Source of the DNA: a virus
Strand: one strand, 5' to 3'
UHGV virus genome: UHGV-1520234
Length of the DNA stretch: 32,223 bases
Positions 1 through 32,223 of the stretch are shown piece by piece. The notes beneath the pieces were generated by a model. It ran no database searches. It saw only the letters and a program-made list of their open reading frames with translations, and had not been told where the DNA came from. Both the position numbers and the translations under genes were made by a program. Numbering within the stretch: the first letter of the stretch is position 1; each line of letters begins with the position of its first letter.

Positions 1-217
1 GATAGCCTCATCAATAATAAGGCTTTATGCTAGATGCATTCCGCTTTGCGACTCAACCTTTTTCACCTAAAGGATGACAAAATCACATAAATAATTTAAA
101 AATCATAGCATTAGATTACTTAATGGTTAAATAATAGACTGCAAAACGCGACAAAACACAACATATCCAGTCACTATGAATCAACTACTTAGATGGTATT
201 AGTGACCTGTAACAGAG

Positions 218-259
218 AATTAGCGCAAGGTGATTTTTGTCTTCTTGCGCTAATTTTTT
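218..259 (+). terminator. Intrinsic terminator-like hairpin on the plus strand
   Basis: Perfect 12-bp inverted repeat aattagcgcaag (218-229) / cttgcgctaatt (244-255) with a 14-nt loop, running into a T6 tract (254-259). On the minus strand the stem is not followed by a U-tract, so it looks plus-strand specific. Confidence 0.5.
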
Positions 260-351
260 GTCATAAAACATGTCGCACTCCAGAGAAGCACAAAGCCTTG
301 CAATCCAGTGCAAAGCTTTGTGTGTATCAGTTTTGTCCTGTGCGCCGGATA

Positions 352-768
352 TCAATTGGCCTGCTCCCCCGGAGGCGTAGGCCAGACGGGATTTGATGTA
401 TCAACGCGCATCAGCAAGACCCGGTATTTTTTCCATTCAGATAACGCGGCGGTTTCTTCTGCCGTCGCGATTTCCGCATCAAAAGCATCCTGTCTCCAGA
501 CTATTTCCTTATCAGCCATAGAACGCAATACCGTTCTTTTCTGTTCAGCCTGAATAATCTGTTGTTCAGCGGAGAGTGGCGGGATATCAATCCACGCAGG
601 ATTACCATTTTTATCAGCCCCCAGCGTTTTGCCTTGTGGCGCTACGCCTGTGTAAATTGCCATTGTTTCATCATCAACATCAACGCCATTTTCAGGCCAT
701 GAACCGGCGCTGATATATACCTCTTTTAGTGCTTCCGGATAGAAAGAGCCTTTATAAAATTTATTCAT
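352..768 (-). CDS. Tail fibre assembly protein (Tfa-like chaperone)
   Basis: ORF track 352..798 opens on a TTG; the first ATG with sensible context is at 768 (MNKFYKGSFYPE...). Sequence resembles phage Tfa proteins and it sits directly after the tail fibre gene. Confidence 0.65.
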   Translation of the reverse strand: MNKFYKGSFYPEALKEVYISAGSWPENGVDVDDETMAIYTGVAPQGKTLGADKNGNPAWIDIPPLSAEQQIIQAEQKRTVLRSMADKEIVWRQDAFDAEIATAEETAALSEWKKYRVLLMRVDTSNPVWPTPPGEQAN

Positions 769-770
769 TC

Positions 771-1688
771 TTAATACCCCAGCGCGATAAAACAACAATC
801 TTCGGTGCCCTCTCCGGATGGCGACCAGTTCTGAATACTGATATGCGTTCTGCTGGCAATACGCACATTCATCGCGGCATTGTAGCCAGATGTTCCACGG
901 TTTCCGGTCGCAAACAAGCCTGCATAGGGAAAAGCAAATGGTAAGGCATATCCAGCATCAGCTCCCTTTTGTGTTGCCACCGTTCCCCACTGCAACATAA
1001 GTTTCACCGGGTTTCCTGTCGTCGCAATGCATGGAATGTAGATGTAGCCATTACCTGACATCATTGACCTGAAGCTGTCTAAATCCAGTAACTTCGAGGC
1101 ATTATCTGCTCCAACATCTCGTGTTGCAGCGGTCCCTAACTGGAGCGCATTTCGGAAGGCTGATACATCAGAAATATCAGATCCATTAGCCGATTTCTGC
1201 ATAGCTCCGGAGGCTTTATTTATCGTTTCTCCCAAATCAAGGTATGTGAGAATGTCTGCAATAGTATTTTTCCCGATAATGTCACGGCCTACAGAAGTTA
1301 AATCAGTCTGCGCTGCTGTATCATTTCCAGTGAAATACGGGAGTTTATTTGCACCGGTTTCGAGCCCAGCCAATGCCGTCAGCGTGGCATCAAGGGCCTG
1401 GAAATCCTTCCCAAAAGCGGTTCCCATTTTGGAGATAAACCCGTTCAGGTCACCATCATCAAGCACGTCCAGCCCACTTTTGTTGGCTGTGTACTGCGCA
1501 AGCGCTGCCGCAATAAAGCTGGCCTGTCGAATAACCTTATTGACTTGCGCACTGGATGCTTTCCCTGCTGTAAATCCGGATAAAAGCGCAGGCAACGCTT
1601 CCCATTCCTCCTGCGACATAACATTGGCATTTCGATCCGTTGCAAACGCTTTAAAGTCATTTTTCGCCATCAGAGTAATACTCCCCAT
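771..1688 (-). CDS. Tail fibre protein
   Basis: 305-aa ORF between the baseplate genes and Tfa. An alternative ATG at 1670 (MAKNDF...) forms an ATGA overlap with the upstream gene stop, so the start is ambiguous (1688 or 1670). Confidence 0.55.
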   Translation of the reverse strand: MGSITLMAKNDFKAFATDRNANVMSQEEWEALPALLSGFTAGKASSAQVNKVIRQASFIAAALAQYTANKSGLDVLDDGDLNGFISKMGTAFGKDFQALDATLTALAGLETGANKLPYFTGNDTAAQTDLTSVGRDIIGKNTIADILTYLDLGETINKASGAMQKSANGSDISDVSAFRNALQLGTAATRDVGADNASKLLDLDSFRSMMSGNGYIYIPCIATTGNPVKLMLQWGTVATQKGADAGYALPFAFPYAGLFATGNRGTSGYNAAMNVRIASRTHISIQNWSPSGEGTEDCCFIALGY

Positions 1689-2350
1689 GCCCCTACATCA
1701 AAACCACTGATGAATTCGTTATCCATATCAAAACCAAAAAATTTTGAGCCTTCCGATGGGGTTTCCACCGAAGGCGTTTCAATGCCACCCGCCCACACCC
1801 CGGAGGCTTTTACTGTGAGATACCCCTGTTTAATTGCCGCAATTAACTCACGCGATACATCTGAAATATCAGTATCAGGAAAGACCCAGACCGATATCGT
1901 CATGTCCTGGTTATCGACTATCTGCATTCGCAGCCCGGATCCTGCTGTTGCAGCGTCAAGAATTGCTGGAAGCGAATCATTCCGTCCGTCCCAGTTATTA
2001 ATCGCAATCTTCGCTTTAAGAATGACACGATAAGTTTCATCGCTGAGATACATGTATCCGGAATCAGGATCATATGGCCCCTGCCATACCCCCTGATCAT
2101 ATCCAATCCAGTCGGTATCCCAGCTGAAATAGACACCTGAGATAGGCTGGCTGACAACACGGCTACGTCCGATCCACAATCCCAGAATGTCAAGTTGCAC
2201 ACCAACCGCAGAGTCAATATCAAATGCAGTAATCAGCCCTCTGGTGGCCGCCGCAACATCAATAAGCGGACGGGTCATCAGATCAACATGTGCAAGAAAT
2301 TTAGGTTTGGTGGCGTGATAGTTTGTGATTAGTTCGGTGTATTTGCTCAT
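1670..2350 (-). CDS. Baseplate/tail protein (position of Mu gp48 / P2 gpI)
   Basis: 226-aa ORF with an ATG start, overlapping the upstream gene stop; assignment is by synteny after the baseplate J-like gene. Confidence 0.45.
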   Translation of the reverse strand: MSKYTELITNYHATKPKFLAHVDLMTRPLIDVAAATRGLITAFDIDSAVGVQLDILGLWIGRSRVVSQPISGVYFSWDTDWIGYDQGVWQGPYDPDSGYMYLSDETYRVILKAKIAINNWDGRNDSLPAILDAATAGSGLRMQIVDNQDMTISVWVFPDTDISDVSRELIAAIKQGYLTVKASGVWAGGIETPSVETPSEGSKFFGFDMDNEFISGFDVGAWGVLL

Positions 2351-3546
2351 GACTCCACCGTTATAACGATATTTCCCGGGGTACAGGACGCAGATTCGTT
2401 GTATCTGATATCAATGTTTGATGACGACAAAGCCCCCGGGGATTTCCCAATCGTCAGTTCCTGAATATCGTAATAGCGTGCATTCCCGCCACTCACCACG
2501 CCAAGATTCGCCGGTGAGTAAATGCGACTTAAAAGGACTGAATCACCAATCGTCAGACTATTGATATAGTCGGAAATAGCCTGCTGGATCTGCTGCCCTA
2601 TCTGTGAGGTATAACCCGTAAAAACTTTTAATTTGATCCGGGCATAAACAGGTACATCACTGGAACGCGAGAACTTGATTACATGGGGATTGCCGTATTT
2701 ATCCGGAACCATAACGGATGTTGTACCGTGAGTGGCTGTCCCCTGACCTTTATTCCCTCTGATAGCCTGAGCAATATCCGTCACATCACCGCCATCCACA
2801 ATTACAGCAACAGAGTGTGGTGGTAACCCGTTACCGTCCTCCGAACCAGTATCGTTTTCATAGAGTTTGTGGCGGGTTACACCGGTAACATTAGAAACAG
2901 CACCATCCAGTGCTTCAAATGGGGTTATTGATGGCAACGCAACACTTTGCGACTGACGGATACGTAACTCCGCGTCAGTTTCTGCCGGAGTGCCCACAGT
3001 AGCCGCAGCAGGATTAGTTACCGAAACCCAGCCACGGGTTGGCGTATTAATTTCAGTGATAGTTCCAGCCAGCGCCGCCACTGCACCACTGACGGAACAT
3101 GTTGCGGTCGCCATCACTGTACCATCCACGCCGACCACTACTGAAGCAGGCAAACGCCATATCACATTATTACTGTCTTTCACGCTGCCATTAATGATGG
3201 TTGTTCCGGCAGTTCCTGTAAGAAGCAAATCAACCGTAGAGTTCGTCGCGCCTTTACGTGAAATACCATTTATTTTCACGTTACTGGTCAGTGCAGCCCC
3301 ATAGCCGGTTGCCGGTGAAAAACAGTTGTAGACAGTTATCGCCATATTATTGGCATCATGAATCGCCAGCGCCATCAGAGCCACCATCTGGCCGTCTTTG
3401 CTGTCCGGTTCGAGGTAGGCATCACTGCCATAAATCTGCTGAAAATAGCTAATCAGGGTGCTGAGTATCGTCTGATAATCAGGCGCACTGATCCCCTCCG
3501 CGGTTACCTTTGCAGATAAACCGAGAGAATCAAGGTTCAGAGCCAT
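2347..3546 (-). CDS. Baseplate J-like protein (Mu gp47 family)
   Basis: 399-aa ORF with an ATG start; size and position match baseplate J-like proteins of Mu-like contractile tails. Confidence 0.6.
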   Translation of the reverse strand: MALNLDSLGLSAKVTAEGISAPDYQTILSTLISYFQQIYGSDAYLEPDSKDGQMVALMALAIHDANNMAITVYNCFSPATGYGAALTSNVKINGISRKGATNSTVDLLLTGTAGTTIINGSVKDSNNVIWRLPASVVVGVDGTVMATATCSVSGAVAALAGTITEINTPTRGWVSVTNPAAATVGTPAETDAELRIRQSQSVALPSITPFEALDGAVSNVTGVTRHKLYENDTGSEDGNGLPPHSVAVIVDGGDVTDIAQAIRGNKGQGTATHGTTSVMVPDKYGNPHVIKFSRSSDVPVYARIKLKVFTGYTSQIGQQIQQAISDYINSLTIGDSVLLSRIYSPANLGVVSGGNARYYDIQELTIGKSPGALSSSNIDIRYNESASCTPGNIVITVES

Positions 3547-3899
3547 TACGCCTCCGATGTAACAGTCGTTATTCCATAAAGAGTGTCGATTTCAGCGGAA
3601 AACATGACACGTCGGGTCGTGGTATCCACCGTCGTATTGAAAGAGAGGATTGATTTAACGCCCCGCGTTTCGAGGATGCGCTTACGGATCGCCAGGTTGT
3701 AGGTTTCCGGCTTCTGCTTACCGAGTACGGACTGGATCCACGGAGTCCCCTCGGTGGTGTCGAGAAACCATTGCCCATACCACAATTCGAATCGCGTTTT
3801 TACCGCCTGCGCCACGGCCTCCGGTGAGTTAATCAGCCAGGTATCATCGCCGCTGCCAAAGGTGTAATCACAGTCGGCGTCTTCGCGTCTGTATCGCAT
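3546..3899 (-). CDS. Baseplate protein (Mu gp46 / gpW-gp25-like)
   Basis: 117-aa ORF tightly coupled to its neighbours in the conserved Mu-like baseplate order. Confidence 0.5.
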   Translation of the reverse strand: MRYRREDADCDYTFGSGDDTWLINSPEAVAQAVKTRFELWYGQWFLDTTEGTPWIQSVLGKQKPETYNLAIRKRILETRGVKSILSFNTTVDTTTRRVMFSAEIDTLYGITTVTSEA

Positions 3900-4651
3900 C
3901 AGTTCACCCCGTCTGTGTTGCTTCCGCCTCGCTGAACCCCGCCGTGCGTGTGCGTATCATCAATTGACTTGCCGTTAGCCTTAACGCTCCCCAAGAACTC
4001 AACAGCACCAGTGATTTTTGAAGCCACACCAGAAACAACAGACCCCACCATGCCCCCCATCCAGGTTAACAGGCCATGAATGGTTACTTTCTCAGAAAAA
4101 TCAGCCAGAGGGGCAACCACATCAAGACCACCCGGAGCGACAATTTTAATTTTCCTGGTGTCAGGATTAAGCTCAAAATAGGTGCTGCCGTCGTCACTAC
4201 GCAACTGTGTGGCACTGGTATTAATACCGCTAATCTTCCTCGCCTGCGACTGGGGACCGACAATACAAAACGCATCCGATAAATCATGCATTCTGTCATC
4301 GACCGGCTCCTGTATCCCGCCACTCTGCCACCAGAAATCAATACAACGATCGGCAAAAACGACAAGACACTCATCCCCGGCTTTTACCGGAAAAGTCAAC
4401 GTGCAGCCTCCGCCGCGCGGGAATACCACTGGCACATCCACCAGCAGGGGTAATGTCGTCGACTGGTTGATTCCATTTGAGTCCGGCTCATAGCCTTTAA
4501 TCGCAGGTTGAACAACTACCGTTACCGTGTCCGGATCAAATGACTGGACAATTCCGGGCAGAGAAACACGCAGTGCCGACATGACAGAACCAGCAAGTCT
4601 TACATCGGCCTGTTCTTTGCTACCAAGTTGAGCGCTTAAAGAAACGGGCAT
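3899..4651 (-). CDS. Baseplate spike / assembly protein V-like (Mu gp45-like)
   Basis: 250-aa ORF, ATG at 4651 preceded by GGAG; N-terminal region (PGIVQSFDP...LPLLVDVPVVFPRGGG) resembles gpV/gp45 spike proteins. Confidence 0.55.
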   Translation of the reverse strand: MPVSLSAQLGSKEQADVRLAGSVMSALRVSLPGIVQSFDPDTVTVVVQPAIKGYEPDSNGINQSTTLPLLVDVPVVFPRGGGCTLTFPVKAGDECLVVFADRCIDFWWQSGGIQEPVDDRMHDLSDAFCIVGPQSQARKISGINTSATQLRSDDGSTYFELNPDTRKIKIVAPGGLDVVAPLADFSEKVTIHGLLTWMGGMVGSVVSGVASKITGAVEFLGSVKANGKSIDDTHTHGGVQRGGSNTDGVN

Positions 4652-4670
4652 TCATATGTCTCCAGAAAGT

Positions 4671-4698
4671 AAAAAACCCAGCCAAAGCTGGGTTTTTT
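4671..4698. terminator. Bidirectional intrinsic terminator between ant and the baseplate spike gene
   Basis: A6 tract, stem cccagc (4677-4682), loop caaa, stem gctggg (4687-4692), T6 tract (4693-4698); the hairpin is followed by a U-run on both strands. Confidence 0.65.
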
Positions 4699-4711
4699 AA
4701 GTTGTCAATTG

Positions 4712-5626
4712 TCAGTAACGATGCAGTGAAGGCGGCAACTCTTTGTTCTTAAGTCTTACCCATGCGGAAAGATTCGTTGGTCCGTCTGGCTCATTGATAT
4801 CAACATCTCGTGTGTGGTTGATTAAAACGTCTCTCGCCATTCCGATAACATACGAAAACTCATGACCGTAGTCGTAGCATCTTCCGGAATAGTTCGATTG
4901 AATTTGTTTTAATGCCGGATACAGTTCGCGGAATAATGCCTGTGATCGGTTAGCATAATCCCACAACCATACAAGGCTGTTTGCTTCTTTTGCAGAAAGC
5001 TCGTTGGTGCTCTTCTCTTGTTTGCCAATGAACTCACCTTCAAGTGGAACTCGAGCTGCAAGTGACAGTGCTTCGGTAAACTGCTCCTCACTGATTTCTT
5101 TGTACGAACAGCCAAAATGAGATTTCAGTGACGACCACATGGTGATCATCGCCTTCGCCTGTTTTTCTTTTGGCAGAGACTGACCGCGACTCATGACGAG
5201 TTGTTTAATAGCTTCCTGCTGTTCAGTGGTGATTTTACCCGGCAACGCCTTTTTAGCTTTCGGTGTATTTCCGTAAGACCCCGTTTTACGAATGGATGGC
5301 AAAACTTCAGCTGTCACCCATTTGCGGAATTTGTGCGGGACTGAACCTTTATTGACGGCATCACGGCAGCGCAGAACCAATGTATACATACCTGATTCGC
5401 TCACAATGCTTAAATTCTGCTCACCACCAAGGGTGTAACTTAAAGTTACTCCCTTCTCATCGTCATCAAGTGCAGTAAGCGCCTTGCGTGAGTTAGTCAG
5501 AGTTAAAGCATCACAAACATCTTTTGCTACAAACCACGGCTCACCGCACCTGTTGATGACGCGGATTTCACTGTCGCCGAATTTGAAGATGGTGAAATCG
5601 TTTTGTGCCTTTGCTATACTTTTCAT
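4712..5626 (-). CDS. ant: Antirepressor (Bro-N domain, P22 Ant-like)
   Basis: 304-aa ORF with an ATG start; N-terminus ([30 protein letters not shown]...[12 protein letters not shown]...[12 protein letters not shown]) matches the Bro-N antirepressor signature. Lies downstream of an arc-like gene as in P22 immI. Confidence 0.7.
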
Positions 5627-5697
5627 GTCAATATTTCCCGATCAGATTTGTTGATGTAGAAGCCTCGCCAGTTCCCGCTGTCGGGGCTTCGTTATTT

Positions 5698-5859
5698 TTA
5701 GAGAGCATTCCGCATTTTCTCCCGGTACTTCAACCACCAAGCTAATCCTTGAACCAACACTGAGTTTTCTGACATTCCCTCTTCCTCTGCAATGCGCTTA
5801 ACTTCTTCCTTAAAGCGGTACGGGTAGCGAAGAGTTGTCTTTACTTCATTCTTTTCCAT
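5698..5859 (-). CDS. arc: Arc-like ribbon-helix-helix repressor (53 aa, not in the ORF track)
   Basis: Translated by hand: MEKNEVKTTLRYPYRFKEEVKRIAEEEGMSENSVLVQGLAWWLKYREKMRNAL. ATG at 5859 preceded by GGAGACAGC; same length and RHH pattern as P22 Arc, directly upstream of ant. Confidence 0.6.
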   Translation of the reverse strand: MEKNEVKTTLRYPYRFKEEVKRIAEEEGMSENSVLVQGLAWWLKYREKMRNAL

Positions 5860-5881
5860 GCTGTCTCCTTATTTCACAATG

Positions 5882-5945
5882 AAGGCAAATTGCCTTTAGA
5901 GTCAATTTACCATGATTGCACATGAAGTCAAGTTGCCTCTACAAT
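5882..5945. promoter_or_regulatory. Divergent overlapping promoters (Pant-like leftward, Pmnt-like rightward) with palindromic operator
   Basis: Perfect 15-bp palindrome AAGGCAAATTGCCTT (5882-5896). Minus-strand promoter: -35 TTGACT (5931..5926), 16-bp spacer, -10 TAAATT (5909..5904), placing the palindrome at about +1 to +15. Plus-strand promoter: -35 ttgcac (5916-5921), 18-bp spacer, -10 tacaat (5940-5945), upstream of mnt. Confidence 0.45.
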
Positions 5946-5966
5946 GATTTTTATTTGAGGTGAGTT

Positions 5967-6290
5967 ATGTCAGAAAAATTTCCCAGCCAAATGCAAGACA
6001 AGTTCACCGTGAGGTTTCCTGACGGATTGCGCGATGCTATAGCTGAACGAGCTAAACGTAATGGCAGATCAATGAACTCAGAGATTGTGCAGATACTGGA
6101 AGATGCCTTGAATGCAGAAAATACTCTTGGGGAAATAGCAGATAAAATTAACAGCGTCTCGGTTCCGCTAAATGTTGATGCGCTAGTTCAACTTCAAGCC
6201 CAAGTTATCGCCATGCAAAAAGAAATACAGGAAAAGTTCAGAGAGCAGAACGAAAAGTTGAGAGAACTGCTAAACAAAAAACCCACCTGA
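5967..6290 (+). CDS. mnt: Mnt-like ribbon-helix-helix repressor with C-terminal coiled coil
   Basis: 107-aa ORF, ATG with GAGGTGAG RBS; N-terminal RHH motif (FTVRFPDGLRDAIAERAKRNGRSMNSEIVQILEDAL) and heptad-like C-terminus. It is one of only two plus-strand genes and is divergent from arc-ant. Confidence 0.6.
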   Translation: MSEKFPSQMQDKFTVRFPDGLRDAIAERAKRNGRSMNSEIVQILEDALNAENTLGEIADKINSVSVPLNVDALVQLQAQVIAMQKEIQEKFREQNEKLRELLNKKPT

Positions 6291-6298
6291 CGGTGGGT
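6274..6298 (-). terminator. Intrinsic terminator for the minus-strand transcript
   Basis: Stem acccacc (6281-6287) / ggtgggt (6292-6298) with a 4-nt loop that contains the mnt stop codon; on the minus strand the hairpin is followed by UUUUUUG (plus A-tract 6274-6280). Confidence 0.6.
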
Positions 6299-6314
6299 TA
6301 CGGAGAGGGCAAGA

Positions 6315-6650
6315 TCATTTAACCTTCCGGCAATCATACGTCCAGAACTCCCGAGGCTCGTCCATATTTTTGCGGATAACTTCAACGTTGAGGATCGCTT
6401 TTTTGTTTCGTTTGATGTAGTCCATACCTAACCAACGTCCAGTATTAGGATCAGGTAACATCCATTGCATCATGACATTATCGAAATCGTCTTTTTGTTT
6501 CAAAAAGGTCATTTTTTGTGTTTCTGGCTTTTGACCATTGATGTGCATGAGGCCATCATTACCAGCATCAAAGCGGAATGGTCCGCACTGCGTTGCCGCC
6601 GAAACGGTTAACGGCAGGGCCAAGAATAAACAAAAAAATACTTTTTTCAC
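6315..6650 (-). CDS. Hypothetical secreted protein with N-terminal signal peptide
   Basis: 111-aa ORF starting with GTG at 6650 that overlaps the upstream stop (GTGA), with GGAG 7 nt upstream. N-terminus MKKVFFCLFLALPLTVSAATQ has the n/h/c architecture of a Sec signal peptide; there is no lipobox. Confidence 0.5.
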   Translation of the reverse strand: MKKVFFCLFLALPLTVSAATQCGPFRFDAGNDGLMHINGQKPETQKMTFLKQKDDFDNVMMQWMLPDPNTGRWLGMDYIKRNKKAILNVEVIRKNMDEPREFWTYDCRKVK

Positions 6651-7681
6651 TCTACATCTCCGACTTTGTCCAAAGTGCCTTTTGCCAATAGTTCTTTGCC
6701 ACCTTTAGCCAGGCAAAGCAGGTCCATATACCACGCCTGCCCTCGGGTGTCGCCAGTATAATCAATGCTGCCCACAATGTAATCACCGTCAGTATTAATG
6801 CTGGCAGGCTGTGACATGCCTGGCAGACCGTTAACGTAGAGATTACCGTCGCTTTCAGACTCATCCAGTCGTGCTGGCGATTTCGCTACCTGGTCATTAC
6901 TCAAAGAGGCACGGTATACAGATGCCTGATCCAGACGAATAAGCCCACCGAGCTTAATATTTGGATTAATCAGACATCTGACATTTACGCCAGCTCCCAT
7001 CGTCTGCTGTGGCATACCGATAAGCCCGGTGTTAGCATTCAACACCGTAGCAACACCAATATATTTATCTTCAGGAACAATATTTACCAGATTATTTTCA
7101 TACCACCAGTTAGCTTTACACTGCCCTGCGATATGATTCATCAACCTTGATGTGTTTTGATAAACAACGCGACCCCGGGGAAATACCGTTTCGGGCATGT
7201 CAGGAACTGCGCCGGATTCGATGCCATATGGTTCGAATGATTTCATACCCAGACTGAAAAGATCGCTGTACTTCCAGCCAGCAGCCACTGTGGTTTTCAC
7301 ACTTGCGTTCAGGTGACCTTCCCAGCTGTCAATACACTGCAACATGATCCAACTGTCTGTGGCATTATCTTTACCAGTGACAGTAAAACGGATATCTCCA
7401 TTGAATATCATGCCAACGTTTTCATCAGGATAATTACCCGCTGCATCCGGTTGCCCCTTGTATCCGGCAATAACCTGTATACGCGAAAACTCCTTCTGCA
7501 TAATCCGGTTCTGAGTGGTAGGAGACAGGTTATAAACCTTAAAATTCCCAACGAATCCATTAAATATGGTCGCAGGCATTTTCTGAATATTGAAAGTGAC
7601 TTTAAGCTCAGAAATTTTTATCCCGTCGCCCTTATCATCAACAAGCAATAATTCAAAGTGACGCATCCAGTTTTTCGACAT
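6647..7681 (-). CDS. Baseplate/tail protein (position of Mu gp44 / P2 gpD-like hub)
   Basis: 344-aa ORF with an ATG start in the conserved tail operon; family assignment by synteny only. Confidence 0.45.
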   Translation of the reverse strand: MSKNWMRHFELLLVDDKGDGIKISELKVTFNIQKMPATIFNGFVGNFKVYNLSPTTQNRIMQKEFSRIQVIAGYKGQPDAAGNYPDENVGMIFNGDIRFTVTGKDNATDSWIMLQCIDSWEGHLNASVKTTVAAGWKYSDLFSLGMKSFEPYGIESGAVPDMPETVFPRGRVVYQNTSRLMNHIAGQCKANWWYENNLVNIVPEDKYIGVATVLNANTGLIGMPQQTMGAGVNVRCLINPNIKLGGLIRLDQASVYRASLSNDQVAKSPARLDESESDGNLYVNGLPGMSQPASINTDGDYIVGSIDYTGDTRGQAWYMDLLCLAKGGKELLAKGTLDKVGDVE

Positions 7682-7683
7682 TG

Positions 7684-7986
7684 TTACTCCGTGAAAACAT
7701 AGAGGTGTGAGAGCGTTCCAAGATCGAATTGCGTCGGGTTTTCCTGCCCTGCCACGTCGCAGAGTACCACCAGCGAAAACCCGAGATTCATATATCGATA
7801 CTGCGCCAACAGGTCAGCACCCGTAATCATCGGAATGCCTGAGATAATGGCGGAACCATTGCTGTCAGCAAGATCCAGAACCCAGTACTCTCCGCGCCAG
7901 ATGACAGACAGTTGATAAACCGTACCGTTAATTGTGGTGGCAAAAGTCTGATTGTCAGCAACCAGTGGGATTTCTACGGCCTCCAT
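7684..7986 (-). CDS. Hypothetical tail protein
   Basis: 100-aa ORF with an ATG start, tightly packed in the tail operon. Confidence 0.4.
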   Translation of the reverse strand: MEAVEIPLVADNQTFATTINGTVYQLSVIWRGEYWVLDLADSNGSAIISGIPMITGADLLAQYRYMNLGFSLVVLCDVAGQENPTQFDLGTLSHLYVFTE

Positions 7987-7989
7987 GAA

Positions 7990-8640
7990 TCACCTTCCCA
8001 GAAATAAATTGCTCAGATACCCATCAACAGTGGTGACACCTTTTTGCGCTATCTGTGGCAGCGATTTCAGAATGGAATTATTCGGCGGCACCGTTGTTTT
8101 GGTGCCTGTATTCTGCACAGCAGACGTTCCGACTCCCTCGGTCATATTGTTTTTCGTGGCTACCCTGACTGACTGCGTGGAGGTAATAATTACTTCCCTG
8201 AGGGTAAGTGTCGCCAGAAGCACATTTTCACTACTCTTATCGGTCGTGACCTCCAGCGTTTTTATCAACATATTGTTGTAAATACGCTTGCCGGTTGTCA
8301 CATCGAAAGGAATACGATTCCGCTGCAGGTTAAGCAGTTCCTGATACAGTTCTTTCGGGCTCAGCCCCAGTAAACTGGTAGCCGTCAGGTTACTGGCAAA
8401 ATCAAGCAGCGATCCGCCTCCGGAAAAACCGGTTTCCATCACAACCTCAGAAGGGCGCCTGAATGCGTGTTCTGATATGTAACCAGCGCCCTCACCACTG
8501 GCGCCAGCATTCGTGGGCTGTTCAACCGGATGTTCCGTAATTTCCAGGGCGTCAGTGTGCTTTTCGGTAATAACCACATCAGGAATAATGATTCCTATTG
8601 AGCGGGTTCGCTGCTGCAGTAAAACAGATAAAAAGTCCAT
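7990..8640 (-). CDS. Hypothetical tail/baseplate protein
   Basis: 216-aa ORF whose ATG abuts the tape measure stop codon. Confidence 0.4.
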   Translation of the reverse strand: MDFLSVLLQQRTRSIGIIIPDVVITEKHTDALEITEHPVEQPTNAGASGEGAGYISEHAFRRPSEVVMETGFSGGGSLLDFASNLTATSLLGLSPKELYQELLNLQRNRIPFDVTTGKRIYNNMLIKTLEVTTDKSSENVLLATLTLREVIITSTQSVRVATKNNMTEGVGTSAVQNTGTKTTVPPNNSILKSLPQIAQKGVTTVDGYLSNLFLGR

Positions 8641-10592
8641 TACGCAGGTCCTTTCAATTGCTGTACCGCCCTGGCATTTACAGCCCCCTGCTTGTCAGCG
8701 ATCAGATTAGCCGCCTCCTGAGGGTTGTTAACTCCATGAACATTTATAACAGTCTGCTGGTTAAGGCTGCCAGCGGCGGCCTGATACGCCAGCGGGCTGT
8801 TCCAGTTTGAATAACCTTCTTTGCGCGCCATCGACTGCATCAATGCTCCCATAGTACGGGGATCTGTAAGATTCAATATTGCATTCGGTGATACTCCCAT
8901 CCATTTCGCAACATCCTGTGCATACTTTTTCGGATCGTTGTTATCACCTGCCGGGGCCCAGGTACTGACAATATCCTGAATAGTCTGTAATGCCCGTCCG
9001 GTTGTTTTCCCGGTAAAGTAACGCATGAGCTGGTTTTTCATCGCCTCCCAGCCCTCAAGAGCTGATTCGAAAAACCGGAACCCTTTACCGCTCACCGGGC
9101 GAATATTCCCTGGATTGTTATTCCGATCGGCTAAAGTACGCTTCGTAGCCTGTGCATGTTGTTCCGGCTCAGCACCTGGAATATCTGACTGAATATTTGC
9201 GCCTTTTACGGTATGAGGATTACGACCAAAATCGGTATCAATGCCAAGCCAGCGCAATGAATCTCCAATATTTTGTTTCGTGTAATCCCAGGATGACTTC
9301 GCACTGGTACCAATATTTTCGCGATCGGAGTACAAATAAGCAGCATAAGCCATCCAGCCTTTTAACCATGGCGGTACCGGCAAACCAGATATTTTCCCGA
9401 AAGCCCCCAGGACCTTGGATACCCAGACACCCGCGATGAATGTACCGAGGATTTCCAATGATTTTTGCCAGCCGCCAACACCATCTTTTAGTTCCAGAAG
9501 GTGATCACGAAGCCAGGTGATCGCATCCTTCGCTTTATCTATTGCCGGTTGCCATTTTTCCCAGTCGATAAGACTGTTACCGCCTTCTTTCCATGTTTTG
9601 TAGTCTTCCCACAAGAGACTGAGAGCCACGATCAGACCGGTAATCAGCCCTATAGGTGACATCCAGAAAGTAGAGTTAAGTATCCGCATGGCGACAACCA
9701 GACCGCCGATAACCTCTATCAGGGTTTTCGTTTCGGCATCCAGTTTTCCCCACCACTCGATGATATCTCCGACACCATCGACTATCCGAAATGCAACCCG
9801 CCCGACTATCTCACCCAGCCAGAGGATCCCCTTTATGACCTTTGTGATGGTGACTTCAATTTTGGGAAAATTTTCAATTATCTTTTTGCGCAGGTTATCA
9901 ATCTGCCCCGCCAGTCCGTCCGCAAGATTCGATCCGATTTTGTCCCGCGCCATCCCGGCCATTTCACCGAGCGATTTCAGCGAGGTCATAAACCGGTTTG
10001 ACGATAAGGCAGCCTGATCGGCATTAAATCCGATAGCTTTCGCCATTGCGCTGTACTGCCCGGAGAACCCCCCCACACCCCGGCGCATCGCCATAAGGGT
10101 ATTTTCGTCAATGCCCAGCATCTGCGCATACTGGTTAGCCCGGTAATACGGCATGCTGCTGAGCTTCTGGCCGACGCCCGTAAAGATAGCGGCCATGTCG
10201 CGCATGTTACCGCTGGCGTCACGGGTCTGTACCCCCAGACGATTCAGAAATCCCTCCGCCCCGGGATTATTACGAATAAACCGGGAGAGGTTTTCCAGAG
10301 AAGATCGCGCAGCGTCCACGCTGCCGCCAACCTGCGAAACCGCATAGCCAATAGACTGAATCCCCTGAACCGTCGCGCCGGTGCGCTGTGACGCCCAGTA
10401 GAGATTATCCAGACCGGAGGCGATCTTAGCCGTGAAGGCCACCACGGACAGCGCAGCTCCTTCAACAGCCAGCCCCATTTTGATGACATTTGCAGTTGTA
10501 CCGGCGAGGACAGAACCGAACTTTTTCGCTCCTGCATCATCCACACTGAAGCCAAGCGAGACGAGGAAATCTTTAATAGTTTCAGCGTTCAT
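8640..10592 (-). CDS. Tail tape measure protein
   Basis: Largest ORF in the tail module, with hydrophobic segments. The track start at 10613 is a TTG; the first ATG is at 10592 (MNAETIKDFL...) with GAGAGG upstream. Sits directly downstream of the chaperone frameshift window. Confidence 0.7.
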   Translation of the reverse strand: MNAETIKDFLVSLGFSVDDAGAKKFGSVLAGTTANVIKMGLAVEGAALSVVAFTAKIASGLDNLYWASQRTGATVQGIQSIGYAVSQVGGSVDAARSSLENLSRFIRNNPGAEGFLNRLGVQTRDASGNMRDMAAIFTGVGQKLSSMPYYRANQYAQMLGIDENTLMAMRRGVGGFSGQYSAMAKAIGFNADQAALSSNRFMTSLKSLGEMAGMARDKIGSNLADGLAGQIDNLRKKIIENFPKIEVTITKVIKGILWLGEIVGRVAFRIVDGVGDIIEWWGKLDAETKTLIEVIGGLVVAMRILNSTFWMSPIGLITGLIVALSLLWEDYKTWKEGGNSLIDWEKWQPAIDKAKDAITWLRDHLLELKDGVGGWQKSLEILGTFIAGVWVSKVLGAFGKISGLPVPPWLKGWMAYAAYLYSDRENIGTSAKSSWDYTKQNIGDSLRWLGIDTDFGRNPHTVKGANIQSDIPGAEPEQHAQATKRTLADRNNNPGNIRPVSGKGFRFFESALEGWEAMKNQLMRYFTGKTTGRALQTIQDIVSTWAPAGDNNDPKKYAQDVAKWMGVSPNAILNLTDPRTMGALMQSMARKEGYSNWNSPLAYQAAAGSLNQQTVINVHGVNNPQEAANLIADKQGAVNARAVQQLKGPA

Positions 10593-11222
10593 TATCCTCT
10601 CTCCATTTCTCAATGCGCCGCTGGTTATCCGCTTTTACCGCCAGATGGTCATTCAAGAGAGCAATGTCGTACAAATCGACAGAGCCATCTTTAAGTGCTG
10701 TATAAGGAATTAACCCGGCGTCAACCGGATTGAGAAGGTAAGACAGCCCGTCCGGCAGGCTGTTAAACGTCAGCCCTGTTGCAGGCTCTGCGTCGTGCTG
10801 GTAAGGGGTGTAGGCAAAAAATTTCCCAGCGAATCGGCGACCACCCGCGCCACCAGATGCAGCATGACCAGCAAGTCAATATCATCAAACATCAGTTCGC
10901 CCTGGGTAAATACCGGAACCCATCCGTCCATATGACGCCGCGATACCACCGCAAGACAGGGATGAATAATCGCACTGGTGTCATCTTCGGTCAGGGAAGA
11001 CAGTTCCTCAGCGATACGCGGGAGCATGGTTTCAAACACCGGTTTTAACTGCTCGAATTTCACGGTGTCGATTTTGCCATCAGCAGGCAAACGGGAGCGA
11101 ATGCTCCCGAAATCTGACATCATTCCTGCCAGCACCGGCAGAAGTTTGCGGGTCACTTTCAGCTGATCAAAAACGCTGAGTTTTGCCGCGCGATATTTCA
11201 CGCCTTTGATTTCGAATTCCAT
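10582..11222 (-). CDS. Predicted -1 frameshift fusion product of the tail assembly chaperone (G-T-like)
   Basis: Slippery run GGGAAATTTTTTG (minus strand, plus coordinates 10827..10815; candidate heptamers G_GGA_AAT and A_AAT_TTT) lies 18 codons before the zero-frame stop. The -1 frame is then open for 81 codons, translated by hand, and ends at the TGA at 10584..10582 just inside the tape measure start. Confidence 0.45.
10770..11222 (-). CDS. Tail assembly chaperone (zero-frame product)
   Basis: 150-aa ORF with an ATG start, between the tail tube and tape measure genes. Confidence 0.55.
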   Translation of the reverse strand: MEFEIKGVKYRAAKLSVFDQLKVTRKLLPVLAGMMSDFGSIRSRLPADGKIDTVKFEQLKPVFETMLPRIAEELSSLTEDDTSAIIHPCLAVVSRRHMDGWVPVFTQGELMFDDIDLLVMLHLVARVVADSLGNFLPTPLTSTTQSLQQG

Positions 11223-11225
11223 GTA

Positions 11226-11666
11226 TTAAAACTCCCCGAGAACCTGGTCAATCTTGCCGCAGTCAAACACCCACGGCATCTTATTACCGGTTTTAGCGTT
11301 GGCATTATCCGGTTGTTTCTGGAACGCAACACTACGTGCCGTGATGATGTCGCCGCTGACCTTGTTTCGGATCACAATAACGTTATTCCCCCATGTGGCA
11401 GAAGACTGGCTCTGTGCGTTATACGCCAGCGACAATTTTTTATTTGTCGGTGATGTCATCAGAAGGTTAACGGTAATCGTCCCGCTTTTATCTGCATGGA
11501 GACTGTGCATCACTTCGCCATCAGCACCGATGGTCATGGTGTTTTTAGGACCGCCCATCGCAACCACAATCCCCTCTTCAGAACTTGCAGAACCGTACCC
11601 GAGGTCAATCGAACCGGTCGGCCCGGTCAGCGTCGCAGTGACATCCATAAAAGAATAGGTAGACAT
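11226..11666 (-). CDS. Tail tube protein (contractile-tail type)
   Basis: 146-aa ORF with an ATG start immediately downstream of the sheath gene. Confidence 0.55.
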   Translation of the reverse strand: MSTYSFMDVTATLTGPTGSIDLGYGSASSEEGIVVAMGGPKNTMTIGADGEVMHSLHADKSGTITVNLLMTSPTNKKLSLAYNAQSQSSATWGNNVIVIRNKVSGDIITARSVAFQKQPDNANAKTGNKMPWVFDCGKIDQVLGEF

Positions 11667-11676
11667 TCACTTCCCC

Positions 11677-12822
11677 TTAGCGAACAACGTTAATCTGTAC
11701 GTCAGCGTAATGAACCGCGCCAGCCAGCTTACAGGCCACCTGGATTAACGGTGCTTTGCGCGCTTCGCGGTCGGCCTGCGCCTGTTCGGACAGCGGTTGC
11801 GCATACACGTAATAGCCTTTGGTCAGCGTATCGCCGGAATTCAGCTGTCCGATAGGGCCACCATTCCACACGCCAGTAGCTACCAGACCGTTCGTGACGG
11901 ACTGATCCATGGATTGTTCAACGTTGGAAAGCAGACGGGTCACACCGGCATCAGTCTGCGGAATTTTGGTGGTGCTGGTGTAAAGCAGGTTATAGAGGTT
12001 GGTCTGAACGTAGTTCTGCAACCAATCGAGCCCGTGGCGCTCGTCGAAGAAGTCACCGTTCGCCATGACACCCTGTTGCAGGATCGCCGTGTCGTTGGCG
12101 TAGTACACGAACACATTGCAGTTTTTTGCATCAAGTGCCGATGCCTGGCTGACTGTCAGTGTTTCATACCCGACACCCGGCTCCTGCTTAAACTTGAGCG
12201 TAATCGCGGTATTACTGCCATTGAAATTAACCGTGAATGCCCGGCCAAATGCAGATAACGCAGCGTATTTACTACCCGATGAATATTGAATAAAACTGCG
12301 TGAATATCCGGCGGTTTTCAGTTTTGATGCCAAATCATCGCTGGATGCAGTCTGCAGGCATTTCTCATCGCTTGTCGTAATCGCCAGAATACGGCTTACA
12401 GAAGAGGATTCGATCGCCGCAGCCACTTTCAGCCAGTCTGCATCCGGAATATCTTCATCGTCTGCAATCCCCAGCCCATACCATGAAGTATAATCGAGCA
12501 TGGCATTCACAGCCTGCTCCAGCGTCTCAGGCGTGGCCTGTTCGCTGTCTCCCTTCGTTTTCACCCAACGACCAACAAAAACCTCCTGAGGTTTCGGTGA
12601 TTGTGAGAAAAACACCTGCGCAGCCTTATATTCTGGTGATTCCACGCCAAAATCTTTTCCAATATCTTCCGCGGCAGAATAACGGCGAATGCGCTCACTT
12701 ACCGGAATGATTGTGGACGGGCCGAGAATGAGTAATGCACCAAAATTTCGCCCTGATGCTGCACGCGGCGACATGATCACATCAACATTAACAACGTTTG
12801 ATACAGGCAAGCCCTGTGCCAT
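11677..12822 (-). CDS. Tail sheath protein
   Basis: 381-aa ORF with an ATG start; size and position (upstream of tube, chaperone and tape measure) fit a sheath protein of a contractile tail. Confidence 0.6.
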
Positions 12823-12825
12823 AGC

Positions 12826-13434
12826 TTAATCTCCGAAAAAGATGACTGGTGCTTCCACCAGCGATTTAATACCGTACTCGCGCACAACCTTCCGGCGCAG
12901 ACGCACCGTCATATCGTAGCGGCGGACCCATTGCTGATTAATAAGTTCAGGGAAGGGAGTCAGACCTGTGTAATCGCCAAGAGACAGCCCCAGCGCATTC
13001 AGTGCTGCGTTGTTCTGCGGTACAGATATACCGTCACGAAACCGTGACGCATACACCATCCCCGCTGGTCCATAAAACGAAGCCATACACTCAATCGTTT
13101 CATGCCGCCAGAGCTGAGAGCCATCATCGGTCTGTCTGGTGAATGCCGGACTGTCATCACCTGACCATCCGATAACCCCAAACGCACACCAGTTCGTTTC
13201 AACCGGTAGCAGTGGCGGCTGCTCTTTCTGCCAGCGCGGGCGAACCATCCCGGCAGACAGGCCGGAAACGTTACGCATCCACTGGCTTAACAGCCTGTCG
13301 AGCGCTTCGTCATAATCCGGATCGCCACTGGTTGGTATTAACCATCCGCGCTCTGTGCTGGTGTTATTGCTCAACCGGAATTCCCCCATCAAACGGCAGC
13401 AACTCACAATGCGCCTGAACGAATCCGGCACCAT
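12826..13434 (-). CDS. Hypothetical structural protein (neck / tail completion region)
   Basis: ORF with an ATG at 13434; an alternative ATG at 13389 (MGEFRLS...) shortens the overlap with the upstream gene. Confidence 0.4.
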   Translation of the reverse strand: MVPDSFRRIVSCCRLMGEFRLSNNTSTERGWLIPTSGDPDYDEALDRLLSQWMRNVSGLSAGMVRPRWQKEQPPLLPVETNWCAFGVIGWSGDDSPAFTRQTDDGSQLWRHETIECMASFYGPAGMVYASRFRDGISVPQNNAALNALGLSLGDYTGLTPFPELINQQWVRRYDMTVRLRRKVVREYGIKSLVEAPVIFFGD

Positions 13435-13753
13435 ACGCTGTATACGGGTCGACGAAAGTCACACGATAATCACGGCCCTGATACGTCACGATATCGGCAT
13501 CACGGCCAGTCTGCCCCTGTGTCAGCCGCTCAGTTGTCACGATAAGAATCGCGCCACTGATAACTTGCCCGGACTGCATACGGCGGTTTTCCAGAGAGCG
13601 ATCAACAGTTACGACTCCGGCAAACTGCTTTTTAACTTCGCTGTCGCTGCCGATCCCATCCTCATCCACCGTTTGCACACGGCGTGTTACCCACAAATTG
13701 AAGTCGCAAAAATCGGGGTCAAAAAGCACATCTGTTACATCAAGAGTCGGCAT
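13364..13753 (-). CDS. Hypothetical structural protein (head-tail joining region)
   Basis: 129-aa ORF with an ATG start and a short overlap with its neighbours. Confidence 0.4.
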   Translation of the reverse strand: MPTLDVTDVLFDPDFCDFNLWVTRRVQTVDEDGIGSDSEVKKQFAGVVTVDRSLENRRMQSGQVISGAILIVTTERLTQGQTGRDADIVTYQGRDYRVTFVDPYTAYGAGFVQAHCELLPFDGGIPVEQ

Positions 13754-14294
13754 CTTTATCCCTCACAACATGGGTAATAGCTCTGCGATATTGCCCGGTG
13801 TCAATTAATGGTTTCGCCAGATCGGTTCCGGGAGATTCGCCAGCAACACGCCGGGCAAGTTCCAGTGTTGCCCCCTTGCGCCCCCGACGAGCCCGGGCTT
13901 CAACGGTGCTATCAGCAAGCGGCGTAAAGCCGGTAATGGTCATGTAACGCCTGACGCCATTAACGGCCAGCGTTCCGGCACGGTTGAGTGCGCTTTCTGC
14001 TCCCGCAGCATTACCATCAAGTGCAGCCTGCGCCGCGGCTTTGAGTTGCGGCACCGTCTGCTCTTCTGCCGATTTAACGCCGGGGACCAGGTGAGGTCGT
14101 GGCGGGATGTTCTGCTCTGGTGAGCCGTATTCGTTGAGGTAACCGATGCCCGCATTACCAAACGGAACATCATCCCGCTCGCTGTCTTCCGAAGGGATGC
14201 CGACCAGCACATCTTTTTTGGTTAACGACCTGAGCGCATCCAGAATGGCCTTAGCGTTATCCACCCTCGTTGTTACACCGCTTTTGAAACTCAT
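13740..14294 (-). CDS. Hypothetical structural protein (head-tail joining region)
   Basis: 184-aa ORF with an ATG start, 4-nt overlap with the upstream gene. Confidence 0.4.
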
Positions 14295-14698
14295 AGCTGG
14301 CGACCACCTGCACCGAACATCGTGATCAACTGATAAAATTCAGCGCCATATCGGGTGTTATTCCAGAAACCTGCATCAGGATTCAGCGTCGCGCTGGTGT
14401 CATAGCTGACGCTTACCTTGTCAATGGACTTAGAGGACTGAACACCATTGGTTGAACCGCCCGGGCCGCCAACCAGCATCGCCCGACTATCTGCCGCCCA
14501 GAGCGTCATGTAGTGCGCAACGAACAATCCGGCAAAGTACGGAAACAACTTTTTGCCGGTGACGTTTTCACTCAGCAGTTCATCGGCCAGATTCAGACGA
14601 AACTGGATTTGCGCTTCGGGATATTTGGCAGGGTCAGCAAACTGCGGGAAGTCGCGGCGAAAATCACTTACCGCTGGCAGACTTTGATTCTTTGGCAT
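14291..14698 (-). CDS. Hypothetical head-tail connector-region protein
   Basis: 135-aa ORF with an ATG start downstream of the capsid gene. Confidence 0.45.
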
Positions 14699-14885
14699 TT
14701 TTTACCTCGTTACGCGCGTCTGTGGCTTTGCCAACGGATACTTCCGCGTGCGCACGAGTGAACCAGTGCGTGGCAACGTCTTCCTCCACAGCATGACGGC
14801 CTTTAACAAACTCGCGCCGTGAACAGTCGGGAAGCGTGAGCACAAACGGGGTATGTACGTGTATTACTGCATTATTTTTTGCCAT
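14664..14885 (-). CDS. Small hypothetical protein
   Basis: 73-aa ORF; ATG at 14885 preceded by AAGGA at about -8, just after the post-capsid hairpin. Confidence 0.4.
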
Positions 14886-14898
14886 CGGGTCATCCTTA

Positions 14899-14919
14899 AT
14901 GGCCCCGCCAAGGGGCCAT
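14899..14919 (-). other. GC-rich stem-loop immediately downstream of the major capsid gene
   Basis: Perfect 8-bp stem atggcccc (14899-14906) / ggggccat (14912-14919) with a 5-nt loop, about 8 nt past the capsid stop; no U-tract follows. Confidence 0.45.
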
Positions 14920-14926
14920 GTGGCTG

Positions 14927-15868
14927 TTAAATGCCATCAACGTACGAAATGGTTTCTTTGTACACTGGCTCGACTGCACCCAGCTTGCCGTAGTAAGTGA
15001 CGATCTGATACAGACCGCGATACTGCACCGGCACGCTCTGAAGCGGAACCAGCGGGTAGCGGACGTATTTTTTATCGTTGGTGTACGCAACCATGCGATC
15101 CTTATTCCCCACACCACGGCCTTTCAGCCATTTAACCGCGCGGATATTCAGCGGAACACCGTTCTGGTGATAGCTGATGGTGTTGGTCTGAAGGTACGTC
15201 AACAGGGACTGGTTACCCGCAGATGAAACGATGATGCTGGACAACAGAGCAAACTGCTCAGGCGGGATCAGCAAATCACGCGGAACCACAGAGTAACCGG
15301 AAGCGGCCCACGCATCAGACAGCACCTGGTTAATGCTTGCGCGGATTTCGTCCGGTGTTGAGGTTGCCCACGTTTTGGCAGCGTTGTTGACAGGAACACC
15401 GTTCAGGGTAACAAGGCCTTTCAGGTTTAATGCGGAATCACCAACATACACCTGTTCATCGTTATCCATCTGCCATTTCAGTTGCATCCCGTCATACTTC
15501 TGCGTATCAATCGGGCGTCCGACCTGCTGAGCAGCCTGCAATTCTATGACCGTCCAGCCCAGTTCCATCCCCCACAGGTTCAGCGGGTTACCGGATTTGC
15601 CGATATCCACGTTCACGCCAGCAATAGCGGTTGAGTCTTTGCCTACCCAGTTTTTGCCATTCGGATTTGCGCCAGTACCCGCAGCGGCGAAGCTGGTATT
15701 CGTCCAGCTGGAAATGTCATCTGCGATGGAGACATCTTCACGCAACTGAATATCGCGGGTCCAGGTGTACCCCACCAGTGGCAGGTTCAGCGTCTGGTCG
15801 AGTCGCTCCAGCTCCCCGATGAGAAAGGCACCAGAGCTGTCAACGGTTGCCTGATCAAAAGTAATCAT
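14927..15868 (-). CDS. Major capsid protein (probable)
   Basis: 313-aa ORF with an ATG start, downstream of scaffold-like genes and followed by a stem-loop; assigned by position and size. Confidence 0.55.
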   Translation of the reverse strand: MITFDQATVDSSGAFLIGELERLDQTLNLPLVGYTWTRDIQLREDVSIADDISSWTNTSFAAAGTGANPNGKNWVGKDSTAIAGVNVDIGKSGNPLNLWGMELGWTVIELQAAQQVGRPIDTQKYDGMQLKWQMDNDEQVYVGDSALNLKGLVTLNGVPVNNAAKTWATSTPDEIRASINQVLSDAWAASGYSVVPRDLLIPPEQFALLSSIIVSSAGNQSLLTYLQTNTISYHQNGVPLNIRAVKWLKGRGVGNKDRMVAYTNDKKYVRYPLVPLQSVPVQYRGLYQIVTYYGKLGAVEPVYKETISYVDGI

Positions 15869-15879
15869 TCGTCTGTTCC

Positions 15880-16383
15880 TTAAATCTTCCAGGAAATTTC
15901 TGCATTGCCGTTAGCATCACCGGCACCTGTGAATTCAGCGTTGGTCAGCACCACATTTTTGCCACTGACTGACGTGGACATGAATCCACCCAGCGGCACT
16001 TTGATGGATTCATCAGTGGAGACGACAACGTATACCGGGTCGCCTTTTTTGATGGTGCTGGCATCAAAATCAGAACCGAGATTAACGGTCACGTAGCCAC
16101 GCTTCATGGCGTCGCCCGGGAAGTTCTTGCCACTCCCCACCTGGAGAACCATGTCCGGCTGCGACGTGGTCGGATAAGGGCGCACATAGATCCCCTTCAC
16201 CTTGTCTGCGGTATCACCATCTGCCAGCGGTACGAAAAAACCGTCAGCATCGTATTTACCAGCCAGCCCATAGGCAGCAAAGGCGTTATCGGATTTAAGG
16301 ACCACCGGTTCGACGGTTAAGTCCTGCGGGCGAGAGATAGCCCCGGCAATGCCAACAGGCATCCGGTACAGATATGCAGTCAT
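15880..16383 (-). CDS. Head structural protein (possible decoration/accessory protein)
   Basis: 167-aa ORF with an ATG start between the scaffold-like gene and the capsid gene. Confidence 0.4.
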   Translation of the reverse strand: MTAYLYRMPVGIAGAISRPQDLTVEPVVLKSDNAFAAYGLAGKYDADGFFVPLADGDTADKVKGIYVRPYPTTSQPDMVLQVGSGKNFPGDAMKRGYVTVNLGSDFDASTIKKGDPVYVVVSTDESIKVPLGGFMSTSVSGKNVVLTNAEFTGAGDANGNAEISWKI

Positions 16384-16387
16384 TGGA

Positions 16388-17620
16388 TTATCCTTTGCGG
16401 TTAGACCAGAATTCGGCGTTTTGTTTGTTCAGGGAAGCGATGCTGGTCATGCCCATATTTTGGCGTTGTGCATCGCCCATGGTGGTACGGGTGTTTCGCC
16501 CTTTGGCAATCTCTGACACGGCATTAAACGCCATGTTGACCGATTGCTTGGGCAATTTGCGGATATCCGCATCACCGACAACCTGGCGAACCAGTGTTTT
16601 GTCAGCGGCAGCCAGCACATCACGTTTGAACGCGGTCGGTTTCACCTTACGGCTCAGATCGATACCCGGGACGATAACCTCGGCACGATAGGCAGAGTCA
16701 CCGGTAATCGTGGTTTCCTCTTCGTCGTCCTCGCCATCGCCGGTCGGATCTTTTTTGTCTTTTTCGTCAGGCTTATTGTCGTTATCGCACGTCGCATTTC
16801 CTTCCAGCTTAGCCAGCAGGGCTTTGAGCAAGGTTTTGATATCGTCCTCGCCGTCGCCGGTTGGACCTCCGCACATCTCTGGTGCTTTGTCCGGTAGCGG
16901 TTGCTGCGGGGACAGGTTGATGTTGAGATTAACGCCCTGCGGCAAATCCCCCTCATCTCCTGTAACCGATGCGGGAGCCGACTCCACCAGTTCGTTCATG
17001 GTGTCAGCGTCACCCGTTTTGATGGCCGTGCGCATGCGGGTCCACCAGCTTTTCTTTTGATTTGCCATTGTGTCTCTGTCTCCAATTGCACAACGATTTC
17101 CGGCTCTGCCTTTAGGGACAAGAGCCACATGGTTTCCGGTAATATCGACCTGCTCAGCTTTACCTAGCTCGGTCTGCTCGTACTCCGCGTCATAGCCGCA
17201 CGACACTTCGCGCAGGCCATCTTCGATAAGCTGAATGGCGTTTTCGTCTTTGACGATAAGGTCAGCCAGCATCAAATCAGACTGCTTACCCGTCCCGCGC
17301 CGGACATTCTGGAGGTGCCCGACAGCAAGCTCTTTCCAGTTCTCGGGATTTACCAGCCGCACATTCCCGTTTTCATCTTCAGGATGCAGAATCGTGATGC
17401 TCATCCCTTCGAATGAGGCAAGCGTGGCCGGATGGAATACCTGCTCAGGAGAACGCGTGACGACTATTTCACCGAACTTATCGGGTTTCAGTTTTGGCAG
17501 GTCATCAGCACCATAGAGCTGCTTACCTGTTCGTCCTATCGGCACGTCTCTGCACAGCAACGAGCCGTCAGCCAGCTGATAGCGGGTTTCCCCCAGCCGG
17601 GTATTGAAAAAATATTTCAT
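16388..17620 (-). CDS. Putative scaffold / prohead protease-like protein
   Basis: 410-aa ORF with an ATG start; contains a highly acidic region with a duplicated PTGDGEDD motif, typical of scaffolding proteins. Confidence 0.45.
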   Translation of the reverse strand: MKYFFNTRLGETRYQLADGSLLCRDVPIGRTGKQLYGADDLPKLKPDKFGEIVVTRSPEQVFHPATLASFEGMSITILHPEDENGNVRLVNPENWKELAVGHLQNVRRGTGKQSDLMLADLIVKDENAIQLIEDGLREVSCGYDAEYEQTELGKAEQVDITGNHVALVPKGRAGNRCAIGDRDTMANQKKSWWTRMRTAIKTGDADTMNELVESAPASVTGDEGDLPQGVNLNINLSPQQPLPDKAPEMCGGPTGDGEDDIKTLLKALLAKLEGNATCDNDNKPDEKDKKDPTGDGEDDEEETTITGDSAYRAEVIVPGIDLSRKVKPTAFKRDVLAAADKTLVRQVVGDADIRKLPKQSVNMAFNAVSEIAKGRNTRTTMGDAQRQNMGMTSIASLNKQNAEFWSNRKG

Positions 17621-17634
17621 GTGTTACCTGCGAT

Positions 17635-18408
17635 TCAGGCGGGATAAGATTGGGAGGTGGGAAAAACGATTTCTTTATAACAGCGACAATTCGGGAGCTC
17701 GCCAGCGTGGCCTGTCATGCCGTCAAGCGTTGGAGGTTTGCCCCATTCGACAAATTTACCTTCCATTTCCCGATGAGAATGCCTGACGTCACCATCTTCG
17801 GCTGTACGCCAGATATAACCATTCGAACCAATTGACAGCGCACGCGCCTGATCCAGCGCGCCGGTTGCACGTCCAAGTTCAGTACGGGCAATCAGGTCAG
17901 CTCTGGACTTTGCTATATCACCCGATGCGGCTATTTCTTTAGCAAAATATTCTGCTCTCCCACCGGTCACAACAGCTTCTGTCGCCCGATTCTGGATGTC
18001 GTACACCCTGTCAGCCGCCTCGAGGGGGAGCGATTTGATGTACTTGACCTGTTCGGCGATGATGGATTGCATCACCTGGCCCACAGGAGCGCTTTCCACA
18101 AGATTGCGGAGCTCGCGACTGATGTTCTTGCTGTGTTGCCGCCAAACTTTCTCGTTCTGCCGGGTTAGGTCCGCAGTAAAGTTTTCCGCGACCTTTGTCG
18201 CCCAGGGGGTGATGATTTCACTGTAGCGTTCCAGCGCCTCAATAATTTCCGTGATACTGTCATTTGAACCATCGTAGCGACCATTTACGATGTCTCCGAC
18301 CGCCCGCGCTATCTGCCGTAGGCTCGTTCGATATCGGATCTCCGCCTGGCGGCTCTGGCGGTTTGTCGTCAAGTTCGCCGATGCCTGGCGGCGCTTCGTC
18401 TTCGGCAT
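17635..18408 (-). CDS. Head morphogenesis protein (Mu F / SPP1 gp7 family)
   Basis: 257-aa ORF; ATG at 18408 with GAGGA upstream; C-terminal motifs (NGYIWRTAEDGDVRHSH...PNCRCY) resemble Mu F-like proteins. Its start lies 148 nt inside the portal gene in another frame. Confidence 0.6.
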   Translation of the reverse strand: MPKTKRRQASANLTTNRQSRQAEIRYRTSLRQIARAVGDIVNGRYDGSNDSITEIIEALERYSEIITPWATKVAENFTADLTRQNEKVWRQHSKNISRELRNLVESAPVGQVMQSIIAEQVKYIKSLPLEAADRVYDIQNRATEAVVTGGRAEYFAKEIAASGDIAKSRADLIARTELGRATGALDQARALSIGSNGYIWRTAEDGDVRHSHREMEGKFVEWGKPPTLDGMTGHAGELPNCRCYKEIVFPTSQSYPA

Positions 18409-19726
18409 TCTCGATATCCTCGTCGGTAATAGATGCCCCGATGCCGGTTACGTCAGAATTTTCGCGCAAATCAGTCATAGCGGCTTTCAGTGTCATCAGA
18501 CCATCACCCAGCGCCGTACTGATTGCGTTGGTAGTGTTTAACGCCACCGTTGAGCGATCGACATCAGACATTTGCCAGAGCGGGTTAAACTCAAACGTGA
18601 AATCGTCCGGCAGCGGCTTGCCAAGCTCCGAACGATGCATGATGTCCAGTATCCGCCGCACCGGAAGACGTAAACGCCTCTCCTGTAACGAGCTTACCCG
18701 GTCGTAATAGTTGGCAAGGTCTGCATCGCCGGTAGAAAATCCTTTCGGGGACTGTCCGAACAACCGCACCAGTGGGATACCAACAGCGCCACTAATCTGC
18801 TCAGCGAACTGCGAAAGGATGTCATCCAGACCACTGAAGCTGTACTGATGGGTTTCAAACTTATCCCGCGAGTCCATGAGCGTCATGCCTTCATTGCTCT
18901 GGAACTGTCGAATCAGGTCGATATTCTTCAGCAACGCTTCATACGCAGGACCACCAAGTGCGATAAGCTCGCGTAGCTTCTCCACGCTGTAGGTACGCAA
19001 ATGCGCCTTGTAGACCAGCTGCGCCGCGCCGACAGTAGCGCTGTCGAACGCGGTAAGACGATCCCAGATACGCTCTACAACCGACATTCCCCATTCGTTC
19101 TCGGTCATCTTCTGCTGGAATGGCAGCGTGACGCCATCAAAGCGAATCAGACGACTGTGATGAATGCGCCAGGCAGGAATTCCCGTTGCTGTGGTCACCA
19201 CATCGTAAAACTCAGGTTTACCCAGGTCCGGCCCCATATCTTTAATGCGGCGGGTCAGCACTGGGTTAATCATCCAGCGGTCGAGCGGGAGAATGCCCTT
19301 AAACTTGCCTTCTCCAATGGTTTCGGGTCGCAGCGGGGTCATTGGTGCCTGCCCCTCAATCATGATGAAACCCACCGCGCCGCCGTAGAGACGCGACCAT
19401 TTCAGCACGTCGTTCAGCGCATCCCAGATTTGCAACTCATCCAGTTGTGATTCGAGAATGCCGCGATCTTTTGCATCAATTTCCGAAGTGATGCGAATGC
19501 CTTTGCGGGTCATATCATCCGGGATAGCATCGACCGCTTCGCCGATGATCCAGGACGAACGATAGGACCATTCCACCAGCATGCGGTTGCGACTGGTGAA
19601 GTTAGCCCGGTAGGTCGATGCTGAGTGCTGGTTAGGCGTCTGCATTCCCACGCGGGCGACAAAGTTCTCATAGCCATCAGCGGTGGCCTGCGCAGTTCTC
19701 CGCAGGGCTTGTTTGTTTCGTGCCAT
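18260..19726 (-). CDS. Portal protein
   Basis: 488-aa ORF immediately downstream of the large terminase (ATGA overlap), with an acidic C-terminal tail. Confidence 0.7.
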   Translation of the reverse strand: MARNKQALRRTAQATADGYENFVARVGMQTPNQHSASTYRANFTSRNRMLVEWSYRSSWIIGEAVDAIPDDMTRKGIRITSEIDAKDRGILESQLDELQIWDALNDVLKWSRLYGGAVGFIMIEGQAPMTPLRPETIGEGKFKGILPLDRWMINPVLTRRIKDMGPDLGKPEFYDVVTTATGIPAWRIHHSRLIRFDGVTLPFQQKMTENEWGMSVVERIWDRLTAFDSATVGAAQLVYKAHLRTYSVEKLRELIALGGPAYEALLKNIDLIRQFQSNEGMTLMDSRDKFETHQYSFSGLDDILSQFAEQISGAVGIPLVRLFGQSPKGFSTGDADLANYYDRVSSLQERRLRLPVRRILDIMHRSELGKPLPDDFTFEFNPLWQMSDVDRSTVALNTTNAISTALGDGLMTLKAAMTDLRENSDVTGIGASITDEDIENAEDEAPPGIGELDDKPPEPPGGDPISNEPTADSAGGRRHRKWSLRWFK

Positions 19727-21348
19727 CAGGCCTGTCTCCCTAGCAGCTCCCAGATGTTCAGGGCTGAATTCATTGGCGCGTAGCTGATCATCACCGAGTC
19801 GGCAAGGTTTGGCGACCGGGTTCCATCAGGCTGTTTATCAATAACGATTTTTCCCACACCATTAATGGAATAGGTCGGCTGCGAAAGCTCGATGATGAGT
19901 TTATCTTTGAGTGCCATGCCACTGCTGATTGAGATGATTTCGTCCGGGTTGTAAGCCATACCTTCAATCACGGCGCGCCAGGTATTCTGAAAAAGTTTAC
20001 GTAACCGCCACCAGCTCTGGGCTTTGGCGTTAGCGAAGAAGTCCTTGTTCAGACGTGCGGCTTGCCCGTTGTCACCGCGCACCGCTTCGTCGTCCGGATC
20101 AAACACCGCGCCGCTACCGCGAAACGGTGTAGCGAGTATTGACGGTCGACGCGCAGCGTTACGCTGTTCGTTGATAGCGCGTGCATCGCCGCGAACGCCA
20201 GCGCCCAGCCCGTCCTCATCAAAGCGAAACTCTTCGAGGTTGTCCTGTTCGCAAAAACCGAAGACCTTCTCGACGGACTGATAAATGTCGCTGCCCACAC
20301 CGGACCATTCCCGCACATTCTCCAGGAGGAAGCCATGACGGGTGGAAAAGGCATTTTTGTCCCTGCCTTCGTCGGCGACATCCATCGCGCCAAGTCGTTT
20401 GCCTGTTGGCTGGATCCCCAGTTTGATATGTGCATCAACGGCAGCCTGTACCCATTCGGATGGAATCAGGACGCCTTCCGCTGATGCGCTGTAGTTCAGG
20501 TCAAGTTCCTGTGCCACCACCACCGGATTATCGATTTTCTCGCATTCCCTGCGATACCACTCTTCATCCTTGCGAGGATCATCCCGCCAGTGGAATGTGA
20601 ATACCGGTATCTTCCCGCCATGACGCTTCTGAGCGAACGGGTTCGCCATGCCGTTAACTGAACTCAGGTCGATACGGCAACGCGTCGTTTGTGACAACGC
20701 CGCATCAATCAGCAAAGGACGCTGAAGGAATGCAGCCTCATCAACCAGATAAAGCGTGGTACGGTCACCACGACCAATATTATCGCCAGCCTCGCCTTTG
20801 ATAACGGCACCAGTTTCAGGAAACTCAACACGCATATATGGCGCGTGCTTCTTCTCGCTCCACGAACCGCGAAACTCTACAGGTAGCGTTTCCACGAACT
20901 TGCGCGCCTTCCAGAACAACGCTTTCGGGTCACCAGTGCTGTCGACGTATTCCTCTTTACGGGAGCCGAAACCGATAACCATTTCTTTGTTGAAGAGACA
21001 AAGCGAGCAGGCCAGTCCGATCGCGGTCCAACTGAGCCCCATTTCACGGGATTTTTCGGTAATACCATTCTCCCGATTACCCCAGCGTTCCATAATCCAG
21101 TGGATCCACTCCTCCTGCTTAGGGAAGAGTAAAAACGGAATGGTCACCGGCAGGCCATAATCAATATTACGCGGGTCCGTTGTCATGCCCCAGTCGATGA
21201 TGAACTGAGCCGGGTTGGTCCGGTAAAACTGCTTCAATACGGGCAATATTTCAGGATTCTGGCGAATGCGCTGTAGGCGTTCCATCCGCCATTCAAAAAC
21301 TATCTGGTAATCAGGATGTTTAAAATCGAAGGGGAATGGTAACGGCAT
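19726..21348 (-). CDS. Terminase large subunit
   Basis: 540-aa ORF with an ATG start following the small terminase; contains a Walker B-like LYLVDEAAF and a nuclease-like C-terminal half. Confidence 0.75.
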
Positions 21349-21350
21349 AC

Positions 21351-21902
21351 TTAGCCCATCATTTTTCTATACGCCTCTGCAGCCTGCTCCGGAGTTAAGT
21401 TGGTAATTTCTGTTCTGACTGGTCCTCCATCAGCGCCAGTCACTTCATTTTTGACGTTGTCTTTAAACGCCTGAACAGAAACATGACGCCCAAGCAACTC
21501 AAGGTTTTTAACCTTATCAGGCCATTTGATTTTCTTCAGGAGTGCGGCGCTATCTGCGGATACCATCTCCACGACATCCATTCCCGATAACGTTGTGCGC
21601 CATACCTTAGGCCAGTCTTTAATGGGTTTTAGCTCACCGTTTTGCAGGAGAATGTCAAGCACATCCATCTGGTCGATTTCAATAAGGCGATTAAGTACAT
21701 ATTCTGCATTAATACCAACAAGATCATTGCGTTGCGCTTTCAGTTCGGCGATTCTTAACTTGATGTCAGGTTTTGACAGGTTTTCGGATGCGGTACGGTT
21801 AGCTGTCTTTGCGCTGTACCCCGCCCGAATAGCCGCTTGCGTGGCGTTTAAATCGATGAGGTACTCGCGACAGAACATTTCTTGCTTGTCGGTGAGTGCC
21901 AT
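21351..21902 (-). CDS. Terminase small subunit
   Basis: 183-aa ORF with N-terminal [22 protein letters not shown], a recognisable small-terminase DNA-binding motif; directly upstream of the large terminase. Confidence 0.7.
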
Positions 21903-21926
21903 AGTTTTCTCTAGAGGGTTTCTTTA

Positions 21927-22163
21927 ATGAACTCAAAGCAAATTTTTTACCGAAATACAGGTCATGATAATGAAACTTATATATTCCTGGACAAATTGGA
22001 CAATGGCTCCTACCAAGTCAGGGTTGGTCATTCGTCGCCTGTGAGCCATTTTGAATGGGAGGGTGATGAAACCATTCAGACAGTGGAAGAGTTTCTAGGT
22101 TCTAACCCATCATATACTGAACGTGTTCATCAACTAATTTCTGAGTTTGAAGCAGAATCGTAA
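21927..22163 (+). CDS. Hypothetical small acidic protein, antisense to the late operon (moron candidate)
   Basis: 78-aa ORF, ATG at 21927 with GAGGG 8 nt upstream; AT-rich with rare codons (ATA, AGG, CTA, CGA); divergent from terS with 24 bp between the start codons. Confidence 0.4.
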   Translation: MNSKQIFYRNTGHDNETYIFLDKLDNGSYQVRVGHSSPVSHFEWEGDETIQTVEEFLGSNPSYTERVHQLISEFEAES

Positions 22164-22458
22164 TCACCACCCAAGCGACTCAACTGATATCTAGTTCATC
22201 ATTACTAGGACTAAAAGTAGATTCCTGACATTGAGGGACCTCTTTATCCGCTTGTGGGGATATCAGTTAAGTTATCCCGTGTAGGGTATAAGCCATTGTC
22301 GAGACCACTCATTGAATGGTCTCTGCAATAACCGATGTCTTTCCATCAGTCCGCCACCACAAAGAATCTTTTTTGCCATAATGCAGGAGGTTCATCTTTC
22401 AGTGGCTGCCAGTGTTATTTCCCCACTTACTGGCTTGGGTTGTTTCGCTGTACTGCCG

Positions 22459-23001
22459 TTAATTAGTGAGTCCGGGGATTACGGTTTGCCCGTGCTGTTC
22501 AAGGCGTTCAATTCTCGCCAGTAGCTGAGGCTTCTTAATTTTTCCCCAGCGATTAAGCAGGCGCCCTGACATGCTGGCAACATCCTTCTCTTTCATGTAC
22601 TCCAGCATTACGGCATTTCTCTCTTCTTCAAATTGACGATGACCAACCTGAAGCATGGCGTACATCCAGTTAAATGCGTTGATGTAAGCAATTTTGATAC
22701 GCATTGCTTCTTTTTTGGTGTAGGACATAACCAAAAGCATCAACCCATCCTTGCGGAGACGGTAGAATTTTTGCGGCTTACCATTCTGTAACTCATTGTT
22801 TTTATAGCAAAGCTCAAAGTTGAGCTTTGTATCAAACTCAGGAGGGCAAGCTTCTATGGTTCGTTCAATGTCACGAACCACGTTCTTCGGCAGCTTTCCA
22901 AATGCTTTTGCCACCATAAAAGAATCTGTAACCGGATCGTTGTTTGCTACAAAAATTAGGTCTCTGAAATCTATATCGTTAACAACGGTTGGGTAGTTCA
23001 T
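22459..23001 (-). CDS. rha: Rha-family phage regulatory protein
   Basis: 180-aa ORF with an ATG start; N-terminal region (VAKAFGKLPKNVVRDIERTIEACPPEF...NFELCYKNN...YRLRKDGLMLLVMSYTKKEAMRIKIAYINAFN) matches the Rha-domain pattern. Located between lysis genes and terminase, as rha is in P22. Confidence 0.55.
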   Translation of the reverse strand: MNYPTVVNDIDFRDLIFVANNDPVTDSFMVAKAFGKLPKNVVRDIERTIEACPPEFDTKLNFELCYKNNELQNGKPQKFYRLRKDGLMLLVMSYTKKEAMRIKIAYINAFNWMYAMLQVGHRQFEEERNAVMLEYMKEKDVASMSGRLLNRWGKIKKPQLLARIERLEQHGQTVIPGLTN

Positions 23002-23149
23002 TGCGTCTTTACCTTTTAGAAAGATGAGCCTGTTCGCACAGAAAAGCCGTCCCCGAGATGGTCGCCACCATATACGGCAATTCTCAGGCTCAGCTTTCTG
23101 AAAGACTCGGGATTGTTACGCGCTGCGATGCGCGGTTTACTGCAGATGC

Positions 23150-23173
23150 AAAAAAGCCCCGCAAATGCGAGGC
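23150..23173 (-). terminator. Terminator-like hairpin between Rz and rha
   Basis: On the minus strand GCCUCG...CGGGGC (one G-U wobble) followed by UUUUUU (plus A-tract 23150-23155). Confidence 0.4.
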
Positions 23174-23347
23174 TAAATCCTGGTATTTGTAATGACTGGC
23201 TCTTATCTCAACGCAGCCCCTTACCGCGCGCCAGATGCTCAATATCAAGCATCAGCAATGAGATGTTTAATCTGGATTCACTCCAGAAGTGATCACCACC
23301 CTGTCTACAGAGCCAGATGTGAAGGATGATGAGTAAAATTATCGCTA

Positions 23348-23806
23348 TCATCGAAGGCATTGCGTCCTGATGTATTCCTGCAGGTAGTTAACCTGCGCGG
23401 TTATCCTGTCGATTCCACTTCGGAGACGGTAATAATTGAGTTCAGCATCTGCTGTAAGTCTTGGGCTTTCTCCATCGCCCATGCTGCTGGCTCCGGTCGT
23501 TGACTTTGCACAGGTGGCGGCGACTTGCAGGCGCTTACGCCCAGCAGAAACATCAGCACGAAGACTTTCGATAGTCGCGTTAGCATCAGCAAGCTCCTTT
23601 GTGTATCTGGCGTCGAGTTCTGCTACATCACGCTGACGCATCTGCATGTCAGTAATTGCCACGTTCGCCAGCTTCAGTTCTCTGGCATTTTTGTCGCGCT
23701 GGGCTTTGTAGGTAATGGCGTTATCACGGTAATGATTAACAGCCCATGACAGGCAGACGATGATGCAGATAACCAGAGCGGAGATAATCGCGGTGACTCT
23801 GCTCAT
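23348..23806 (-). CDS. Rz: Rz i-spanin
   Basis: 152-aa ORF with an ATG start and 4-nt overlap with R; the N-terminal ~95 aa are near-identical to lambda Rz as I recall it, while the C-terminal third diverges. Confidence 0.85.
23401..23586 (-). CDS. Rz1: Rz1 o-spanin lipoprotein, embedded out of frame within Rz
   Basis: ORF in the +1 frame wholly inside Rz; first ATG at 23586 gives [20 protein letters not shown] with lipobox VSAC followed by a proline-rich segment, the typical Rz1 architecture. Confidence 0.7.
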
Positions 23807-24279
23807 ACCTCAATCTCTCTGACCGTTCCGCCAGCTTCTTTGAATTTTGCAATCAGGCTGTCAGCCTTATGCTCGAACTGACCATAACCAGCGCCCGGAA
23901 GAGAAGCCCAGATATTGCTACAACGGTCGATAGCCTGACGGATATCACCGCGATCAATCATCGGCAAAGCGCCACGCTCTTTAATCTGTTGCAATGCCAC
24001 AGCGTCCTGGCTTTTCGGAGAGAAGTCTTTCAGGCCAAGCTGCTTACGATAGGCATCCCACCAACGGGAAAGAAGCTGGTAACGTCCGGCAGCTGTTGAT
24101 TTGAGTTTGGGGTTTAGCGTGACAAGTTTGCGAGGGTGATCGGAGTAATCAGTGAATAGCTCTCCGCCAACAATGACGTCATAACCATGATTTCTGGTTT
24201 TCTGTCGTCCGTTATCAGTTCCCTCTGACCACGCCAGCATATCGAGGAACGCCTTACGTTGATTATTGATTTCCACCAT
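23803..24279 (-). CDS. R: Endolysin R (lytic transglycosylase, lambda R-like)
   Basis: 158-aa ORF with an ATG start, overlapping S by 17 nt as in lambda; sequence essentially matches lambda R as recalled. Confidence 0.9.
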
Positions 24280-24586
24280 CTTCTACTCCGGCTTTTTTAG
24301 CAGCGAAGCGTTTGATAAGCGAACCAATCGAGTCAGTACCGATGTAGCCGATGAACACGCTCGTTATATAAGCGAGATTGCTACTTAGTCCTGCGAAGTC
24401 GAGAAGGTCACGAATGAACCAGGCGATAATGGCGCACATCGTTGCGTCGATTACTGTTTTTGTAAACGCACCGCCATTATATCTGCCGCGAAGGTACGCC
24501 ATTGCAAACGCAAGGATTGCCCCGATGCCTTGTTCCTTTGCCGCGAGAATGGCGGCTAACAGGTCATGTTTTTCTGGCATCTTCAT
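24263..24586 (-). CDS. S: Holin S with dual start (S107 antiholin / S105 holin)
   Basis: 107-aa ORF beginning [10 protein letters not shown]; ATG codons at 24586 and 24580 reproduce the lambda Met1-Lys2-Met3 dual-start motif; near-identical to lambda S. Confidence 0.9.
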
Positions 24587-24705
24587 GTCTTACCCCCAAT
24601 AAGGGGATTTGCTCTATTTAATTAGGAATAAGGTCGATTACTGATAGAACAAATCCAGGCTACTGTGTTTAGTAATCAGATTTGTTCGTGACCGATATGC
24701 ACGGG

Positions 24706-24741
24706 CAAAACGGCATGAGGTTGTTAGCGCAACCTCTTGCC
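24706..24741 (-). other. Stem-loop upstream of S
   Basis: Imperfect inverted repeat ggcatgaggttg / caacctcttgcc with a U-run following on the minus strand; lies in the stretch that matches the lambda sequence just upstream of S. Confidence 0.4.
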
Positions 24742-24884
24742 ACCCGCTTTCACGAAGCCAGCCATTGAGCTGGTTTTCTTTTATGCAAAGCACACCGCAC
24801 CGTAGCCACAGCGGATAAGGTGATTATTTTTGTCTGTCTGGTATTTGGTTTGATGTGCTTTCAGAAAGGCCGTGCTTAAAACGC

Positions 24885-24912
24885 AAAAAGCCCCGAGCTA
24901 TTAACTCAGGGC
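24885..24912 (-). terminator. tR'-like intrinsic terminator ending a short PR' leader
   Basis: Minus-strand transcript GCCCUGAG-UUAAUAG-CUCGGGGC followed by UUUUUG; about 60 nt downstream of the predicted PR' start. Confidence 0.55.
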
Positions 24913-24948
24913 TTTATTTAACGAGTGCATTTATCCATCGTTGAGTCA

Positions 24949-24977
24949 AATTTACCCAATTTTATTCAATAAGTCAA
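24949..24977 (-). promoter_or_regulatory. Late promoter PR' with qut region
   Basis: Minus strand reads TTGACTTATTGAATAAAATTGGGTAAATTTGACTCAACGATGG: -35 TTGACT (24977..24972), 17-bp spacer, -10 TAAATT (24954..24949). This matches lambda PR' as recalled; sequence then diverges from lambda downstream of about +10. Confidence 0.7.
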
Positions 24978-25019
24978 TATCATGCCGTTAATATGTTGCC
25001 ATCCGTGGCAATCATGCTG

Positions 25020-25643
25020 CTAACGTGTGACCGCGTTCAAAATGTTGTCTGCGATTGACTCTTCTTTGTGGCATTGCACCACCAGAGCGTCATACAGCGG
25101 CTTAACAGTGCGTGACCAGGTGGGTTGGGTGAGGTTTGGGATTAGCATCGTTACAGCGCGATATGCGGCGCTTGCTGGCATTCTTGAATAGCCGACACCT
25201 TTGCATCTTCCGCACTCTTTCTCAACAACTCTCCCCCACTGCTCTGTTTTGGCTATATCAACCGCACGGCCTGTACCGTGGCAATCTCTGCATCTTGCGC
25301 CCGGCGTCGCGGCACTACGGCAATAATCCGCATAAGCGAATGTTGCGAGCACTTGCAGTACCTTTGCCTTAGTATTTCCTTCAAGCTTTGCAACGCCACG
25401 GTATTTCCCCGATACCTTGTGTGCAAATTGCATCAGATAGTTGATAGCCTTTTGTTTGTCGTTCTGGCTGAGTTCATGCTTACCGCAGAATGCAGCCATT
25501 CCGAATCCGGCTTGTGATTGCGCCATCCCCATAGCAGCCATCACATCAGTACCGGAAAGAGAGTCAGAAGCCGTAGCCCGTGGTGAGTCGCTCATCATCG
25601 GGCTTTTTGGCGAATGAAATTTAGCTACGCTTTCGAGTCTCAC
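25020..25643 (-). CDS. Q: Late antiterminator Q (lambda Q-like)
   Basis: 207-aa ORF, essentially the lambda Q sequence as recalled; the start codon here is GTG, overlapping the ninI stop (GTGA). Confidence 0.9.
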
Positions 25644-26305
25644 GCGCCTTCTCCCTGTACCTGAATCAATGTGAGATTTCCGCAGAACACTGCGCCGGTA
25701 TCGATATACATCTGGTTGGCAAATTTGAGTGGTTTCACTGCTGGCGTGTGACCAAAGATGAACGTGTCCGCGCCTTTAATTTCTTTCACGATCCCGATTT
25801 GTGAGTTGCTGATTCGTTCGCGGTTCCAGATTACCTGCTGATGATCAACTGGCTTTCCAAATTCGTATTCTTCACAAGGATAATCGGCGTGGCAGATGAC
25901 ATGTTTTTTACCTTTGCTCACCAGTTCGATGATTAACGGAAGTTCTTCTGCTTTATGGGCAAGAGCTTTAGCCAGAATTTCTTTGTCGTAATCGAGATTA
26001 AAGAACCAGCCACCGCCATTAAGCAGCCAGTGATTAACGTTTCCACGCTCTGATAAGCCATCAATCATCATTTGCTCATGGTTTCCACGTACAGCTCTGA
26101 ACCAGGGGAATGTGATTAATTCCATACATTCGACGTTCTCTGTACCGCGATCAACCAAATCGCCAACCGAGATAAGCAGGTCTTTTTTGGTGTCGAATCC
26201 TATCGTCTCCAGTTTTTTCATCATGTTCGTGTAGCATCCGTGCAGATCGCCAACTACCCAAACATTTCGGTATTTGCTGCCATCAATTCTTTCGTAATAG
26301 CGCAT
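25640..26305 (-). CDS. ninI: Ser/Thr protein phosphatase (lambda NinI-like)
   Basis: Track ORF begins at a TTG at 26380; the homologous start is ATG at 26305 ([25 protein letters not shown]...) with GGAG upstream, giving 221 aa. Metallophosphatase motifs GDLHG, GDLVDRG and GNHE are present. Confidence 0.85.
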
Positions 26306-26489
26306 CTCTTTCACTCCATCCGCGATGAACCATAAGAACGTCGTTGACGATGGCGTGCATTTTCCCGTCTTTATCATCAACGTATTTTCTGACCGTGCCG
26401 CGACTACATTTCAGTCTGCGTGCTACTTCTGTCTGGTTTCCGTATGCTTCAACAAGCATGTCTGGAATGGTTTTTACTGAGAACGTCAT
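26283..26489 (-). CDS. ninH: NinH
   Basis: 68-aa ORF with ATGA overlap to the ninG stop; same length and position as lambda NinH. Confidence 0.75.
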
Positions 26490-27097
26490 GCGGCCTCACT
26501 TCTGCTATTTCGCAGGTCTTTGAGTTTCTTCTGATACTCCGCCTTGATGGCCATGCACTCTTCGACAGTCCAACGATGGCGGCTATGGTTTGATTCGATT
26601 TCGTCTACTGCTTCCTGCCCGATGCGGCTAATCAGTTCGACGCGATACGGAACGAGATTTCCGCTTTTGTGCTGGTTGCACACCACGCATTGCTTGTGAA
26701 TATTGCGTTCATCAAATCGGAGTTGAGGTGCCGCAGCAGTTGTCCGGTAATGTCCGGCATCCCACTGAGCAGACGTGAGCGTTCCGCACGAGATACATGG
26801 TAAGTCGCGGTCTCTTTCTCTGATGAAAGCGTTTACGGCTTGTTGGGCTTGTTTAATCCAGTAACTGCGGGGCTTTAAGGCGAGTTTTCGAATCTTAAGT
26901 TTATCTTTCTGTTTCTGCTCCTCTCGTCTTCGTTTCTTCTCTGCTGCTTTTTCCGCTTTTTCGCGTTCTTTACTTCGTCGTTCGAGTGCTATCTTGGTTC
27001 CACACTCTGGAGAGCACCACCACTGATTAGCGAATGCAGGGTGAAACCATTCCCGACATTCATCGTTTTTACATCGTCTTCGCGCTGGTTTAGCCAT
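26486..27097 (-). CDS. ninG: NinG recombination protein (Rap-like)
   Basis: 203-aa ORF with an ATG start overlapping the ninF stop; cysteine-rich (CxxC pairs), matching lambda NinG in size and position. Confidence 0.8.
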
Positions 27098-27266
27098 CGT
27101 CTTCTTCCTCGTACATTGAGCTATTCGGATCGCTCATCAGTTCTGCGCAGCAGTGCTCACACACGTGAACTTCCAGCACATGCAGCTTCTGGCCGCAGTT
27201 AGCGCACGTTAAAGCCCGCTCGACGCTTTCTTTCTGGTATTGAAGGGATTGGGATGGGCTAAGCAT
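27090..27266 (-). CDS. ninF: NinF (58 aa, not in the ORF track)
   Basis: Translated by hand: [58 protein letters not shown]; ATG at 27266 overlaps the upstream stop (TAATG). Confidence 0.65.
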
Positions 27267-27625
27267 TATTGGATTCTCTGCATCATGAGAAAGACAATCA
27301 TGGCGGCGCGGAGGGGATTTTCATGTATAGCTCGCTTAGATTTACAGTAGGCCACACCGCGTGCACCCCACTCGTCTTCATCGAGATTGATAATGCTAAT
27401 CCTGTATTTTTCAATAATCGGCCATGCGTCTGCTGGGTTTGCGCATGGGTTAAAGGATCCGCGCTCAACTTCTACTTCAACTGCGTCTCCGTTTACAACG
27501 TCTCCCTCAAATGAGACAAACACCATATCGCCATTCTCACCTTCTTTGTAATCCGGTGATCCGTTATGAATGGCTTCGAATACCGCCACGTTAATTTCAA
27601 AATCACTTAACTGTGAATAATCCAT
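27266..27625 (-). CDS. Hypothetical acidic protein inserted between ninE and ninF
   Basis: Track ORF begins at a GTG at 27667; ATG candidates at 27631 and 27625 (MDYSQLSDFEINVAV...), the latter with GAGGA 8 nt upstream. Canonical lambda has no gene between ninE and ninF. Confidence 0.5.
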   Translation of the reverse strand: MDYSQLSDFEINVAVFEAIHNGSPDYKEGENGDMVFVSFEGDVVNGDAVEVEVERGSFNPCANPADAWPIIEKYRISIINLDEDEWGARGVAYCKSKRAIHENPLRAAMIVFLMMQRIQ

Positions 27626-27627
27626 TG

Positions 27628-27804
27628 TCATTTCCTCGCACGATGTCTTAGCCACCGGATATCCCACAGGTGAGCCGTGTAGTTGAAGGTTTTTACGTCA
27701 GATTCTTTTGGGATTGGCTTGCGTTTATTTCTGGAGCGTTTCGTTGGAAGGTATTTGCAGTTTTCACAGATTATGTCGGTGATACTTCGTCGCTGTCTCG
27801 CCAC
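27628..27804 (-). CDS. ninE: NinE-like protein (about 58 aa, not in the ORF track)
   Basis: Hand translation from a GTG at 27804: [57 protein letters not shown]; AGGAGG lies only 3 nt upstream, so the exact start is uncertain. Confidence 0.5.
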
Positions 27805-27944
27805 ACGTCCTCCTTTTCCTGCGGTAGTGGTAACACCCCTGTTGGTGTTCTTTCACACCGGAGACACCATCTATTCCAGTAAGGTTGGTTTGGTCGGAAG
27901 CGGTTATCTTCTTTGCATTCACCGCACCGATAACATCGCATCAT
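27771..27944 (-). CDS. ninD: NinD-like small zinc-finger protein (57 aa, not in the ORF track)
   Basis: Hand translation: [57 protein letters not shown]; ATG overlaps the ninC stop (ATGA); two CxxC pairs. Confidence 0.55.
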
Positions 27945-28813
27945 GCAGCCTCCCTCCCGAAGTCGAAATCAAGCTGCCCTCCAAATATTTCGCATGACTC
28001 AGAACAAGAGCCGGTATCGAATCTTTTAGCTCGTACCATGTCCTGATACAGGGCTTGATAATCATTTTCTGAATACATTTTCGCGATACCGTCCAGCGAC
28101 ATTCTTCCTCGGTACATAATCTCCTTTGGCGTTTCCCGATGTCCGTCACGCACATGCGATCCCGTGATGACCTCATTAAAAACACGCTGCAATCCCTCCT
28201 CATCTTTGCAGGCAAGTCCGATTTTTTGCGTTGATTTTTTAATGCAGAATATGCAGTTACCGAGATGTTCCGGTATTTGCAAATCGAATGGTTGTTGCTT
28301 CCACCATGCGAGGATATCTTCCTTCTCAAAGTCTGACAGTTCAGCAAGATATCTGATTCCAGGCTTTGGCTTTAGCCGCTTCGGTTCATCAGCTCTGATG
28401 CCAATCCACGTGGTGTAATTCCCTCGCCCGAAATGGTCATCACAGTATTTGGTGAAGGGAACGAGTTTTAATCTGTCAGTGCAGAACGCGCCGCCGACGT
28501 ATGGAGTGCCATATTTCTTTACCATATCGATAAATGGCTTCAGAACAGGCAGTCGCGTCTGAATATCCTTTGGTTCCCATACCGTATAACCATTTGGCTG
28601 CCCAAGCTCTGGGTTGATATCAACCTGCAATACGGTGAGCGGTATATCCCAGAACTTCACAACTTCCCTGACAAACCGATATGTCATTGGATGTTCACAA
28701 CCTGTATCCATGAAAACGTAATGCACGTCTTCACCTGCCCGTCGCTTTTGCTCCATTAGCCAGAGCAAATATGCTGACGTCCTGCCACCGGAGAAACTAA
28801 CGACATTTATCAT
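27941..28813 (-). CDS. ninC: NinC (PAPS reductase-like family)
   Basis: Track ORF extends upstream to 28873; the ATG at 28813 ([18 protein letters not shown]...) overlaps the ninB stop and gives 290 aa, the lambda NinC length. SFSGG P-loop-like motif typical of the PAPS reductase/ATP-PPase fold. Confidence 0.8.
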
Positions 28814-29250
28814 GCAGCCCTGTCTCCCCATCGCGCTTTCCACTCCAGAGCCAGTCGCGCTTCGTCTGACCACTTAACGCCACGCTCTGTACCGAATGCC
28901 TGTATAAGCTCTAATAGCTCCGCAAATTCGCTTACACGCATCCTGCTGGTTGACTGGCCTATTACCACAAAGCCATTCCCGGCAAGGTTAGGAACAACAT
29001 CCTGCTGCTTTAATGCTGCGGTAAACACACACTTCCAGCTTTCTGCATCCAGCCAGCGACCATGCCATTCAACCTGACGAGAGACGTCACCTAAGCAGGC
29101 CCATAGCTTCCTGTTTTGGTCTAAGCTGCGGTTGCGTTCCTGAATGGTTACTACGATTGGTTTGGTTGGGTCTGGAAGAATTTGCTGTACTGCGTGAATA
29201 GCGTTTTGCTGATGTGCTGGAGATCGAATTTCAAAGGTTAGTTTTTTCAT
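28810..29250 (-). CDS. ninB: NinB recombination protein (Orf family)
   Basis: Track ORF begins at a TTG at 29268; ATG at 29250 (MKKLTFEIRSPAHQQ...) with a G-rich RBS gives 146 aa, the lambda NinB length. Confidence 0.8.
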   Translation of the reverse strand: MKKLTFEIRSPAHQQNAIHAVQQILPDPTKPIVVTIQERNRSLDQNRKLWACLGDVSRQVEWHGRWLDAESWKCVFTAALKQQDVVPNLAGNGFVVIGQSTSRMRVSEFAELLELIQAFGTERGVKWSDEARLALEWKARWGDRAA

Positions 29251-29270
29251 GACTTCCCTCTCCCCCAAAT

Positions 29271-29298
29271 AAAAAGGCCTGCGATTACCAGCAGGCCT
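29271..29298 (-). terminator. tR2-like intrinsic terminator between the replication genes and the nin region
   Basis: Perfect 8-bp stem aggcctgc (29275-29282) / gcaggcct (29291-29298) with an 8-nt loop; on the minus strand it is followed by UUUUUAUUUG. Confidence 0.55.
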
Positions 29299-29327
29299 GT
29301 TATTAGCTCAGTGATGTAGATGGTCAT

Positions 29328-31208
29328 TTAATACTCCGTCACGTTTTCCTGTCGCCACGCCTCGTCATATTCCGATTTCGGCATATTGGCGATGTAGCTA
29401 TATGGCGATCCTGATTCAAGTTGCAGGAACTGGTGCGATTGCTCGTCAAGGAACAACGGGACACCACCTTCCCAACCTTCGCCGTTACGTTGTTTTTCAA
29501 GCATCAAAACAGATGCCGGAGATGCCAGTAGCTGTTCGTCCTTCTCTGACATCTTTTCACCACTCTGAACTCTCTGTAACGCTCTCTCGCGAGCCTTGTT
29601 ACGCCAGATGATGAAAAGGTTGTCTGTCAGGTCTGTTATCGCTCCAGAGCCTTTTACGTCCATTTTCCCGGTTGGTTTTTCTTCGCTGTCTCCTTTTCGC
29701 GAGTGAGTAACGAGAATGACGTGGGAGTTTGTTTTGTTTTTGAAGTCGCAAATCGAGTCAACAAACGCCTTCTGCCCGTTATAGTCATCGTCGCCTATGC
29801 CACATTTCATCAGGCTGTCGATGATGAATAACTGGATCCCGTATCGGCGGCGAGCGTAGTCGAATATTTCGATCAGCCTGTCGGCTTTCGCCGTTCCGGT
29901 CAGGCCAAACACCCAAAGTCTTTCGTCATAAAATTTAAATGCAGAGTCAATTTCCAGCACTGGCGGAATCTTGCAGCACGTCGCCTGACGGGTAAGGCGC
30001 TTAAGGAGAATACCAGGCTTCAGCTCAAGTGACGCGATGCACGTCTTCACACCCTGACGCATTGCCTCAAGTGCCATATGCCCGACAACCTCCGTTTTTC
30101 CGTGACCGTTCACACCATTGACCAGCGTCAACTCTGCCTCACGGAACTGGAATTTATCTGCCAGAGATTCCCACGGTGGATTAAACAGATACTGCTGCTT
30201 GCCGTAGAAAGCGTTGATAGTGTCCTGGTAAAACTCTCGCGCGCTGTAGAGTTCTTCAGGATCGAAGTAGGATGCCGTGCCGATGTACTGCCAGATTTCA
30301 TCCTCGGTAACACCGTTCATCAGGCATTCGTTGATGTCTTTGTACGGCAGAGTAACAAGACGGCAACGATGTTCACCGAGTCGGCTTGCGATTTCCCTTG
30401 CGGCTTCACGACCAACATCATCAACGTCCATCGAGATGAATATTTCCTCAAACCTGTCGAGGTTGTGATACTCAAACTCAATCCACTGCTGCTTAGCGCC
30501 TTTCCCGCCACCAAACGGCACGGATAACGCCGAGATGCCGTATTGCGCATAGCTCATACAATCAATTTCGCCTTCGCAAAGTACAACCGCCCTCACGCCA
30601 GCGTCCAGAGCCTGCCATCCGAACAGACAAGGTTCGCAATCACCTTCTGCCATAATGACTTTCTTCCCGTCCGGGCGCTCAGTGCTGATTCGCTTGACCT
30701 GCAACAACTCACCATCGCGTTTGTACGGAAGCACCAGAGCATCCAGTTCTCGTTCTCCATTCCACACCTTGCCGCTGACAACCTCGTAGCGCTTTACGAC
30801 TTCTGGCGATATGCCACGCGATTGCAGGTACTCAAGATGGGATTCTGTTCTGGTAACGTAGCGGGCGATTTTCTTGCGATCAGGCCTGGAGAATTTCTTC
30901 TCACGTCTGGCATCGAAATGGTGATCGTCATCCTTGATACCGAGAAATGCTTTCGCTTCCTGCATAGCCTGATGCAGGTTAATTCCACGACATGCCATCC
31001 ACAAATCAAGCATGTCACCGCCGTCTCCCTCAGCGAAATCAGCCCATTTTTTCTTGCCGCTAAGGTTGACCTTAAGGCTGTTTCCCTTGTCACCGTTGAC
31101 GTTACCGGCAACCCACTCATGCCCCTCTTTCTTGCCGTTTGGCAACAGGTGCGGAGCCACCCTGTCAACCTGCGCCCAAAGCAGGTCACTGAGTTCACTT
31201 GGCGTCAT
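29328..31208 (-). CDS. Bifunctional DNA primase / replicative helicase (Toprim N-terminal, DnaB-like C-terminal)
   Basis: 626-aa ORF with an ATG start; central acidic Toprim-like segment (VVLCEGEIDCMSYAQ) and a C-terminal Walker A (GVNGHGKTE) with a Walker B-like LFIIDS. Confidence 0.75.
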   Translation of the reverse strand: MTPSELSDLLWAQVDRVAPHLLPNGKKEGHEWVAGNVNGDKGNSLKVNLSGKKKWADFAEGDGGDMLDLWMACRGINLHQAMQEAKAFLGIKDDDHHFDARREKKFSRPDRKKIARYVTRTESHLEYLQSRGISPEVVKRYEVVSGKVWNGERELDALVLPYKRDGELLQVKRISTERPDGKKVIMAEGDCEPCLFGWQALDAGVRAVVLCEGEIDCMSYAQYGISALSVPFGGGKGAKQQWIEFEYHNLDRFEEIFISMDVDDVGREAAREIASRLGEHRCRLVTLPYKDINECLMNGVTEDEIWQYIGTASYFDPEELYSAREFYQDTINAFYGKQQYLFNPPWESLADKFQFREAELTLVNGVNGHGKTEVVGHMALEAMRQGVKTCIASLELKPGILLKRLTRQATCCKIPPVLEIDSAFKFYDERLWVFGLTGTAKADRLIEIFDYARRRYGIQLFIIDSLMKCGIGDDDYNGQKAFVDSICDFKNKTNSHVILVTHSRKGDSEEKPTGKMDVKGSGAITDLTDNLFIIWRNKARERALQRVQSGEKMSEKDEQLLASPASVLMLEKQRNGEGWEGGVPLFLDEQSHQFLQLESGSPYSYIANMPKSEYDEAWRQENVTEY

Positions 31209-31312
31209 GATTCCCTCAGATTGAGATTTTTAAACCAGAAATCGACAAACGAAATACTTAACCAGCCGTGGTTATAACCAGCGACCAGTAGCGATTTGAT
31301 TTTTGATTTCAT
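31205..31312 (-). CDS. Small coupled ORF between O and the primase-helicase (35 aa, not in the ORF track)
   Basis: Hand translation: MKSKIKSLLVAGYNHGWLSISFVDFWFKNLNLRES. ATG sits 3 nt after the O stop and the stop TGA overlaps the primase-helicase ATG (ATGA). Confidence 0.3.
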   Translation of the reverse strand: MKSKIKSLLVAGYNHGWLSISFVDFWFKNLNLRES

Positions 31313-31315
31313 GGT

Positions 31316-32176
31316 TCACCTGTCGAAAAACACGTAGCCAGTTTTCGATACGGTGATTGCGGATGATGGTTTGGATTGTGGTTGAATGGTTTCTGGCTTT
31401 TCGTCGTTCCAGCGCTGACCGTTCAAGTAGCTCGATGGTAACAACCTGTCGAATCCGAACTGCTTACCATTCCTGCATGCGATGTCTTCTGCCAGCATCG
31501 TGGCAAACTCGCTTGCCGTACCCCTGGTAGTTTTACGCCATTCCCTGAACTGTGTTCTGAATGCCGAAGCTGCGTTTTTTTTCCCGGCTTTCCGCATGCC
31601 TGCACACCAGAATATTTCCTCGAATGCCTTGTCGGTTTCTTCGTGACGGTCAGGTGATTTTTCACACTCCGTCCGAACACTTTCGGACATAGTGTTTTTA
31701 TTATTTCTTTTTTCTTTTGTAATAGTTTCTTTTGTGTGTCCCTGTTTTGGTGACAGCGCTGTCACCGTTTTGGTGACACTTTTTGTCACCAATGCAGTGA
31801 CATTATCACCAGAGTAGTGACACCCTTCGATTTGCCATTCCTCGATGTTCTTGTTAGGCCCGATTTGCTGGCCTTCGCGAAGGATAACCTTCATCGCGAT
31901 AAGCTCATTCTTGGCCTTGTTTACCTTCTGTCTTGGCAGCCTGGTAATTTGAGCTAACTGACTATCAGAGATGCAATCCATCTTTTTACCGTAGCCGTAT
32001 GTTTTACGGCATATGGCGTGGGCAACCTTGCTCTGATTTTTCGTTAAATCTGCGCCGATAAGCTCTTCATACAGGGCATTTGCAAGACGGGTATAACCAT
32101 CTTCAACTTCTGCCACACGACGCTCCACAGGCCGTTGTGAAGGCCTTAAATGTGTTACGGTTGCAAGATTACTCAT
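31316..32176 (-). CDS. O: Replication initiator, lambda O-like N-terminal domain
   Basis: 286-aa ORF with an ATG start and GGAGAAAGG RBS; the N-terminal ~110 aa align with lambda O as recalled (DGYxRLxNxLxExxxGADLTKxQxKV...KTYGxxKxMDxIxDSQLxxITxLP...GPNKNIxEW); iterons lie within the coding sequence. Confidence 0.75.
   Translation of the reverse strand: MSNLATVTHLRPSQRPVERRVAEVEDGYTRLANALYEELIGADLTKNQSKVAHAICRKTYGYGKKMDCISDSQLAQITRLPRQKVNKAKNELIAMKVILREGQQIGPNKNIEEWQIEGCHYSGDNVTALVTKSVTKTVTALSPKQGHTKETITKEKRNNKNTMSESVRTECEKSPDRHEETDKAFEEIFWCAGMRKAGKKNAASAFRTQFREWRKTTRGTASEFATMLAEDIACRNGKQFGFDRLLPSSYLNGQRWNDEKPETIQPQSKPSSAITVSKTGYVFFDR
31694..31735. other. AT-rich putative DNA-unwinding region of the origin
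   Basis: AT-rich stretch (tttttattatttcttttttcttttgtaatagtttcttttg) immediately on the O-downstream side of the iterons, the same order as in the lambda ori. Confidence 0.5.
31735..31825. repeat. Replication origin iterons inside the O gene
   Basis: Four spaced inverted-repeat units built on GTGACA/TGTCAC half-sites: perfect 18-bp palindrome ggtgacagcgctgtcacc (31749-31766), ggtgacactttttgtcacc (31772-31790), gtgacattatcacc (31797-31810), gtgacac (31818-31824). Confidence 0.6.
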
Positions 32177-32223
32177 GACCTTTCTCCTTCTGCATCAGCT
32201 TCACTTTTTCCAACTCAGCCCGG

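Follow-up and report, generated by a model that had tools for sequence, protein, structure and literature searches.

A terminator-bracketed homologue of the P22 immI region in a late baseplate operon of a SEN34-like temperate myovirus

Between positions 4671 and 6299 of the window (the whole 32,223-nt stretch of viral DNA analysed, genome UHGV-1520234) lies a compact group of three open reading frames bracketed by two hairpins. Two of the frames, ant (4712–5626) and a 53-aa gene (5698–5859), are on the minus strand, and the third (5967–6290) is on the plus strand. These are the coordinates first given by an earlier, sequence-only reading, which proposed that the group reproduces the gene order and logic of the immI region of phage P22. 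Order, orientation relative to the late operon, and hairpins do match those annotated for P22 immI (reference annotation NC_002371), and the profile searches suggested at that stage returned Bro-N and P22_AR_C for Ant, Pfam Arc for the divergent gene and the PHROG Arc-like repressor for the 53-aa gene. By sequence, then, the segment 4671–6299 is a homologue of the P22 immI region (an ‘ant moron’), running from hairpin to hairpin.

The ant product is a 304-aa antirepressor homologue with an N-terminal Bro-N domain (Pfam profile match, 6.6e-20) and a C-terminal P22_AR_C domain (1.2e-29), and it matches PHROG 245, ‘anti-repressor Ant’, at 2.3e-111. Residues 118–304 share 63.5% identity with P22 Ant (E 2.6e-79), and the 3′ end of the gene together with its terminator is 86% identical at the DNA level, over 374 bp, to P22 positions 15661–16034; the gene is a homologue of P22 ant. 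Its N-terminus is not homologous to that of P22 Ant, being Bro-N here and P22_AR_N in P22, and the target of Ant could therefore differ.

The 53-aa gene, the first of the arc–ant transcript and preceded by an AAGGAG Shine-Dalgarno sequence, encodes a ribbon-helix-helix (RHH) protein of the same length as P22 Arc. This protein matched PHROG 582, ‘Arc-like repressor’, at 3.8e-10 and scored 19.2 bits against Pfam Arc, marginally under the cutoff of 20.4. Its top PDB sequence matches were P22 Arc variants (E 0.002–0.1), followed more weakly by the Arc-family protein 9pio (0.27) and the VapB26 antitoxin (0.44), and in direct comparison it was 43% identical to P22 Arc over 28 aa (pairwise E 8e-7). 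Arc is an obligate dimer, and is poorly modelled as a single chain. The arc-like gene is under strong purifying selection, with pN/pS of 0.03–0.16 against 12 homologues. A small Arc-type RHH gene thus sits directly upstream of ant on the same strand, and PGAP annotation of RefSeq genomes already includes this open reading frame.

The divergent gene encodes a 107-aa RHH protein of the Arc family whose C-terminal half is helical. Its match to Pfam Arc is clear (1.5e-18), its PDB sequence matches are AmrZ (3e-9), Mnt (2.7e-6) and Arc (5e-4), and its RHH domain is 51% identical to that of P22 Mnt over 37 aa; the 3′ end of the gene and the hairpin there are conserved with P22 mnt. Repressor_Mnt (PF11423) gave no match in this protein at E ≤ 0.1, P22 Mnt itself scoring 1.6e-20, and the C-terminal half showed no similarity to P22 Mnt by blastp. 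The label ‘Mnt-like’ originally given to it therefore holds for the Arc-family RHH domain and for the position of the gene, divergent from arc and ant as mnt is, but not for strict orthology, and we file the product as an ‘Arc-family protein in the mnt position’ rather than as Mnt.

Promoter scanning predicted, between the two small genes, a Pant-like leftward promoter matching the consensus (5904–5931, minus strand, TTGACT-16-TAAATT with TG, start near 5897) and a Pmnt-like rightward one (5917–5945, plus strand, TGCACA-17-TACAAT, start near 5952). The two had been described as face-to-face; the predicted pair is instead divergent, with a 15 bp overlap, as in P22. A perfect 15-bp palindrome, evident on direct reading (O1, 5882–5896, 7-1-7, AAGGCAA-A-TTGCCTT), covers about +1 to +15 of the leftward promoter, that of arc and ant; it is a putative operator and takes the position of P22 Omnt. 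The sequence-only reading had sited this palindrome correctly at the leftward start but treated it as a single site, and three related repeats occur. O3 (5900–5914, AGTCAATTTACCATG; inverted-repeat pair I1) overlaps the leftward −10 hexamer (5909–5904), and O2 (5925–5939, AAGTCAAGTTGCCTC), within a 30-nt direct repeat of 77% identity at a spacing of 43 bp, overlaps the leftward −35 and falls within the rightward promoter spacer, so the operator-like repeats sit at +1, −10 and −35 of the arc/ant promoter. Allowing up to three mismatches to the palindrome, only 5882–5896, 5925–5939 and one chance site (31074) were found in the 32-kb window. The whole-window count is marginal (5 matches against 1.6 expected, with at least 5 in 4 of 100 shuffles), and the case for operators rests on the clustering of the repeats within 58 bp on promoter elements and on the conservation of this architecture across cassette types.

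Type-B cassettes possess a third repeat equivalent to O3 at equal spacing, and types B and 5 have, judged by eye, a similar −35/−10 pair for the rightward promoter with a repeat in its spacer. At least five types of Mnt N-terminus and operator exist, and across cassette types the operator repeats co-vary with the N-terminus of the Mnt-like protein while Arc stays constant. No distinct conserved dyad that might represent a separate Arc operator was common to cassettes of types A and B, whose Arc is the same. Sequence evidence points to divergent, overlapping promoters with dyad operators that would control ant.

A further predicted promoter, Psar-like, lies on the plus strand within codons 2–12 of ant (5592–5620, GTGAAA-17-TATACT, with TG before the −10). 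It occupies nt +7 to +35 of the gene, the same place relative to the ATG as the annotated Psar of P22 (15097–15125), and its −10 is kept as TAYAMT in most of 27 cassette variants despite their differing Ant N-termini, Stx-type and L085 variants having TAAACT. The predicted transcript, a sar-like antisense RNA (5627–5699, or about 5627–5694 in the narrower delimitation, plus strand), would span the whole arc–ant spacer (71 bp here, 68 bp in P22) and the ant ribosome-binding site, folding into a 5′ hairpin (5627–5655) and a terminator hairpin (5659–5690) followed by a T-run. The region matched the Rfam sar family (RF00262) over its full length, 1–68, at 28.5 bits (E 0.005), which is below the gathering score of 43 and so does not reach formal membership, and related cassettes scored 48 bits, above that threshold, and 38.4 bits. 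DNA identity to P22 sar is 70% over 81 nt, and the minimum free energy is −26.4 kcal/mol (z = −4.9). Folded one by one, which gives descriptive evidence rather than a formal covariation test, 27/27 variants adopted the identical two-hairpin fold with nine different 5′-stem arm pairs. With RNAalifold, 6/13 terminator pairs showed compensatory changes; it recovered the terminator hairpin only, because MAFFT misaligned the 5′ stem. On these comparisons the cassette probably encodes a sar-type antisense RNA. It had been missed in the first reading.

Both bracketing hairpins are conserved between P22, a Stx siphovirus and the present phage. The exit, or ant, terminator (4671–4698, A6-CCCAGC-CAAA-GCTGGG-T6) is bidirectional, as had been read directly, and stands 19 bp before the start of the spike gene (4651). 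It aligns with the annotated ant terminator of P22 (16012–16035), within the 86%-identical block. A simple terminator scan did not list this left hairpin, presumably because its A and T runs can pair, and we accept it from direct reading and P22 homology. The scan did recover the minus-strand terminator on the right (the entry terminator, 6270–6299), finding a hairpin at 6280–6299 with a T-run down to 6270 on the late-operon strand; the mnt stop codon, TGA (6288–6290), falls in its loop, and it is 92.6% identical to P22 14509–14535, at the end of mnt.

Homology to other phages covers exactly 4670–6297, which argues that the cassette is no chance assembly. In Stx phages its boundaries fall at the limits of homology, and in sister prophages they match slots that are empty or differently filled. 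It resides in a temperate myovirus of the SEN34/vB_EcoM-689R2 type, a contractile-tailed prophage of E. coli whose nearest phages are SEN34 and vB_EcoM-689R2. The early region of this host is of lambdoid type, with Q, S holin, Rz, NinG and O, and in the closest genome the genes that come after it are cII, cro and one for a LexA-family repressor. To judge by this mosaic relative, the host phage probably encodes its own cI/C2-type repressor, beyond the window. The cassette fills a variable cargo slot (4680–6314) between the spike gene (3899–4651) and a gene of the STY1065/STY2022 family (6315–6650). Of the two baseplate genes first thought to flank it, that on the left is the spike gene, but that on the right encodes a small protein with a signal-peptide-like N-terminus and is not a demonstrated baseplate gene. 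In two relatives without the cassette (L003 and L004), homology runs to 4679/4695 and resumes at 6315, the slot holding a DUF4282 gene or two hypothetical genes instead.

The cassette had also been suspected to be portable, and its distribution bears this out: hairpin-bounded cassettes occur in the gpL/gpK interval of Stx siphoviruses, beside gp9/gp16 in P22-like podoviruses and in the present myovirus slot, where cargo varies among relatives. Related cassettes thus span three tail morphotypes, and several different ones are found in this slot. Parts of the cassette were present in 1159/5426 E. coli genomes; any immI variant in this slot was found in about 5 of the 5426 complete E. coli genomes, and the exact mosaic in one. 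An identical cassette was present in two independent IMG/VR contigs of 42–44 kb. With promoters of its own and a terminator at each end, located within a late operon and variable among relatives that are otherwise syntenic, the cassette is a moron in the sense of Hendrix and Casjens.

We consider it very probable that this is a functional-looking immI-type second immunity unit, self-contained between its terminators, and that a SEN34-like temperate myovirus with a lambdoid early region carries it in its late (baseplate) operon as cargo open to exchange. Homology, anatomy, conservation, covariation and mosaic distribution are the observations that bear on it directly. P22-type ‘second immunity’ is a well-known module, of which the cassette is a complete and tidy copy, with genes for Ant and two putative small repressors and with a predicted antisense RNA. 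The advance is incremental, since neither the module nor the concept of a moron is new and the genes carry annotation in RefSeq. Searches of the open-access literature yielded no account of an immI cassette among the baseplate genes of a myovirus, an absence that is weak evidence.

We infer each step of binding, repression and antirepression in the cassette, as follows. In the lysogen, the Mnt-position RHH protein, expressed from the rightward promoter, would bind the repeats at +1, −10 and −35 and hold arc–ant off. Upon infection by a cassette-carrying phage the leftward promoter would fire briefly, and Ant would bind and inactivate a LexA-family cI/C2-type repressor, whether that of the phage itself or that of a lambdoid prophage in the same cell; the leftward promoter might then be shut down by the Arc-like protein, and the sar-like RNA, from its promoter within the start of ant, would pair with the ant ribosome-binding site and limit translation of Ant. 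The entry and exit terminators would insulate the cassette from ordinary transcription, and Q-modified late RNA polymerase would pass both to reach the spike, baseplate and fibre genes, Q-dependent read-through having been described (PMC8022706). In the related phage Kapi1, mnt transcripts were undetected in lysogens (PMC12922286), so the logic of P22 may not transfer unchanged.

The cassette might instead be mainly a weapon of prophage crosstalk rather than a second immunity of its own phage, with Ant acting in trans on the repressors of other resident lambdoid prophages. Ant would then co-induce other prophages with the myovirus, or break their immunity on infection, and the lysogen's Mnt-like protein would protect against superinfecting phages of the same immI type. 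Heterologous lambdoid repressors are known targets of P22 Ant, the cassette is shared with numerous prophages, lambdoid or P22-like, of the same hosts (parts of it in the 1159 genomes above), and the existence of several Mnt N-terminus/operator types is as expected under diversifying selection for specificity. Trans-acting antirepressors are reported to coordinate induction among Salmonella prophages (PMC3121763). Such a role is compatible with the second-immunity reading rather than excluding it, and the host phage probably carries its own cI/C2-type repressor; as the main function of the cassette we hold crosstalk to be somewhat doubtful, though deserving of serious weight.

That the cassette is a passive or decaying remnant, recombined from a lambdoid prophage and without a role in the myovirus, we regard as improbable. 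It is rare in this slot, and degraded ant morons have been described in P22-like phages (PMC2629481), but here all three open reading frames are intact, strong purifying selection acts on the arc-like gene, conservation extends to the promoters, the −10 of Psar, the two hairpins and the fold of sar, and the same cassette recurs in two independent contigs. We reject, as very improbable indeed, the further idea that the two RHH genes are a toxin-antitoxin pair or a regulatory pair of partition type, and that the Bro-N protein, whose domain is widespread as a DNA-binding domain, is a DNA-binding regulator or anti-defence factor rather than an antirepressor: the Mnt-like protein does match RHH models of FitA-like and HicB antitoxins, as well as PHROGs with the label ‘partition protein ATPase’, but the antitoxin matches are far weaker than that to Arc (8e-9 against 1.5e-18), the unit has no toxin or ATPase gene, the ‘partition’ label apparently derives from a mis-annotation of P22 mnt, the C-terminal 185 aa of Ant are 63.5% identical to bona fide P22 Ant, and a sar-like RNA specific to the control of ant is predicted.

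The second-immunity reading might be extended, though we advance this tentatively and think it rather unlikely to hold. The immI unit would move among podo-, sipho- and myovirus late operons with its two conserved terminator hairpins as recombination boundaries, and a core that sets specificity, made up of sar/arc, the operators and the opening ~10–15 codons of the mnt-position gene, would be exchanged independently of the C-terminal parts of ant and mnt. The circuit of this lineage would also be simpler than that of P22, a single half-site class in three operators, read by the Mnt-position protein and possibly by Arc too, standing in for the two unrelated operators of P22.

The second immunity circuit of P22 and its antisense RNA are not confined to P22-like podoviruses: as a bounded module the circuit circulates in prophages of E. 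coli and Salmonella whose tails are short, long and non-contractile, or contractile. Resident lambdoid prophages, Stx prophages included, could have their immunity broken by a myovirus with the cassette, or could control that myovirus, which is relevant to how prophages are induced and interact in polylysogens. The natural variants of operator and Mnt N-terminus, set against a constant Arc, also offer material for studying the evolution of RHH recognition specificity.

Among known systems, Pseudomonas AmrZ gives the best solved-structure sequence match to the RHH domain of the Mnt-position protein (3qoq, E 3e-9) and has in common with it the N-terminal arm and beta-strand motif DKF-x-V-R-x-P; AmrZ, however, is a chromosomal regulator without antirepressor context, and the similarity is confined to the RHH domain. 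P22 immI, reportedly ordered mnt-arc-sar-ant (Sauer et al. 1983; Susskind 1980), is a close likeness. The two agree in the order of their genes and how these are oriented relative to the late operon, in a 53-aa Arc, in an arc–ant spacer with sar in P22 and the predicted sar-like RNA here, its promoter inside the start of ant, in divergent overlapping promoters (predicted here) with a dyad operator at +1 of Pant, in DNA sequence at the ant C-terminal domain and terminator (86% identity), and in the hairpin holding the mnt stop codon. They differ in the N-terminal domain of Ant, in the C-terminal half of the Mnt-position protein, which here is longer, unrelated and without Repressor_Mnt, and in their operators, P22 having two unrelated ones (Oarc, 21 bp, and Omnt, 17 bp) where we find three related repeats of one half-site class; moreover, sieA and orf59a do not occur here, and the host is contractile-tailed.

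The P22-like ‘ant moron’ described in the epsilon34 genome (Villafane et al. 2008, PMC2629481) is likewise an independently expressed late-operon cassette, in a slot with fast turnover and varied gene sets in relatives, although it lies in the gene 16–gene 9 interval of podoviruses, whereas the slot described here, in the baseplate operon of a myovirus, has the spike gene on one side and a small gene on the other. The L–K cassette of Stx and lambdoid siphoviruses (Stx2a_WGPS8, NC_049944; phage 2851; YYZ-2008) has ~93% DNA identity to ours over the last 590 bp of ant and the terminator, and again from mnt codon 11 to the hairpin, with identical hairpin-to-hairpin boundaries 10–19 bp from the flanking tail genes. 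It differs in the central segment, comprising the N-terminus of Ant, sar/arc, the operators and the first ~10 mnt codons, which implies a different immI specificity.

The cassette proved to be a real unit. By megablast, homology to phage genomes starts at 4670 and stops at 6297, in agreement with the ends proposed by the sequence-only reading, and the flanking terminators were also recovered: the left hairpin (4671–4698) can be read directly as A6-CCCAGC-CAAA-GCTGGG-T6, and a terminator scan placed the right one, with its T-run on the minus strand, at 6280–6299. The hairpin at the mnt end, with a stop codon in its loop, is kept in P22, one Stx siphovirus and the window. Since both T-runs point the way of the late operon, the cassette would, by analogy, be insulated from ordinary transcription.

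All three proposed protein-coding genes were found: ant (4712–5626, minus strand, 304 aa), the arc-like gene (5698–5859, minus strand, 53 aa) and the mnt-position gene (5967–6290, plus strand, 107 aa). Ant is, as suggested, a Bro-N antirepressor homologue (profile match 6.6e-20), also with a P22_AR_C domain (1.2e-29) and matching PHROG 245 ‘anti-repressor Ant’ (2.3e-111). The arc-like ORF is genuine coding sequence, already annotated in RefSeq by PGAP, with pN/pS of 0.03–0.16 (pS up to 0.77) against 12 homologues; its Arc-like character held, with a match to PHROG 582 ‘Arc-like repressor’ (3.8e-10), P22 Arc variants as top solved-structure sequence matches, and a Pfam Arc score of 19.2 bits, slightly below the 20.4 cutoff. 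The earlier description of the 107-aa protein as a Mnt-like RHH protein stood in part: it belongs to the Arc family (Pfam Arc, 1.5e-18; solved structures AmrZ 3e-9, Mnt 2.7e-6, Arc 5e-4), but profile search found no Repressor_Mnt domain, which P22 Mnt possesses, in its C-terminal half, and this half has no similarity to P22 Mnt. The protein is therefore not called Mnt here.

The predicted promoters are not face-to-face, as first thought, but divergent with a 15-bp overlap, as are P22 Pant and Pmnt. The best consensus matches are a leftward promoter at 5931..5904 (minus strand, TTGACT-16-TAAATT, predicted start ~5897) and a rightward promoter at 5917..5945 (plus strand, TGCACA-17-TACAAT, predicted start ~5952). 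The palindrome AAGGCAA-A-TTGCCTT (7-1-7) indeed occupies the predicted leftward start, but is one of three related dyads rather than the only one: O1 (5882–5896) lies on +1 of the leftward promoter, O3 (5900–5914) on its −10, and O2 (5925–5939) on its −35, which is the rightward promoter spacer. All share one half-site class, (A/G)AG(G/T)CAA, and the deviations of O2 and O3 from O1 are the changes that make the promoter hexamers. Other cassettes share this Arc (98% identity, no change in its N-terminus) but have a Mnt-position N-terminus of YEKFVVRFP (QDKFTVRFP in the window); their three repeats are different ones, GGCAT-A-ATGCC and AGCAATATGCC, at nearly equal spacing (27/16 bp vs 26/17 bp in the window type). 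Because the repeats differ with the Mnt-position N-terminus while Arc stays the same, they track the Mnt-position protein; no Arc binding site could be identified in this control-region comparison of same-Arc cassettes. Mnt N-termini and operators are paired in at least five ways across the variants compared. In homologous loci L068–L076, L079 and L083–L085, two half-site kinds, GGGGCCAA and GGTGTTAA, lie upstream of the Mnt-like gene and form hybrid operators at +1, −10 and −35; single operators there might be shared by two different RHH proteins.

A part absent from the earlier reading is a predicted sar-type antisense RNA. The Rfam sar model matches 5628–5694 (plus strand) over its full length with 28.5 bits (E 0.005; gathering score 43), and related cassettes score 48 and 38.4 bits. 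The promoter scan placed a Psar-like site at 5592–5620 (plus strand, GTGAAA-17-TATACT with TG), on ant nucleotides +7 to +35, where P22 Psar also sits. In 27 distinct cassette variants whose Ant N-termini differ, this position retains a −10-like hexamer (mostly TATACT, TACAAT, TACACT or TATAAT, but TAAACT in the Stx-type variants and L085). The window's RNA is predicted to fold into two hairpins (−26.4 kcal/mol, z = −4.9), and all 27 variants share this two-hairpin shape, whose first nucleotide adjoins the ant start codon. Double compensatory changes occur in 6/13 terminator-stem pairs, and the variants have nine different 5′-stem arm pairs. As the predicted RNA lies antisense, in cis, to the ant ribosome-binding site, it would need only to be transcribed in order to act.

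Portability, previously suggested, was supported among 110 IMG/VR loci, where related cassettes occupy three contexts: the gpL/gpK interval of lambdoid siphoviruses, a position adjoining gp9/gp16 of P22-like podoviruses, and the myovirus slot, which holds at least four variants (L006/L007, L010, L054/L056, L083). Homology to cassette-free sister prophages runs to 4679/4695 and resumes at 6315, the slot (window 4680–6314) being filled instead by a DUF4282 gene (in L003, slot 2581–2990), two hypothetical genes (in L004, slot 2597–3882) or, in another sister, a thioredoxin-domain gene. Each slot cargo terminates in its own hairpin beginning AAAAAACCC, shortly upstream of the spike gene. Beyond the slot, within the baseplate operon, a 111-aa ORF kept in cassette-free relatives (6315–6650, minus strand, GTG start; PHROG 3443, annotated ‘STY1065/STY2022 family phage-derived protein’) has a signal-peptide-like N-terminus, MKKVFFCLFLALPLTVSAATQCG, and its product looks like an exported protein.

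Cassette parts are present in 1159/5426 complete E. coli genomes, an immI variant in the myovirus slot in about 5, and the window's exact mosaic in only one (98.8%). Pairwise comparisons put recombination breakpoints near 5044, 5260–5285, 5684–5690, 5997–6012 and 6106, so that the ant C-terminus, the ant N-terminus, a sar/arc/operator/mnt-N-terminus core and the mnt C-terminus reassort. In E. coli genomes H83–H93 the ant and sar region (window 4680–5690, ~92%) adjoins not arc but a gene for a ‘YlcI/YnfO family protein’, an arrangement found in many E. coli prophages; the antirepressor may thus have another regulatory partner there.

The host phage is itself mosaic. The large ORFs in the window all lie on the minus strand, and the lambda-type Q and lysis setting was upheld: replication O and NinG come first, then the Q antiterminator, a lambda-type holin and Rz, the gene run continuing past Rz into head, sheath, tube and baseplate genes. 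The structural half is nearest to vB_EcoM-689R2-type coliphages (95%) and Salmonella myovirus SEN34 (83%), and the Q and lysis part to Sf101 (97%). P22 Ant inactivates repressors of the LexA-family class; the complete genome nearest in the early region (98.4%) continues with cII, a cro-like HTH gene and a gene for a LexA-family repressor, and the window's own phage probably encodes such a repressor. Window 24000–32223 (early, nin, Q, lysis) is 98.4% identical to a prophage of E. coli B7A (L116) whose structural module differs, being P22-like with portal and PBSX-type terminase; whole modules are thus clearly mosaic between a myovirus-type and a podovirus-type prophage. Between the lysis genes and terminase, the position of rha in P22, lies a second antirepressor-like gene (22459–23001, minus strand), whose product is a Rha-family regulator ending in an ORF11CD3 domain. 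Products of the nin region include a protein with a PAPS-reductase domain (27941–28873, minus strand) and a NinI-like Ser/Thr phosphatase (25640–26380, minus strand); in the nearest genome an N6-adenine methyltransferase gene comes directly after the PAPS-reductase-type gene.

Every step of the mechanism proposed here is drawn from P22. In a lysogen, the Mnt-position protein would keep the arc/ant promoter off via O1–O3; on infection that promoter would be briefly active, Ant would inactivate a cI/C2-type repressor, and Arc and sar would afterwards limit Ant. Q-modified polymerase would pass both hairpins to reach the spike, baseplate and fibre genes, a read-through known from published work on P22's ant moron (PMC2629481; PMC8022706). 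Undetected mnt transcripts in lysogens of the related phage Kapi1 (PMC12922286) counsel caution over a P22-derived mechanism.

Relative gene order and orientation match annotated P22 immI, as had been claimed: late operon, convergent mnt-position gene, divergent control region, arc, ant, next tail gene. Arc is 53 aa in both, the arc–ant spacer 68 bp in P22 and 71 bp in the window, and Ant 300 and 304 aa. P22 15661–16034 has 86% DNA identity with the last 374 bp of window ant plus terminator, a block that includes P22's annotated ant terminator, and P22 Ant is 63.5% identical to window Ant residues 118–304, whereas its N-terminus is P22_AR_N rather than Bro-N. The immI module and the moron concept are textbook knowledge, and the genes of the cassette are already annotated in public genomes. 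The cassette is a member of this immI/‘ant moron’ kind, having ant, arc, a divergent putative repressor of the Arc family, operator-like dyads on predicted divergent overlapping promoters, its own terminators and moron-type presence/absence among relatives. It also has a candidate sar, which agrees in position, structure and promoter but has an Rfam score below threshold. Only three things are new: that it sits in the baseplate operon of a contractile tail, that the hairpin-bounded unit, whose specificity core is exchangeable, is common to three tail morphotypes, and the putative operator layout of three repeats with a single half-site.

Follow-up and report, generated by a model that had tools for sequence, protein, structure and literature searches.

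The DNA analysed here, referred to below as the window, is a stretch of 32,223 nucleotides (virus genome UHGV-1520234). Its minus strand contains a 111-aa open reading frame (ORF) that starts at position 6650 and has its stop codon at 6315–6317. The GTG start codon (6650–6648) overlaps the TGA stop codon of the preceding baseplate hub gene (6649–6647) to give GTGA, and a GGAG motif at 6661–6658 lies 7 nt 5' of the GTG. The coordinates and the sequence thus agree with an earlier note on this DNA, which had described a 111-aa ORF with a GTG overlapping the stop codon of a baseplate gene and with a well-spaced GGAG. The GC content of the ORF is 42.3% versus 49.7% for the whole window; the corresponding values for the hub gene and the mnt-like gene are 45.3% and 42.3%, respectively.

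The surrounding minus-strand tail genes encode a tape measure protein, a Dit-like protein, a plug of the Pam3-gp18 type, the hub, the spike, a sheath initiator and Baseplate_J, whereas the sheath and the tube were recognised as DUF3383 and KPP10_Orf10-like, respectively. The tail is a simple-baseplate contractile tail of the Pam3/E217 type. The tape measure protein of the window contains no recognisable SLT domain. The late region, also on the minus strand, starts from a gene for antitermination protein Q (PF03589, E 1e-57), which is followed by the lysis, head and tail genes, and a complete lambda-type lysis cassette (holin, endolysin, Rz) is present elsewhere in the window. As the earlier note had claimed, an immI-like cassette adjoins the ORF, with mnt-like, Arc-like and Ant genes laid out as in immI of P22. 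This mnt/arc/ant cargo (4712..6290) shares the slot between the hub and spike genes with the ORF and is not part of its unit. The features are collected in Table 1.

Table 1. Features in and around the slot between the hub and spike genes (positions refer to the window).
Feature	Position	Strand	Basis
Baseplate hub gene (344 aa), upstream border of the slot	6647..7681	-	phrog_196 E 3e-80; PF22759 E217_GP41 E 1.4e-7
Candidate sigma-70 promoter in the hub 3' end, ATTACA-17 nt-TATACT	6755..6783	-	Promoter scan; synonymous-site conservation
Variable end of the hub gene (last ~12-23 codons), upstream recombination boundary of the swappable cassette	6651..6720	-	Identity drop from 100% to 33-62% at ~6720 versus L084 and L002
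Translation-initiation region (GGAG, GTG and overlapping hub TGA)	6647..6661	-	Sequence
111-aa ORF, predicted exported beta-barrel protein	6315..6650	-	Translation, phrog_3443, homologs, AF2 model
Signal-peptide coding part, residues 1-18, MKKVFFCLFLALPLTVSA	6597..6650	-	Sequence, homolog features, dN/dS
Intrinsic terminator, 8-bp GC-rich stem, loop of 4, U-run	6270..6299	-	Terminator scan; RNA fold
mnt-like Arc/Mnt-type gene	5967-6290	+	Pfam Arc E 1.5e-18, reported for cargo 4712..6290
Arc-like ORF, 53 aa	5698-5859	-	immI-like cargo in 4712..6290
Ant antirepressor gene	4712-5626	-	P22AR_C and Bro-N; phrog_245 Ant
Baseplate spike gene, downstream border of the slot	3899..4651	-	PF18352 N-domain E 1.6e-44 and GpV Apex motif

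A promoter scan showed a candidate promoter within the 3' end of the hub gene, with ATTACA at 6783–6778 and TATACT at 6760–6755, about 105 nt upstream of the GTG. The number of promoter-like sites (8) was not above that in shuffles (6.0 ± 2.6), and the candidate site alone is unremarkable. We also examined the codons underlying the hexamers in 62 unique relatives. GAT was found in 59/59, TAC in 59/62, TAT in 61/62 and the four-fold degenerate ACT in 59/59, which makes these synonymous sites the best conserved in the region; the neighbouring codons for conserved residues varied, with a major-codon frequency of 0.37–0.8. All four hexamer codons were among the top five of the 31 scored columns, for which a hypergeometric estimate gives about 1.6e-4. 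This synonymous conservation of the hexamers is suggestive of a functional element at the DNA level.

The terminator begins 16 nt past the stop codon of the ORF and is strong; its predicted fold (-16 kcal/mol, z -3.9) was equalled by 0/200 shuffles. When homologous loci were inspected, a terminator lay within 70 nt of the homolog stop codon in just 19/91 loci, and the terminator of the window was common to other loci carrying mnt/ant. A terminator after the gene was therefore ruled out as a general feature of the family; it goes with the mnt/ant-type loci. In the window, the candidate promoter, the gene and the terminator together would give a moron-like layout besides the coupling to late genes.

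Predicted export, family and fold of the product

The N-terminus of the ORF product, MKKVFFCLFLALPLTVSA followed by ATQC, has an n-region containing two lysines, then a hydrophobic core of 13 residues, and V-S-A at positions -3 to -1, and signal-peptide cleavage is predicted before ATQC. The product has no lipobox, as a glutamine stands before the cysteine. The signal-peptide call was made by a heuristic scan for n/h/c features. The same scan found a basic n-region (K/R), a hydrophobic core and small -3/-1 residues each in 64/64 unique homologs, and a lipobox at the invariant cysteine in 0/64. The textbook Sec signal peptide without a lipobox that the earlier note had read from the sequence is in line with these features.

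The median pairwise dN/dS was 0.09 for the mature part versus 0.63 for the N-terminal, signal-peptide part. Strong purifying selection acts on the mature part, and a fast-changing sequence in which the features are nevertheless kept in 64/64 homologs is a pattern typical of a cleaved signal peptide, as judged by sequence comparison. The signal-peptide part was also the low-confidence region of the AlphaFold2 (AF2) model.

Two clusters of variants, P0126 and P0138, have the same domain behind a domain of roughly 190 aa that opens with a canonical lipobox (LSGC / LVSC), and the P0126 lipoprotein fusion occupies the same hub-adjacent genomic slot. The N-domain of P0126 had no Pfam or PDB relative and gave a single marginal match of 17 residues to a PHROG family of unknown function. 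Since both free and lipobox-fused versions of the domain exist, it would work in the envelope, either free or lipid-anchored. Taken together, the heuristic signal-peptide features, the invariant pair of cysteines described below and the lipoprotein-fused variant are indirect arguments by which the ORF product is predicted to be exported to the periplasm via Sec.

A remote homology search and structure prediction had been proposed in the earlier note. The former showed that the ORF product is a member of phrog_3443 (E 7.4e-48, residues 2–111 versus profile positions 2–114 of 115), and a 98%-identical homolog at an E. coli E9 locus is named 'STY1065/STY2022 family phage-derived protein' in RefSeq. 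The phrog_3443 / STY1065-STY2022 family has already been catalogued without an assigned function, and the ORF is no different from the family. In other sources, the homologs are labelled as hypothetical, as 'secreted protein' or, automatically, as 'lipoprotein'.

One search gave 134 homologs, from Escherichia, Salmonella, Klebsiella, Citrobacter, Enterobacter, Kosakonia, Erwinia, Pantoea, Pectobacterium, Rahnella, Rouxiella and others. An exhaustive profile search of 1.84 billion representatives returned just 56 clusters (50% identity), showing that the family is small and confined. An identical protein was encoded on at least 1000 E. coli and Salmonella contigs, and the family was detectable at the nucleotide level in 79/5426 complete E. 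coli genomes (about 1.5%), always on the chromosome.

Searches with the ORF product revealed no family at E <= 0.1 in Pfam or among the PADLOC-DB profiles of known anti-phage defence, and no match in NCBIfam, from which the STY1065/STY2022 model was not returned. A sequence-profile search of the PDB gave only nanobody noise (E >= 0.019). Matches to the long multi-repeat proteins P0168, P0173 and P0175 (E 7.7e-7 to 2.9e-4) were rejected as spurious profile matches to repeats or low complexity. A literature search for STY1065/STY2022 gave only astrophysics papers, the genome note on phage Mulock does not mention the gene, and virion proteomics was not found in the literature for any phage carrying it.

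The alignment of 47 sequences had 18 invariant columns, including one cysteine just past the predicted cleavage site and another near the C-terminus. With a mean pLDDT of 87 and values over 90 across most of the mature part, the AF2 model has eight beta-strands. Sequence and model both show just one hydrophobic segment, which is N-terminal and carries a cleavage motif; what remains is a soluble all-beta barrel. The invariant cysteines sit at the two ends of the barrel, and the conserved residues are mostly in the strands and in two loops, NGxxPETQK and NMDxPR. Such a distribution fits either a conserved ligand site or a protein site. The structural neighbours of the model were avidins, lipocalins and FABPs, which are generic and had low scores, and Foldseek comparison of the model with BFVD and PDB gave no match at E <= 0.001. 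In its modelled fold, the product is one of the small, generic up-and-down barrels of the calycin/avidin type, from which no function can be read.

Linkage to the hub gene and exchange of alleles

We compared 85 loci, all carrying a homolog of the ORF (80 from IMG/VR and 5 annotated). The homolog lay directly 3' of the hub homolog in 85/85 loci, and its start overlapped the hub stop codon by 1, 4 or 8 nt in 79/85, whatever the allele or start codon. The linkage was kept at protein identities of 28–33% in Salmonella phage SEN34, Klebsiella phage Mulock and E. coli phage vB_EcoM-683R1. By comparison, mnt-like genes were found in 8/85 loci and ant-like genes also in 8/85, showing that the association with immI in the window is incidental. 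The mnt/ant cassette is one among many cargoes in the slot. The earlier note had argued from the position of the ORF next to mnt, where P22 carries sieA. P22 sieA does sit between gene 16 and mnt, but the ORF follows the hub gene and not mnt, so the argument from the slot did not stand.

Several phages do not carry an intact gene. In Providencia phage PSTCR3, the hub of which is 37% identical, the hub and spike genes overlap directly and there is no homolog. Phage EKP1 (hub 74% identical) has no homolog either, and its slot contains an unrelated signal-peptide protein homologous to SEN34 gp21. Burkholderia phage Magia lacks a homolog and has a different signal-peptide protein at this place on the opposite strand, and Hafnia phage yong1 has only a 3' remnant of the last ~19 codons (ending in SSMDAPKLIGSFPCKKVPG and the stop codon) after an unrelated gene. 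The gene is dispensable to this type of baseplate. The absence, replacement or decay of the gene in these four phages speaks against a baseplate part; the earlier note had remarked that a secreted protein is not expected among baseplate components.

Loci with 97–100% identical hub genes carried alleles with a protein identity of ~62–65%, with sharp breakpoints. When the window was compared with loci L084 and L002, nucleotide identity was 97–100% through the hub gene to ~6720 and then 33–75% across the ORF. In L002, identity was back to 93–100% from ~6365 into mnt, and the spike identity of L082/L084 was 98–99%. The hub tail downstream of the conserved segment GDTRGQAWYMDLLCLAKG co-varied with the ORF allele, and this hub segment is the upstream anchor of allele exchange. 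In several relatives, the stop codon was directly followed by the 3' remnant of a different, SEN34-type allele (ending in QLLQNSMDAPKIIGSFPCK) that had been displaced. Whole cassettes carrying the alleles are thus swapped between near-identical flanks.

The distance from the homolog to the spike gene ranged from 64 to 2968 nt among relatives. The cargo in the gap between hub and spike included DUF4282 membrane proteins, Fic/Doc, HEPN-like proteins, a lipoprotein and mnt/arc/ant, as well as a zinc-ribbon/tRNA_anti-like membrane protein and membrane-anchored SEN34-gp21-like proteins. The gap is an accessory-gene hotspot, and the ORF family is at its first position, at the edge. We consider it highly probable that the ORF is an accessory, non-virion gene that stands first in the hub-spike hotspot of Pam3/E217-type tails in temperate Enterobacterales phages.

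Possible functions of the predicted exported barrel

The ORF product is best regarded as an exported accessory protein of the moron type and a candidate exclusion factor. After cleavage, the product would be a periplasmic eight-stranded beta-barrel of ~93 aa, probably disulfide-bonded. Since the whole late region from the Q gene onwards is on the minus strand, translation of the ORF would be coupled to that of the hub gene on a late transcript antiterminated by Q. In the lysogen, the candidate sigma-70 promoter in the hub 3' end probably drives its expression as well, and in the window such a transcript would end at the terminator that follows the ORF. The mature protein would most plausibly act in the periplasm, where it may hinder incoming tails from penetrating the envelope or delivering DNA, and the outcome would be superinfection exclusion or self-protection, both in lysogens and in cells late in infection. 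The explanation as a whole, i.e. a Sec-exported periplasmic barrel that is encoded by a hub-linked accessory gene and blocks incoming phage, is put forward tentatively, with a chance somewhat below even. As to the function taken by itself, we infer periplasmic interference with incoming phage tails with considerable doubt.

An entry block is favoured by the location of the product, by the company of defence-like cargo and by the recurrent allele replacement. There are precedents for such a function: P22 SieA blocks phage entry at the envelope (PMC10883804), T4 Imm binds the tape measure protein (bioRxiv 10.64898/2026.03.06.709160) and HxsA is a periplasmic effector that blocks entry (PMC13128918). 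On the other hand, exclusion genes expressed from prophages are not usually coupled so tightly to a late gene, and the internal promoter is a candidate among promoter-like sites whose count did not exceed that in shuffles. Moreover, the alleles swap without a matching change in the tape measure protein, the hub body or the spike, which disfavours a co-varying partner, and no known family was matched in Pfam, NCBIfam or PADLOC.

The only structural neighbours of the model, although with low scores, are ligand-binding barrels (avidins, lipocalins, FABPs), and the product could instead be a lysogenic-conversion or host-fitness factor, in which a periplasmic calycin/avidin-like barrel binds a small ligand or a host envelope component and helps, for example, in tolerating stress, capturing nutrients or resisting host defences. 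The conserved loops NGxxPETQK and NMDxPR cluster as though round one site, the layout is moron-like and at least 1000 E. coli and Salmonella contigs carry the exact protein, all of which would suit such a factor. We nevertheless regard it as unlikely, because the family is limited to one tail-module slot in one phage lineage, with none found outside prophages, and because the repeated allele replacement resembles conflict more than housekeeping. The family is also carried by plant, animal and environmental Enterobacterales alike and thus does not look niche-specific.

The coupling to the hub gene in 79/85 loci, the location within the Q-dependent late operon and the occurrence of a nearby terminator in just 19/91 loci argue for a phage function late in the cycle. 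The protein would be made together with the tails and either be released at lysis or be active in the periplasm late in infection, where it might prevent the loss of progeny on debris or on cells still infected, tune lysis or act on neighbouring cells in the manner of Stx, which is encoded in a late operon and exported. Such a role appears improbable to us, given that a full lambda-type lysis cassette is present elsewhere in the window, that the promoter signal within the hub gene points to expression at times other than the late phase and that related phages manage without the gene.

T4 Spackle is an exported inhibitor of tail lysozyme, and the tape measure proteins of relatives often bear PF01464 SLT domains or 'transglycosylase' annotations. 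The ORF product might correspondingly be a periplasmic inhibitor of cell-wall-degrading enzymes (PliC/MliC/Ivy-like or T4 Spackle-like), directed against the muralytic domain of incoming tails or against host lysozymes. This is, however, quite improbable, as there was no match to Pfam MliC, the PliC/MliC motifs are absent and the tape measure protein of the window has no recognisable SLT domain.

The last 12–15 hub residues and the ORF are always exchanged jointly, which would be explained if the ORF product were the cognate partner of the variable hub C-terminus. The barrel would then recognise the hub tail, or another tip element exposed by contraction, in virions of its own type and jam DNA delivery, resulting in allele-specific self-exclusion in simple-baseplate myophages. 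We regard this as a long shot. Least likely of all is a genuine component of the baseplate or tail tip, or an assembly factor, with the hydrophobic N-terminus as an uncleaved membrane-insertion segment: for all its fixed place after the hub gene and the codon overlap with it, such a role is contradicted by the canonical n/h/c features and -3/-1 site in 64/64 homologs, by the lipobox-fused variant, by the absence or replacement of the gene in phages with hubs 37–74% identical, by the presence of an allele only ~62–65% identical (protein) between hub and spike genes that are 98–99% identical, and by the lack of a counterpart family among the Pfam models for Pam3/E217-type baseplates.

If the exported barrel does block phage entry in the periplasm, a soluble beta-barrel family would be added to the few known entry-blocking proteins, and it would provide a handle on how contractile tails with simple baseplates cross the periplasm. 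Whatever the function of the ORF, the junction between hub and spike is a well-defined hotspot that could be mined for defence and counter-defence genes. The family itself, already catalogued and uncharacterised, is useful rather than surprising, and the most useful by-products of the analysis are the cassette dynamics and the hotspot.

Comparison with known systems

The gene order in P22 is gene 16 - sieA - orf59a - mnt - arc - ant - 9. Like the ORF, P22 sieA lies between the last upstream late gene and mnt, and SieA acts in the envelope against incoming phage, as the ORF product may do by analogy. However, sieA is on the mnt strand and has its own promoter, whereas the ORF is linked to the hub gene. 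[quoted passage not shown] Kinship to P22 SieA was rejected on the basis of sequence, architecture and orientation. The interpretation in the earlier note is supported in part: the ORF product is an exported, non-structural accessory protein encoded within the baseplate gene block, but the positional argument fails and SieA is unrelated. The superinfection-exclusion function that the note had put forward as a hypothesis is still a reasonable one.

PliC and MliC are periplasmic eight-stranded beta-barrels, as the ORF product is modelled to be. There was no match to the corresponding Pfam family (MliC, PF09864), and the structural score was below those of avidins and unrelated barrels.

T4 Spackle and Imm are small, envelope-targeted proteins that block penetration or DNA delivery by contractile tails, which is what we propose, by analogy, for the ORF product. 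Spackle is exported to the periplasm, inhibits the tail lysozyme and is helical, whereas the ORF model is all-beta, and there is no relation in sequence or fold to Spackle or Imm. The genes for Spackle and Imm are, in addition, early genes of a virulent phage and not residents of a tail module.

T5 Llp and phi80 Cor are envelope-targeted lipoproteins that block receptors and are encoded beside tail genes; the ORF domain, for its part, has a lipoprotein-fused variant. In T5, the exclusion gene llp is beside the tail genes to which it relates (PMC9586334). Unlike Llp and Cor, the ORF product has no lipobox, and a protein that is soluble in the periplasm could not cover the outward-facing side of a receptor.

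Among the lambdoid morons are HK97 gp15 and lambda bor and lom. They have no homology to the ORF, which, unlike them, shows translational coupling to the structural gene before it in almost every locus. The ORF nevertheless resembles them in that it is an additional gene between two that lie side by side in a relative, and HK97 gp15 is an exclusion moron in the tail region. The terminator is a further moron-like trait of the ORF. A candidate promoter of its own may be another, as may its GC content below that of the window, though the hub gene (45.3%) and the mnt-like gene (42.3%) are also below the window average.

Accessory genes between hub and spike

In the tail type of the window, the junction between the baseplate hub and spike genes (window 3899-6650) is an accessory-gene hotspot. 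In loci L001-L085, which carry a homolog of the 111-aa exported protein (the target), the distance from this homolog to the spike gene ranged from 64 to 2968 nt. When the cargo between the two was surveyed in the same loci, we found DUF4282 membrane proteins (11 loci), mnt/ant (about 9), Fic/Doc (8), HEPN-like proteins, a lipoprotein, a membrane protein with zinc-ribbon and tRNA_anti-like domains, and membrane-anchored proteins similar to SEN34 gp21.

Many relatives also carry the 3' remnant of a different target-family allele (..QLLQNSMDAPKIIGSFPCK..) directly past the stop codon of the homolog, and in Hafnia phage yong1 such a remnant is all that represents the family. These remnants are traces of repeated allele replacement. 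The target domain also occurs in a lipoprotein-fused form with an N-domain of approximately 190 aa (clusters P0126 and P0138). P0126 is intact and follows the hub gene in the same slot. P0138 belongs to a degraded prophage (L093/L094), where it adjoins CbtA/CbeA, an integrase and IS elements, and it has a frameshift close to the 3' end.

Coordinates of the features described
Feature	Locus	Position	Strand
mnt-like gene	window	5967-6290	+
Arc-like ORF (53 aa)	window	5698-5859	-
ant	window	4712-5626	-
Promoter-like sites of the cassette	window	5873-5973	both
-35/-10 pair in hub gene	window	6755-6783	-
Tape measure protein	window	8640-10613	
Allele remnant	L001	~5930-6000	
Allele remnant	L087	5017-5094	
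Allele remnant	L007, L008, L012, L084		
Allele remnant	L018/L075		
Allele remnant	L022, L034, L054, L062, L074		
P0126	L090	6001-6879	
SEN34_20	L005	4968-5312	
Hub gene, vB_EcoM-683R1	L003	3937-5001	

Hub gene, tape measure protein and related records

Beneath the promoter-like -35/-10 pair in the hub gene, synonymous codon positions are nearly invariant among 62 relatives, and the neighbouring synonymous sites vary. The pair is a possible embedded promoter directed into the slot; the same conservation may instead reflect an RNA-level or recombination signal.

The tape measure protein of the window gave only a weak PhageMin_Tail match, with no recognisable SLT domain, and its last ~170 aa (NNNPGNIR...) form an unassigned C-terminal domain. 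The tape measure proteins of relatives, by contrast, contain PF01464 SLT or bear a transglycosylase annotation.

When the ORF of SEN34_20 (Salmonella phage SEN34) is extended, it gains a predicted signal peptide and the invariant Cys, as in the target family, and its true start is probably upstream of the annotated one. In vB_EcoM-683R1, two annotated CDS (3937-4575 and 4582-5001) cover the hub gene; this split suggests that the gene is frameshifted or a pseudogene in that record, or that the sequence contains an error. The Flavobacteriia host stated for 'Elizabethkingia phage EKP1' (OM284015.1) looks doubtful, because the hub protein of this phage shares 74% identity with that of the E. coli prophage studied here, and its tail module shows synteny with those of Enterobacterales phages.

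The immI-like cassette

The cassette is complete in the window (4712-6290), and its mnt gene shares 93% identity with those of Stx-converting phages. Its promoter-like sites, lying on both strands, mirror Pmnt and Pant of P22.

What the first reader, a model, noticed from the sequence alone, without database searches (positions are those of the whole stretch)
10582..10830. Predicted programmed -1 ribosomal frameshift in the tail assembly chaperone upstream of the tape measure gene
The chaperone ORF ends at 10770, leaving a 150-nt gap before the tape measure gene. Eighteen codons before its stop is the run GGGAAATTTTTTG (minus strand, 10827..10815), containing heptamers G_GGA_AAT and A_AAT_TTT. 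From there the -1 frame is open for 81 codons (hand translated, no stops) and ends just inside the tape measure start. This is the arrangement of the lambda G/GT-type chaperone frameshift, a conserved feature of tailed-phage tail operons.
Basis: partly seen in the sequence, partly recalled or inferred. Interest (0 to 1): 0.5.

Follow-up and report, generated by a model that had tools for sequence, protein, structure and literature searches.

The report
Tail chaperone -1 frameshift, known type
This E. coli prophage almost certainly makes a longer version of its tail-assembly chaperone by letting ribosomes slip back one base on a run of T's, a standard trick of tailed phages that is already annotated in a related Klebsiella phage, so the finding is correct but ordinary.

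Summary
On the minus strand the chaperone gene (11222..10770, Pfam Phage_TAC_15) contains CTG GGA AAT TTT TTG at 10829..10815. The -1 frame is open from there to a TGA at 10584..10582, 11 nt inside the tape measure gene (ATG 10592).

The -1 extension is a real conserved domain (Pfam DUF6889, E 9e-20) and has no usable start codon. GGA, AAT, TTT and TTG are fixed at synonymous sites, and the -1 frame stays open for 76-82 codons.

Relatives at 27-41% identity in Burkholderia, Bordetella, Acinetobacter, Ralstonia and Providencia phages keep DUF6889 in the -1 frame but use other heptamers at the same spot. That favours ribosomal over transcriptional slippage. I found no stimulatory RNA structure.

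Phage P2 E/E+E' uses the same heptamer and layout but shows no sequence homology. GenBank already annotates this frameshift in homologous phages Mulock and Magia. RefSeq annotates the window's type as a separate CTG-start "DUF6889 family protein".

No experiment supports frameshifting in this family. Verdict: an ordinary instance of a known kind, of use mainly for correcting annotation.

The parts
10770..11222 (-). Tail assembly chaperone gene in the zero frame (the short form, TAC-N), 150 aa; stop TGA at 10772..10770
   Evidence: Translation. Pfam Phage_TAC_15 PF21822 E 2e-30 and phrog_1688 'tail assembly chaperone' E 3e-61. RefSeq names it 'phage tail assembly chaperone' in a 99.7% identical genome.
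10815..10827 (-). Slippery run GGGAAATTTTTTG, holding three overlapping in-frame heptamers: G_GGA_AAT (10827..10821), A_AAT_TTT (10824..10818) and T_TTT_TTG (10821..10815)
   Evidence: Register shown. T_TTT_TTG or a T_TTT_TTN variant is present in 160 of 162 related loci; one of the other two was a regex mis-hit whose true site is T_TTT_TTT. Codon choice at the site against the rest of the same genes: GGA 38/39 vs 8%, AAT 38/38 vs 35%, TTT 38/38 vs 53%, TTG 34/35 vs 11%.
10582..10815 (-). The -1 frame extension, 77 codons after the shift plus the TGA at 10584..10582. The predicted long-form coding sequence is join(11222..10815, 10815..10582) on the minus strand, 213 aa.
   Evidence: Translation. 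81 distinct homologous peptides down to 38% identity, of constant length. Column entropy by codon position is 0.80/0.64/1.44 in the -1 frame downstream of the zero-frame stop.
10591..10707 (-). DUF6889 domain (residues 173-211 of the 213-aa fusion), the presumed equivalent of the lambda T or P2 E' domain
   Evidence: Pfam PF21829 E 8.9e-20, 70.6 bits against a cutoff of 23.9; phrog_4364 E 1.4e-22. The -1 peptides of seven distant phages hit the same family.
8640..10592 (-). Tape measure protein gene, ATG 10592..10590, preceded by the Shine-Dalgarno-like GGAGAGAGG at 10604..10596 that lies inside the end of the -1 ORF
   Evidence: phrog_2276 'tail length tape measure protein' E 4e-252. RefSeq start. 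Sequence.
11226..11666 (-). Tail tube gene directly upstream (context)
   Evidence: Pfam KPP10_Orf10 PF11681 E 1e-59, labelled Phage_Tube_PhiTE.
11677..12822 (-). Tail sheath gene (context; shows the phage is a myovirus)
   Evidence: Pfam DUF3383 E 6e-101, which is PF11863, labelled E217_gp31_N; phrog_205 'tail sheath' E 9e-134.

Best explanation
This is a programmed -1 ribosomal frameshift in the tail assembly chaperone gene of a SEN34-like (Brunovirus) myovirus prophage of E. coli.

Most ribosomes read the zero frame to the TGA at 10770 and make the 150-aa chaperone. A minority slip back one base on the run A_AAT_TTT_TTG (10824..10815, core heptamer T_TTT_TTG), with the P- and A-site tRNAs re-pairing in the -1 frame. 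They then translate 77 more codons and terminate 11 nt inside the tape measure gene. The result is a 213-aa long form whose C-terminus is the DUF6889 domain.

By analogy with lambda gpG/gpGT and P2 gpE/gpE+E', both forms would coat the tape measure protein through the shared N-terminal part. The rare DUF6889 end would recruit tube subunits, and neither form would end up in the virion.

Shown here: the two reading frames, the signal, its conservation, the coding nature of the -1 frame and the lack of a start codon. Inferred: that slippage actually occurs, its efficiency (probably a few percent, since no stimulator was found), and the assembly role.
For: 1. Anatomy. The heptamers are in the zero-frame register. 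The -1 frame is open for 77 codons after T_TTT_TTG and ends inside the tape measure start.
2. The -1 product is a bona fide family: DUF6889 E 9e-20 and phrog_4364 E 1e-22.
3. No independent initiation. The only canonical -1 frame start in the window is TTG 10674, which leaves 30 aa and cuts the domain. 18 of 39 non-redundant alleles have no ATG/GTG/TTG anywhere between the upstream -1 stop and the domain. RefSeq has to invoke a CTG start. The first about 26 codons after the slip site are also conserved as protein.
4. Conservation of the signal. 162 loci give T_TTT_TTG 154, T_TTT_TTT 4 (5 with the corrected L068), TTA 1 and TTC 1. The six T's are invariant in 38 diverse alleles. Rare codons GGA, AAT and TTG are fixed only at this site.
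5. Distant homologs at 27-41% identity keep DUF6889 in the -1 frame, ending at the tape measure start. At the homologous LG-x-F site they carry different canonical heptamers: C_CCT_TTT, G_GGA_AAT, A_AAT_TTT, G_GGT_TTT/T_TTT_TTC and T_TTT_TTT.
6. P2's annotated frameshift uses the identical GGT TTT TTG, with E' ending 8 nt inside gene T.
7. Homologs Mulock (59% identity, same site) and Magia are deposited with joined frameshift CDSs.
8. UUN and AAN codons are the more frameshift-prone A-site codons in E. coli (PMC4066793). The lambda G/GT role is described in PMC5009743.
Against: - There is no experimental evidence for this family. The Mulock and Magia annotations are themselves predictions.
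- No stimulatory element was found. Downstream folding is not better than shuffles (z -0.84 and -0.42). The RNAalifold consensus is -0.64 kcal/mol with essentially no covariation. Rfam gave no hit.
- UUG is a 'heterogeneous' and therefore weaker A-site codon by the rules in PMC4066793, so efficiency may be low.
- One distant phage, Edwardsiella ZHS, has no heptamer and an ATG-initiated DUF6889 ORF. The domain can therefore perhaps be made on its own in some lineages.
- The structure model of the fusion was too poor (pLDDT 49) to support any statement about fold or binding.
Confidence: 0.88

Rival explanations
1. Transcriptional slippage. RNA polymerase occasionally adds one U while copying the T6 run, giving an mRNA with U7 in which the chaperone and DUF6889 are in frame. 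The protein would be identical to one of the two frameshift products (GNFF-AYTP).
For: A homopolymer of 6-7 T is conserved. A DNA variant with T7 encodes exactly the fused 213-aa protein. Protein data alone could not tell the two mechanisms apart.
Against: T6 is short compared with the runs of about 8-9 or more that give appreciable slippage by bacterial RNA polymerase (my own knowledge of the literature, not tested here). Distant homologs keep the same arrangement with only T4 or A3 runs embedded in canonical heptamers, namely C_CCT_TTT, G_GGA_AAT and A_AAT_TTT. Those fit tRNA re-pairing but not polymerase stuttering. The synonymous constraint extends to GGA and AAT, outside the T run.
Confidence: 0.07
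2. Independent gene. DUF6889 is translated on its own as a small protein of about 54 aa from a non-canonical start (CTG 10746), as RefSeq annotates it, with no recoding.
For: PGAP annotates a 54-aa 'DUF6889 family protein'. Some alleles have an ATG at codon 27-28 of the extension, a few with a Shine-Dalgarno-like motif. Edwardsiella phage ZHS has an ATG-initiated ORF and no heptamer.
Against: The window and 17 other non-redundant alleles have no ATG/GTG/TTG before the domain. Called lengths vary from 43 to 78 aa, and only 28 protein clusters exist against more than 684 for the chaperone, which shows that gene callers find no consistent start. The 26 codons upstream of the annotated start are conserved as protein in the -1 frame. 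This model also leaves the synonymous-site conservation of the slippery run unexplained.
Confidence: 0.04
3. No function. The open -1 frame and the heptamers are coincidental, and the 177-nt spacer is non-coding.
For: In-frame heptamers followed by long -1 frames occur elsewhere in the window for trivial reasons.
Against: The Pfam and PHROG domain matches; the third-position excess of variation in the -1 frame; and the open frame kept in 81 distinct alleles and across bacterial orders.
Confidence: 0.01

Closest known systems
Phage P2 gpE / gpE+E' -1 frameshift (annotated in NC_001895)
   Same: Both are contractile-tail phages. The chaperone gene lies between the tube gene and the tape measure gene. 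The slippery heptamer T_TTT_TTG is identical (P2: GGT TTT TTG at record position about 19678-19684). A short zero-frame tail follows the site. The -1 extension ends a few nucleotides inside the tape measure gene, 8 nt in P2 and 11 nt here.
   Different: No detectable sequence homology. hhalign probability is below 1% for both the N part and the extension. P2 belongs to Pfam PF10109 + PF06528, the window to PF21822 + PF21829. The window's proteins are larger (150/213 aa against 91/142 aa), and its run carries two further overlapping heptamers.
Phage lambda gpG / gpGT
   Same: A -1 shift near the end of the chaperone gene upstream of the tape measure gene, giving a minor long form at a reported ratio of about 30:1. 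The G part binds the tape measure and the T part binds the major tail protein; neither is in the virion (PMC5009743). Neither case needs a stimulatory structure; that is from my own knowledge for lambda, and none was found here.
   Different: Lambda is a siphovirus. Its heptamer is G_GGA_AAG (my own knowledge). The Pfam scan of the window's fusion protein returned no lambda-type family. The window's G_GGA_AAT copy is not constrained at its first base in close relatives.
Klebsiella phage Mulock CPT_Mulock_014/015 and Burkholderia phage Magia CPT_Magia_015/016 (GenBank joined CDS 'tape measure chaperone frameshift product')
   Same: These are true homologs: 59% (Mulock) and 41% (Magia, C-terminal half) identity to the window's chaperone. 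The gene order is the same and DUF6889 is in the -1 frame. Mulock has the identical GGA AAT TTT TTG.
   Different: Magia uses C_CCT_TTT at the homologous site. Both annotations are predictions. The window's own lineage (E. coli prophages, SEN34, YP3, vB_EcoM-606R2) carries no such annotation.
Pakpunavirus and Andersonviridae chaperone frameshift proposed for Pseudomonas phage Adele (PMC12846349)
   Same: A related tail module: the window's tube protein falls in the Pfam family named after Pseudomonas phage KPP10. The downstream piece is likewise routinely mis-annotated as a separate hypothetical gene. The -1 frame is conserved and open, and there is a conserved poly-T motif (GTTTTT) at the end of the short-form gene.
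   Different: I did not test homology between the Adele chaperone and the window's. The motif there is shorter (T5).

Membership tests
Tailed-phage tail assembly chaperone -1 programmed frameshift (lambda G/GT and P2 E/E+E' type) | Two overlapping ORFs located between the major tail (tube) gene and the tape measure gene | tested here: met
   The minus-strand order is sheath, tube, chaperone, -1 ORF, tape measure.
Tailed-phage tail assembly chaperone -1 programmed frameshift (lambda G/GT and P2 E/E+E' type) | [quoted passage not shown] | tested here: met
   G_GGA_AAT, A_AAT_TTT and T_TTT_TTG at 10827..10815, 14-16 codons before the stop.
Tailed-phage tail assembly chaperone -1 programmed frameshift (lambda G/GT and P2 E/E+E' type) | The downstream -1 ORF lacks its own translation start | tested here: met
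   No ATG/GTG/TTG before the domain in the window or in 18 of 39 alleles; RefSeq needs a CTG.
Tailed-phage tail assembly chaperone -1 programmed frameshift (lambda G/GT and P2 E/E+E' type) | The signal and the open -1 frame are conserved among homologs, with reduced synonymous variation at the site | tested here: met
Tailed-phage tail assembly chaperone -1 programmed frameshift (lambda G/GT and P2 E/E+E' type) | A fusion protein is actually made at a low fixed ratio and is required for tail assembly | not testable with these tools
   Needs mass spectrometry, a reporter assay and genetics.
Pfam Phage_TAC_15 (PF21822) + DUF6889 (PF21829) | HMM scores above the curated gathering thresholds | tested here: met
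   106.3 bits against 22 and 70.6 bits against 23.9.
P2 gpE / gpE' sequence families (PF10109 Phage_TAC_7, PF06528 Phage_P2_GpE) | Detectable sequence homology to P2 gpE and E' | tested here: not met
   Neither family appears in the Pfam scan at E <= 0.01. hhalign probabilities are 0.9% and 0.5%.
Transcriptional slippage recoding sites | A long A/T homopolymer as the only conserved requirement, independent of codon register | tested here: not met
   The run is T6 here and only T4 or A3 in distant homologs that keep the arrangement. Conserved canonical heptamers are always in register.
-1 frameshift sites with an RNA stimulator (IS3/IS911 or dnaX type) | A downstream hairpin or pseudoknot, or an upstream Shine-Dalgarno-like element, that is conserved | tested here: not met
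   Fold z-scores -0.84 and -0.42; consensus structure -0.64 kcal/mol; no Rfam hit. An upstream Shine-Dalgarno-like element was checked only by eye in the alignment, and none was obvious.

The most novel reading that the evidence does not exclude
The 13-nt run is not one slip site but three overlapping ones, and each is the sole heptamer in some lineage: G_GGA_AAT in a Bordetella phage, A_AAT_TTT in Acinetobacter phages, and T_TTT_TTG in Erwinia/Kalamiella-type alleles. The enterobacterial phages may therefore sum slippage over consecutive codons to reach the needed long-to-short ratio without any RNA stimulator. That would give a mixture of GNFF-A and GNFL-A junctions. Separately, DUF6889 would be the missing 'T domain' for a large clade of DUF3383-sheath myoviruses, and RefSeq mis-annotates it as a stand-alone gene in hundreds of genomes.
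Probability: 0.3. Interest if true: 0.3.

Novelty: already known. Interest (0 to 1): 0.15.

Why it matters
The value is mostly in curation. In this prophage lineage, present in 316 of 5,426 complete E. coli genomes, and in SEN34-like phages, the long chaperone form is not annotated. RefSeq instead lists a 54-aa CTG-start "DUF6889 family protein", formerly named "NTP pyrophosphohydrolase".

Recognising DUF6889 as the -1 frame C-terminal domain of Phage_TAC_15 chaperones gives that domain of unknown function a likely role in tail assembly. It would also let annotation pipelines join the two coding sequences. It adds nothing new to the biology of frameshifting or of tail assembly.

Tried and rejected
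1. Downstream stimulatory RNA. Single-sequence folds of 60 and 100 nt after the heptamer were no better than shuffles. RNAalifold on 38 diverse alleles gave no structure. Rfam gave nothing.
2. Homology to P2 gpE and E' by profile comparison: none.
3. Solved structures by sequence: no hit at E <= 1.
4. AlphaFold2 of the 213-aa fusion with a 43-row alignment: mean pLDDT 49 and pTM 0.28, too poor for a fold search, so I ran none.
5. Literature. No paper mentions DUF6889. The SEN34 paper says nothing about a frameshift or a chaperone. The P2 frameshift paper and the T4-like chaperone paper are not in the library, so I read P2's site from its GenBank record instead. The Mulock genome note was not found.
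6. Whether heptamer plus open -1 frame is significant on its own: it is not. The window has several trivial cases, including an A_AAA_AAG at 16756 that lies in a spurious ORF nested inside the real 410-aa gene 17620..16388.
7. My first fusion model (GNFF-AYTP) assumed the shift leaves Phe at the junction. Tandem slippage on T_TTT_TTG would instead leave Leu (GNFL-AYTP). The domain results do not depend on this residue.
Full report
**What the window is.** The 1.4 kb around the finding is 99.7% identical to prophage DNA in E. coli chromosomes and occurs in 316 of 5,426 complete E. coli genomes. It is 97.8% identical to induced coliphages such as vB_EcoM-606R2, 84% to Yersinia phage YP3 and 76% to Salmonella phage SEN34, genus Brunovirus. 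The minus strand carries a myovirus tail operon:

| Gene | Coordinates | Evidence |
|---|---|---|
| Sheath | 12822..11677 | DUF3383, phrog_205 |
| Tube | 11666..11226 | KPP10_Orf10 family |
| Tail assembly chaperone | 11222..10770 | Phage_TAC_15, E 2e-30; phrog_1688 |
| Tape measure protein | 10592..8640 | phrog_2276, E 4e-252 |

**Checking the observation.** All the coordinates hold. The zero-frame codons are CTG GGA AAT TTT TTG at 10829..10815, and the chaperone stops at TGA 10772..10770. The -1 frame from GGG (10827) runs 81 codons to TGA 10584..10582, 11 nt inside the tape measure gene. The spacer is 177 nt rather than 150.

A control showed that an in-frame heptamer followed by a long -1 frame is not rare in this compact genome. 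The window has 54 in-frame heptamers, and several lead into the next gene or sit in nested spurious ORFs. The case therefore rests on other evidence.

**The -1 frame encodes a real protein domain with no start of its own.**
- The predicted extension matches Pfam DUF6889 (E 8.9e-20, 70.6 bits against a cutoff of 23.9) and phrog_4364.
- The only canonical start codon in that frame is TTG 10674, which would give 30 aa and cut the domain.
- RefSeq annotates a 54-aa "DUF6889 family protein" beginning at a CTG. The SEN34 and YP3 records leave the spacer empty.
- In a 5.8-billion-protein collection the chaperone has more than 684 relatives. DUF6889 was called in only 28 clusters, with lengths from 43 to 78 aa and often the stray name "NTP pyrophosphohydrolase". 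This is what one expects when gene callers find no consistent start.

**Comparative evidence from close relatives.** I collected 162 related loci from genomes and viral contigs.

| In-frame heptamer at the homologous site | Loci (of 162) |
|---|---|
| T_TTT_TTG | 154 |
| T_TTT_TTT | 4 (5 counting L068, see note) |
| T_TTT_TTA | 1 |
| T_TTT_TTC | 1 |
| T_ATT_TTG (L021, point mutation) | 1 |

L068 appeared as a regex mis-hit. Searches show its true site is T_TTT_TTT.

- The -1 frame is open for 76-82 codons in all but two decayed copies (L035, L055) and three cut by contig ends.
- There are 81 distinct extension peptides, down to 38% identity.
- In 39 non-redundant alleles, codon choice at the site is extreme compared with the rest of the same genes:

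| Codon | At the site | Elsewhere in the same genes |
|---|---|---|
| GGA (Gly) | 38/39 | 8% |
| AAT (Asn) | 38/38 | 35% |
| TTT (Phe) | 38/38 | 53% |
| TTG (Leu) | 34/35 | 11% |

- The base before GGA is free (CTC, CTT and CTA all occur), so G_GGA_AAT is not constrained in this clade. Alleles in which Asn is replaced (GGC GGT TTT TTG, GGC AGT TTT TTG, GGT GAT TTT TTG) keep only T_TTT_TTG.
- Downstream of the zero-frame stop, column entropy by -1 frame codon position is 0.80/0.64/1.44, the signature of protein coding.
- 18 of the 39 alleles have no ATG, GTG or TTG anywhere before the domain. Where an ATG occurs it is a Leu/Met variable position. The 26 codons before it are conserved as protein.

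**Comparative evidence from distant relatives.** A tblastn search of isolated phages found 40 records. Two already carry a joined CDS annotated "tape measure chaperone frameshift product". One is Klebsiella phage Mulock, 59% identical, with the same GGA AAT TTT TTG. The other is Burkholderia phage Magia.

In phages of Burkholderia, Bordetella, Acinetobacter, Ralstonia and Providencia (27-41% identity), DUF6889 is always in the -1 frame and ends at the tape measure start. All seven -1 peptides I tested pass the Pfam threshold. The homologous LG-x-F site carries different canonical heptamers:

| Phage | Heptamer at the homologous site |
|---|---|
| Burkholderia Magia, BgManors32 | C_CCT_TTT |
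| Bordetella IFTN9 | G_GGA_AAT only |
| Acinetobacter (both phages) | A_AAT_TTT (A785.1 also has G_GGA_AAT) |
| Ralstonia PY059YO380 | G_GGT_TTT / T_TTT_TTC |
| Providencia PSTCR3 | T_TTT_TTT |

Each of the window's three heptamers is therefore the sole signal somewhere in the family. Two phages have only a T_TTT tetramer. One of them, Edwardsiella ZHS, has an ATG-initiated DUF6889 ORF.

**Mechanism.** The best reading is classical tandem -1 slippage of the P- and A-site tRNAs on A_AAT_TTT_TTG.
- I found no stimulator. Folds downstream are no better than shuffles, the alignment has no consensus structure, and Rfam is silent.
- Systematic work in E. coli shows that UUN and AAN A-site codons are the more shift-prone, and that many heptamers shift measurably without stimulators (PMC4066793). 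A low yield would suit a chaperone whose long form is needed in small amounts: lambda's reported ratio is about 30:1 (PMC5009743).
- Transcriptional slippage on T6 would give the same protein. It is disfavoured because distant homologs keep the arrangement with only T4 or A3 runs set in canonical heptamers, and because the synonymous constraint extends beyond the T run.
- The junction residue would discriminate. Leu (GNFL-AYTP) can arise only from tandem slippage on T_TTT_TTG. Phe (GNFF-AYTP) is expected from the other routes.

**Comparison with known systems.** Phage P2's annotated E/E+E' frameshift lies at GGT TTT TTG, the same heptamer, and E' ends 8 nt inside gene T. The window thus works like P2, and like lambda G/GT in its logic. 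It is not a sequence relative of P2: hhalign probabilities are below 1% and the Pfam families differ. A 2025 paper makes the same argument for the related Pakpunavirus tail module, including the routine mis-annotation of the downstream piece as a separate gene (PMC12846349).

**Verdict.** The kind of feature is textbook, and this very gene family already has the frameshift annotated in GenBank, although only as a prediction. The remaining value is in annotation: DUF6889 should be read as the -1 frame C-terminal domain of Phage_TAC_15 chaperones. I estimate about 0.88 confidence that a ribosomal -1 frameshift operates here. Interest is low.

Noticed in passing
window 10582..10746 (-); L001 2455..2619: RefSeq/PGAP annotates the end of the -1 ORF as a stand-alone 54-aa 'DUF6889 family protein' starting at a CTG codon. 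Older records name the same peptide 'NTP pyrophosphohydrolase', which looks like a propagated misnomer.
   Followed up: yes
L164 1895..1910 (Logan assembly SRR23924998): One assembly has T7 instead of T6 in the slippery run. This puts the chaperone and DUF6889 in one 213-aa ORF (P0001, junction GNFFAYTP). It could be a real 'fusion-only' mutant or a homopolymer sequencing error; I did not resolve which.
   Followed up: partly
L021 (Salmonella enterica s1), L035 (Enterobacter sp. R1), L055 (Izhakiella australiensis): Three prophage copies break the pattern. L021 has T_ATT_TTG, a point change in the heptamer. L035 has a -1 frame stop after 37 codons. L055 has a deletion that runs the -1 ORF into the tape measure gene (256 codons). 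They look like decaying prophages.
   Followed up: partly
window 10596..10604 (-): The Shine-Dalgarno-like GGAGAGAGG for the tape measure gene lies inside the last codons of the -1 ORF (…EKWREDNER). The conserved W-R-E-x-N-E-R ending may therefore be under a double constraint, from the protein and from the ribosome binding site.
   Followed up: no
window 8640..10592 (-): RefSeq names the tape measure protein 'lytic transglycosylase', and its residues 407-649 match phrog_873 ('endolysin'). It thus seems to carry a C-terminal cell-wall-degrading region. Pfam's PhageMin_Tail hit is below the gathering score (25.2 against 33.2 bits).
   Followed up: no
L169 1165..1374 (Edwardsiella phage vB_EpM_ZHS): In this 71-kb phage the DUF6889 homolog (E 7e-9) is still in the -1 frame relative to the chaperone. 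It has its own ATG, and the homologous site (GGG GAT TTT ATG) has no heptamer, only a T_TTT tetramer. This may be a lineage where the domain is made separately.
   Followed up: partly
window 10773..10814 (-): The zero-frame tail after the slip site has nearly constant length (14 codons in most of the distinct alleles listed). Its sequence is variable and rich in Pro, Thr, Ser and Gln, while the same nucleotides encode a better conserved -1 peptide (consensus ARTPRQRD).
   Followed up: partly
window 16756 (-): An in-frame A_AAA_AAG heptamer with a 120-codon -1 frame turned up in the control scan. The 100-aa ORF that holds it (16956..16654) is a spurious ORF nested inside the real 410-aa gene 17620..16388, so it is not a recoding candidate.
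   Followed up: yes

Follow-up and report, generated by a model that had tools for sequence, protein, structure and literature searches.

A 78-aa gene divergent from terS as probable cargo of the slot that holds pid in phages P22 and BTP1

Classic morons bring a promoter and a terminator of their own as part of the insert; those of lambdoid phages reportedly described by Juhala et al. in 2000 include, e.g., lambda bor and lom and HK97 gene 15. The 78-aa ORF studied here, found on the plus strand of a 32,223-nt virus genome (UHGV-1520234; this whole stretch is called the window below), resembles such morons in being an extra gene of deviant composition that stands between conserved neighbors, runs against the late operon, and is polymorphic for presence and absence. 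It differs from them in having no terminator and in having a promoter that appears to be part of the conserved terS flank; because the promoter appears to belong to that flank, only the coding cassette would be exchanged. The hotspots of P2 and P4 (Rousset 2022, PMC9122126) likewise combine conserved flanks with a hypervariable interior of many unrelated small genes, and some cargo of the slot described here shares their defence-like domains (DUF4145/HEPN-like), but they belong to another phage group and position, and the cargo of the present slot consists mostly of single ORFs of 60–220 aa.

The pid moron locus of the Salmonella phages P22 and BTP1 (Cenens 2013, PMC3573128; Wolput 2022, PMC8835761) is alike in its place between rha with the A/B block (see below) and the packaging genes, and in running against the late operon. 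It is also alike in its upstream DNA, a homologous 250-bp terS fragment (75% identity) that contains the mapped pid promoter hexamers at the 17-nt spacing of their counterparts in the window; in encoding a small acidic protein (86 aa and pI 4.7 for Pid, 78 aa and pI 4.6 in the window); and in having relatives with a different insert or with none. However, the window protein and Pid gave no BLASTP alignment at E ≤ 100 and fall into separate clusters, the predicted promoter and leader of the window lie in a functional terS rather than in a fossil of one, and the window has no Rho-independent terminator. Unlike the pid locus, the window lacks orf80 and orf59c, so its gene abuts terS directly.

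Our main reading, to which we give a probability of about 0.7, is that the 78-aa ORF is a cargo gene of a hypervariable slot divergent from a particular Terminase_2-type terS in lambdoid and P22-like prophages, which also holds pid in P22 and BTP1. What is new is the cargo gene; the moron slot was already known. The features on which the argument draws are collected in Table 1.

Table 1. Features of the terS-divergent slot and its flanks, in window coordinates
Feature	Position	Strand	Basis
terS (small terminase, Terminase_2), anchor of the slot	21351..21902	-	PF03592, E 7e-40
Predicted promoter of the 78-aa gene, antisense in terS codons 50–59	21727..21755	+	P22 alignment
165-nt 5'UTR (predicted), antisense to the terS RBS and codons 1–47	21762..21926	+	P22/BTP1 TSS position
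Ultra-conserved terS 5' motif, GACAGAACATTTCTTGCTTGTCGGTGAGTGC + CAT	21869..21902	.	128 matches in viral contigs
Intergenic spacer with two back-to-back ribosome-binding sites	21903..21926	.	Sequence; 102-site composition
78-aa protein gene	21927..22163	+	ORF, homologue clusters, dN/dS, AF2
Cassette-specific 3' flank, 53 nt	22164..22216	+	Terminator scan, folds, L004 alignment
Late-gene start remnant: SD AAGAGG, ATG, 5 codons, stop (MSGIYF*)	22211..22244	-	Sequences downstream of element B compared
Element B, putative structured leader of the packaging module	22217..22332	-	124 copies in viral loci
Hairpin 2 of element B, GGGATA-10 nt-TATCCC	22257..22278	-	RNAalifold, pair counts
Hairpin 1 of element B, a stem of ~15 bp interrupted by an internal loop	22293..22331	-	Covariation; pair counts
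Element A, non-coding, abutting the rha stop codon	22334..22469	-	blastn; 60 unique variants aligned
rha, final accessory late gene ahead of the A/B leader	22459..23001	-	PF09669, PF10549, PHROG 518

The original prediction, made from the letters of the window, had described a 78-aa plus-strand ORF that starts 24 bp from the terS start codon, has its own RBS and converges with rha, and all of this was borne out: the ORF begins with ATG, the distance is exact, and GAGGG at 21914–21918 stands 8 nt before the start. Its GC content is lower than that of its surroundings, as had been claimed (39.2%, versus 46.7% in terS, 43.1% in rha and 49.7% in the whole window), and its GC3 is 0.35 versus 0.48–0.62 in the neighbors; the rare codons ascribed to it come to 6.4%, within the 6.1–8.9% of the neighboring genes, so that part of the description falls away. 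The minus strand of the window is densely filled with genes, and only one other plus-strand ORF lies in a gap in minus-strand coding (5967–6290, +), in agreement with the claim of two plus-strand genes; its product, read by eye from the sequence, was taken for a putative Arc-like repressor. Homologues of the 78-aa ORF fall into 13 + 17 clusters. Close homologues have 78–80 aa and 60–99% identity, and a profile search recovered 17 representatives, down to 32% identity. In this family pN is 0.09–0.30 and pS 0.7–1.0, and dN/dS was 0.05 and 0.09 in the two pairs with unsaturated dS, values that show the ORF to be a genuine gene under purifying selection. Presence and absence vary among near relatives, as seen in the phage L126, the cargo families, and the E. 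coli counts given below, and base composition deviates in both GC and GC3. Because of the purifying selection, the distinct composition, the replacement in L126, and the pid moron site, the ORF is rightly called a horizontally acquired accessory gene; the anatomy of promoter, gene, and silent tail that had been attached to this moron does not hold, for reasons that concern both of its ends.

A divergent ORF, counted if it had at least 60 aa and a start within 40 nt of the motif site, was present at 85 of 94 distinct sites of the terS 5' motif in viral contigs, compared with 25.5% at random positions. This cargo lies 13–35 nt from the terS start and belongs to more than 40 unrelated blastp clusters, among them DUF2158, DUF2441, DUF4145/HEPN-like, DUF6173, Pid, and the family of the 78-aa ORF (the ORF78 family); PADLOC models gave no match to the slot cargo tested. 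Prophage-expressed accessory genes influence the metabolism, the virulence, and the phage resistance of the host, and the slot, with this many families at about 94 sites, most of them without an assigned function, is a compact and easily recognized place to mine. One might instead take the 78-aa protein for a dedicated partner of terS in the lytic programme of the phage (a packaging or pac-recognition helper, or a terminase regulator), as the same type of terS stands head-to-head with a homologue in the window, L004, L005, and L007, at 24–27 bp and with differing genes downstream, and the predicted leader would overlap the terS start. We consider such a partnership improbable. The position is shared by over 40 unrelated genes, and in the sister phage L126, whose terS and terL are near-identical, another plus-strand gene takes the place of the 78-aa ORF. 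Among 5,426 complete E. coli genomes, just 12 contain the full 556 bp with the ORF; E. coli EH01-18-04-A (NZ_CP063515) matches the locus at 99.1% identity. A tblastn search with the protein against 50,697 phage records found no homologue, and distant homologues lie away from any terS.

The predicted product of this cargo gene is acidic (pI 4.6, net charge −9), has a predicted topology of four beta strands followed by two helices (AF2 pLDDT 78.6–82.4), and is a member of an orphan family. The BLAST- or HHpred-type check that had been proposed for it yielded homologues and no named family: Pfam, PHROG, and PADLOC searches with the protein gave no match, nor did a Pfam search with 19 family members at E ≤ 10; the family profile reached a best E of 0.27 against PDB sequences, and a search of genome contigs for relatives returned one irrelevant partial match. 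Foldseek aligned the model over its full length with the single-repeat Pur-alpha of Borrelia (3nm7), a weak PUR/Whirly-like likeness in which the predicted four antiparallel strands and C-terminal helix correspond to those of the PUR repeat/Whirly fold (3nm7; T. brucei MRP2, 2gia). Since this fold occurs in binders of single-stranded nucleic acids, it is a point for a partner of terS; the net charge argues against nucleic-acid binding, and neither sequence membership in PUR/Whirly (PurA/DUF3276, no Pfam match) nor a basic binding surface was found. By analogy with Pid, which acts on dgo regulation, the most likely role, and a speculative one, would be that the acidic 9-kDa product binds a host or rival-phage protein and not nucleic acid. 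A scan of the surroundings of distant homologues for functional hints yielded only candidate defence genes, ThsB-like and PDC-M50A, at a distance of ~1 kb and in a single context; as a guide to function these neighbors were judged too weak.

Turning to the first of the two ends, the gene had been thought to bring its own promoter within the insert. The 24-bp gap holds two Shine-Dalgarno sequences only, and the candidate promoter lies ~175 bp upstream, within terS: TTGCGT (−35, 21727–21732) and GATTCT (−10, 21750–21755), 17 nt apart, are positionally homologous to the hexamers of P22 pid (TTGCTT-17-AATCCT) and are kept with their spacing in L004, L007, and L126. A generic promoter consensus scan did not flag the window hexamers, which are weak, with 3/6 matches each. 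The P22 pid promoter has been mapped (−10 at −181 to −186, TSS at −174, 174-nt 5'UTR; Wolput 2022, PMC8835761), and promoter mutations in P22 showed the −10 to be functional, with dRNA-seq placing the TSS 7 nt after the −10 in both P22 and BTP1 (PMC8835761). From the homologous hexamers and this distance, we infer a TSS at about 21762 in the window. The 78-aa gene would be transcribed from this weak sigma-70 promoter inside terS, and its 165-nt mRNA leader would run antisense over the terS start region. Like pid in BTP1 and P22, it may be expressed in lysogens or carrier-state cells from a weak constitutive promoter and silenced in lytic growth by head-on late transcription; in BTP1 lysogens, pid reaches up to 1,110 TPM, versus 2–36 for rha.

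P22 preserves, upstream of pid, a 250-bp fossil of a window-type terS (L001 735–980) that is 75% identical over 250 bp to positions 21652–21901 of the window, and this fossil contains the −10 and TSS that were mapped for pid as well as its 174-nt UTR. By this alignment, the pid promoter and long 5'UTR of P22 are shown to be a fossil of window-type terS. This gives an evolutionary explanation for the odd layout of pid, whose weak, far-upstream promoter and very long leader are both relics of terS. A 232-bp upstream fragment of P22 containing both hexamers was inactive (PMC8835761), so sequences further upstream are needed there, and it is in those sequences that the window differs.

A further signature is found in the terS codon opposite the −10, Arg50, which is AGA or AGG in 68 of 88 sequences (versus 26 of 519, or 5%, at other Arg codons) and in none of the 7 terS without divergent cargo; these are raw counts from sequences that share ancestry, with no correction for descent. 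The choice of AGR may maintain an antisense promoter in the terS coding sequence that would drive any head-to-head cargo, a promoter-in-gene design predicted to constrain the synonymous codons of an essential packaging gene. Cargo also persists beside 17 terS with CGN at Arg50 and beside short terS fossils without the promoter region, so some of the cargo must have another promoter, or else a processing site within the first 40 nt, which are ultra-conserved. As the cargo promoter, an extended −10 (TGcCATwwT) made by the terS start codon was rejected, since the three bases after CAT are A/T-rich without being specifically conserved. This extended −10 may still act as a secondary start, for which the S-band of P22 (PMC8835761) can be compared.

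Antisense RNA over the terminase start would couple accessory-gene expression to the silencing of packaging in lysogens. Taken to its end, this idea would make the RNA the main product, with the role of holding terminase silent in lysogens, and would leave the ORFs downstream as its passengers. The conserved place of the promoter inside terS, with its codon-level signature, a predicted leader that covers the terS RBS and 47 codons, and an architecture independent of cargo identity would all fit, as would the first ~30 codons of terS, which are nearly frozen at synonymous sites (identical codons 12/13 and 14/15, versus about 40% further in). We nevertheless find it unlikely, because purifying selection acts on the cargo ORFs as such, the Pid phenotype is protein-dependent and abolished by a frameshift, and the P22 promoter and UTR persist as a fossil no longer over a live terS; moreover, the frozen terS 5' end could be a recombination anchor. 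The terS 5' motif accompanies cargo genes also in the form of terS fossils: terS is truncated at 17 of 88 distinct motif sites, 13 of which still have cargo, and L007 has a second copy of the motif upstream of another plus-strand gene. Between motif and cargo, the spacer contains the palindrome CTCTAGAG (21909–21916), with the GAGGG that serves the 78-aa gene at 21914–21918, and across 102 unique sites its composition passes from A/T-rich through CC (the terS SD) to purine-rich (the cargo SD).

At the other end, the supposed silent tail proved to be anything but particular to the cassette: 22225–22458 is 92–99% identical in about 200 phage records, and the tail block occurs in 2,274 of 5,426 complete E. 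coli genomes (about 40%). Judged from its distribution, which includes phages without the ORF, 22217–22469 is conserved late-operon backbone and not cassette. The claim that it holds no ORF over ~35 codons was also too strict, as ORFs of 43 aa (22335–22466, +), 70 aa with a TTG start (22312–22524, +), and 35 aa (22272–22379, −) overlap it. Small proteins of the tail (the 35-aa minus-strand ORF, the 41/70-aa plus-strand ORF, and P22 orf25) were rejected as genes because their homologues are broken by 1- and 2-nt indels and element B is kept beside unrelated upstream sequence. Element A shows 93.6–100% identity across 82 loci, which differ by indels of 1 and 2 nt (P22 has a 2-nt insertion), and its fold has a z of −2.8 on the late strand versus −1.4 on the plus strand. 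Whatever gene opens the packaging module (DUF2560/orf80, terS, a gene of 41 aa, or one from a Stx phage), element B lies immediately upstream of it, and the genes on both sides of element B vary among its copies; a Stx2a phage has element B only, and in mEpX1 an inserted gene separates A from B.

The inverted repeat GAGACCA/TGGTCTC reported for the tail exists, at 22301–22307/22317–22323 rather than at about 22286–22309, and is the inner stem of hairpin 1. This hairpin exists in four stem versions with compensatory changes; by RNAalifold and pair counts, compensatory changes affect 5 pairs, and 99.1% of cells are paired. As late-strand RNA, 847 of 855 cells pair, versus 711 of 855 on the plus strand, with an asymmetry of 138 G.U versus 2 A.C. 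Hairpin 2 has 7 pairs, 100% paired and without variation. This pairing pattern argues that the hairpin of B acts at the RNA level, in the late (minus-strand) transcript. There, where the packaging module begins, element B could serve processing, stability, or the control of translation; the covarying hairpin of the late leader appears uncatalogued and is a candidate for a regulatory RNA in the late operon.

These ~295 bp, in which the original prediction proposed to look for a small RNA, might rather encode one on the plus strand, or be the 3'UTR or terminator of the 78-aa gene. In the window the repeat is without mismatches, and a plus-strand transcript must enter the tail because the cassette has no other terminator, yet we hold this to be highly improbable given a block conserved in phages without the ORF and a plus-strand hairpin with A.C mismatches. 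There is no U-tract and no promoter or terminator match: at 22301–22323 no T-run follows the stem on either strand, as an intrinsic terminator would have, and Rfam 15 at permissive thresholds gave for the tail at best 19.2 bits, versus a gathering score of 60, so that no Rfam family is matched. Known prophage sRNAs were set aside as identities of the tail: AsxR/AgvB map 3' of PR' (Q-S region), the PasB probe sequence is absent, and for a BTP1 STnc RNA, the BTP1 transcriptome tables annotate no ncRNA between rha and pid.

Elements A and B and the frozen terS 5' end could also be DNA-level recombination anchors, or linkers, and nothing more. Both slot flanks are near-identical across otherwise mosaic phages, junctions fall at the edges of these conserved flanks, and element A offers no variation for a test of structure. 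The compensatory changes of hairpin 1 and its strict asymmetry of G.U over A.C are not predicted by DNA-level exchange, however, and the AGR codon bias is tied to cargo presence and the −10 is functional in P22 genetics, all of which makes an anchoring role alone quite unlikely. A joint reading, in which many lambdoid prophages would have both a cargo-driving antisense promoter in terS that silences packaging and, in element B, a new cis-acting RNA, is a possible but tentative one, which we would not yet favor.

A terminator scan of 21600–22600 found 0 terminator-like sites, and the 3' flank of the 78-aa gene has only a weak, imperfect hairpin (z −1.05), whereas strong hairpins or terminators stand at the same point after the L004 homologue and P22 pid. 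The latter (AAGCCGCT..AGCGGCTTTTTT, z −3.95) has no counterpart in the window. As the stability of P22 pid mRNA needs the 3' terminator (PMC8835761), the cassette could be poorly expressed. Homology of L004 to the window stops at 22175, and the late-gene stub that follows on the minus strand (Table 1) is what is left of a displaced 41-aa gene, which L126 has in full (ORF 3129–3254); the stub marks the recombination junction at about 22216/22217.

The plus-strand ORF lying head-to-head with terS (ORF78) is a real gene, an accessory gene of an ordinary kind in a known moron slot. Its family is new, and the architecture of its slot is instructive. In the window, a lambdoid/P22-like E. coli prophage, the late operon occupies the minus strand in the order holin, lysozyme, Rz and rha, then a gap, then terS and terL (see table). 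The original prediction of a 78-aa, ATG-initiated ORF separated by 24 bp from the start codon of terS was borne out, as were its own ribosome-binding site (GAGGG, 8 nt 5' of the ATG) and a GC content below that of its neighbors (39.2% vs. 46.7% for terS, 43.1% for rha and 49.7% for the window; GC3, at 0.35, is also lower). The rare codons ascribed to it amount to 6.4%, which is nothing unusual. The reading of ORF78 as an acquired accessory gene holds.

Relatives turned up in 13 clusters, at 56–99% identity, in a word-indexed search covering 5.8 billion proteins; the intact clusters are all 77–79 aa, and three others are truncated or frameshifted forms. When 1.84 billion representatives were searched exhaustively with a profile, 17 matched at E ≤ 0.001; among these, a few long repetitive proteins seem spurious and the small ones stretch the family to 32% identity. 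In codon alignments of five loci, pN was 0.09–0.30 vs. a pS of 0.7–1.0, and dN/dS was 0.05 and 0.09 where dS was unsaturated. The family had no match in Pfam, PHROG or PADLOC or among PDB sequences, a homolog was absent from 50,697 deposited phage genomes, and the locus was present in only 12 of 5,426 complete E. coli genomes; PGAP labels the product a hypothetical protein. With a pI of 4.6 and a net charge of −9 the protein is strongly acidic, like most of its family, and for this reason we do not infer nucleic-acid binding. A distant homolog, P0017 (comparison locus L252, 4303–5608), belongs to a chromosomal island that also holds YfjT-like genes; about 1 kb away are a candidate defence protein, PDC-M50A, and a TIR protein of ThsB-like type (PADLOC E 2e-31).

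Coordinates of features in the window and of the terS fossil in P22
Feature	Position	Strand	Remarks
Holin, lysozyme, Rz	24586–23348	minus	late operon, first in order listed
rha	23001–22459	minus	late operon, after Rz; then gap
Element A	22334–22469 (136 bp)		non-coding; 93.6–100% identical in 82 loci
Element B	22217–22332		124 copies in loci examined (L014–L132)
Hairpin 1	22293–22331	minus	about 15 bp with internal loop, covarying; late transcript
Late-gene stub	22217–22244	minus	SD, ATG, five codons; 41-aa gene intact in sister phage L126
ORF78	21927–22163	plus	78 aa
terS (Terminase_2)	21902–21351	minus	after gap
Predicted −10, GATTCT	21750–21755	plus	17-nt spacer after −35; position matches pid promoter
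Predicted −35, TTGCGT	21727–21732	plus	position matches pid promoter
terL	21348–19726	minus	after terS
terS fossil (pid promoter and 174-nt 5'UTR)	P22 (L001) 735–980; NC_002371 about 40745–40990		Terminase_2-type terS, codons 1 to ∼62

Salmonella phages P22 and BTP1 have a single plus-strand gene, pid, between rha and the packaging genes. Its product, a small ORFan, relieves repression of the host dgo operon in carrier-state cells. The site was called a moron locus by the discoverers of pid, a place where relatives of these phages carry a different insert or none at all (Cenens 2013, PMC3573128). ORF78 and Pid have the slot in common but no sequence similarity; unlike the proteins themselves, the DNA upstream of the two genes is homologous. 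Directly 5' of pid, a 250-bp fossil survives in P22 and BTP1, 75% identical to 21652–21901 and representing the 5' end of a window-type terS that, in P22, is unrelated to the phage's own gene 3. The pid promoter was mapped by genetics and dRNA-seq, with a TSS 174 bp upstream that gives an “exceptionally long” 5'UTR and an mRNA whose stability depends on a 3' terminator; no connection of promoter or UTR to terS was drawn (Wolput et al. 2022, PMC8835761). The mapped promoter, TSS and UTR elements all lie within the terS fossil, which explains the length of the UTR reported in 2022.

A promoter is predicted at the matching position inside the terS of the window, and A2, T3 and T6 of its −10 are also retained in L126 and in two loci with ORF78 homologs beside terS (L004 and L007). 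Going by the homology with pid, the ORF78 transcript would begin near 21762, with a predicted 165-nt leader that would be complementary to the ribosome-binding site and codons 1–47 of terS. A promoter does not fit into the 24-bp gap; at 102 unique sites among the matches listed, the gap consists of an A/T-rich spacer, the terS SD (CC on this strand) and a purine-rich SD for the cargo, i.e., whichever gene occupies the slot. An 8-bp palindrome, CTCTAGAG (21909–21916), is common to both divergent ribosome-binding sites, so that TAGAG(G/A) stands 5' of the start codon on each strand; it is also found in L004 and not in L007.

The −10 lies antisense to codons Arg50-Ile51 of terS (RIAEL motif), and its critical last T demands AGA or AGG at Arg50. 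Among the matches listed, Arg50 was AGA or AGG in 68 of 88 unique motif-bearing terS 5' regions, vs. AGR in only 26 of 519 remaining Arg codons in the first 80 terS codons (Fisher p = 8e-50, relatedness ignored). It was CGC or CGT in all 7 unique terS homologs that lack a divergent gene and directly follow element B (p = 8e-5, likewise ignoring relatedness). The signature is not universal: among the matches listed, cargo is still present at 17 CGN sites and beside terS fossils too short for the promoter. This is in keeping with the unexplained secondary transcript of pid (PMC8835761), whose origin maps to the ultra-conserved start of terS (first ∼40 nt).

What occupies the slot is highly variable. 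Codons 1–30 of terS are near-frozen at synonymous sites, with the rest of the gene only about 40% codon-identical between the same phages. Scanning IMG/VR with a 31-nt motif from the frozen stretch yielded at least 119 DNA stretches and at least 128 motif matches, loci already in the comparison set included. Among the matches listed, a divergent ORF of at least 60 aa began within 40 nt at 85 of 94 distinct sites with enough flank, vs. 25.5% at random positions, and 17 of 88 sites had a terS fossil only, usually still followed by cargo. The listed cargo products formed more than 40 unrelated blastp clusters, among them DUF2158 (21 members), a 90-aa membrane protein (9), the ORF78 family (6), Pid (4), DUF2441, a DUF4145/HEPN-like protein and DUF6173. 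At E ≤ 0.001 the cargo tested gave no PADLOC match, and the sole match listed was a weak one of HEPN type (E 0.003). Sister phage L126 has another plus-strand gene in place of ORF78, and L007 has two terS-cargo units in tandem. There, the opening 43 nt of terS recur (4945–4987, 95% identical) 1 kb downstream of the ORF78 homolog and 5' of another plus-strand gene (5023–5352); cargo units are thus arrayed one after another, every one with a terS stub of its own.

ORF78 would be transcribed from the terS-embedded promoter and, by analogy with pid (TPM up to 1,110 in BTP1 lysogens), may be expressed in lysogens or carrier cells. Interference with late transcription would be expected, antisense damping of terS is possible, and the acidic product might conceivably bind a host or rival-phage protein.

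The proposed anatomy of promoter, gene and silent tail did not survive, since the gap is too small for a promoter and most of the tail (22164–22458) is conserved blocks rather than cassette. Nor is the tail strictly free of ORFs, as mechanical ORFs of 35–70 aa overlap it. Only 22164–22216 is specific to the ORF78 cassette, and this segment has no terminator, unlike the 3' flanks of the L004 homolog and pid. The stub of a 41-aa late gene marks the cassette junction, and the remainder of the tail comprises elements A and B. Coding by element A is ruled out by 1- and 2-nt indels; it separates element B from the last accessory late gene, and its plus strand contains a perfect AGGAGG (late-strand CCUCCU) without a usable start codon. 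Element B, in the upstream sequences read, lies just past the stop codon or terminator of the preceding late gene and directly 5' of the SD and ATG of the next, with genes varying on both sides; in mEpX1 an inserted gene separates A from B, and Stx2a phages have B alone. In L126, a 294-aa late-strand gene (3388–4272, minus) replaces rha, with a canonical terminator after it just before element B; its product was taken by eye, from sequence, for a trypsin-like serine protease.

The predicted inverted repeat is present, about 15 nt to the right of its original placement (22301–22307/22317–22323), and is the inner stem of hairpin 1 in element B. This stem occurs in four versions (GAGACCA/TGGTCTC, GAGGCCA/TGGCCTC, AAAGCCA/TGGCTTT and AAGCCCA/TGGGCTT), and the outer stem also covaries (ATTG..CAAT vs. 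ATTA..TAAT). Over 57 distinct sequences the 15 pairs were 99.1% paired, five with compensatory changes; slid controls gave 38–50% pairing. One-sided changes are all G·U on the late strand (138 G·U vs. 2 A·C), and 847 of 855 cells pair on the late strand vs. 711 of 855 on the plus strand. Hairpin 1 is therefore a strand-specific structure, selected as RNA in the minus-strand transcript. It is followed by an invariant GAYAATGGCTTATACCCTACACGGGATAACTTAACTGATATCCC, has no U-tract and no Rfam match, and had no counterpart among the known prophage sRNAs checked. It is carried by HK97, HK022, HK620, P22, epsilon34, Sf101, CUS-3 and Stx2 phages, and in many lambdoid phages it lies directly 5' of the first packaging-module gene, a position from which it could serve in processing, stability or translation control at entry to that module.

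Elsewhere in the window, the sole other plus-strand ORF within a gap of minus-strand coding (5967–6290) encodes 107 aa (MSEKFPSQMQDKFTVRFPDGLRDAIAERAKRNGRSMNSEIVQILEDAL...) with 15% rare codons, and its product looks like an Arc/MetJ-type ribbon-helix-helix repressor.

Follow-up and report, generated by a model that had tools for sequence, protein, structure and literature searches.

The window analysed here, a whole stretch of 32,223 nucleotides, contains a run of late genes that reads as lambda in some places and as something else in others, and it raises the question of where these types meet and against which phage the run should be read. An earlier note had described it as a lambda module with foreign replacements. 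We read this run, at a probability of about 0.88, as the cassette for late control and lysis from a lambdoid prophage or phage contig, apparently put together from alleles in circulation among the lambda-, HK97- and P22-like phages. Its mosaic junctions are real but ordinary: they belong to the well-known patchwork of lambdoid genomes, are already known, and add nothing new. All genes of the region, and the other cassette features located below, are on the minus strand.

Nucleotide alignment with lambda (NC_001416, 43886–46427) gave two long matches: window 24920–27232, from NinG through Q to PR′, against lambda 44609–42297 (96.9% identity), and window 23537–24757, comprising S, R and the 5′ part of Rz, against lambda 46235–45015 (95.7%). 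Q, PR′/qut, the S leader, S, R and Rz nt 1–182 were of lambda type at 96–100% identity. Two segments were without lambda type, 24919–24758 (the tR′ region) and 23624–23348 (the 3′ part of Rz and all of Rz1). In 50-nt bins against lambda, HK97, P22, Sf101 and Emek, identity switched sharply at 24934–24920, 24757/8 and 23633/24, with blocks of at least 90% identity adjoining DNA that was unrelated or approximately 50–70% identical, while synteny with lambda, HK97, P22 and Sf101 was kept. The exchange points, expected to be mappable within tens of bases, were thus resolved to a few bases, and the likeness to lambda is genuine. All ORFs spanning the junctions were intact, and the lysis ORFs carried the expected Pfam domains. 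No Rfam family reached its gathering threshold anywhere in the window.

The late antiterminator gene Q (25020–25643, GTG start; Pfam Antiterm, PF03589, E = 1.3e-57) was of lambda type, with 205 of 207 amino acids identical. The promoter scan placed the late promoter PR′ at 24949–24977, with a −35 element TTGACT (24977–24972), a 17-nt spacer and a −10 element TAAATT (24954–24949). Window 24977–24935, which covers all three, equalled lambda 44552–44594 base for base, the promoter itself being listed against lambda 44554–44582; the match claimed for Q and for the promoter elements thus held. The Q-binding element in the spacer and the qut assignment follow established knowledge and the annotation of the P22 record. 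Aligned to the +1 annotated in that record, transcription would start at about 24942. The initial transcribed region (24920–24942), which by alignment contains a −10-like pause element AACGAT, was identical to lambda from +1 to +8, and four substitutions at +9 to +17 matched the P22/HK97 type. The estimate that divergence sets in about 10 nt past the start was therefore roughly right for the first mismatch, at approximately +9 (24934), but similarity was wholly gone only past approximately +23 (24920). This junction lies within conserved sequence, that of qut and the initial transcribed region. In epsilon34, a P22-like phage, the combination of a lambda-type Q and a qut identical to that of lambda has already been described (PMC2629481).

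Part of the DNA between PR′ and S was indeed unlike lambda. The gap at 24919–24758 is a P22/HK97-type segment of 162 nt standing, between +23 and the S leader, in place of 404 bp in lambda (44610–45013), where tR′ lies at approximately +194 and orf-64 is found. By terminator scan, folding and alignment, the segment contains a predicted intrinsic terminator, tR′, with a 13-bp hairpin at 24915–24887 (about +28 to +56) and a T-tract running to about 24878 (about +65); its fold was −24.9 kcal/mol (z = −3.06). The homologous segment of P22 (NC_002371) was approximately 75% identical, with its annotated terminator equally far from PR′; the aligned site is labelled “t late or tR′” in the P22 record and terminator in Emek. 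Covariation lent the hairpin no support, as its pairs were invariant in four of the five phages compared; in the fifth sequence, Sf101, the alignment read by eye shows a C/A mismatch in the hairpin.

Downstream of this segment, a conserved 171-nt leader 5′ of S (24587–24757) is common to lambda, HK97 and Sf101 and was 94–100% identical to lambda. The match to lambda therefore starts again 171 nt upstream of the S ATG, farther out than the proposed distance of about 120 nt. In CUS-3, the homologous 241 bp 5′ of S is annotated “bsq3; boundary sequence”, and conserved DNA downstream of Q is likewise annotated as boundary sequence. The holin/antiholin gene S (24263–24586; dual-start motif MKM; Pfam Phage_holin_3_1, E = 2.4e-30) and the lambda-type transglycosylase endolysin gene R (23803–24279; PHROG 90 endolysin, E = 1.6e-63) matched lambda as claimed, at 106/107 and 156/158 amino acids, respectively. 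By comparison, P22 holin gene 13 was 58–94% identical to the window S per 50-nt bin, P22 endolysin gene 19 could not be aligned to the window, and the 5′ part of P22 gene 15 was of P22 type.

The last lysis gene, Rz (23348–23806), follows R and encodes a putative i-spanin of 152 amino acids (Pfam Phage_lysis, PF03245, E = 2.4e-41) that is a hybrid by alignment. Residues 1–61 were of lambda type (60/61 identical, with an identical hydrophobic N-terminus), and residues 62–152 were of P22/HK97 type (43/93 identical to lambda from residue 62 to the end). At the nucleotide level the lambda-type stretch matched at 181 of 182 positions; high identity ended at 23625 (nt 182, codon 61) and fell to 71.6% over 88 nt (23624–23537), then to 48%. 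The embedded o-spanin gene Rz1 (23401–23586; 61 amino acids, +1 frame inside Rz, lipobox VSAC; Pfam Rz1, E = 2.2e-20) was wholly of P22 type, with two to three differences from the Rz1 of P22 and Sf101 and only 24 of 70 residues identical to lambda Rz1. The Rz C-terminus together with Rz1 was approximately 96% identical to P22 in nucleotides. An informative-site test assigned 33 of 33 sites at 23714–23633 to lambda and 108 of 108 at 23624–23348 to P22 (Fisher p = 6e-33, indel sites not being independent), leaving as the crossover interval the 8 nt CGTGATGT at 23625–23632 (Rz nt 175–182).

This interval lies at 40% of Rz, and the match to lambda thus stops at codon 61 rather than after two-thirds of the gene. 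Divergence of the Rz C-terminus and Rz1 was correctly foreseen, but it takes in the C-terminal 60% of Rz, not a third, and all of Rz1. A breakpoint within the Rz/Rz1 overlap was ruled out, the crossover being 38–46 nt upstream of the Rz1 ATG (23586). Rz and Rz1 bind via their C-termini (PMC6139136). The alignments indicate that a cognate P22-type Rz C-terminus and Rz1 were inherited together; the proposal that the spanin partners were exchanged jointly is correct, though close to automatic, because the part of Rz that binds Rz1 is also the part in which Rz1 is nested, with the crossover upstream of Rz1.

Beyond Rz, a small 50-aa ORF with a hydrophobic N-terminus overlaps the Rz stop (23208–23360; PHROG 11822, unknown function, E = 3.9e-38). 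This ORF belongs to the Sf101/CUS-3/epsilon34 type and to a cluster of n = 566, and its counterparts in Sf101 and E. coli carry the annotation hypothetical; it also marks the end of HK97/P22 similarity, at about 23355. Here the window follows Sf101/CUS-3, not HK97. The terminator scan placed a terminator-like hairpin downstream of the lysis cassette at 23155–23174.

Against HK97 and Sf101, the whole block from Q to Rz/Rz1 is collinear. HK97 (NC_002167, 35196–37462) was collinear from the start of Q to the stop of Rz (window 25642–23355) at 95.6%, Sf101 was collinear with window 26500–22225 at 96.7%, and the equivalent regions of mEp234, HK544 and mEp213 resemble the window as HK97 and Sf101 do. 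The HK97/Sf101 group and the window share lambda-type Q, qut, S and R, the short P22-type tR′, and the P22-type Rz C-terminus with Rz1. Neither “non-lambda” segment is a rare allele: the tR′ segment was found at ≥94% identity in approximately 50 phage records, and the P22/HK97/HK022-type Rz C-terminus with Rz1 at ≥95% in 160. The junctions against lambda in the earlier note stand, but its framing as a lambda module with foreign replacements is misleading; lambda is the wrong comparator for the module, and HK97 and Sf101 the right ones. Rz in the HK97/Sf101 group has 145 amino acids and is P22-type throughout, whereas that of the window has a lambda-type patch of approximately 80 nt with seven extra residues. 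What sets the window apart from its nearest relatives is the lambda-type patch at Rz codons 32–57, the opposite of what had been proposed.

The flanking modules partly bore out their earlier description. Replication genes were non-lambda, with a Toprim/DnaB-like primase-helicase (29328–31208) and an O-like protein (31316–32176), and the structural module was of contractile-tail type (Pfam Baseplate_J, DUF3383 and a baseplate hub). The sole specifically Mu-related match was to a Mu F-like head-morphogenesis domain (Pfam). Identity as an SfV-like or Mu-like phage was unsupported; the nearest structural relatives were vB_EcoM-611R5 (95.7%) and Salmonella phage SEN34 (81.5%).

The hybrid Rz was found outside the window as well. 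Among complete E. coli genomes, 42 records contained its crossover at ≥99% identity. The exact junction was absent from 50,697 phage records, where the best full-length match (89.6%) carried a third patch allele. With one genome per species, an exact 35-mer across the junction matched E. albertii alone, and the region in common was the Rz gene alone. WP_000091923.1, a “lysis protein” of E. coli 55989, and its homologue in E. albertii NBRC 107761 are the same 152-aa hybrid, with the lambda-type patch, the P22-type C-terminus and Rz1 (for WP_000091923.1, 96.9% nucleotide identity across the gene and 145/152 amino acids). The upstream genes there encode a class II holin and another lysozyme, and similarity to the window begins and ends at the Rz gene borders. 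As the hybrid lies behind differing holin and endolysin genes, it circulates as an established unit.

These occurrences bear on whether the junctions are chimeras of metagenome assembly, which we consider highly improbable. The window is apparently an entire metagenomic contig, the exact Rz protein occurs on only two contigs, and the whole combination was found at ≥99% in 0 phage records and 0 complete E. coli genomes; for the whole 5-kb neighbourhood, no identical copy was present in complete E. coli genomes, the best matches being 94–97% over 76–86% of the query. Coverage of the late region was 80% or more in roughly 690 E. coli genomes. Against assembly error, each single junction is found in finished genomes: the tR′ segment is flanked by lambda-type Q and S in HK97, Sf101, mEp234 and others, the Rz crossover is in the 42 E. 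coli records, and the junction ORFs are intact.

The Rz patch could also have arisen by point-mutational divergence or diversifying selection on hypervariable codons 32–57, with no recombination. At least three patch alleles (lambda type, P22 type and mEp235/CM2010-0578 type) do exist, separated by numerous substitutions and a 7-codon indel in genes that are nearly identical elsewhere. The near-perfect lambda match upstream, the uniform P22-type sites downstream, the absence of intermediates and the recurrence of the same allele combination in unrelated lysis cassettes make this account very hard to credit, such tracts being beyond the reach of independent mutation.

The arrangement in the window may be the ancestral or typical one and lambda the recombinant, having gained the long PR′–S insertion (6S RNA, orf-64) and, perhaps from relatives resembling Stx phages, another Rz C-terminus with its Rz1; we hold this to be a serious candidate, at somewhat below even odds. 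Of 50,697 phage records, only 24 carried the lambda-type 404-bp segment in full, almost all of them lambda or close kin, and pieces of it aligned with unrelated loci, among them tRNA genes of large myoviruses. The P22/HK97-type segment is widespread, and Stx-phage alleles show 80–90% similarity to the lambda-type Rz C-terminus. However, this concerns only the polarity of the same events and leaves the identity of the window unchanged, and the lambda-type Rz patch, set against HK97, P22 and Sf101, calls for at least one exchange specific to the window/55989 lineage. For each exchange, either allele may be the parental one.

On the preferred reading, of a lambdoid cassette built from circulating alleles, the junctions would have arisen when co-resident lambdoid genomes recombined, homologously or homeologously, at stretches common to the alleles: the qut and initial-transcribed region, the conserved S leader and the RQRDVA-coding stretch of Rz. 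At Rz, PR′ and the S leader the junctions do lie within sequence common to both parental types. A shoulder of reduced identity has been tied to homeologous recombination (Martinsohn et al. 2008; PMC2327257), and on that criterion the 88-nt shoulder at the Rz junction may be a sign of homeologous exchange. At 24757/8 there is no shoulder on the lambda side, and this junction could just as well reflect illegitimate recombination or an indel that arose long ago in the lambda lineage. The Rz crossover would have fused a transmembrane and membrane-proximal coiled-coil part of lambda type with a P22-type remainder; as the latter brings its own embedded Rz1, the C-terminal Rz–Rz1 pair would stay cognate.

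In the proposed working of the cassette, lambda-type Q would load onto RNA polymerase paused just past the lambda-identical PR′/qut and permit read-through of the promoter-proximal P22-type tR′. Without Q, a transcript of approximately 60 nt would be expected, compared with the 194-nt 6S RNA of lambda. Read-through would lead to expression of S, R and the Rz/Rz1 spanin, and then of the Rha and terminase genes; Rz and Rz1 would form a complex via their C-termini and disrupt the outer membrane. The gene workings are drawn from near-identity to studied genes, with read-through, hairpin termination and hybrid-spanin activity assigned by homology.

Lambda/P22 crossover points in Rz vary between lineages within approximately 90 nt, and the long and short forms of the patch differ by exactly one heptad (seven residues). 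Codons 32–57, where the first coiled coil begins next to the membrane, might form an independently exchangeable hypervariable cassette, an idea we regard as unlikely. If true, it would point to selection on a short Rz segment itself, beyond neutral shuffling, for example on spanin length or register, or for avoiding a host or prophage factor.

The locus has little importance beyond bookkeeping. For annotation, its late terminator is the short P22-type tR′ and not the lambda 6S arrangement, its Rz is a lambda/P22 hybrid allele already circulating in E. coli and E. albertii prophages, and lambda is a poor reference for the Q-to-Rz module. It serves as a tidy illustration of lambdoid mosaicism: one crossover is narrowed to 8 nt, and recombination inside one gene of a nested pair leaves the C-terminus of Rz with the Rz1 with which it interacts.

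Comparison of the window with lambda (NC_001416) by BLAST and by global alignment with lambda 40000–48502 identified three collinear blocks: window 27631–29327 matched lambda 42263–40567 with 99.0% identity, 24920–27232 matched 44609–42297 with 96.9%, and 23537–24757 matched 46235–45015 with 95.7%. The mosaic junctions with lambda proposed in the earlier note were thus borne out in outline, the collinear blocks (95.7–99.0%) ending in sharp breaks. Identity at the protein level was 205/207 for Q, 106/107 for S, and 156/158 for R.

Every gene of the late-control and lysis region is carried on the minus strand, with predicted functions based on near-identity to lambda and P22 genes. NinI (26305–25640; protein comparison with lambda) is followed by Q (25643–25020; Pfam Antiterm), whose start codon (25641–25643, minus strand) is GTG versus ATG in lambda, the overlap with the NinI stop being kept (GTGA versus ATGA). 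A promoter scan located a promoter (−35 TTGACT, 17-nt spacer, −10 TAAATT) at 24977–24949, and a terminator scan with RNA folding located an intrinsic-terminator hairpin with a T-tract at 24915–24887. The lysis genes are S (24586–24263; dual start MKM; Pfam lambda holin), R (24279–23803; PHROG endolysin), Rz (23806–23348, 152 aa; Pfam Phage_lysis), and Rz1 (23586–23401, 61 aa; +1 frame within Rz, lipobox VSAC; Pfam Rz1). A 50-aa ORF (23360–23208, minus strand) overlaps the Rz stop, beginning within the last Rz codons with a hydrophobic N-terminus. It matched PHROG 11822 (unknown function) end to end, is labelled hypothetical in Sf101 and E. coli, belongs to a protein cluster of 566 members, and occurs as the exact sequence on at least 1000 contigs; the lysis cassette has this ORF as a conserved fifth gene. 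Further along the minus strand are a second terminator-like hairpin (23174–23155; terminator scan), a Rha-family gene (23001–22459; Pfam), the small terminase (21902–21351; Pfam Terminase_2), and the large terminase (21348–19726), the last assigned by position and by the “terminase large subunit” annotation beneath phage matches, without a Pfam match.

The late promoter PR′, its spacer, and the first 8 transcribed bases were the same as in lambda throughout. The initial transcribed region had four substitutions at about +9 to +17, and no lambda similarity was left beyond about +23 (24920). Similarity started again at 24757, so that 162 nt of the window stand in place of lambda 44610–45013 (404 nt). 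Divergent DNA upstream of S had been predicted and is present, with its boundary 171 nt, rather than about 120 nt, upstream of the S start codon. In a search of phage records, the 162-nt segment was at least 94% identical in about 50, including HK97, HK544, HK140, mEp213/234/235/043, mEpX1/X2, and Emek, and about 75% identical in P22 and relatives; the complete lambda form was found in 24 phage records only, essentially lambda and near relatives. For the homologous stretch, the RefSeq record of P22 has annotations of PR′, a qut-like site, an RNA 5′ end, and “t late or tR′”; in a multiple alignment the RNA 5′ end mapped to about 24942 and tR′ to about 24912–24885, which is the hairpin from the terminator scan. 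The Emek record labels the same hairpin a rho-independent terminator and a site upstream of it qut. The alignment of both annotations with this hairpin indicates that the predicted tR′ of the window is the short, promoter-proximal P22/HK97 form. Without antitermination, the PR′ RNA would be about 60 nt, versus the 194-nt 6S RNA of lambda.

A small hairpin (AACGAUG...C.UCGUU) could form in the initial 23 nt of the RNA predicted to start at PR′ (24920–24942, minus strand), with three of the four lambda/P22-type substitutions in the loop and one forming the stem-top pair; lambda and the window share the outer five pairs (AACGA/UCGUU), and the sequences folded were five of P22/HK97 type only. At the exact point where similarity to lambda returns (24757/8), the other strand from the late genes has a terminator-like hairpin followed by a T-run (24754–24777, plus strand); this may be a match by chance, four such sites having come out of the scan versus 2.0 ± 1.2 expected. 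One part of the lambda-specific stretch from tR′ to S that the window lacks, lambda 44866–44952, resembles tRNA genes annotated in large myoviruses of E. coli (about 83% identity) and a segment of phage P7 (98.5%).

An uninterrupted alignment to the window ran from the Q start to the Rz end (25642–23355, 95.6%) in HK97 (NC_002167) and over 26500–22225 (96.7%) in Sf101. Epsilon34 is a published P22-like phage with a lambda-type Q and qut (PMC2629481). Judged on sequence, lambda is not the right comparator for the Q-to-Rz region.

Identity of Rz to lambda was 181/182 down to 23625, 63/88 (71.6%) at 23624–23537, and 48% thereafter. A switch away from lambda within Rz had been proposed at two-thirds of the gene; the break exists, but at 40% of the gene by alignment. 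In a 50-nt identity map against five phages, 23700–23651 was the sole bin in which the window matched lambda (98%) but departed from HK97, P22, Sf101, and Emek (34–38%). Nucleotide alignment showed that Rz codons 32–57 (the patch) are of the lambda version in the window, with 21 extra nt (NARELKL), whereas these four phages have the shorter P22 version. With the P22 type defined as the consensus of the same four, 33/33 informative sites at 23714–23633 were lambda-type and 108/108 at 23624–23348 were P22-type, a pattern that places a single crossover within CGTGATGT (23632–23625; Rz nt 175–182), 38–46 nt upstream of the Rz1 ATG. In HK97 and Sf101 the change from lambda-like to P22-like sequence comes earlier in the gene, upstream of about 23714, and the lineages therefore differ in crossover point over a span of about 90 nt in the 5′ part of Rz. 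The segment encoding the Rz C-terminus and Rz1 (23620–23340) was at least 95% identical in 160 phage records, including HK022, HK97, HK75, epsilon34, P22, and some Stx phages, and Rz residues 62–152 and Rz1 were essentially the P22/HK97/Sf101 sequences.

The hybrid Rz (lambda-type N-terminal part, P22/HK97-type remainder) was absent from 50,697 phage records, in which the best full-length matches (89.6%) were mEp235 and Chlobot, both with a third patch allele. Across the junction, 42 complete E. coli genome records matched it at 99% or more. The same allele, of 152 aa, is found in E. coli 55989 (96.9% nt, 145/152 aa) after a different lysozyme and a class II holin; the similarity to the window spans the gene and stops at both of its borders. 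Among species-representative genomes, the exact junction 35-mer occurred only in E. albertii NBRC 107761, which has the Rz gene alone in common with the window. E. coli CM2010-0578/1 has the whole arrangement from Q to the small ORF at 97.1%, yet with the third patch allele. The exact window Rz protein was recorded on two metagenome contigs only, the longer of which (JGI/IMG and ENA) has the window's own length of 32,223 bp; the window is thus probably an entire contig of metagenomic origin, and no complete E. coli genome was more than about 97% identical over 21000–26000. Given its presence in complete E. coli genomes and E. albertii, the hybrid Rz is therefore an established, moderately rare prophage allele, and only its set of neighbours in the window is not on record.

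The lambda-like nin region extends to 29327, which corresponds to the end of ren in lambda (40567), and directly adjoins a Toprim/DnaB-like primase-helicase gene (29328–31208); this gene and an O-like gene at 31316–32176 are of Sf101/APC_JM3.2 type. Between ninE and ninF, a 398-nt insertion relative to lambda (27233–27630) carries a 133-aa ORF (27266–27667) and matches Sf101 at 98.6% in its right-hand part, over 27590–27797. The virion genes (1493–21541) were 95.7% identical to vB_EcoM-611R5/606R2 and 81.5% to Salmonella phage SEN34, and encode a tape-measure-like protein, a Mu F-like head protein, and a DUF1073-type portal. They also encode Baseplate_J, DUF3383, and a baseplate hub, which upholds the contractile-tail part of the proposed “Mu-like contractile-tail module”. 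Between the Rha and small terminase genes, where Sf101-like DNA meets 611R5/SEN34-like DNA, a 78-aa ORF lies on the opposite strand (21927–22163, plus strand) and had no Pfam or PHROG match.

The mosaic pattern fits recombination inside sequence common to the alleles. The Rz crossover sits in a stretch conserved between alleles, followed by a 72% shoulder, a signature that Martinsohn et al. tied to Red-type homeologous recombination in lambdoid phages (PMC2327257). The PR′ junction falls in the qut and initial-transcribed region, which is under functional constraint and is shared by every phage that has a lambda-type Q. In the CUS-3 record, the conserved stretches preceding S and directly following Q are labelled bsq3 and bsq4, for boundary sequence, a concept put forward for lambdoid module junctions (as cited in PMC3029335). 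The P22-type part of Rz contains the whole of Rz1, and the two proteins bind via their C-termini (PMC6139136); the interacting parts were therefore necessarily inherited together, which supports the suggestion that the spanin partners were exchanged jointly, although this follows almost automatically.

The junctions are real, and their positions can be mapped precisely. Every one is already found in finished genomes, and they represent standard, already known lambdoid mosaicism from common alleles, of low interest overall. The patch (23633–23714, minus strand) has at least three alleles (lambda-type, P22-type, and mEp235/E. coli CM2010-0578 type), and its long and short alleles are exactly 7 residues apart. 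This difference equals one coiled-coil heptad and would preserve register, and this multi-allelic, heptad-sized patch in the Rz coiled coil is the only mildly interesting residue of the finding.

What the first reader, a model, noticed from the sequence alone, without database searches (positions are those of the whole stretch)
24880..24980. PR'/qut-like late promoter with an unusually close tR'-like terminator (about 60-nt leader)
The promoter matches lambda PR' through about +10, but the transcribed region then diverges and an intrinsic terminator (24885-24912) follows about 60 nt downstream, against the ~194-nt 6S RNA of lambda. This implies a lambda-type Q acting on a rearranged leader and a much shorter constitutive late leader RNA.
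Basis: partly seen in the sequence, partly recalled or inferred. Interest (0 to 1): 0.35.

Follow-up and report, generated by a model that had tools for sequence, protein, structure and literature searches.

The report
P22-type short late-gene leader and terminator
This is the late-gene switch of a lambda-like prophage (always-on promoter, Q-protein loading site, and a terminator about 58 bases downstream); the short version is real, but it is the arrangement already annotated in phage P22 and shared by HK97, HK022 and hundreds of E. coli prophages, so it is ordinary.

Summary
On the minus strand, just after an intact lambda-type Q gene (25020-25643), lies a promoter identical to lambda PR' (-35 at 24977-24972, -10 at 24954-24949). 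By homology +1 is 24942. The initial transcribed sequence equals lambda through +8 and stays similar to +23. A strong intrinsic terminator follows (stem 24915-24887, U5 to 24885), which predicts a leader RNA of about 58 nt against lambda's 194-nt 6S RNA.

It is neither unusual nor new. The P22 RefSeq record annotates the same promoter, qut, +1 and "t late or tR'", giving a 59-nt leader. Phage Emek's record annotates the same terminator. The whole Q-S intergenic region is 95-99% identical to HK544, HK140, HK022, HK97, the mEp phages and Sf101.

Of 119 viral contigs with this qut core, 65 carry the short leader and 54 the lambda-type. The window's first 75 transcribed bases match the commonest variant exactly. 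About 6% of complete E. coli genomes carry the cassette.

Compared with lambda, a 405-nt block (6S body, tR', LPR2) is swapped for a 162-nt cassette. Verdict: already known, low interest.

The parts
25020..25643 (-). Q antiterminator gene, lambda family, 207 aa, GTG start
   Evidence: Listed as an ORF. Matches Pfam PF03589 'Antiterm' at E = 1.3e-57. Differs from lambda Q only at L135Q and in the start codon; identical to HK544 Q apart from the start.
24949..24977 (-). PR' late promoter: -35 TTGACT (24977-24972), 17-bp spacer holding the Q-binding element (24971-24955), -10 TAAATT (24954-24949)
   Evidence: Found by the consensus scan. 29/29 identical to lambda PR'. The same stretch is annotated as promoter and qut in HK544 and P22.
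24934..24942 (-). +1 (24942), sigma-dependent pause element AACGAT (+1..+6), and discriminator-like GGA (+7..+9; lambda has GGG)
   Evidence: +1 set by homology with lambda 44587 and with P22's annotated 5' nucleotide. Element definitions come from PMC9388147 and PMC5001585. +1..+8 is invariant in all 47 distinct P22-type leaders.
24920..24933 (-). +10..+23 of the transcript, holding the predicted pause position (+16 = 24927, C as in lambda); last stretch with lambda similarity
   Evidence: Alignment A1 and blastn block lambda -136..+23 = window -136..+23. That a pause occurs here is inferred, not shown.
24885..24915 (-). tR'-type intrinsic terminator: stem 24915-24887 (G+C core 24912-24905 / 24897-24890) with U5 tract 24889-24885; a second U4 follows at 24881-24878
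   Evidence: Terminator scan reports 13 pairs, 6 of them G-C. Fold is -19.1 kcal/mol, z = -5.2. The homologous site is annotated 't late or tR'' in P22 and 'rho-independent terminator' in Emek. The stem is conserved while the loop varies between P22 and the window.
24758..24919 (-). 162-nt P22/HK97-type leader cassette (+24..+185) that replaces lambda +24..+428 (6S body, tR', LPR2)
   Evidence: blastn block map and alignment A1. The lambda 6S and LPR2 probe sequences are absent from the whole window.
24587..24757 (-). Lambda-homologous segment upstream of S (98% to lambda 45015-45185), including a strong hairpin at 24741-24712
   Evidence: blastn. Hairpin folds at -22.6 kcal/mol, z = -4.0.
23348..24586 (-). 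First late genes: holin S (24263-24586), endolysin R-like (23803-24279), Rz (23348-23806)
   Evidence: ORFs listed. Pfam PF05106 and PF03245 match. Homologous genes are annotated in HK544, HK022 and HK97.

Best explanation
This is the late-gene regulatory cassette of a lambdoid prophage, in its P22/HK97-type short-leader form. RNA polymerase starts constitutively at PR' (+1 = 24942). Sigma-70 re-binds the -10-like AACGAT at +1..+6 and the complex pauses near +16. Without Q, the polymerase resumes and terminates at the intrinsic terminator, releasing a leader RNA of about 58 nt. When Q has been made from the early right operon, it binds the QBE in the promoter spacer, loads onto the paused complex, and makes it resistant to this and later terminators. 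S, R, Rz and the roughly 24 kb of virion genes downstream are then transcribed. Shown here: the sequence identities, the terminator structure, the gene order, and the homology to annotated cassettes in working phages. Inferred: the start site, the pause position, the termination efficiency and the Q-dependent read-through in this particular element.
For: - Q is intact and differs from lambda Q at one internal residue; it matches PF03589.
- The promoter, the QBE spacer and +1..+8 are identical to lambda.
- The terminator is canonical: 13-bp stem, U5, -19.1 kcal/mol, z = -5.2.
- P22 RefSeq annotates the homologous promoter, qut, +1 and 't late or tR'; antiterminated by gene 23 protein', giving a 59-nt leader. 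Emek's record annotates the terminator too.
- The window differs from P22 over +1..+58 only in the hairpin loop.
- The full intergenic region is 95-99% identical to the plaque-forming phages HK544, HK140, HK022, HK97, the mEp phages and Sf101.
- +1..+58 is nearly invariant in 47 distinct leaders (0-2% differing per position), while +59..+185 varies at about 15% per position.
- The G.U pair in the stem becomes a C.A mismatch on the other strand, which fits function on the minus-strand RNA (read directly from the sequence).
- Lambda Q and P22 gp23 are interchangeable (PMC8022706).
- P22 makes a short antitermination-regulated RNA (PMC7547250).
- Q's nozzle is threaded by the RNA at 15-16 nt (PMC9388147), which is well before the hairpin's 5' arm at +28 is transcribed.
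Against: - Nothing here is experimental for this element. The start site, pause and termination are inferred by homology.
- The pause determinants are not fully lambda-like. The discriminator-like +7..+9 is GGA rather than GGG, and +17 is A rather than G. Comparable G/C-to-A changes in phage 82 shortened the pause about 2-fold each (PMC5001585). The pause may therefore be weaker or shifted.
- There is almost no compensatory covariation in the stem, because the sequences are too similar. Structural support rests on thermodynamics and conservation.
- Q has a GTG start codon, which might lower its expression.
Confidence: 0.9

Rival explanations
1. Besides being an attenuator by-product, the ~58-nt leader is a functional trans-acting small RNA in lysogens. 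It would be an analogue of StxS from Stx phages, or of the Hfq-bound lambda 6S RNA, acting on host or phage mRNAs.
For: - The RNA should be made constitutively from PR' in lysogens.
- It ends in a terminator hairpin with a U-tail preceded by an A/U-rich single strand, as many Hfq-dependent sRNAs do.
- +9..+28 is nearly invariant among 47 distinct leaders although lambda tolerates a different sequence there.
- There are precedents: StxS (PMC7547250) and the Hfq-bound lambda 6S and LPR2 (bioRxiv 10.1101/2024.10.31.621285).
Against: - The leader has no excess complementarity to any transcript in this window; 13 of 30 shuffles did as well.
- No Rfam family matches.
- The U-tail has only 5 U.
- The invariance of +9..+28 may simply reflect recent common descent or requirements for Q loading.
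- Host targets could not be tested here.
Confidence: 0.12
2. The short leader is a recent deletion or decay product of a lambda-type leader in a defective prophage, and no longer regulates anything.
For: The window lacks 405 nt that lambda has at this position. Q has a GTG rather than an ATG start codon.
Against: - The replacing 162 nt are not a subset of lambda sequence; they are a distinct cassette.
- The same cassette is present in viable phages: P22, HK97, HK022, HK544, the mEp phages and Sf101.
- It is the commoner form among viral contigs, 65 against 54.
- Q, S, R, Rz and the downstream ORFs are intact.
Confidence: 0.02
3. The hairpin mainly stops leftward (plus-strand) transcription, or acts as an RNA-stability or processing element, rather than terminating PR' transcripts.
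For: On the plus strand the inverted repeat is also followed by a T-rich run, TTTATTTA. A separate plus-strand terminator-like hairpin lies nearby at 24754-24777.
Against: - All sizeable genes in the window are on the minus strand, so there is nothing obvious to insulate.
- The stem's G.U pair becomes a C.A mismatch in a plus-strand RNA (read directly from the sequence).
- The scan reports the terminator only on the minus strand.
- P22's annotation assigns it to the late promoter.
Confidence: 0.03

Closest known systems
Phage P22 late control region (P late/PR', qut, t late/tR', gene 23) and its copies in HK97, HK022, HK544, HK140, mEp phages, Sf101 and Emek
   Same: - Same order: Q, promoter, qut, terminator, holin.
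- +1..+58 differs from P22 only in the hairpin loop (one indel and two substitutions). P22's leader is annotated as 59 nt.
- The whole Q-S intergenic region is 95-99% identical to the E. coli phages.
- The first 75 transcribed bases are identical to the commonest variant among viral contigs.
   Different: - The window's promoter spacer (QBE) is the lambda version, TATTGAATAAAATTGGG. P22, HK97 and HK544 have TTTTGAATAAAGTTGGG. The lambda-QBE plus short-leader combination is itself found in 10 of 119 contigs.
- Q starts with GTG.
- The lysis genes are lambda/HK97-type rather than P22-type.
Phage lambda PR'-qut-6S RNA-tR' region
   Same: - Q protein 205 of 206 compared residues identical.
- Promoter, QBE and -10-like pause element identical.
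- The homology block runs from -136 to +23, and another 98% block runs from 171 nt upstream of S into S.
- Same regulatory logic.
   Different: - The leader is about 58 nt rather than 194 nt.
- Lambda +24..+428 (6S body, the compound tR' structure, orf-64, the LPR2 sRNA) is absent and replaced by an unrelated 162 nt.
- The distance from PR' to S is 355 nt against 598 nt.
- +7..+9 is GGA rather than GGG.
StxS / Stx-phage PR'-tR' leader (Q933-type phages) and the short late RNAs of phages 21, 82 and phi80
   Same: A constitutive late promoter followed closely by an intrinsic terminator gives a short RNA in lysogens, and Q antiterminates it (PMC7547250).
   Different: - These phages have different Q families and different qut architecture.
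- StxS is a 74-nt piece processed from a 258-nt leader, with shown Hfq binding and targets.
- No sRNA function is known or indicated for the P22-type leader.
- The window was not compared directly with the StxS sequence; the Rfam scan matched no family.

Membership tests
Lambda-type (Q-lambda family) Q-dependent late regulatory cassette | Q gene of the Q-lambda family (PF03589) directly upstream of the late promoter | tested here: met
   PF03589 at E = 1.3e-57. 207 aa, with one internal difference from lambda Q. The stop codon lies 42 nt upstream of the -35 hexamer.
Lambda-type (Q-lambda family) Q-dependent late regulatory cassette | Sigma-70 promoter PR' with the Q-binding element in the -35/-10 spacer | tested here: met
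   The 29-bp promoter, including the 17-bp spacer, is identical to lambda. The QBE definition comes from PMC9388147. Binding itself was not tested.
Lambda-type (Q-lambda family) Q-dependent late regulatory cassette | -10-like sigma-dependent pause element in the initial transcribed region (+1..+6 AACGAT) | tested here: met
   Identical to lambda and invariant in all 47 distinct related leaders.
Lambda-type (Q-lambda family) Q-dependent late regulatory cassette | Pause-position determinants as in lambda (G/C-rich +7..+9, elemental pause at +16/+17) | tested here: inconclusive
   +7..+9 is GGA against GGG. C16 is kept and G17 is replaced by A. The expectation comes from PMC5001585. All P22/HK97-type leaders share this, so it evidently works, but the pause site is unmapped.
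Lambda-type (Q-lambda family) Q-dependent late regulatory cassette | Intrinsic terminator between the promoter and the late genes | tested here: met
   13-pair stem plus U5 at 24915-24885(-). Fold is -19.1 kcal/mol, z = -5.2.
Lambda-type (Q-lambda family) Q-dependent late regulatory cassette | Lysis and virion genes co-oriented downstream | tested here: met
   S, R and Rz. All ORFs of at least 200 aa from 24586 down to 771 are on the minus strand.
Lambda-type (Q-lambda family) Q-dependent late regulatory cassette | Q-dependent read-through and a short terminated RNA in the absence of Q | not testable with these tools
   This needs transcription assays. Supporting literature exists for P22 and lambda only.
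P22/HK97-type short late leader (t late) | Sequence homology of +1..~+60, including the terminator, to the annotated P22 region | tested here: met
   Only loop differences from P22. Identical to HK544, HK97 and Emek over the terminator, apart from one substitution in Emek at +20. An exact 75-nt match to 16 viral contigs.
Lambda 6S RNA | A ~194-nt transcript homologous to lambda 44587-44780 | tested here: not met
   Only +1..+23 is shared. The 6S body, including the 6S probe sequence, is absent from the whole window.
Any curated Rfam RNA family | Match at or above the family's gathering score | tested here: not met
   No matches in the whole window on either strand.

The most novel reading that the evidence does not exclude
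The nearly invariant ~58-nt PR' leader of P22/HK97-type prophages, present in about 6% of complete E. coli genomes, is a constitutively expressed regulatory small RNA in lysogens. It would be a functional replacement for the Hfq-bound 6S and LPR2 RNAs that lambda carries at the same position. The two alternative leader cassettes behind one and the same Q/qut would then be exchangeable 'sRNA morons'.
Probability: 0.1. Interest if true: 0.5.

Novelty: already known. Interest (0 to 1): 0.1.

Why it matters
It matters little as a discovery. The short PR'-tR' interval is the annotated P22 arrangement and is shared by classical phages (HK97, HK022) and by many prophages.

The useful by-product is a clear picture of two alternative leader cassettes behind the same lambda-type Q and qut. 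The lambda type is 194 nt and carries the 6S and LPR2 RNAs. The P22 type is about 58 nt and lacks both. They occur at similar frequency and recombine freely with both QBE variants.

This shows that the lambda 6S body and LPR2 are dispensable for Q-dependent late control. It also gives natural comparison strains for anyone testing recently proposed sRNA roles of lambda 6S and LPR2.

Tried and rejected
- Rfam gathering scan of the whole window found no family. The tRNA scan found none, so there are no leader tRNAs of the kind some P22-like or Stx phages carry.
- I looked for compensatory covariation in the terminator stem among 64 related leaders. The sequences are too similar. The variants were one G-to-A change turning G.U into A-U, a few single disruptive changes, and loop variants. 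Covariation therefore cannot be used as evidence.
- I tested whether the leader's unstructured 5' 30 nt pairs unusually well with any minus-strand transcript of the window, which would suggest an IsrK- or StxS-like mechanism. The best duplex was -21.3 kcal/mol, and 13 of 30 shuffles did as well. Rejected for phage targets; host targets were not testable.
- I tried to read the primary papers on the late regions of P22 and phage 21 (PMC207295, PMC94795, PMC142878). None is held. The experimental basis for the P22 short RNA is therefore second-hand, through PMC7547250.
- The genome-contig scan for the P22-type leader gave only 2 hits, because each species has one representative. It is uninformative for distribution, so I used the E. 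coli complete-genome collection instead.
- My fold of lambda tR' used too short an excerpt and is meaningless (fourth sequence). It is not used.
- The deletion or decay reading was rejected because the replacing 162 nt are not derived from lambda and occur in viable phages.

Full report
**What is in the sequence.** The genes around the finding run on the minus strand. Reading that strand, the order is:

- a 207-codon ORF at 25020-25643;
- a sigma-70-type promoter, TTGACT-17 bp-TAAATT, at 24977-24949, the only promoter-like site the scan found in 24300-25700;
- a terminator-like hairpin at 24915-24887, followed by UUUUUGCGUUUU;
- about 300 nt of non-coding sequence;
- three ORFs at 24263-24586, 23803-24279 and 23348-23806.

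Pfam identifies the upstream ORF as a lambda-family antiterminator Q (PF03589, E = 1.3e-57). Two of the downstream ORFs are a lambda-S-type holin (PF05106) and Rz (PF03245). The 158-aa ORF between them corresponds to the genes annotated as endolysin in HK544, HK022 and HK97. Q differs from lambda Q only at L135Q and in having a GTG instead of an ATG start codon.

**Checking the observation.** The promoter, including its 17-bp spacer, is identical to lambda PR'. If +1 is taken six bases after the -10 hexamer, the lambda equivalent is 44587. That gives exactly 194 nt to the end of lambda tR', which is the known 6S RNA length, so +1 in the window is 24942.

The transcribed sequence is identical to lambda through +8. 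It has four substitutions at +9, +11, +15 and +17, and loses all similarity after +23.

The hairpin is a 13-pair stem (6 G-C pairs) with a U5 tail. It folds at -19.1 kcal/mol, z = -5.2, with none of 200 shuffles as stable. The 68-nt leader as a whole has z = -4.45. From +1 to the last U of the U5 tract (24885) is 58 nt.

**What it is.** A megablast of the Q-S intergenic region against GenBank phages gave 179 records. In 68 of them the match covers at least 80% of the query. The region is 95-99% identical over its full length to HK544, HK140, ECP1, mEp213, mEp043, HK542, HK106, mEpX1, mEp234, Gally, HK022, Sf101, Emek and HK97.

The depositors of HK544 annotated the promoter and qut. Emek's depositors annotated qut and a 'rho-independent terminator' at the homologous position.

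The RefSeq record of phage P22 is the most explicit. It annotates:

- 'P late or P R'' at 37852-37880;
- a lambda-like qut at 37871-37900;
- the late RNA 5' nucleotide at 37887;
- 't late or t R'; antiterminated by gene 23 protein action' at 37917-37945.

That is a 59-nt leader. In the seven-way alignment, the window differs from P22 over +1..+58 only in the hairpin loop (TTAATAG against TTTAACCG), and both stem arms are unchanged. The finding is therefore the P22-type late leader.

**Relation to lambda.** blastn defines two blocks:

| Lambda | Window | Identity |
|---|---|---|
| -136..+23 | -136..+23 | 96.9% |
| +429..+663 | +186..+420 | 98.3% |

Between these blocks, 405 nt of lambda are replaced by an unrelated 162-nt cassette. 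The lost lambda segment holds the rest of 6S, tR', orf-64 and what follows them. The replacing cassette begins just before the terminator.

A 2024 preprint reports that lambda 6S RNA and a ~63-nt RNA called LPR2 are Hfq-bound. Its LPR2 northern probe maps to lambda 44816-44850 (+230) and its 6S probe to 44657-44691. Neither sequence occurs anywhere in the window. This is a cassette exchange between conserved flanks, not a rearrangement or a deletion.

- Only two kinds of sequence follow the core: the P22/HK97 type in 65 contigs and the lambda type in 54.
- The window's first 75 transcribed bases are identical to the commonest variant, found in 16 contigs.
- The window's particular combination, a lambda-identical promoter and QBE with the short leader, is found in 10 contigs.
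- Both QBE variants occur with both leader types, as expected for lambdoid mosaics.
- Some contigs switch to lambda-like sequence immediately after the terminator's T-tract, so the terminator end is a module boundary.

In complete E. coli genomes, the 141-bp promoter-leader-terminator matches at 80% coverage or more in 331 of 5,426 genomes. It is 100% identical in six of the eight listed chromosomes. PGAP annotates nothing there.

Among 47 distinct P22-type leaders, +1..+58 is almost invariant, with 0-2% of sequences differing per position. +59..+185 differs at about 15% per position.

**Mechanism.** The parts required by the current model of Q-lambda action are a promoter, a 13-bp QBE contacted by a Q monomer, a -10-like sigma-dependent pause element, a terminator and late genes (PMC9388147). 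All are present, and apart from the terminator and late genes they are identical to lambda.

The RNA threads the Q nozzle once it is about 15-16 nt long. The 5' arm of the terminator hairpin starts at +28 and release would occur near +58. A Q-loaded polymerase is therefore fully assembled before the terminator is transcribed. This last step is inference.

Lambda Q and P22 gp23 'can substitute for one another' (PMC8022706), so a lambda-type Q does act on this short leader. Sy et al. state that short antitermination-regulated RNAs are made from the late promoters of 21, phi80, 82 and P22, citing Roberts et al. 1976 for P22 (PMC7547250).

The one place where the cassette departs from lambda's functional elements is the pause region. 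The discriminator-like triplet at +7..+9 is GGA instead of GGG, and +17 is A instead of G. In phage 82, single G/C-to-A changes in the equivalent triplet reduced the pause half-life about 2-fold (PMC5001585). The pause may thus be somewhat weaker or displaced in P22-type leaders. That has not been mapped in any source I could read.

**Rivals.**

- *Regulatory sRNA.* A second role of the 58-nt RNA as an sRNA (like StxS, or lambda 6S) cannot be excluded, and it is the most novel reading. However, its unstructured part has no unusual complementarity to transcripts of this window (13 of 30 shuffles did as well). No Rfam family matches, and the tail has only five U.
- *Decay of a defective prophage.* This is contradicted by the cassette's presence in viable phages.
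- *Plus-strand function of the hairpin.* This is unlikely. All sizeable genes are on the minus strand, and the stem's G.U pair would be a C.A mismatch in a plus-strand RNA.

**Verdict.** The feature is already known and annotated (P22 t late/tR'), and it is at least as common as the lambda arrangement. Interest is low.

Noticed in passing
window 25641-25643 (-): The Q start codon is GTG where lambda, HK544, HK97, HK022 and Emek have ATG. The xTGA overlap with the stop of the upstream ninI-like phosphatase ORF is kept. This could lower Q translation and delay late gene expression.
   Followed up: partly
window 24706-24741 (-): A second strong hairpin (GGCAAGAGGTT...AACCTCATGCC, then GUUUUG) lies about 125-155 nt upstream of S, in the block shared with lambda. 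It folds at -22.6 kcal/mol, z = -4.0. Lambda has a G-C pair and P22 an A-U pair where the window has an A.A mismatch. It may be one of lambda's downstream tandem late terminators or an RNase III site; that suggestion is from memory and was not checked.
   Followed up: partly
window 24754-24777 (+): A terminator-like hairpin on the plus strand (GAAGCCAGCC...GCTGGTTTT, then CTTTTATG), antisense to the late leader. It folds at -11.9 kcal/mol, z = -3.7. No plus-strand gene is nearby, and its role is unknown.
   Followed up: no
window 24758-24919 (-) versus lambda 44610-45014: The window lacks the region encoding the lambda 6S body and the recently described Hfq-bound sRNA LPR2; the probe maps to lambda 44816-44850. 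Phages with the P22-type leader are natural 6S/LPR2-minus relatives with the same Q and qut.
   Followed up: yes
window 1-22000 and 22459-23001 (-): The prophage is a mosaic. Its lambdoid replication, nin, Q and lysis region (Sf101/mEp043-like, 97-98% identical) is joined to contractile-tail structural genes (vB_EcoM-611R5-like at 95.6%, SEN34-like at 81%). A Rha-family ORF (PF09669 plus PF10549) follows Rz, at the position of rha in P22.
   Followed up: partly
L126 2899-2929 (contig JAEZIN010000021.1): An exact match to the P22-type leader lies in a 10.4-kb contig of a MAG labelled 'Bacillota bacterium'. It is most likely a mis-binned enterobacterial phage contig.
   Followed up: no
viral contigs L007-L125, region just after the terminator T-tract: Several contigs carry the P22-type terminator but continue with lambda-like sequence right after the T-tract (e.g. 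...GGGGCTTTTTGCGTTTGCACAACAGGT, compared with lambda TTTTTTATATCTGCACAACAGGT). This marks a recombination joint at the terminator end.
   Followed up: partly

Follow-up and report, generated by a model that had tools for sequence, protein, structure and literature searches.

An additional ORF between ninE and ninF of a lambda-like nin region is an allele of ninX, a widespread phage gene for a small acidic protein

The window analyzed here, a stretch of viral DNA of 32,223 nucleotides (UHGV virus genome UHGV-1520234), contains a nin region that keeps the gene order of lambda except for one extra ORF between ninE and ninF, which raises the question of what this ORF is and what its product might do. 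An earlier note on this DNA, made from the sequence alone, had pointed out the additional ORF, its coupling to both neighbors and its acidic product of about 119 aa, and had suggested that it might belong to a family of nin-region accessory genes found in other lambdoid phages. These observations hold at the coordinates given in Table 1, and we conclude, with a probability of about 0.97, that the ORF represents a functional ninX allele, occupying a slot between ninE and ninF that is filled in P22 and many enterobacterial prophages and empty in lambda, HK97 and HK022. It is an already named gene, routinely annotated in RefSeq and in many phage records, and its presence or absence at this position is textbook lambdoid mosaicism that carries little weight as a discovery. 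What interest the locus retains lies in ninX being a very common early phage gene for which the searchable literature gives no function.

Table 1. Coordinates of ninX, its neighbors and its segments in the window (residues numbered on the protein)
Feature	Coordinates	Strand	Basis
ninX ORF, first ATG (121 aa)	27266..27631	minus	ORF list and sequence; PF10765 over full length; 49% identity to P22 NinX
ninX, second ATG (119 aa, MDYSQL...)	27266..27625	minus	GAGG spacing and RefSeq length
GAGG, Shine-Dalgarno-like element in the 3' end of ninE	27634..27637	minus	read from sequence; putative role
ninE (58 aa)	27628..27804	minus	PF05322 NinE, E 3.3e-45; 95% identity to lambda NinE, 98% to P22 NinE
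ninF (58 aa)	27090..27266	minus	PF05810 NinF and phrog_672; 98% identity to P22 NinF, 89% to lambda NinF
Block differing from lambda/HK97 (ninX, ninE stop region, first ~12 ninF codons)	27231..27630	minus	four-way DNA alignment
Residues 5-22, N-terminal helix (Y5, S9, D10, N14, V17)	27566..27619	minus	AF2 secondary structure; conservation 0.62
Residues 23-59, variable V1, first three-stranded sheet	27455..27565	minus	conservation 0.14, 35% gaps; P22 V1 unrelated
Residues 60-78, most conserved motif F-x-P-C-N-N-P-x-D-A-W-P-I-I and helix 2	27398..27454	minus	conservation
Residues 79-104, variable V2, second three-stranded sheet	27320..27397	minus	conservation 0.21
Residues 105-119, C-terminal helix (N-P-L-R-A-A-M-I-x-F-L)	27275..27319	minus	conservation 0.86, L115 invariant

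The suspected membership in an accessory family was borne out by a profile search, in which residues 4-118 of the product aligned to positions 1-114 of the 114-position PF10765 profile (Phage_P22_NinX, formerly DUF2591, named after the P22 gene) with a score of 70 bits (gathering score 22.6; E 2.6e-19), the sole Pfam match at E <= 0.01. The protein also matched phrog_444 (E 8e-42), which PHROG labels 'unknown function', and NCBIfam and PADLOC searches returned no match. A tblastn comparison with P22 NinX (E 1.6e-24) showed 49% identity across 120 of the 121 residues, and the three motifs of the family (Y-x3-S-D-x3-N, P-C-N-N-P-x-D-A-W-P-I-I and P-L-R-A-A-M-I-x-F-L) are all present, with a single substitution at A64, a position occupied by N in 98% of members. 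The length of 119 or 121 aa fits a family of small single-domain proteins of about 100-135 aa. The window and P22 proteins therefore share family, genomic slot, size and conserved motifs, whereas their first sheet segments (residues 23-59) are unrelated and their second ones also differ. We regard a spurious similarity to Pfam or P22 as practically excluded, and we consider the assignment to ninX, together with the general description of gene and product given here, very probably correct.

The genes in this section of the window are all on the minus strand, and the coupling at both ends can be read directly from the letters: the ninE TGA (27630-27628) overlaps the first ninX ATG (27631-27629) as ATGA, and the ninX TAA (27268-27266) overlaps the ninF ATG (27266-27264) as TAATG. 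The ninE/ninX junction reads GCGAGGAA-ATG-ACA-ATG on the minus strand, with the GAGG element (27637-27634) 8 nt from the second ATG (27625-27623) and 2 nt from the first. Because the 8-nt spacing is far better, the second ATG is the probable start, giving the 119-aa acidic product (pI 4.4, net charge -11) that the earlier note had described; RefSeq has a 'phage protein NinX family protein' of the same length, in cluster P0002 with its 786 member sequences, which shows 98% identity to the window product. We rejected a GTG-extended form of 133 aa (27266..27667), which would overlap ninE by 40 nt and at whose start no annotated homolog begins. The frame of that extended ORF (window 27628-27667, minus) recurs in P0001, a 179-aa NinE-NinX read-through whose 13 member sequences all come from Logan read-archive assemblies; a sequencing error or a frameshift within the 3' portion of ninE probably accounts for it. 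At the other end of the gene the C-terminal tail is dimorphic, ending in ...MMQRIQ in the window (27266-27285, minus, with the stop codon) and in ...MQDANNA in P22 and many E. coli alleles (QRIQ versus QDANNA); a 1-nt indel immediately before the ninF ATG accounts both for this difference and for the changed overlap with ninF, which is TAATG in the window and 8 nt long in P22.

The surroundings of ninX are those of lambda. Pfam assigned the flanking ORFs to NinB, PAPS_reduct (the NinC domain), NinD, NinE, NinF, NinG and NinH, and the lambda gene order reported in the earlier note was confirmed by tblastn, with identities to the lambda proteins of 99% for NinB and NinC, 100% for NinD, 95% for NinE, 89% for NinF, 98% for NinG, 100% for NinH, 94% for NinI and 99% for Q, so that the region is essentially the lambda nin operon plus one gene. 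This background is of the lambda type and not of the P22 type: it includes ninC and ninI and lacks ninY and ninZ. P22 has the annotated order ninE-ninX-ninF. Lambda itself does not carry the gene: in its record ninE (42090-42272) runs directly into ninF (42269-42439), and a tblastn search of the lambda, HK97 and HK022 nin regions, in all three of which ninE is joined to ninF, gave no NinX match, while 933W retains only a ninE remnant. The description of ninX as an insertion relative to lambda needs qualification, since the gene is indeed extra but the change is not a clean insertion: in a DNA alignment of the window, lambda, P22 and HK97, 400 nt of the window (27231..27630) replace 35 nt of lambda, and the last two ninE codons and about the first 12 of ninF also differ. 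Homology with lambda and HK97 ends at ...GCGAGGAAA, near the end of ninE, and restarts at GAAAGCGTCGAG, at about codon 13 of ninF. The ninX cassette thus comes with a ninE stop region and a ninF N-terminus of its own, which explains why window NinF is closer to its P22 than to its lambda counterpart. Two versions of the NinF N-terminus exist, one found with ninX (window, P22) and another without it (lambda, HK97; L001 2270-2440), and because the version tracks the presence or absence of ninX, the cassette boundary lies inside ninF and not at the gene junction.

Other parts of the window depart from lambda or drew our attention on separate grounds. The replication module (29328-31208 and 31316-32176, minus) is not lambda's O/P pair and comprises an O-like initiator (PF04492) followed by a 626-aa protein with Toprim_2 above the Pfam cut-off and borderline AAA_25 and DnaB_C matches, which from its sequence looks like a primase-helicase fusion; this protein sits directly upstream of the nin region that is 89-100% lambda-like. 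Two antirepressor-type genes (22459-23001 and 4712-5626, minus) lie outside the immunity region, one encoding a Rha/ORF11CD3 protein between the lysis genes and the small terminase, the other a Bro-N/P22_AR_C protein among the tail genes. A 540-aa ORF (19726-21348, minus) occupies the large-terminase position between the small terminase and the portal; RefSeq calls it 'TerL protein' in related prophages, and it had no Pfam match at E <= 0.001.

The same arrangement of ninE, ninX and ninF recurs widely. Near-identical DNA (98-99%) spans the three genes in phages IME10, APC_JM3.2, N7, Huey and vB_EcoP-720R6, and the gene is annotated as ninX or DUF2591 in IME10 (ninX), APC_JM3.2 and vB_EcoP-720R6. 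Of 5426 complete E. coli genomes, 1130 (~21%) contain DNA matching window ninX, with the product labeled 'phage protein NinX family protein' by RefSeq, and 235 carry the window allele over at least 80% of its length. At the protein level, 631 of 50,697 phage records matched NinX, 333 of them Vibrio phages, with Salmonella, Klebsiella, Erwinia, Yersinia, Aeromonas and Proteus among the other hosts; further homologs came from a Burkholderia podovirus and a contig labeled Flavobacteriaceae. The family comprises 1622 clusters at 90% identity (from one query) and 692 at 50%, and among the best 150 of the 692 representative clusters the members are almost all single-domain proteins of 85-160 aa. Some longer or composite sequences also surfaced, but gave no clue to function. 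P0257 (2304 aa), a candidate NinX fusion, was rejected as a spurious match to a repeat protein; the C-terminal extensions beyond NinX in P0274, P0161 and P0193 had no Pfam match; and P0249 (159 aa) joins the first 44 residues of the window NinX allele to an Rz spanin domain, which points to a prophage deletion from ninX to the lysis genes.

Is a gene of this kind under selection, or is it carried along? Searchable papers describe no function for NinX, which appears only in annotation tables as 'unknown'. The nin genes are non-essential in the laboratory, each phage having about ten out of a pool of 30-50, and deletions within the nin region of Sf6 spread during experimental passage (PMC5630979). 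A P22 mutant deleted from ninB to ninH, with ninX explicitly included, is still viable (PMC11016777), and NinX is, on the basis of that deletion, dispensable for plaque formation. These reports fit the idea that ninX is neutral filler or a decaying remnant kept by linkage in the nin mosaic. To this idea we give almost no credence, because the gene is under purifying selection and the family is broad: 63 prophage loci yielded 33 distinct DNA alleles, none of them with an internal stop and with a pN/pS of ~0.32, near-invariant motifs extend from Enterobacteria to phages of Vibrio, Aeromonas and Burkholderia and to the Flavobacteriaceae-labeled contig, and the 692 clusters at 50% identity add to the same picture. 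Together with the Pfam and phrog_444 E values and the homologs, the pN/pS value also establishes that the ORF is a real gene and not a chance reading frame.

The conserved position of ninX invites a second question, namely whether its product acts with those of the adjoining genes. Among 80 IMG/VR loci, all enterobacterial, ninE lies immediately upstream in 78, which are all those with the upstream flank retained, and ninF lies downstream in 77, so that the order is invariant where flanks are retained even as the nin gene sets are otherwise variable. With the tight ATGA and TAATG junctions and the complementary charges of NinE (+12) and NinX (-11), this order speaks for a phage-internal complex in which NinX would act as a chaperone for the highly basic NinE, or neutralize its charge, or would partner the zinc-ribbon protein NinF. 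Such tight coupling, however, is general across the whole nin region (PMC8022706), and ninX is missing from lambda, HK97 and HK022, which retain both ninE and ninF. Conversely, NinX homologs in Vibrio phages and in marine and soil contigs occur without relatives of NinE or NinF and have neighbors of mixed charge. In the seven distant loci that we inspected (Vibrio phages, a prophage-like region with a flanking integrase gene in an assembled bacterial genome, and metagenomic contigs from marine, soil and other sources), NinX is surrounded by small early ORFs, and genes for a primase, helicase, methylase or dUTPase lie close by; no shared neighbor gene was found among the seven, and no NinE or NinF is adjacent. 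A partnership with the coupled neighbors is therefore very unlikely in our estimation, because NinX and NinE/NinF are distributed independently.

Structure prediction offers a further handle on the protein. An AlphaFold model from the single sequence was unusable (pLDDT 46), whereas AF2 with a 136-sequence alignment gave a pLDDT of 92 and a pTM of 0.83, with helices at residues 10-22, 66-75 and 106-119 and strands at 28-30, 36-46, 49-60, 79-82, 88-94 and 97-103. From this model we are confident that the predicted fold consists of two units of a helix and three strands followed by a C-terminal helix. A sequence-level duplication of the two halves was considered and rejected, as hhalign gave it a probability of 0.2%. 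PDB sequence searches with the window protein, the family profile and three divergent members returned nothing meaningful, and 4PUP and 1R7L were not among the matches; it is in fold that the model resembles 4PUP, an uncharacterized protein of Burkholderia cenocepacia J2315, and 1R7L, a phage protein of Bacillus cereus ATCC 14579, at a structure-based identity of only 15-19%. A literature search on these two entries yielded nothing relevant, and since both are structural-genomics depositions described only as uncharacterized, they add no mechanism. A BFVD fold search likewise returned uncharacterized phage proteins only.

One half of the model also shares the alpha-beta-beta-beta-alpha topology of the dsRBD fold, including its degenerate protein-binding type, and this likeness would lend itself to the idea that NinX binds nucleic acid, its dsRBD-like half engaging dsRNA or structured or branched DNA to aid Orf/NinB, Rap/NinG or RNA processing. 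The match covers only about 55 residues at 2-15% identity and is weaker than that to 4PUP and 1R7L, and the Pfam dsrm profile did not match window NinX. The RNA-contact motif of dsRBDs is lysine-rich and stands at the start of the last helix, and conserved basic contact residues of this type are absent from NinX, in which R108 is the only conserved basic residue and the net charge of -11 is typical of the family. In a set of 377 proteins 85-170 aa long, essentially all of them NinX relatives, pI and net charge have medians of 4.46 and -10, and 91% fall below pI 5.5. The distant homologs, moreover, are not linked to NinB or NinG. We treat the likeness as a resemblance of predicted folds and not as membership, and we judge nucleic-acid binding quite unlikely because of the acidic charge and the lack of basic motifs.

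The conserved positions are concentrated in the helices and in the P-C-N-N-P-x-D-A-W-P-I-I motif, which score 0.62-0.86, against 0.14 and 0.21 for the sheets. C63 is invariant in 136 diverse sequences and N65, P66, D68, A69, W70 and P71 are at least 90% conserved; with eight polar positions at that level, one could picture a small enzyme or ligand binder built around Cys63 with Y5, S9, D10, N14, N65, D68 and R108. We hold this to be highly improbable: the model describes a small, acidic, single-domain alpha/beta protein in which no catalytic signature is recognizable, and the polar residues conserved where each of the three helices begins (S-D-x-E, N-P-x-D and N-P-L-R) read as helix capping. 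The three helices are conserved at the DNA level too, and the sheet segments are hypervariable. Enterobacterial ninX alleles are internally mosaic, with their halves shuffled: among enterobacterial clusters (proteins P0002-P0120), the V1 type of the window is found together with at least 11 types of V2, and the second-sheet type of P22 occurs with two different first-sheet types. In line with such mosaicism, most of the E. coli matches span only the conserved gene ends.

These observations allow us to outline, in graded terms, how NinX might act. The gene is translationally coupled to ninE and ninF and shares the strand of the other nin genes, and on that ground it is presumably expressed, by analogy with lambda and P22, as part of the rightward delayed-early transcription that covers the stretch from the replication genes to Q. 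For a small acidic protein of this predicted architecture we lean, with modest confidence, towards stoichiometric binding of another macromolecule as opposed to catalysis. More tentatively, and with the odds against it, NinX may bind and modulate or inhibit a host nucleic-acid-handling or defense protein during lytic growth, its helices serving as scaffold or common contact and its hypervariable acidic sheets providing specificity. A bolder form of this proposal, which we consider unlikely, would make NinX a modular and fast-evolving binder of host proteins, for example a counter-defense decoy, in which a helix scaffold presents two acidic beta-sheet cassettes that would be swapped by recombination within the conserved helix-coding DNA; if true, each prophage would carry one of many specificities. 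The fold assignment, the acidity of the family and the observation that the helices are conserved while the sheets are shuffled are mildly new and purely descriptive, and the fold tied to two orphan structures, the acidity, the stand-alone genomics and the contrast of conserved helices with shuffled sheets provide usable handles on NinX.

The known systems that such a host-protein binder most readily brings to mind are the DNA-mimic anti-restriction proteins T7 Ocr and ArdA, which are small, early, dispensable and strongly acidic and which bind a host protein. No sequence or fold similarity of NinX to a known DNA mimic was found. Its pI of 4.4 and net charge of -11, in a family of which 91% are acidic, describe a property that by itself is not specific to DNA mimics, and we take its charge density to be lower than in the classical examples. 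Like Ocr and ArdA, NinX is small, dispensable and presumably early, and it may resemble them in acting upon a protein of the host.

What the first reader, a model, noticed from the sequence alone, without database searches (positions are those of the whole stretch)
29328..32176. Replication module pairs a lambda O-like initiator with a primase-helicase and a 35-codon coupled ORF instead of lambda P
The initiator has a lambda O-like N-terminal domain and internal iterons, but its C-terminal domain and the downstream gene differ from lambda: a 626-aa Toprim primase fused to a DnaB-like helicase takes the place of P. A 35-codon ORF (31205-31312) is wedged between them with coupling at both ends, which argues it is translated. 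If real, the phage brings its own helicase and primase rather than recruiting host DnaB.
Basis: partly seen in the sequence, partly recalled or inferred. Interest (0 to 1): 0.4.

Follow-up and report, generated by a model that had tools for sequence, protein, structure and literature searches.

The report
Known ES18-type phage replication module
This is the already-described ES18/mEp043-type replication module of lambda-like phages, in which a lambda-O-type origin-binding protein is paired with a T7-like primase-helicase in place of lambda P; the tiny 35-codon gene between them is a real, conserved gene of unknown function.

Summary
All three genes lie on the minus strand.

- **Initiator (31316-32176, 286 aa).** It has a lambda-O N-terminal domain. 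Four 19-bp dyad iterons and an AT-rich stretch lie inside its own gene. Its C-terminal half is not lambda-like.
- **Small ORF (31205-31312, 35 codons).** It starts 3 nt after the initiator stop and overlaps the next start codon as ATGA.
- **Primase-helicase (29328-31208, 626 aa).** It is a Toprim primase fused to an SF4 helicase, homologous to T7 gp4 and Twinkle.
- **No lambda P or ren homologue** is present in the window.

The module is not new. It is 98.8% identical to phages mEp043 and Sf101. Phage ES18's GenBank record already annotates gp59 (O-like, ori inside), gp60 (35 aa, unknown) and gp61 ("putative primase/helicase; similar to T7 gene 4"). In Shiga-toxin phages it is replication type "Eru5".

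What I add:
- The 35-codon ORF is a real gene. It is always 35 codons and lies upstream of every enterobacterial homologue examined. Substitutions are mostly synonymous, and there is no conserved RNA structure.
- It is absent from Vibrio and Pseudomonas phages with related helicases, so it is a clade-specific accessory.
- A short C-terminal tail of the initiator co-varies with the helicase clade.

Its function remains unknown.

The parts
31316..32176 (-). Replication initiator, 286 aa. It has a lambda-O-type N-terminal origin-binding domain (aa ~20-114), a low-complexity linker encoded by the origin DNA, and a non-lambda helical C-terminal domain.
   Evidence: PHROG hits for the C-terminal half (phrog_33384, 270, 9474, 9327) share no family with those of the lambda O C-terminal half. 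The AF2 model shows helices at 179-234 but is low confidence, mean pLDDT 51.
31737..31822 (.). Four 19-bp iterons with internal dyad symmetry (TGTCACCNNNNNRGTGACA), forming the presumed origin inside the initiator gene.
   Evidence: repeat families D1/D2 and inverted repeats I1-I6; 8 of 11 strand-matches fall in this cluster, against 0.43 expected in the whole window. The homologous region is annotated 'rep_origin, similar to lambda ori' in ES18.
31670..31736 (.). A+T-rich stretch next to the iterons, the presumed unwinding region. It contains a direct repeat TTTCTTTTGT x2.
   Evidence: GC is 0.30-0.33 in 60-nt windows. The arrangement is as in lambda ori (established knowledge).
31319..31366 (-). 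Last 16 codons of the initiator (SSAITVSKTGYVFFDR). This C-terminal tail motif travels with the primase-helicase clade even where the rest of the initiator differs.
   Evidence: The same tail sits on different C-terminal domain types in L012, L014 and L015. A second tail type (S-x-G-S-A-E-V-F-I-N...) is shared by SaltyDalty, Fraca, EKP1, L016, L017 and L020, which carry the other helicase clade.
31205..31312 (-). 35-codon gene (MKSKIKSLLVAGYNHGWLSISFVDFWFKNLNLRES), equivalent to ES18 gp60 and a member of phrog_21848. It is translationally coupled on both sides.
   Evidence: phrog_21848 E 4e-26. Always 35 codons in 17 diverged sequences, mean pN/pS 0.46, codon-position entropy 3>1>2, and the only frame open in all of them. 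79 of 80 IMG/VR loci are intact, and the nucleotide alleles of the major protein differ only at silent sites. No conserved RNA structure. AF2 predicts one helix, residues 3-34, pLDDT 81.
29328..31208 (-). 626-aa primase-helicase of the T7 gp4/Twinkle type. It has a Cys-less DnaG-zinc-ribbon-like N-domain (aa ~1-95), a Toprim primase core (aa 209-296) and an SF4 helicase (aa ~350-595).
   Evidence: T7 catalytic residues align: EGEID, DxD, KD-N, Walker A GHGKT (K371), Walker B IIDS (D464), THS (H502), KQRNG (R574). These are invariant across 6 homologues. There is no Cys in aa 1-72 (sequence).
29265..29298 (-). Intrinsic-terminator-like hairpin plus T-run directly downstream of the primase-helicase gene. 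It is a likely tR2 equivalent that closes the replication block before the nin region.
   Evidence: 8-bp stem with 6 G-C pairs, followed by TTTTATTT. It lies inside the 26-codon NinA-like ORF at 29247-29327.

Best explanation
This is the ES18/mEp043-type replication module of a mosaic lambdoid (pro)phage. It is a chain of three translationally coupled genes in the early-right operon.

1. The initiator's N-terminal lambda-O-type winged-helix domain binds four 19-bp dyad iterons that lie inside its own coding sequence. This opens the adjacent A+T-rich DNA (inferred by homology with lambda O/ori).

2. Lambda O uses its C-terminal domain to capture the P-DnaB complex. This initiator instead carries a different C-terminal domain and a short conserved tail (..TGYVFFDR). 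These recruit the phage's own T7 gp4-like hexameric primase-helicase (inferred from co-inheritance).

3. The primase-helicase unwinds DNA and probably primes. The phage therefore needs neither a P/DnaC-type loader nor host DnaB. Synthesis is presumably done by host Pol III, because no polymerase gene belongs to the module.

4. The 35-aa product of the middle gene is a real, selected, single-helix protein found only in the enterobacterial branch of this module. Its most likely role is as a small accessory subunit or adaptor acting at the initiator-helicase step. That step of the model is the weakest.
For: Shown:
- Gene order, coupling geometry and iterons.
- Domain identities.
- Catalytic Toprim and SF4 motifs are conserved.
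- No lambda P or ren homologue in the window.
- The lambda-like N-domain with a non-lambda C-domain.
- Identity with annotated phage modules: mEp043/Sf101 at 98.8%; ES18 gp59/60/61 with ori; epsilon34 gp50-52; Stx-phage type Eru5.

Modularity:
- ES18 joins a lambda-identical N-domain to this C-domain, and phi24B joins an unrelated HTH N-domain to the same C-domain.
- The extreme C-terminal tail follows the helicase clade across different C-domain types.

Small ORF:
- It is present and exactly 35 codons long in all 18 intact enterobacterial genome loci. One further copy, in a degrading symbiont genome, is a pseudogene.
- It shows a coding-type substitution pattern.
- Within-population variation is silent only.
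- The junction geometry varies (ATGA, TAATG, TGAnnnATG) but coupling is always kept.
Against: - No biochemistry exists for any member. The Stx-phage paper states that nothing is known about replication proteins of these types.
- The N-terminal DnaG-like region has no cysteines. The T7 gp4 zinc ribbon is needed for primer synthesis, and metazoan Twinkle, which also lacks it, is not a primase (established knowledge). The protein may therefore be a helicase only, and host DnaG might still be required.
- Vibrio phage 1.242.O (helicase 60% identical) and Pseudomonas phages P7869 and Ostro (about 40%) have the initiator stop overlapping the helicase start, with no small ORF. The small protein cannot be a universal requirement of this helicase.
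- Co-inheritance of the tail, the small ORF and the helicase could partly reflect simple physical linkage.
- The O structural model was too poor to test the C-domain fold.
Confidence: 0.8

Rival explanations
1. The 35-codon ORF works only in cis. It would be a translated leader or relay that sets how many ribosomes pass from the initiator gene to the primase-helicase gene, possibly through nascent-peptide stalling at its stop codon, which overlaps the helicase start. The peptide itself would have no role in trans.
For: - Coupling at both ends is the most constant feature, even though the junction sequences differ.
- The C-terminal 'L-R-S/E' codons coincide with the helicase Shine-Dalgarno, GAGG or GGAG.
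- Relatives in Vibrio and Pseudomonas phages couple the initiator directly to the helicase and manage without the ORF.
- The strictly fixed length and the conserved residues 8-26 positions before the stop would fit the dimensions of the ribosome exit tunnel (inference).
Against: - Residues far from the junction are invariant at the amino-acid level while their third codon positions vary freely (K6, L9, G12, Y13, G16; V23 and F27 are nearly so). A pure spacer would not need this.
- There is no proline or other known arrest motif at the C-terminus.
- No RNA structure sequesters the helicase ribosome-binding site.
- AF2 predicts a stable single helix.
Confidence: 0.2
2. The 626-aa protein is a helicase only. 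Its Toprim region would be a structural relic, as in metazoan Twinkle, and primers would be made by host DnaG. The phage would then replace DnaB and the loader but not the primase.
For: - There is no Cys in aa 1-72, so no zinc ribbon. The Pfam CHC2 zinc-finger match is only E 0.28.
- The T7 gp4 zinc-binding domain is required for template-directed primer synthesis (established knowledge).
Against: - The Toprim acidic residues are all present and invariant in homologues down to 60% identity (EGE, DxD, D291).
- The Cys-less N-domain is itself highly conserved and matches the N-terminal part of TIGR01391 dnaG, E 1.5e-9. This argues that it keeps a function.
- Host DnaG normally needs DnaB to act (established knowledge).
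Confidence: 0.25
3. The small ORF is a chance open frame or an annotation artefact in an intergenic spacer.
For: It is not annotated by PGAP in E. coli RefSeq genomes, in mEp043 record PV340537, or in phi24B. Pfam and NCBIfam have no model for it.
Against: - It keeps the same length and frame in 17 diverged sequences, while every other frame carries stop codons in at least some of them.
- pN is lower than pS, with synonymous sites near saturation.
- 79 of 80 population samples are intact, with silent-only variation.
- It matches phrog_21848.
- The only broken copy is in a degrading symbiont genome.
Confidence: 0.03

Closest known systems
Salmonella phage ES18 genes 59-60-61. Also coliphage mEp043, Shigella phage Sf101, Salmonella phages epsilon34 (gp50-52) and g341c, and the Stx-phage replication type 'Eru5' (e.g. 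Stx2a_F403, phi24B, Min27).
   Same: The three genes are in the same order with the same coupling. The module is 98.8% identical at the DNA level to mEp043 and Sf101, and about 88% to ES18 and epsilon34. ES18's record already names the O-like initiator, the ori inside it, the 35-aa gp60 and the 'putative primase/helicase similar to T7 gene 4'.
   Different: - The N-terminal iteron-specific domain differs. ES18 and epsilon34 carry the lambda-type N-domain, and phi24B an unrelated HTH domain.
- ES18 and epsilon34 have an extra 92-aa gene (gp62/gp53) after the helicase, which is absent here.
- phi24B-type copies carry an intein in the helicase.
- The small ORF exists as two alleles that are 71% identical.
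Phage lambda O / ori / P
   Same: The N-terminal O domain is 48% identical. Four dyad iterons plus an AT-rich region lie inside the initiator gene. The position in the operon, between cII and ninB, is the same, and the downstream gene is translationally coupled.
   Different: The C-terminal domain shares no detectable similarity and no PHROG family with lambda O. There is no P and no ren. A self-contained primase-helicase replaces the loader that hijacks host DnaB.
Phage P22 gene 18 / gene 12
   Same: It is a lambdoid module in which an O-type initiator is paired with a phage-encoded DnaB-family helicase instead of a loader (phage L paper).
   Different: P22 gp12 is a plain DnaB-type helicase without a primase domain and works with host DnaG (cited). 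Here the helicase is of the T7 gp4 type with a fused Toprim domain, and a small ORF intervenes.
T7 gp4 and mitochondrial Twinkle
   Same: The Toprim plus SF4 helicase architecture and the catalytic motifs are shared.
   Different: - About 25% identity.
- The zinc ribbon has lost its cysteines, as in metazoan Twinkle.
- There is a roughly 28-aa insertion before the arginine-finger segment.
- It acts in an origin/initiator-dependent temperate-phage module, whereas T7 initiates replication from transcription-dependent origins.
Related primase-helicase modules of Vibrio phage 1.242.O and Pseudomonas phages P7869 and Ostro
   Same: An initiator gene is followed by a homologous primase-helicase (60% and about 40% identical), with NinB downstream.
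   Different: The initiator stop overlaps the helicase start directly. There is no 35-codon ORF and no detectable remnant of it in the initiator.

Membership tests
Lambda O-type replication initiators (Pfam PF04492 / TIGR01610) | N-terminal O-type DNA-binding domain scoring above the curated threshold | tested here: met
   PF04492: 127.7 bits against a cut-off of 28.7. TIGR01610: 101.2 bits against 45.5. 48% identity to lambda O aa 1-157.
Lambda O-type replication initiators (Pfam PF04492 / TIGR01610) | Origin (iterons plus AT-rich region) located inside the initiator's own gene | tested here: met
   Four 19-bp dyad iterons at 31737-31822 and a 30-33% GC stretch at 31670-31759.
Lambda O-type replication initiators (Pfam PF04492 / TIGR01610) | Lambda-type C-terminal (P-binding) domain | tested here: not met
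   No BLAST similarity beyond aa 157. No shared PHROG family between the two C-terminal halves.
Lambda P / DnaC-type helicase-loader module | A P-like loader gene downstream of the initiator | tested here: not met
   tblastn with lambda P against the whole window gives a best E of 0.42. The downstream gene is a primase-helicase.
T7 gp4 / Twinkle bifunctional primase-helicases | Toprim catalytic core with conserved acidic residues | tested here: met
   Toprim_2: 47 bits against a cut-off of 22. The EGEID, DVD and KDIN motifs align with T7 E157, D207/D209 and D237.
T7 gp4 / Twinkle bifunctional primase-helicases | SF4 (DnaB-like) RecA-fold helicase with Walker A/B, motif H3 and an arginine finger | tested here: met
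   Alignment to T7 gp4 over aa 192-539, E 4e-23. GHGKT, IIDS, THS and KQRNG are invariant in homologues. AAA_25 scores 27.2 bits against a cut-off of 27; DnaB_C scores 23.7, below its cut-off of 27.
T7 gp4 / Twinkle bifunctional primase-helicases | N-terminal Cys4 zinc ribbon | tested here: not met
   No cysteine in aa 1-72. The CHC2 zinc-finger model matches only at E 0.28. The region is nevertheless DnaG-like (TIGR01391, aa 26-143, E 1.5e-9).
T7 gp4 / Twinkle bifunctional primase-helicases | Demonstrated helicase and primase activities | not testable with these tools
   This needs purified protein. The papers I searched and read report no biochemistry for this module; one states that nothing is known about the replication proteins of these Stx-phage types.
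ES18 gp60 / phrog_21848 small protein | 35-aa protein encoded between the initiator and the primase-helicase, matching the family profile | tested here: met
   phrog_21848 E 4.4e-26 over 34 of 35 positions. 97% identical to ES18 gp60.

The most novel reading that the evidence does not exclude
The 35-aa helix protein, together with the conserved C-terminal tail of the initiator, is a previously unrecognised and essential third component of this module. It would be a minimal adaptor or loader that lets interchangeable origin-binding proteins hand a T7-like primase-helicase onto origin DNA in enterobacterial hosts. Alternatively, it would be a nascent-peptide switch that meters helicase synthesis.
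Probability: 0.3. Interest if true: 0.5.

Novelty: already known. Interest (0 to 1): 0.25.

Why it matters
This module is very common. DNA matching this region occurs in 2080 of 5426 complete E. coli genomes, and 284 of them cover at least 80% of it. It also occurs in Shiga-toxin phages such as phi24B and Min27. Even so, the papers I searched and read report no biochemistry for it.

If the phage really replicates independently of host DnaB, DnaC and possibly DnaG, that affects how prophage induction and toxin-gene amplification respond to host physiology. The conserved 35-aa gene is left out of RefSeq annotation. It is a cheap, well-defined target for a knockout that could reveal how an initiator hands over a self-loading helicase.

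As a discovery, however, the architecture has been in GenBank since the ES18 genome (paper published 2005).

Tried and rejected
1. **Conserved mRNA structure as the reason for conservation.** RNAalifold on 14 diverged junction regions gave essentially no consensus structure (-0.6 kcal/mol). Single-sequence z-scores ranged from -1.8 to +1.6. Rejected.

2. **Rosetta-stone fusion.** A 131-aa protein (P0005) joins an initiator C-terminus to the small protein. Its locus lies in a decaying prophage whose close relatives are from Arsenophonus endosymbionts. An intact relative (P0006) shows that the 'fusion' comes from a 1-nt frameshift. Rejected.

3. **Readthrough fusion.** In the window the initiator and the small ORF are in the same frame (TGA ACC ATG). 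This is not conserved elsewhere, where there are ATGA overlaps or 1-8 nt gaps in other frames. Rejected as a conserved mechanism.

4. **Small ORF as a split-off piece of longer initiators in Pseudomonas or Vibrio phages.** hhalign found nothing.

5. **Membrane peptide.** The window allele is moderately hydrophobic, but the homologues carry R, E or D in the middle of the helix. Unlikely.

6. **DNA palindrome GGTTATAACC inside the ORF.** It is not conserved; the third codon positions vary.

7. **Two large repeat proteins (P0003, P0004)** hit by the 35-aa query. The matches are to a repeated 'GWQDVxKVDFWLT' unit and I regard them as spurious.

8. **Fold of the initiator C-domain.** The AF2 model had mean pLDDT 51, so no fold search was run.

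10. **Helical periodicity of conservation.** Only marginal, about 5% of shuffles reach it.

11. **Distant genome loci L029-L043.** They match only the N-terminal DnaG-like region and belong to a different element type, an ~800-1000 aa protein. Not used.

12. **The ES18 paper** (PMC545730) is not held in the library. I cite its GenBank record instead.
Full report
**Observation**

- a 286-aa initiator at 31316-32176;
- a 35-codon ORF at 31205-31312;
- a 626-aa protein at 29328-31208.

Reading the sequence confirms the junctions. The initiator stop TGA (31318-31316) is followed by ACC and then the small-ORF ATG. AGGTGA lies just upstream of that ATG and spans the last initiator codon and the stop. 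The small-ORF stop overlaps the next start as ATGA (31208-31205), preceded by GAGGG.

A 26-codon NinA-like ORF and ninB follow. A strong terminator-like hairpin lies at 29298-29275.

**The initiator**

Pfam Phage_rep_O covers aa 20-114 (E 2.5e-37), and TIGR01610 also passes its threshold. BLASTP against lambda O gives 48% identity over aa 1-157 and nothing beyond.

The two C-terminal halves hit disjoint sets of PHROG families. The C-terminal domain is therefore a different family from lambda's, at least at HMM sensitivity.

Four 19-bp repeats with internal dyad symmetry lie inside the gene at 31737-31822. The consensus gives 11 strand-matches in the window, 8 of them in this cluster, against 0.43 expected. 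A stretch of 30-33% GC lies next to them. This is the lambda ori layout, but with a different iteron sequence.

**The 626-aa protein**

- Toprim_2, AAA_25 and DnaB_C match, as does phrog_239 'DNA primase/helicase' at E 2e-171.
- Against solved structures, the best sequence hits are T7 gp4 (E 4e-23, aa 192-539) and human Twinkle (E 7e-14).
- The Toprim acidic residues, Walker A/B, the motif-H3 histidine and the arginine-finger segment align with T7's. They are invariant in six homologues down to 60% identity.
- The N-terminal ~95 aa resemble the DnaG zinc ribbon (TIGR01391, E 1.5e-9) but contain no cysteine. Primase activity is therefore plausible but not assured.
- No lambda P or ren homologue exists anywhere in the window.

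**Is it known?**

Yes. The 3-kb region is 98.8% identical to coliphage mEp043 and Shigella phage Sf101. It is 92% identical to Salmonella phage SEN22 and about 88% to ES18, epsilon34 and g341c. DNA matching it occurs in 2080 of 5426 complete E. coli genomes.

The ES18 GenBank record annotates four things:
- gp59 'similar to phage lambda gpO';
- a rep_origin 'similar to lambda ori' inside gp59;
- gp60, 108 nt, 'function unknown';
- gp61 'putative primase/helicase; similar to phage T7 gene 4'.

The epsilon34 genome paper describes the same block. It notes that the N-terminal domain of its gp50 is 94% identical to lambda O (PMC2629481). In Shiga-toxin phages the block corresponds to replication type Eru5 (representative AP012529, one of my hits). 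That paper states that nothing is known about the proteins involved in replication of these types (PMC8951638).

**The 35-codon ORF**

It matches phrog_21848 (E 4e-26). tblastn finds it in 44 phage records at 100%, 71% and about 50% identity.

In the distant phages SaltyDalty, Fraca and EKP1, the primase-helicase is about 61% identical. An ORF of exactly 35 codons sits in the same place there, always coupled on both sides but with different junction sequences.

A scan of one genome per species returned 19 enterobacterial loci, with primase-helicase identity from 53 to 99%. They come from Shimwellia, Pseudocitrobacter, Pseudescherichia, Phaseolibacter, Rosenbergiella, Enterobacter, Pantoea and Symbiopectobacterium. 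Every one has the ORF at 35 codons. The single exception is a copy with an internal stop in a degrading symbiont genome.

Across 17 distinct nucleotide sequences:
- synonymous sites are near saturation while non-synonymous differences are lower (mean pN/pS 0.46);
- positional entropy runs third > first > second codon position;
- no other frame stays open in all of them.

Among 80 IMG/VR loci with near-identical helicases, 79 carry an intact copy; the remaining locus is cut by its contig end. The ten nucleotide alleles that encode the major protein differ at eight sites, all silent.

No conserved RNA structure explains the conservation. Invariant residues are M1, K6, L9, G12, Y13 and G16; V23, F27 and L32 are nearly invariant. 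The C-terminal L-R-(S/E) codons double as the helicase Shine-Dalgarno. AF2 on the single sequence predicts one continuous helix, residues 3-34, pLDDT 81.

The ORF is a real gene encoding a selected peptide.

**Limits on its role**

Vibrio phage 1.242.O has a primase-helicase 60% identical to this one. Pseudomonas phages P7869 and Ostro have one about 40% identical. In all three the initiator stop directly overlaps the helicase start, and there is no small ORF. Profile comparison finds no remnant of the small ORF in those initiators.

A neighbour-joining tree places the Vibrio sequence among the ORF-bearing lineages. That tree has no bootstrap support values. The small protein is thus a clade-specific accessory and not an intrinsic part of this helicase's mechanism.

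An apparent natural fusion of initiator and small protein turned out to be a frameshift in a decaying prophage.

**Modularity**

- ES18 carries a lambda-identical N-domain, and phi24B an unrelated HTH N-domain. Both are joined to the same C-terminal domain as here.
- More unexpectedly, the last ~16 residues of the initiator (..ITVSKTGYVFFDR) are kept even where the preceding C-terminal domain is of another type, as in L012, L014 and L015.
- A second tail type (..S-x-G-S-A-E-V-F-I-N..) is shared by the initiators of the other helicase clade, again across different C-domain types.

The co-inherited unit is therefore the tail, the small ORF and the primase-helicase. I infer that the tail is the helicase-recruiting peptide. 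Simple physical linkage is the alternative explanation.

**Mechanism proposed**

- The initiator binds the iterons and melts the AT-rich DNA (by homology with lambda).
- Its C-terminal part recruits the phage's own gp4-like hexamer, with the 35-aa helix as a possible adaptor (inferred).
- The enzyme unwinds and probably primes, and host Pol III synthesises DNA (inferred).

The main rivals are:
- a purely cis, translation-metering role for the small ORF (about 0.2);
- a helicase-only enzyme that still depends on host DnaG (about 0.25).

**Verdict**

- Observation: confirmed.
- Interpretation: supported.
- Novelty: already known.
- What I add: a firm comparative case that the unannotated 35-codon gene is real, a map of its phylogenetic limits, and the initiator tail motif.
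- Interest: low to moderate.

Noticed in passing
window 29247-29327 (-) and 29265-29298 (-): The 26-codon NinA-like ORF (MTIYITELITGLLVIAGLFIWGRGKS) starts directly after the primase-helicase stop. It is largely made up of a strong intrinsic-terminator-like hairpin (8-bp stem, 6 G-C pairs, then a T-run). 'NinA' may really be a tR2-type terminator and not a gene, or it may be both.
   Followed up: partly
L003 2840-5746 (phage phi24B 'P'); absent from the window: In phi24B, Min27 and Stx2a_F403-type Stx phages the same primase-helicase is 968 aa. A 342-aa intein (Hint plus LAGLIDADG homing endonuclease) is inserted in the Walker A loop after GHGK and ends ..THN|T. The gene is annotated there as 'P'.
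   Followed up: partly
window 31319-31366 (-); loci L012, L014, L015, L005-L007, L016, L017, L020: The last ~16 residues of the initiator form a conserved tail (..TGYVFF/IDR or ..AEVFIN..). This tail follows the primase-helicase clade, not the initiator's own C-terminal domain type.
   Followed up: partly
L047-L126 (IMG/VR) and L008 (epsilon34): Two alleles of the 35-aa protein, only 71% identical to each other, circulate with primase-helicases whose best matching segment is 99-100% identical. Within the major allele, all nucleotide variation is silent.
   Followed up: partly
L004 (E. coli LR-24, RefSeq), L001 (mEp043 PV340537), L003 (phi24B): The 35-codon gene is not annotated by PGAP or in several phage records, which leaves a 107-nt 'intergenic' gap. 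It is annotated in ES18, epsilon34, g341c, SaltyDalty and EKP1.
   Followed up: yes
window 31313-31318: The initiator and the small ORF are in the same reading frame, separated only by TGA ACC. UGA readthrough would give a 323-aa fusion. This arrangement is not conserved in the more distant relatives.
   Followed up: partly
hit H41 (E. coli 47-1826, NZ_CP184839) and hit H31: Some E. coli prophage copies of the module are interrupted by extra DNA, so the match splits into 2 pieces. In H41 an HNH endonuclease gene is annotated within the matched region.
   Followed up: no
window 7224-24260 versus 22257-32223: The window is a mosaic. The structural and lysis genes resemble myovirus-type coliphages (vB_EcoM-689R2, 95%) and Salmonella phage SEN34. 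The early-right region resembles Sf101 and mEp043.
   Followed up: no
L029-L043 (Alphaproteobacteria and other MAG contigs): The Cys-less DnaG-like N-domain also occurs in these contigs. There it is either a separate ~105-140-aa ORF or the N-terminus of an ~800-1000-aa protein, often next to a small ORF carrying an excisionase-like sequence motif. This is a different element type and has no 35-codon ORF.
   Followed up: no
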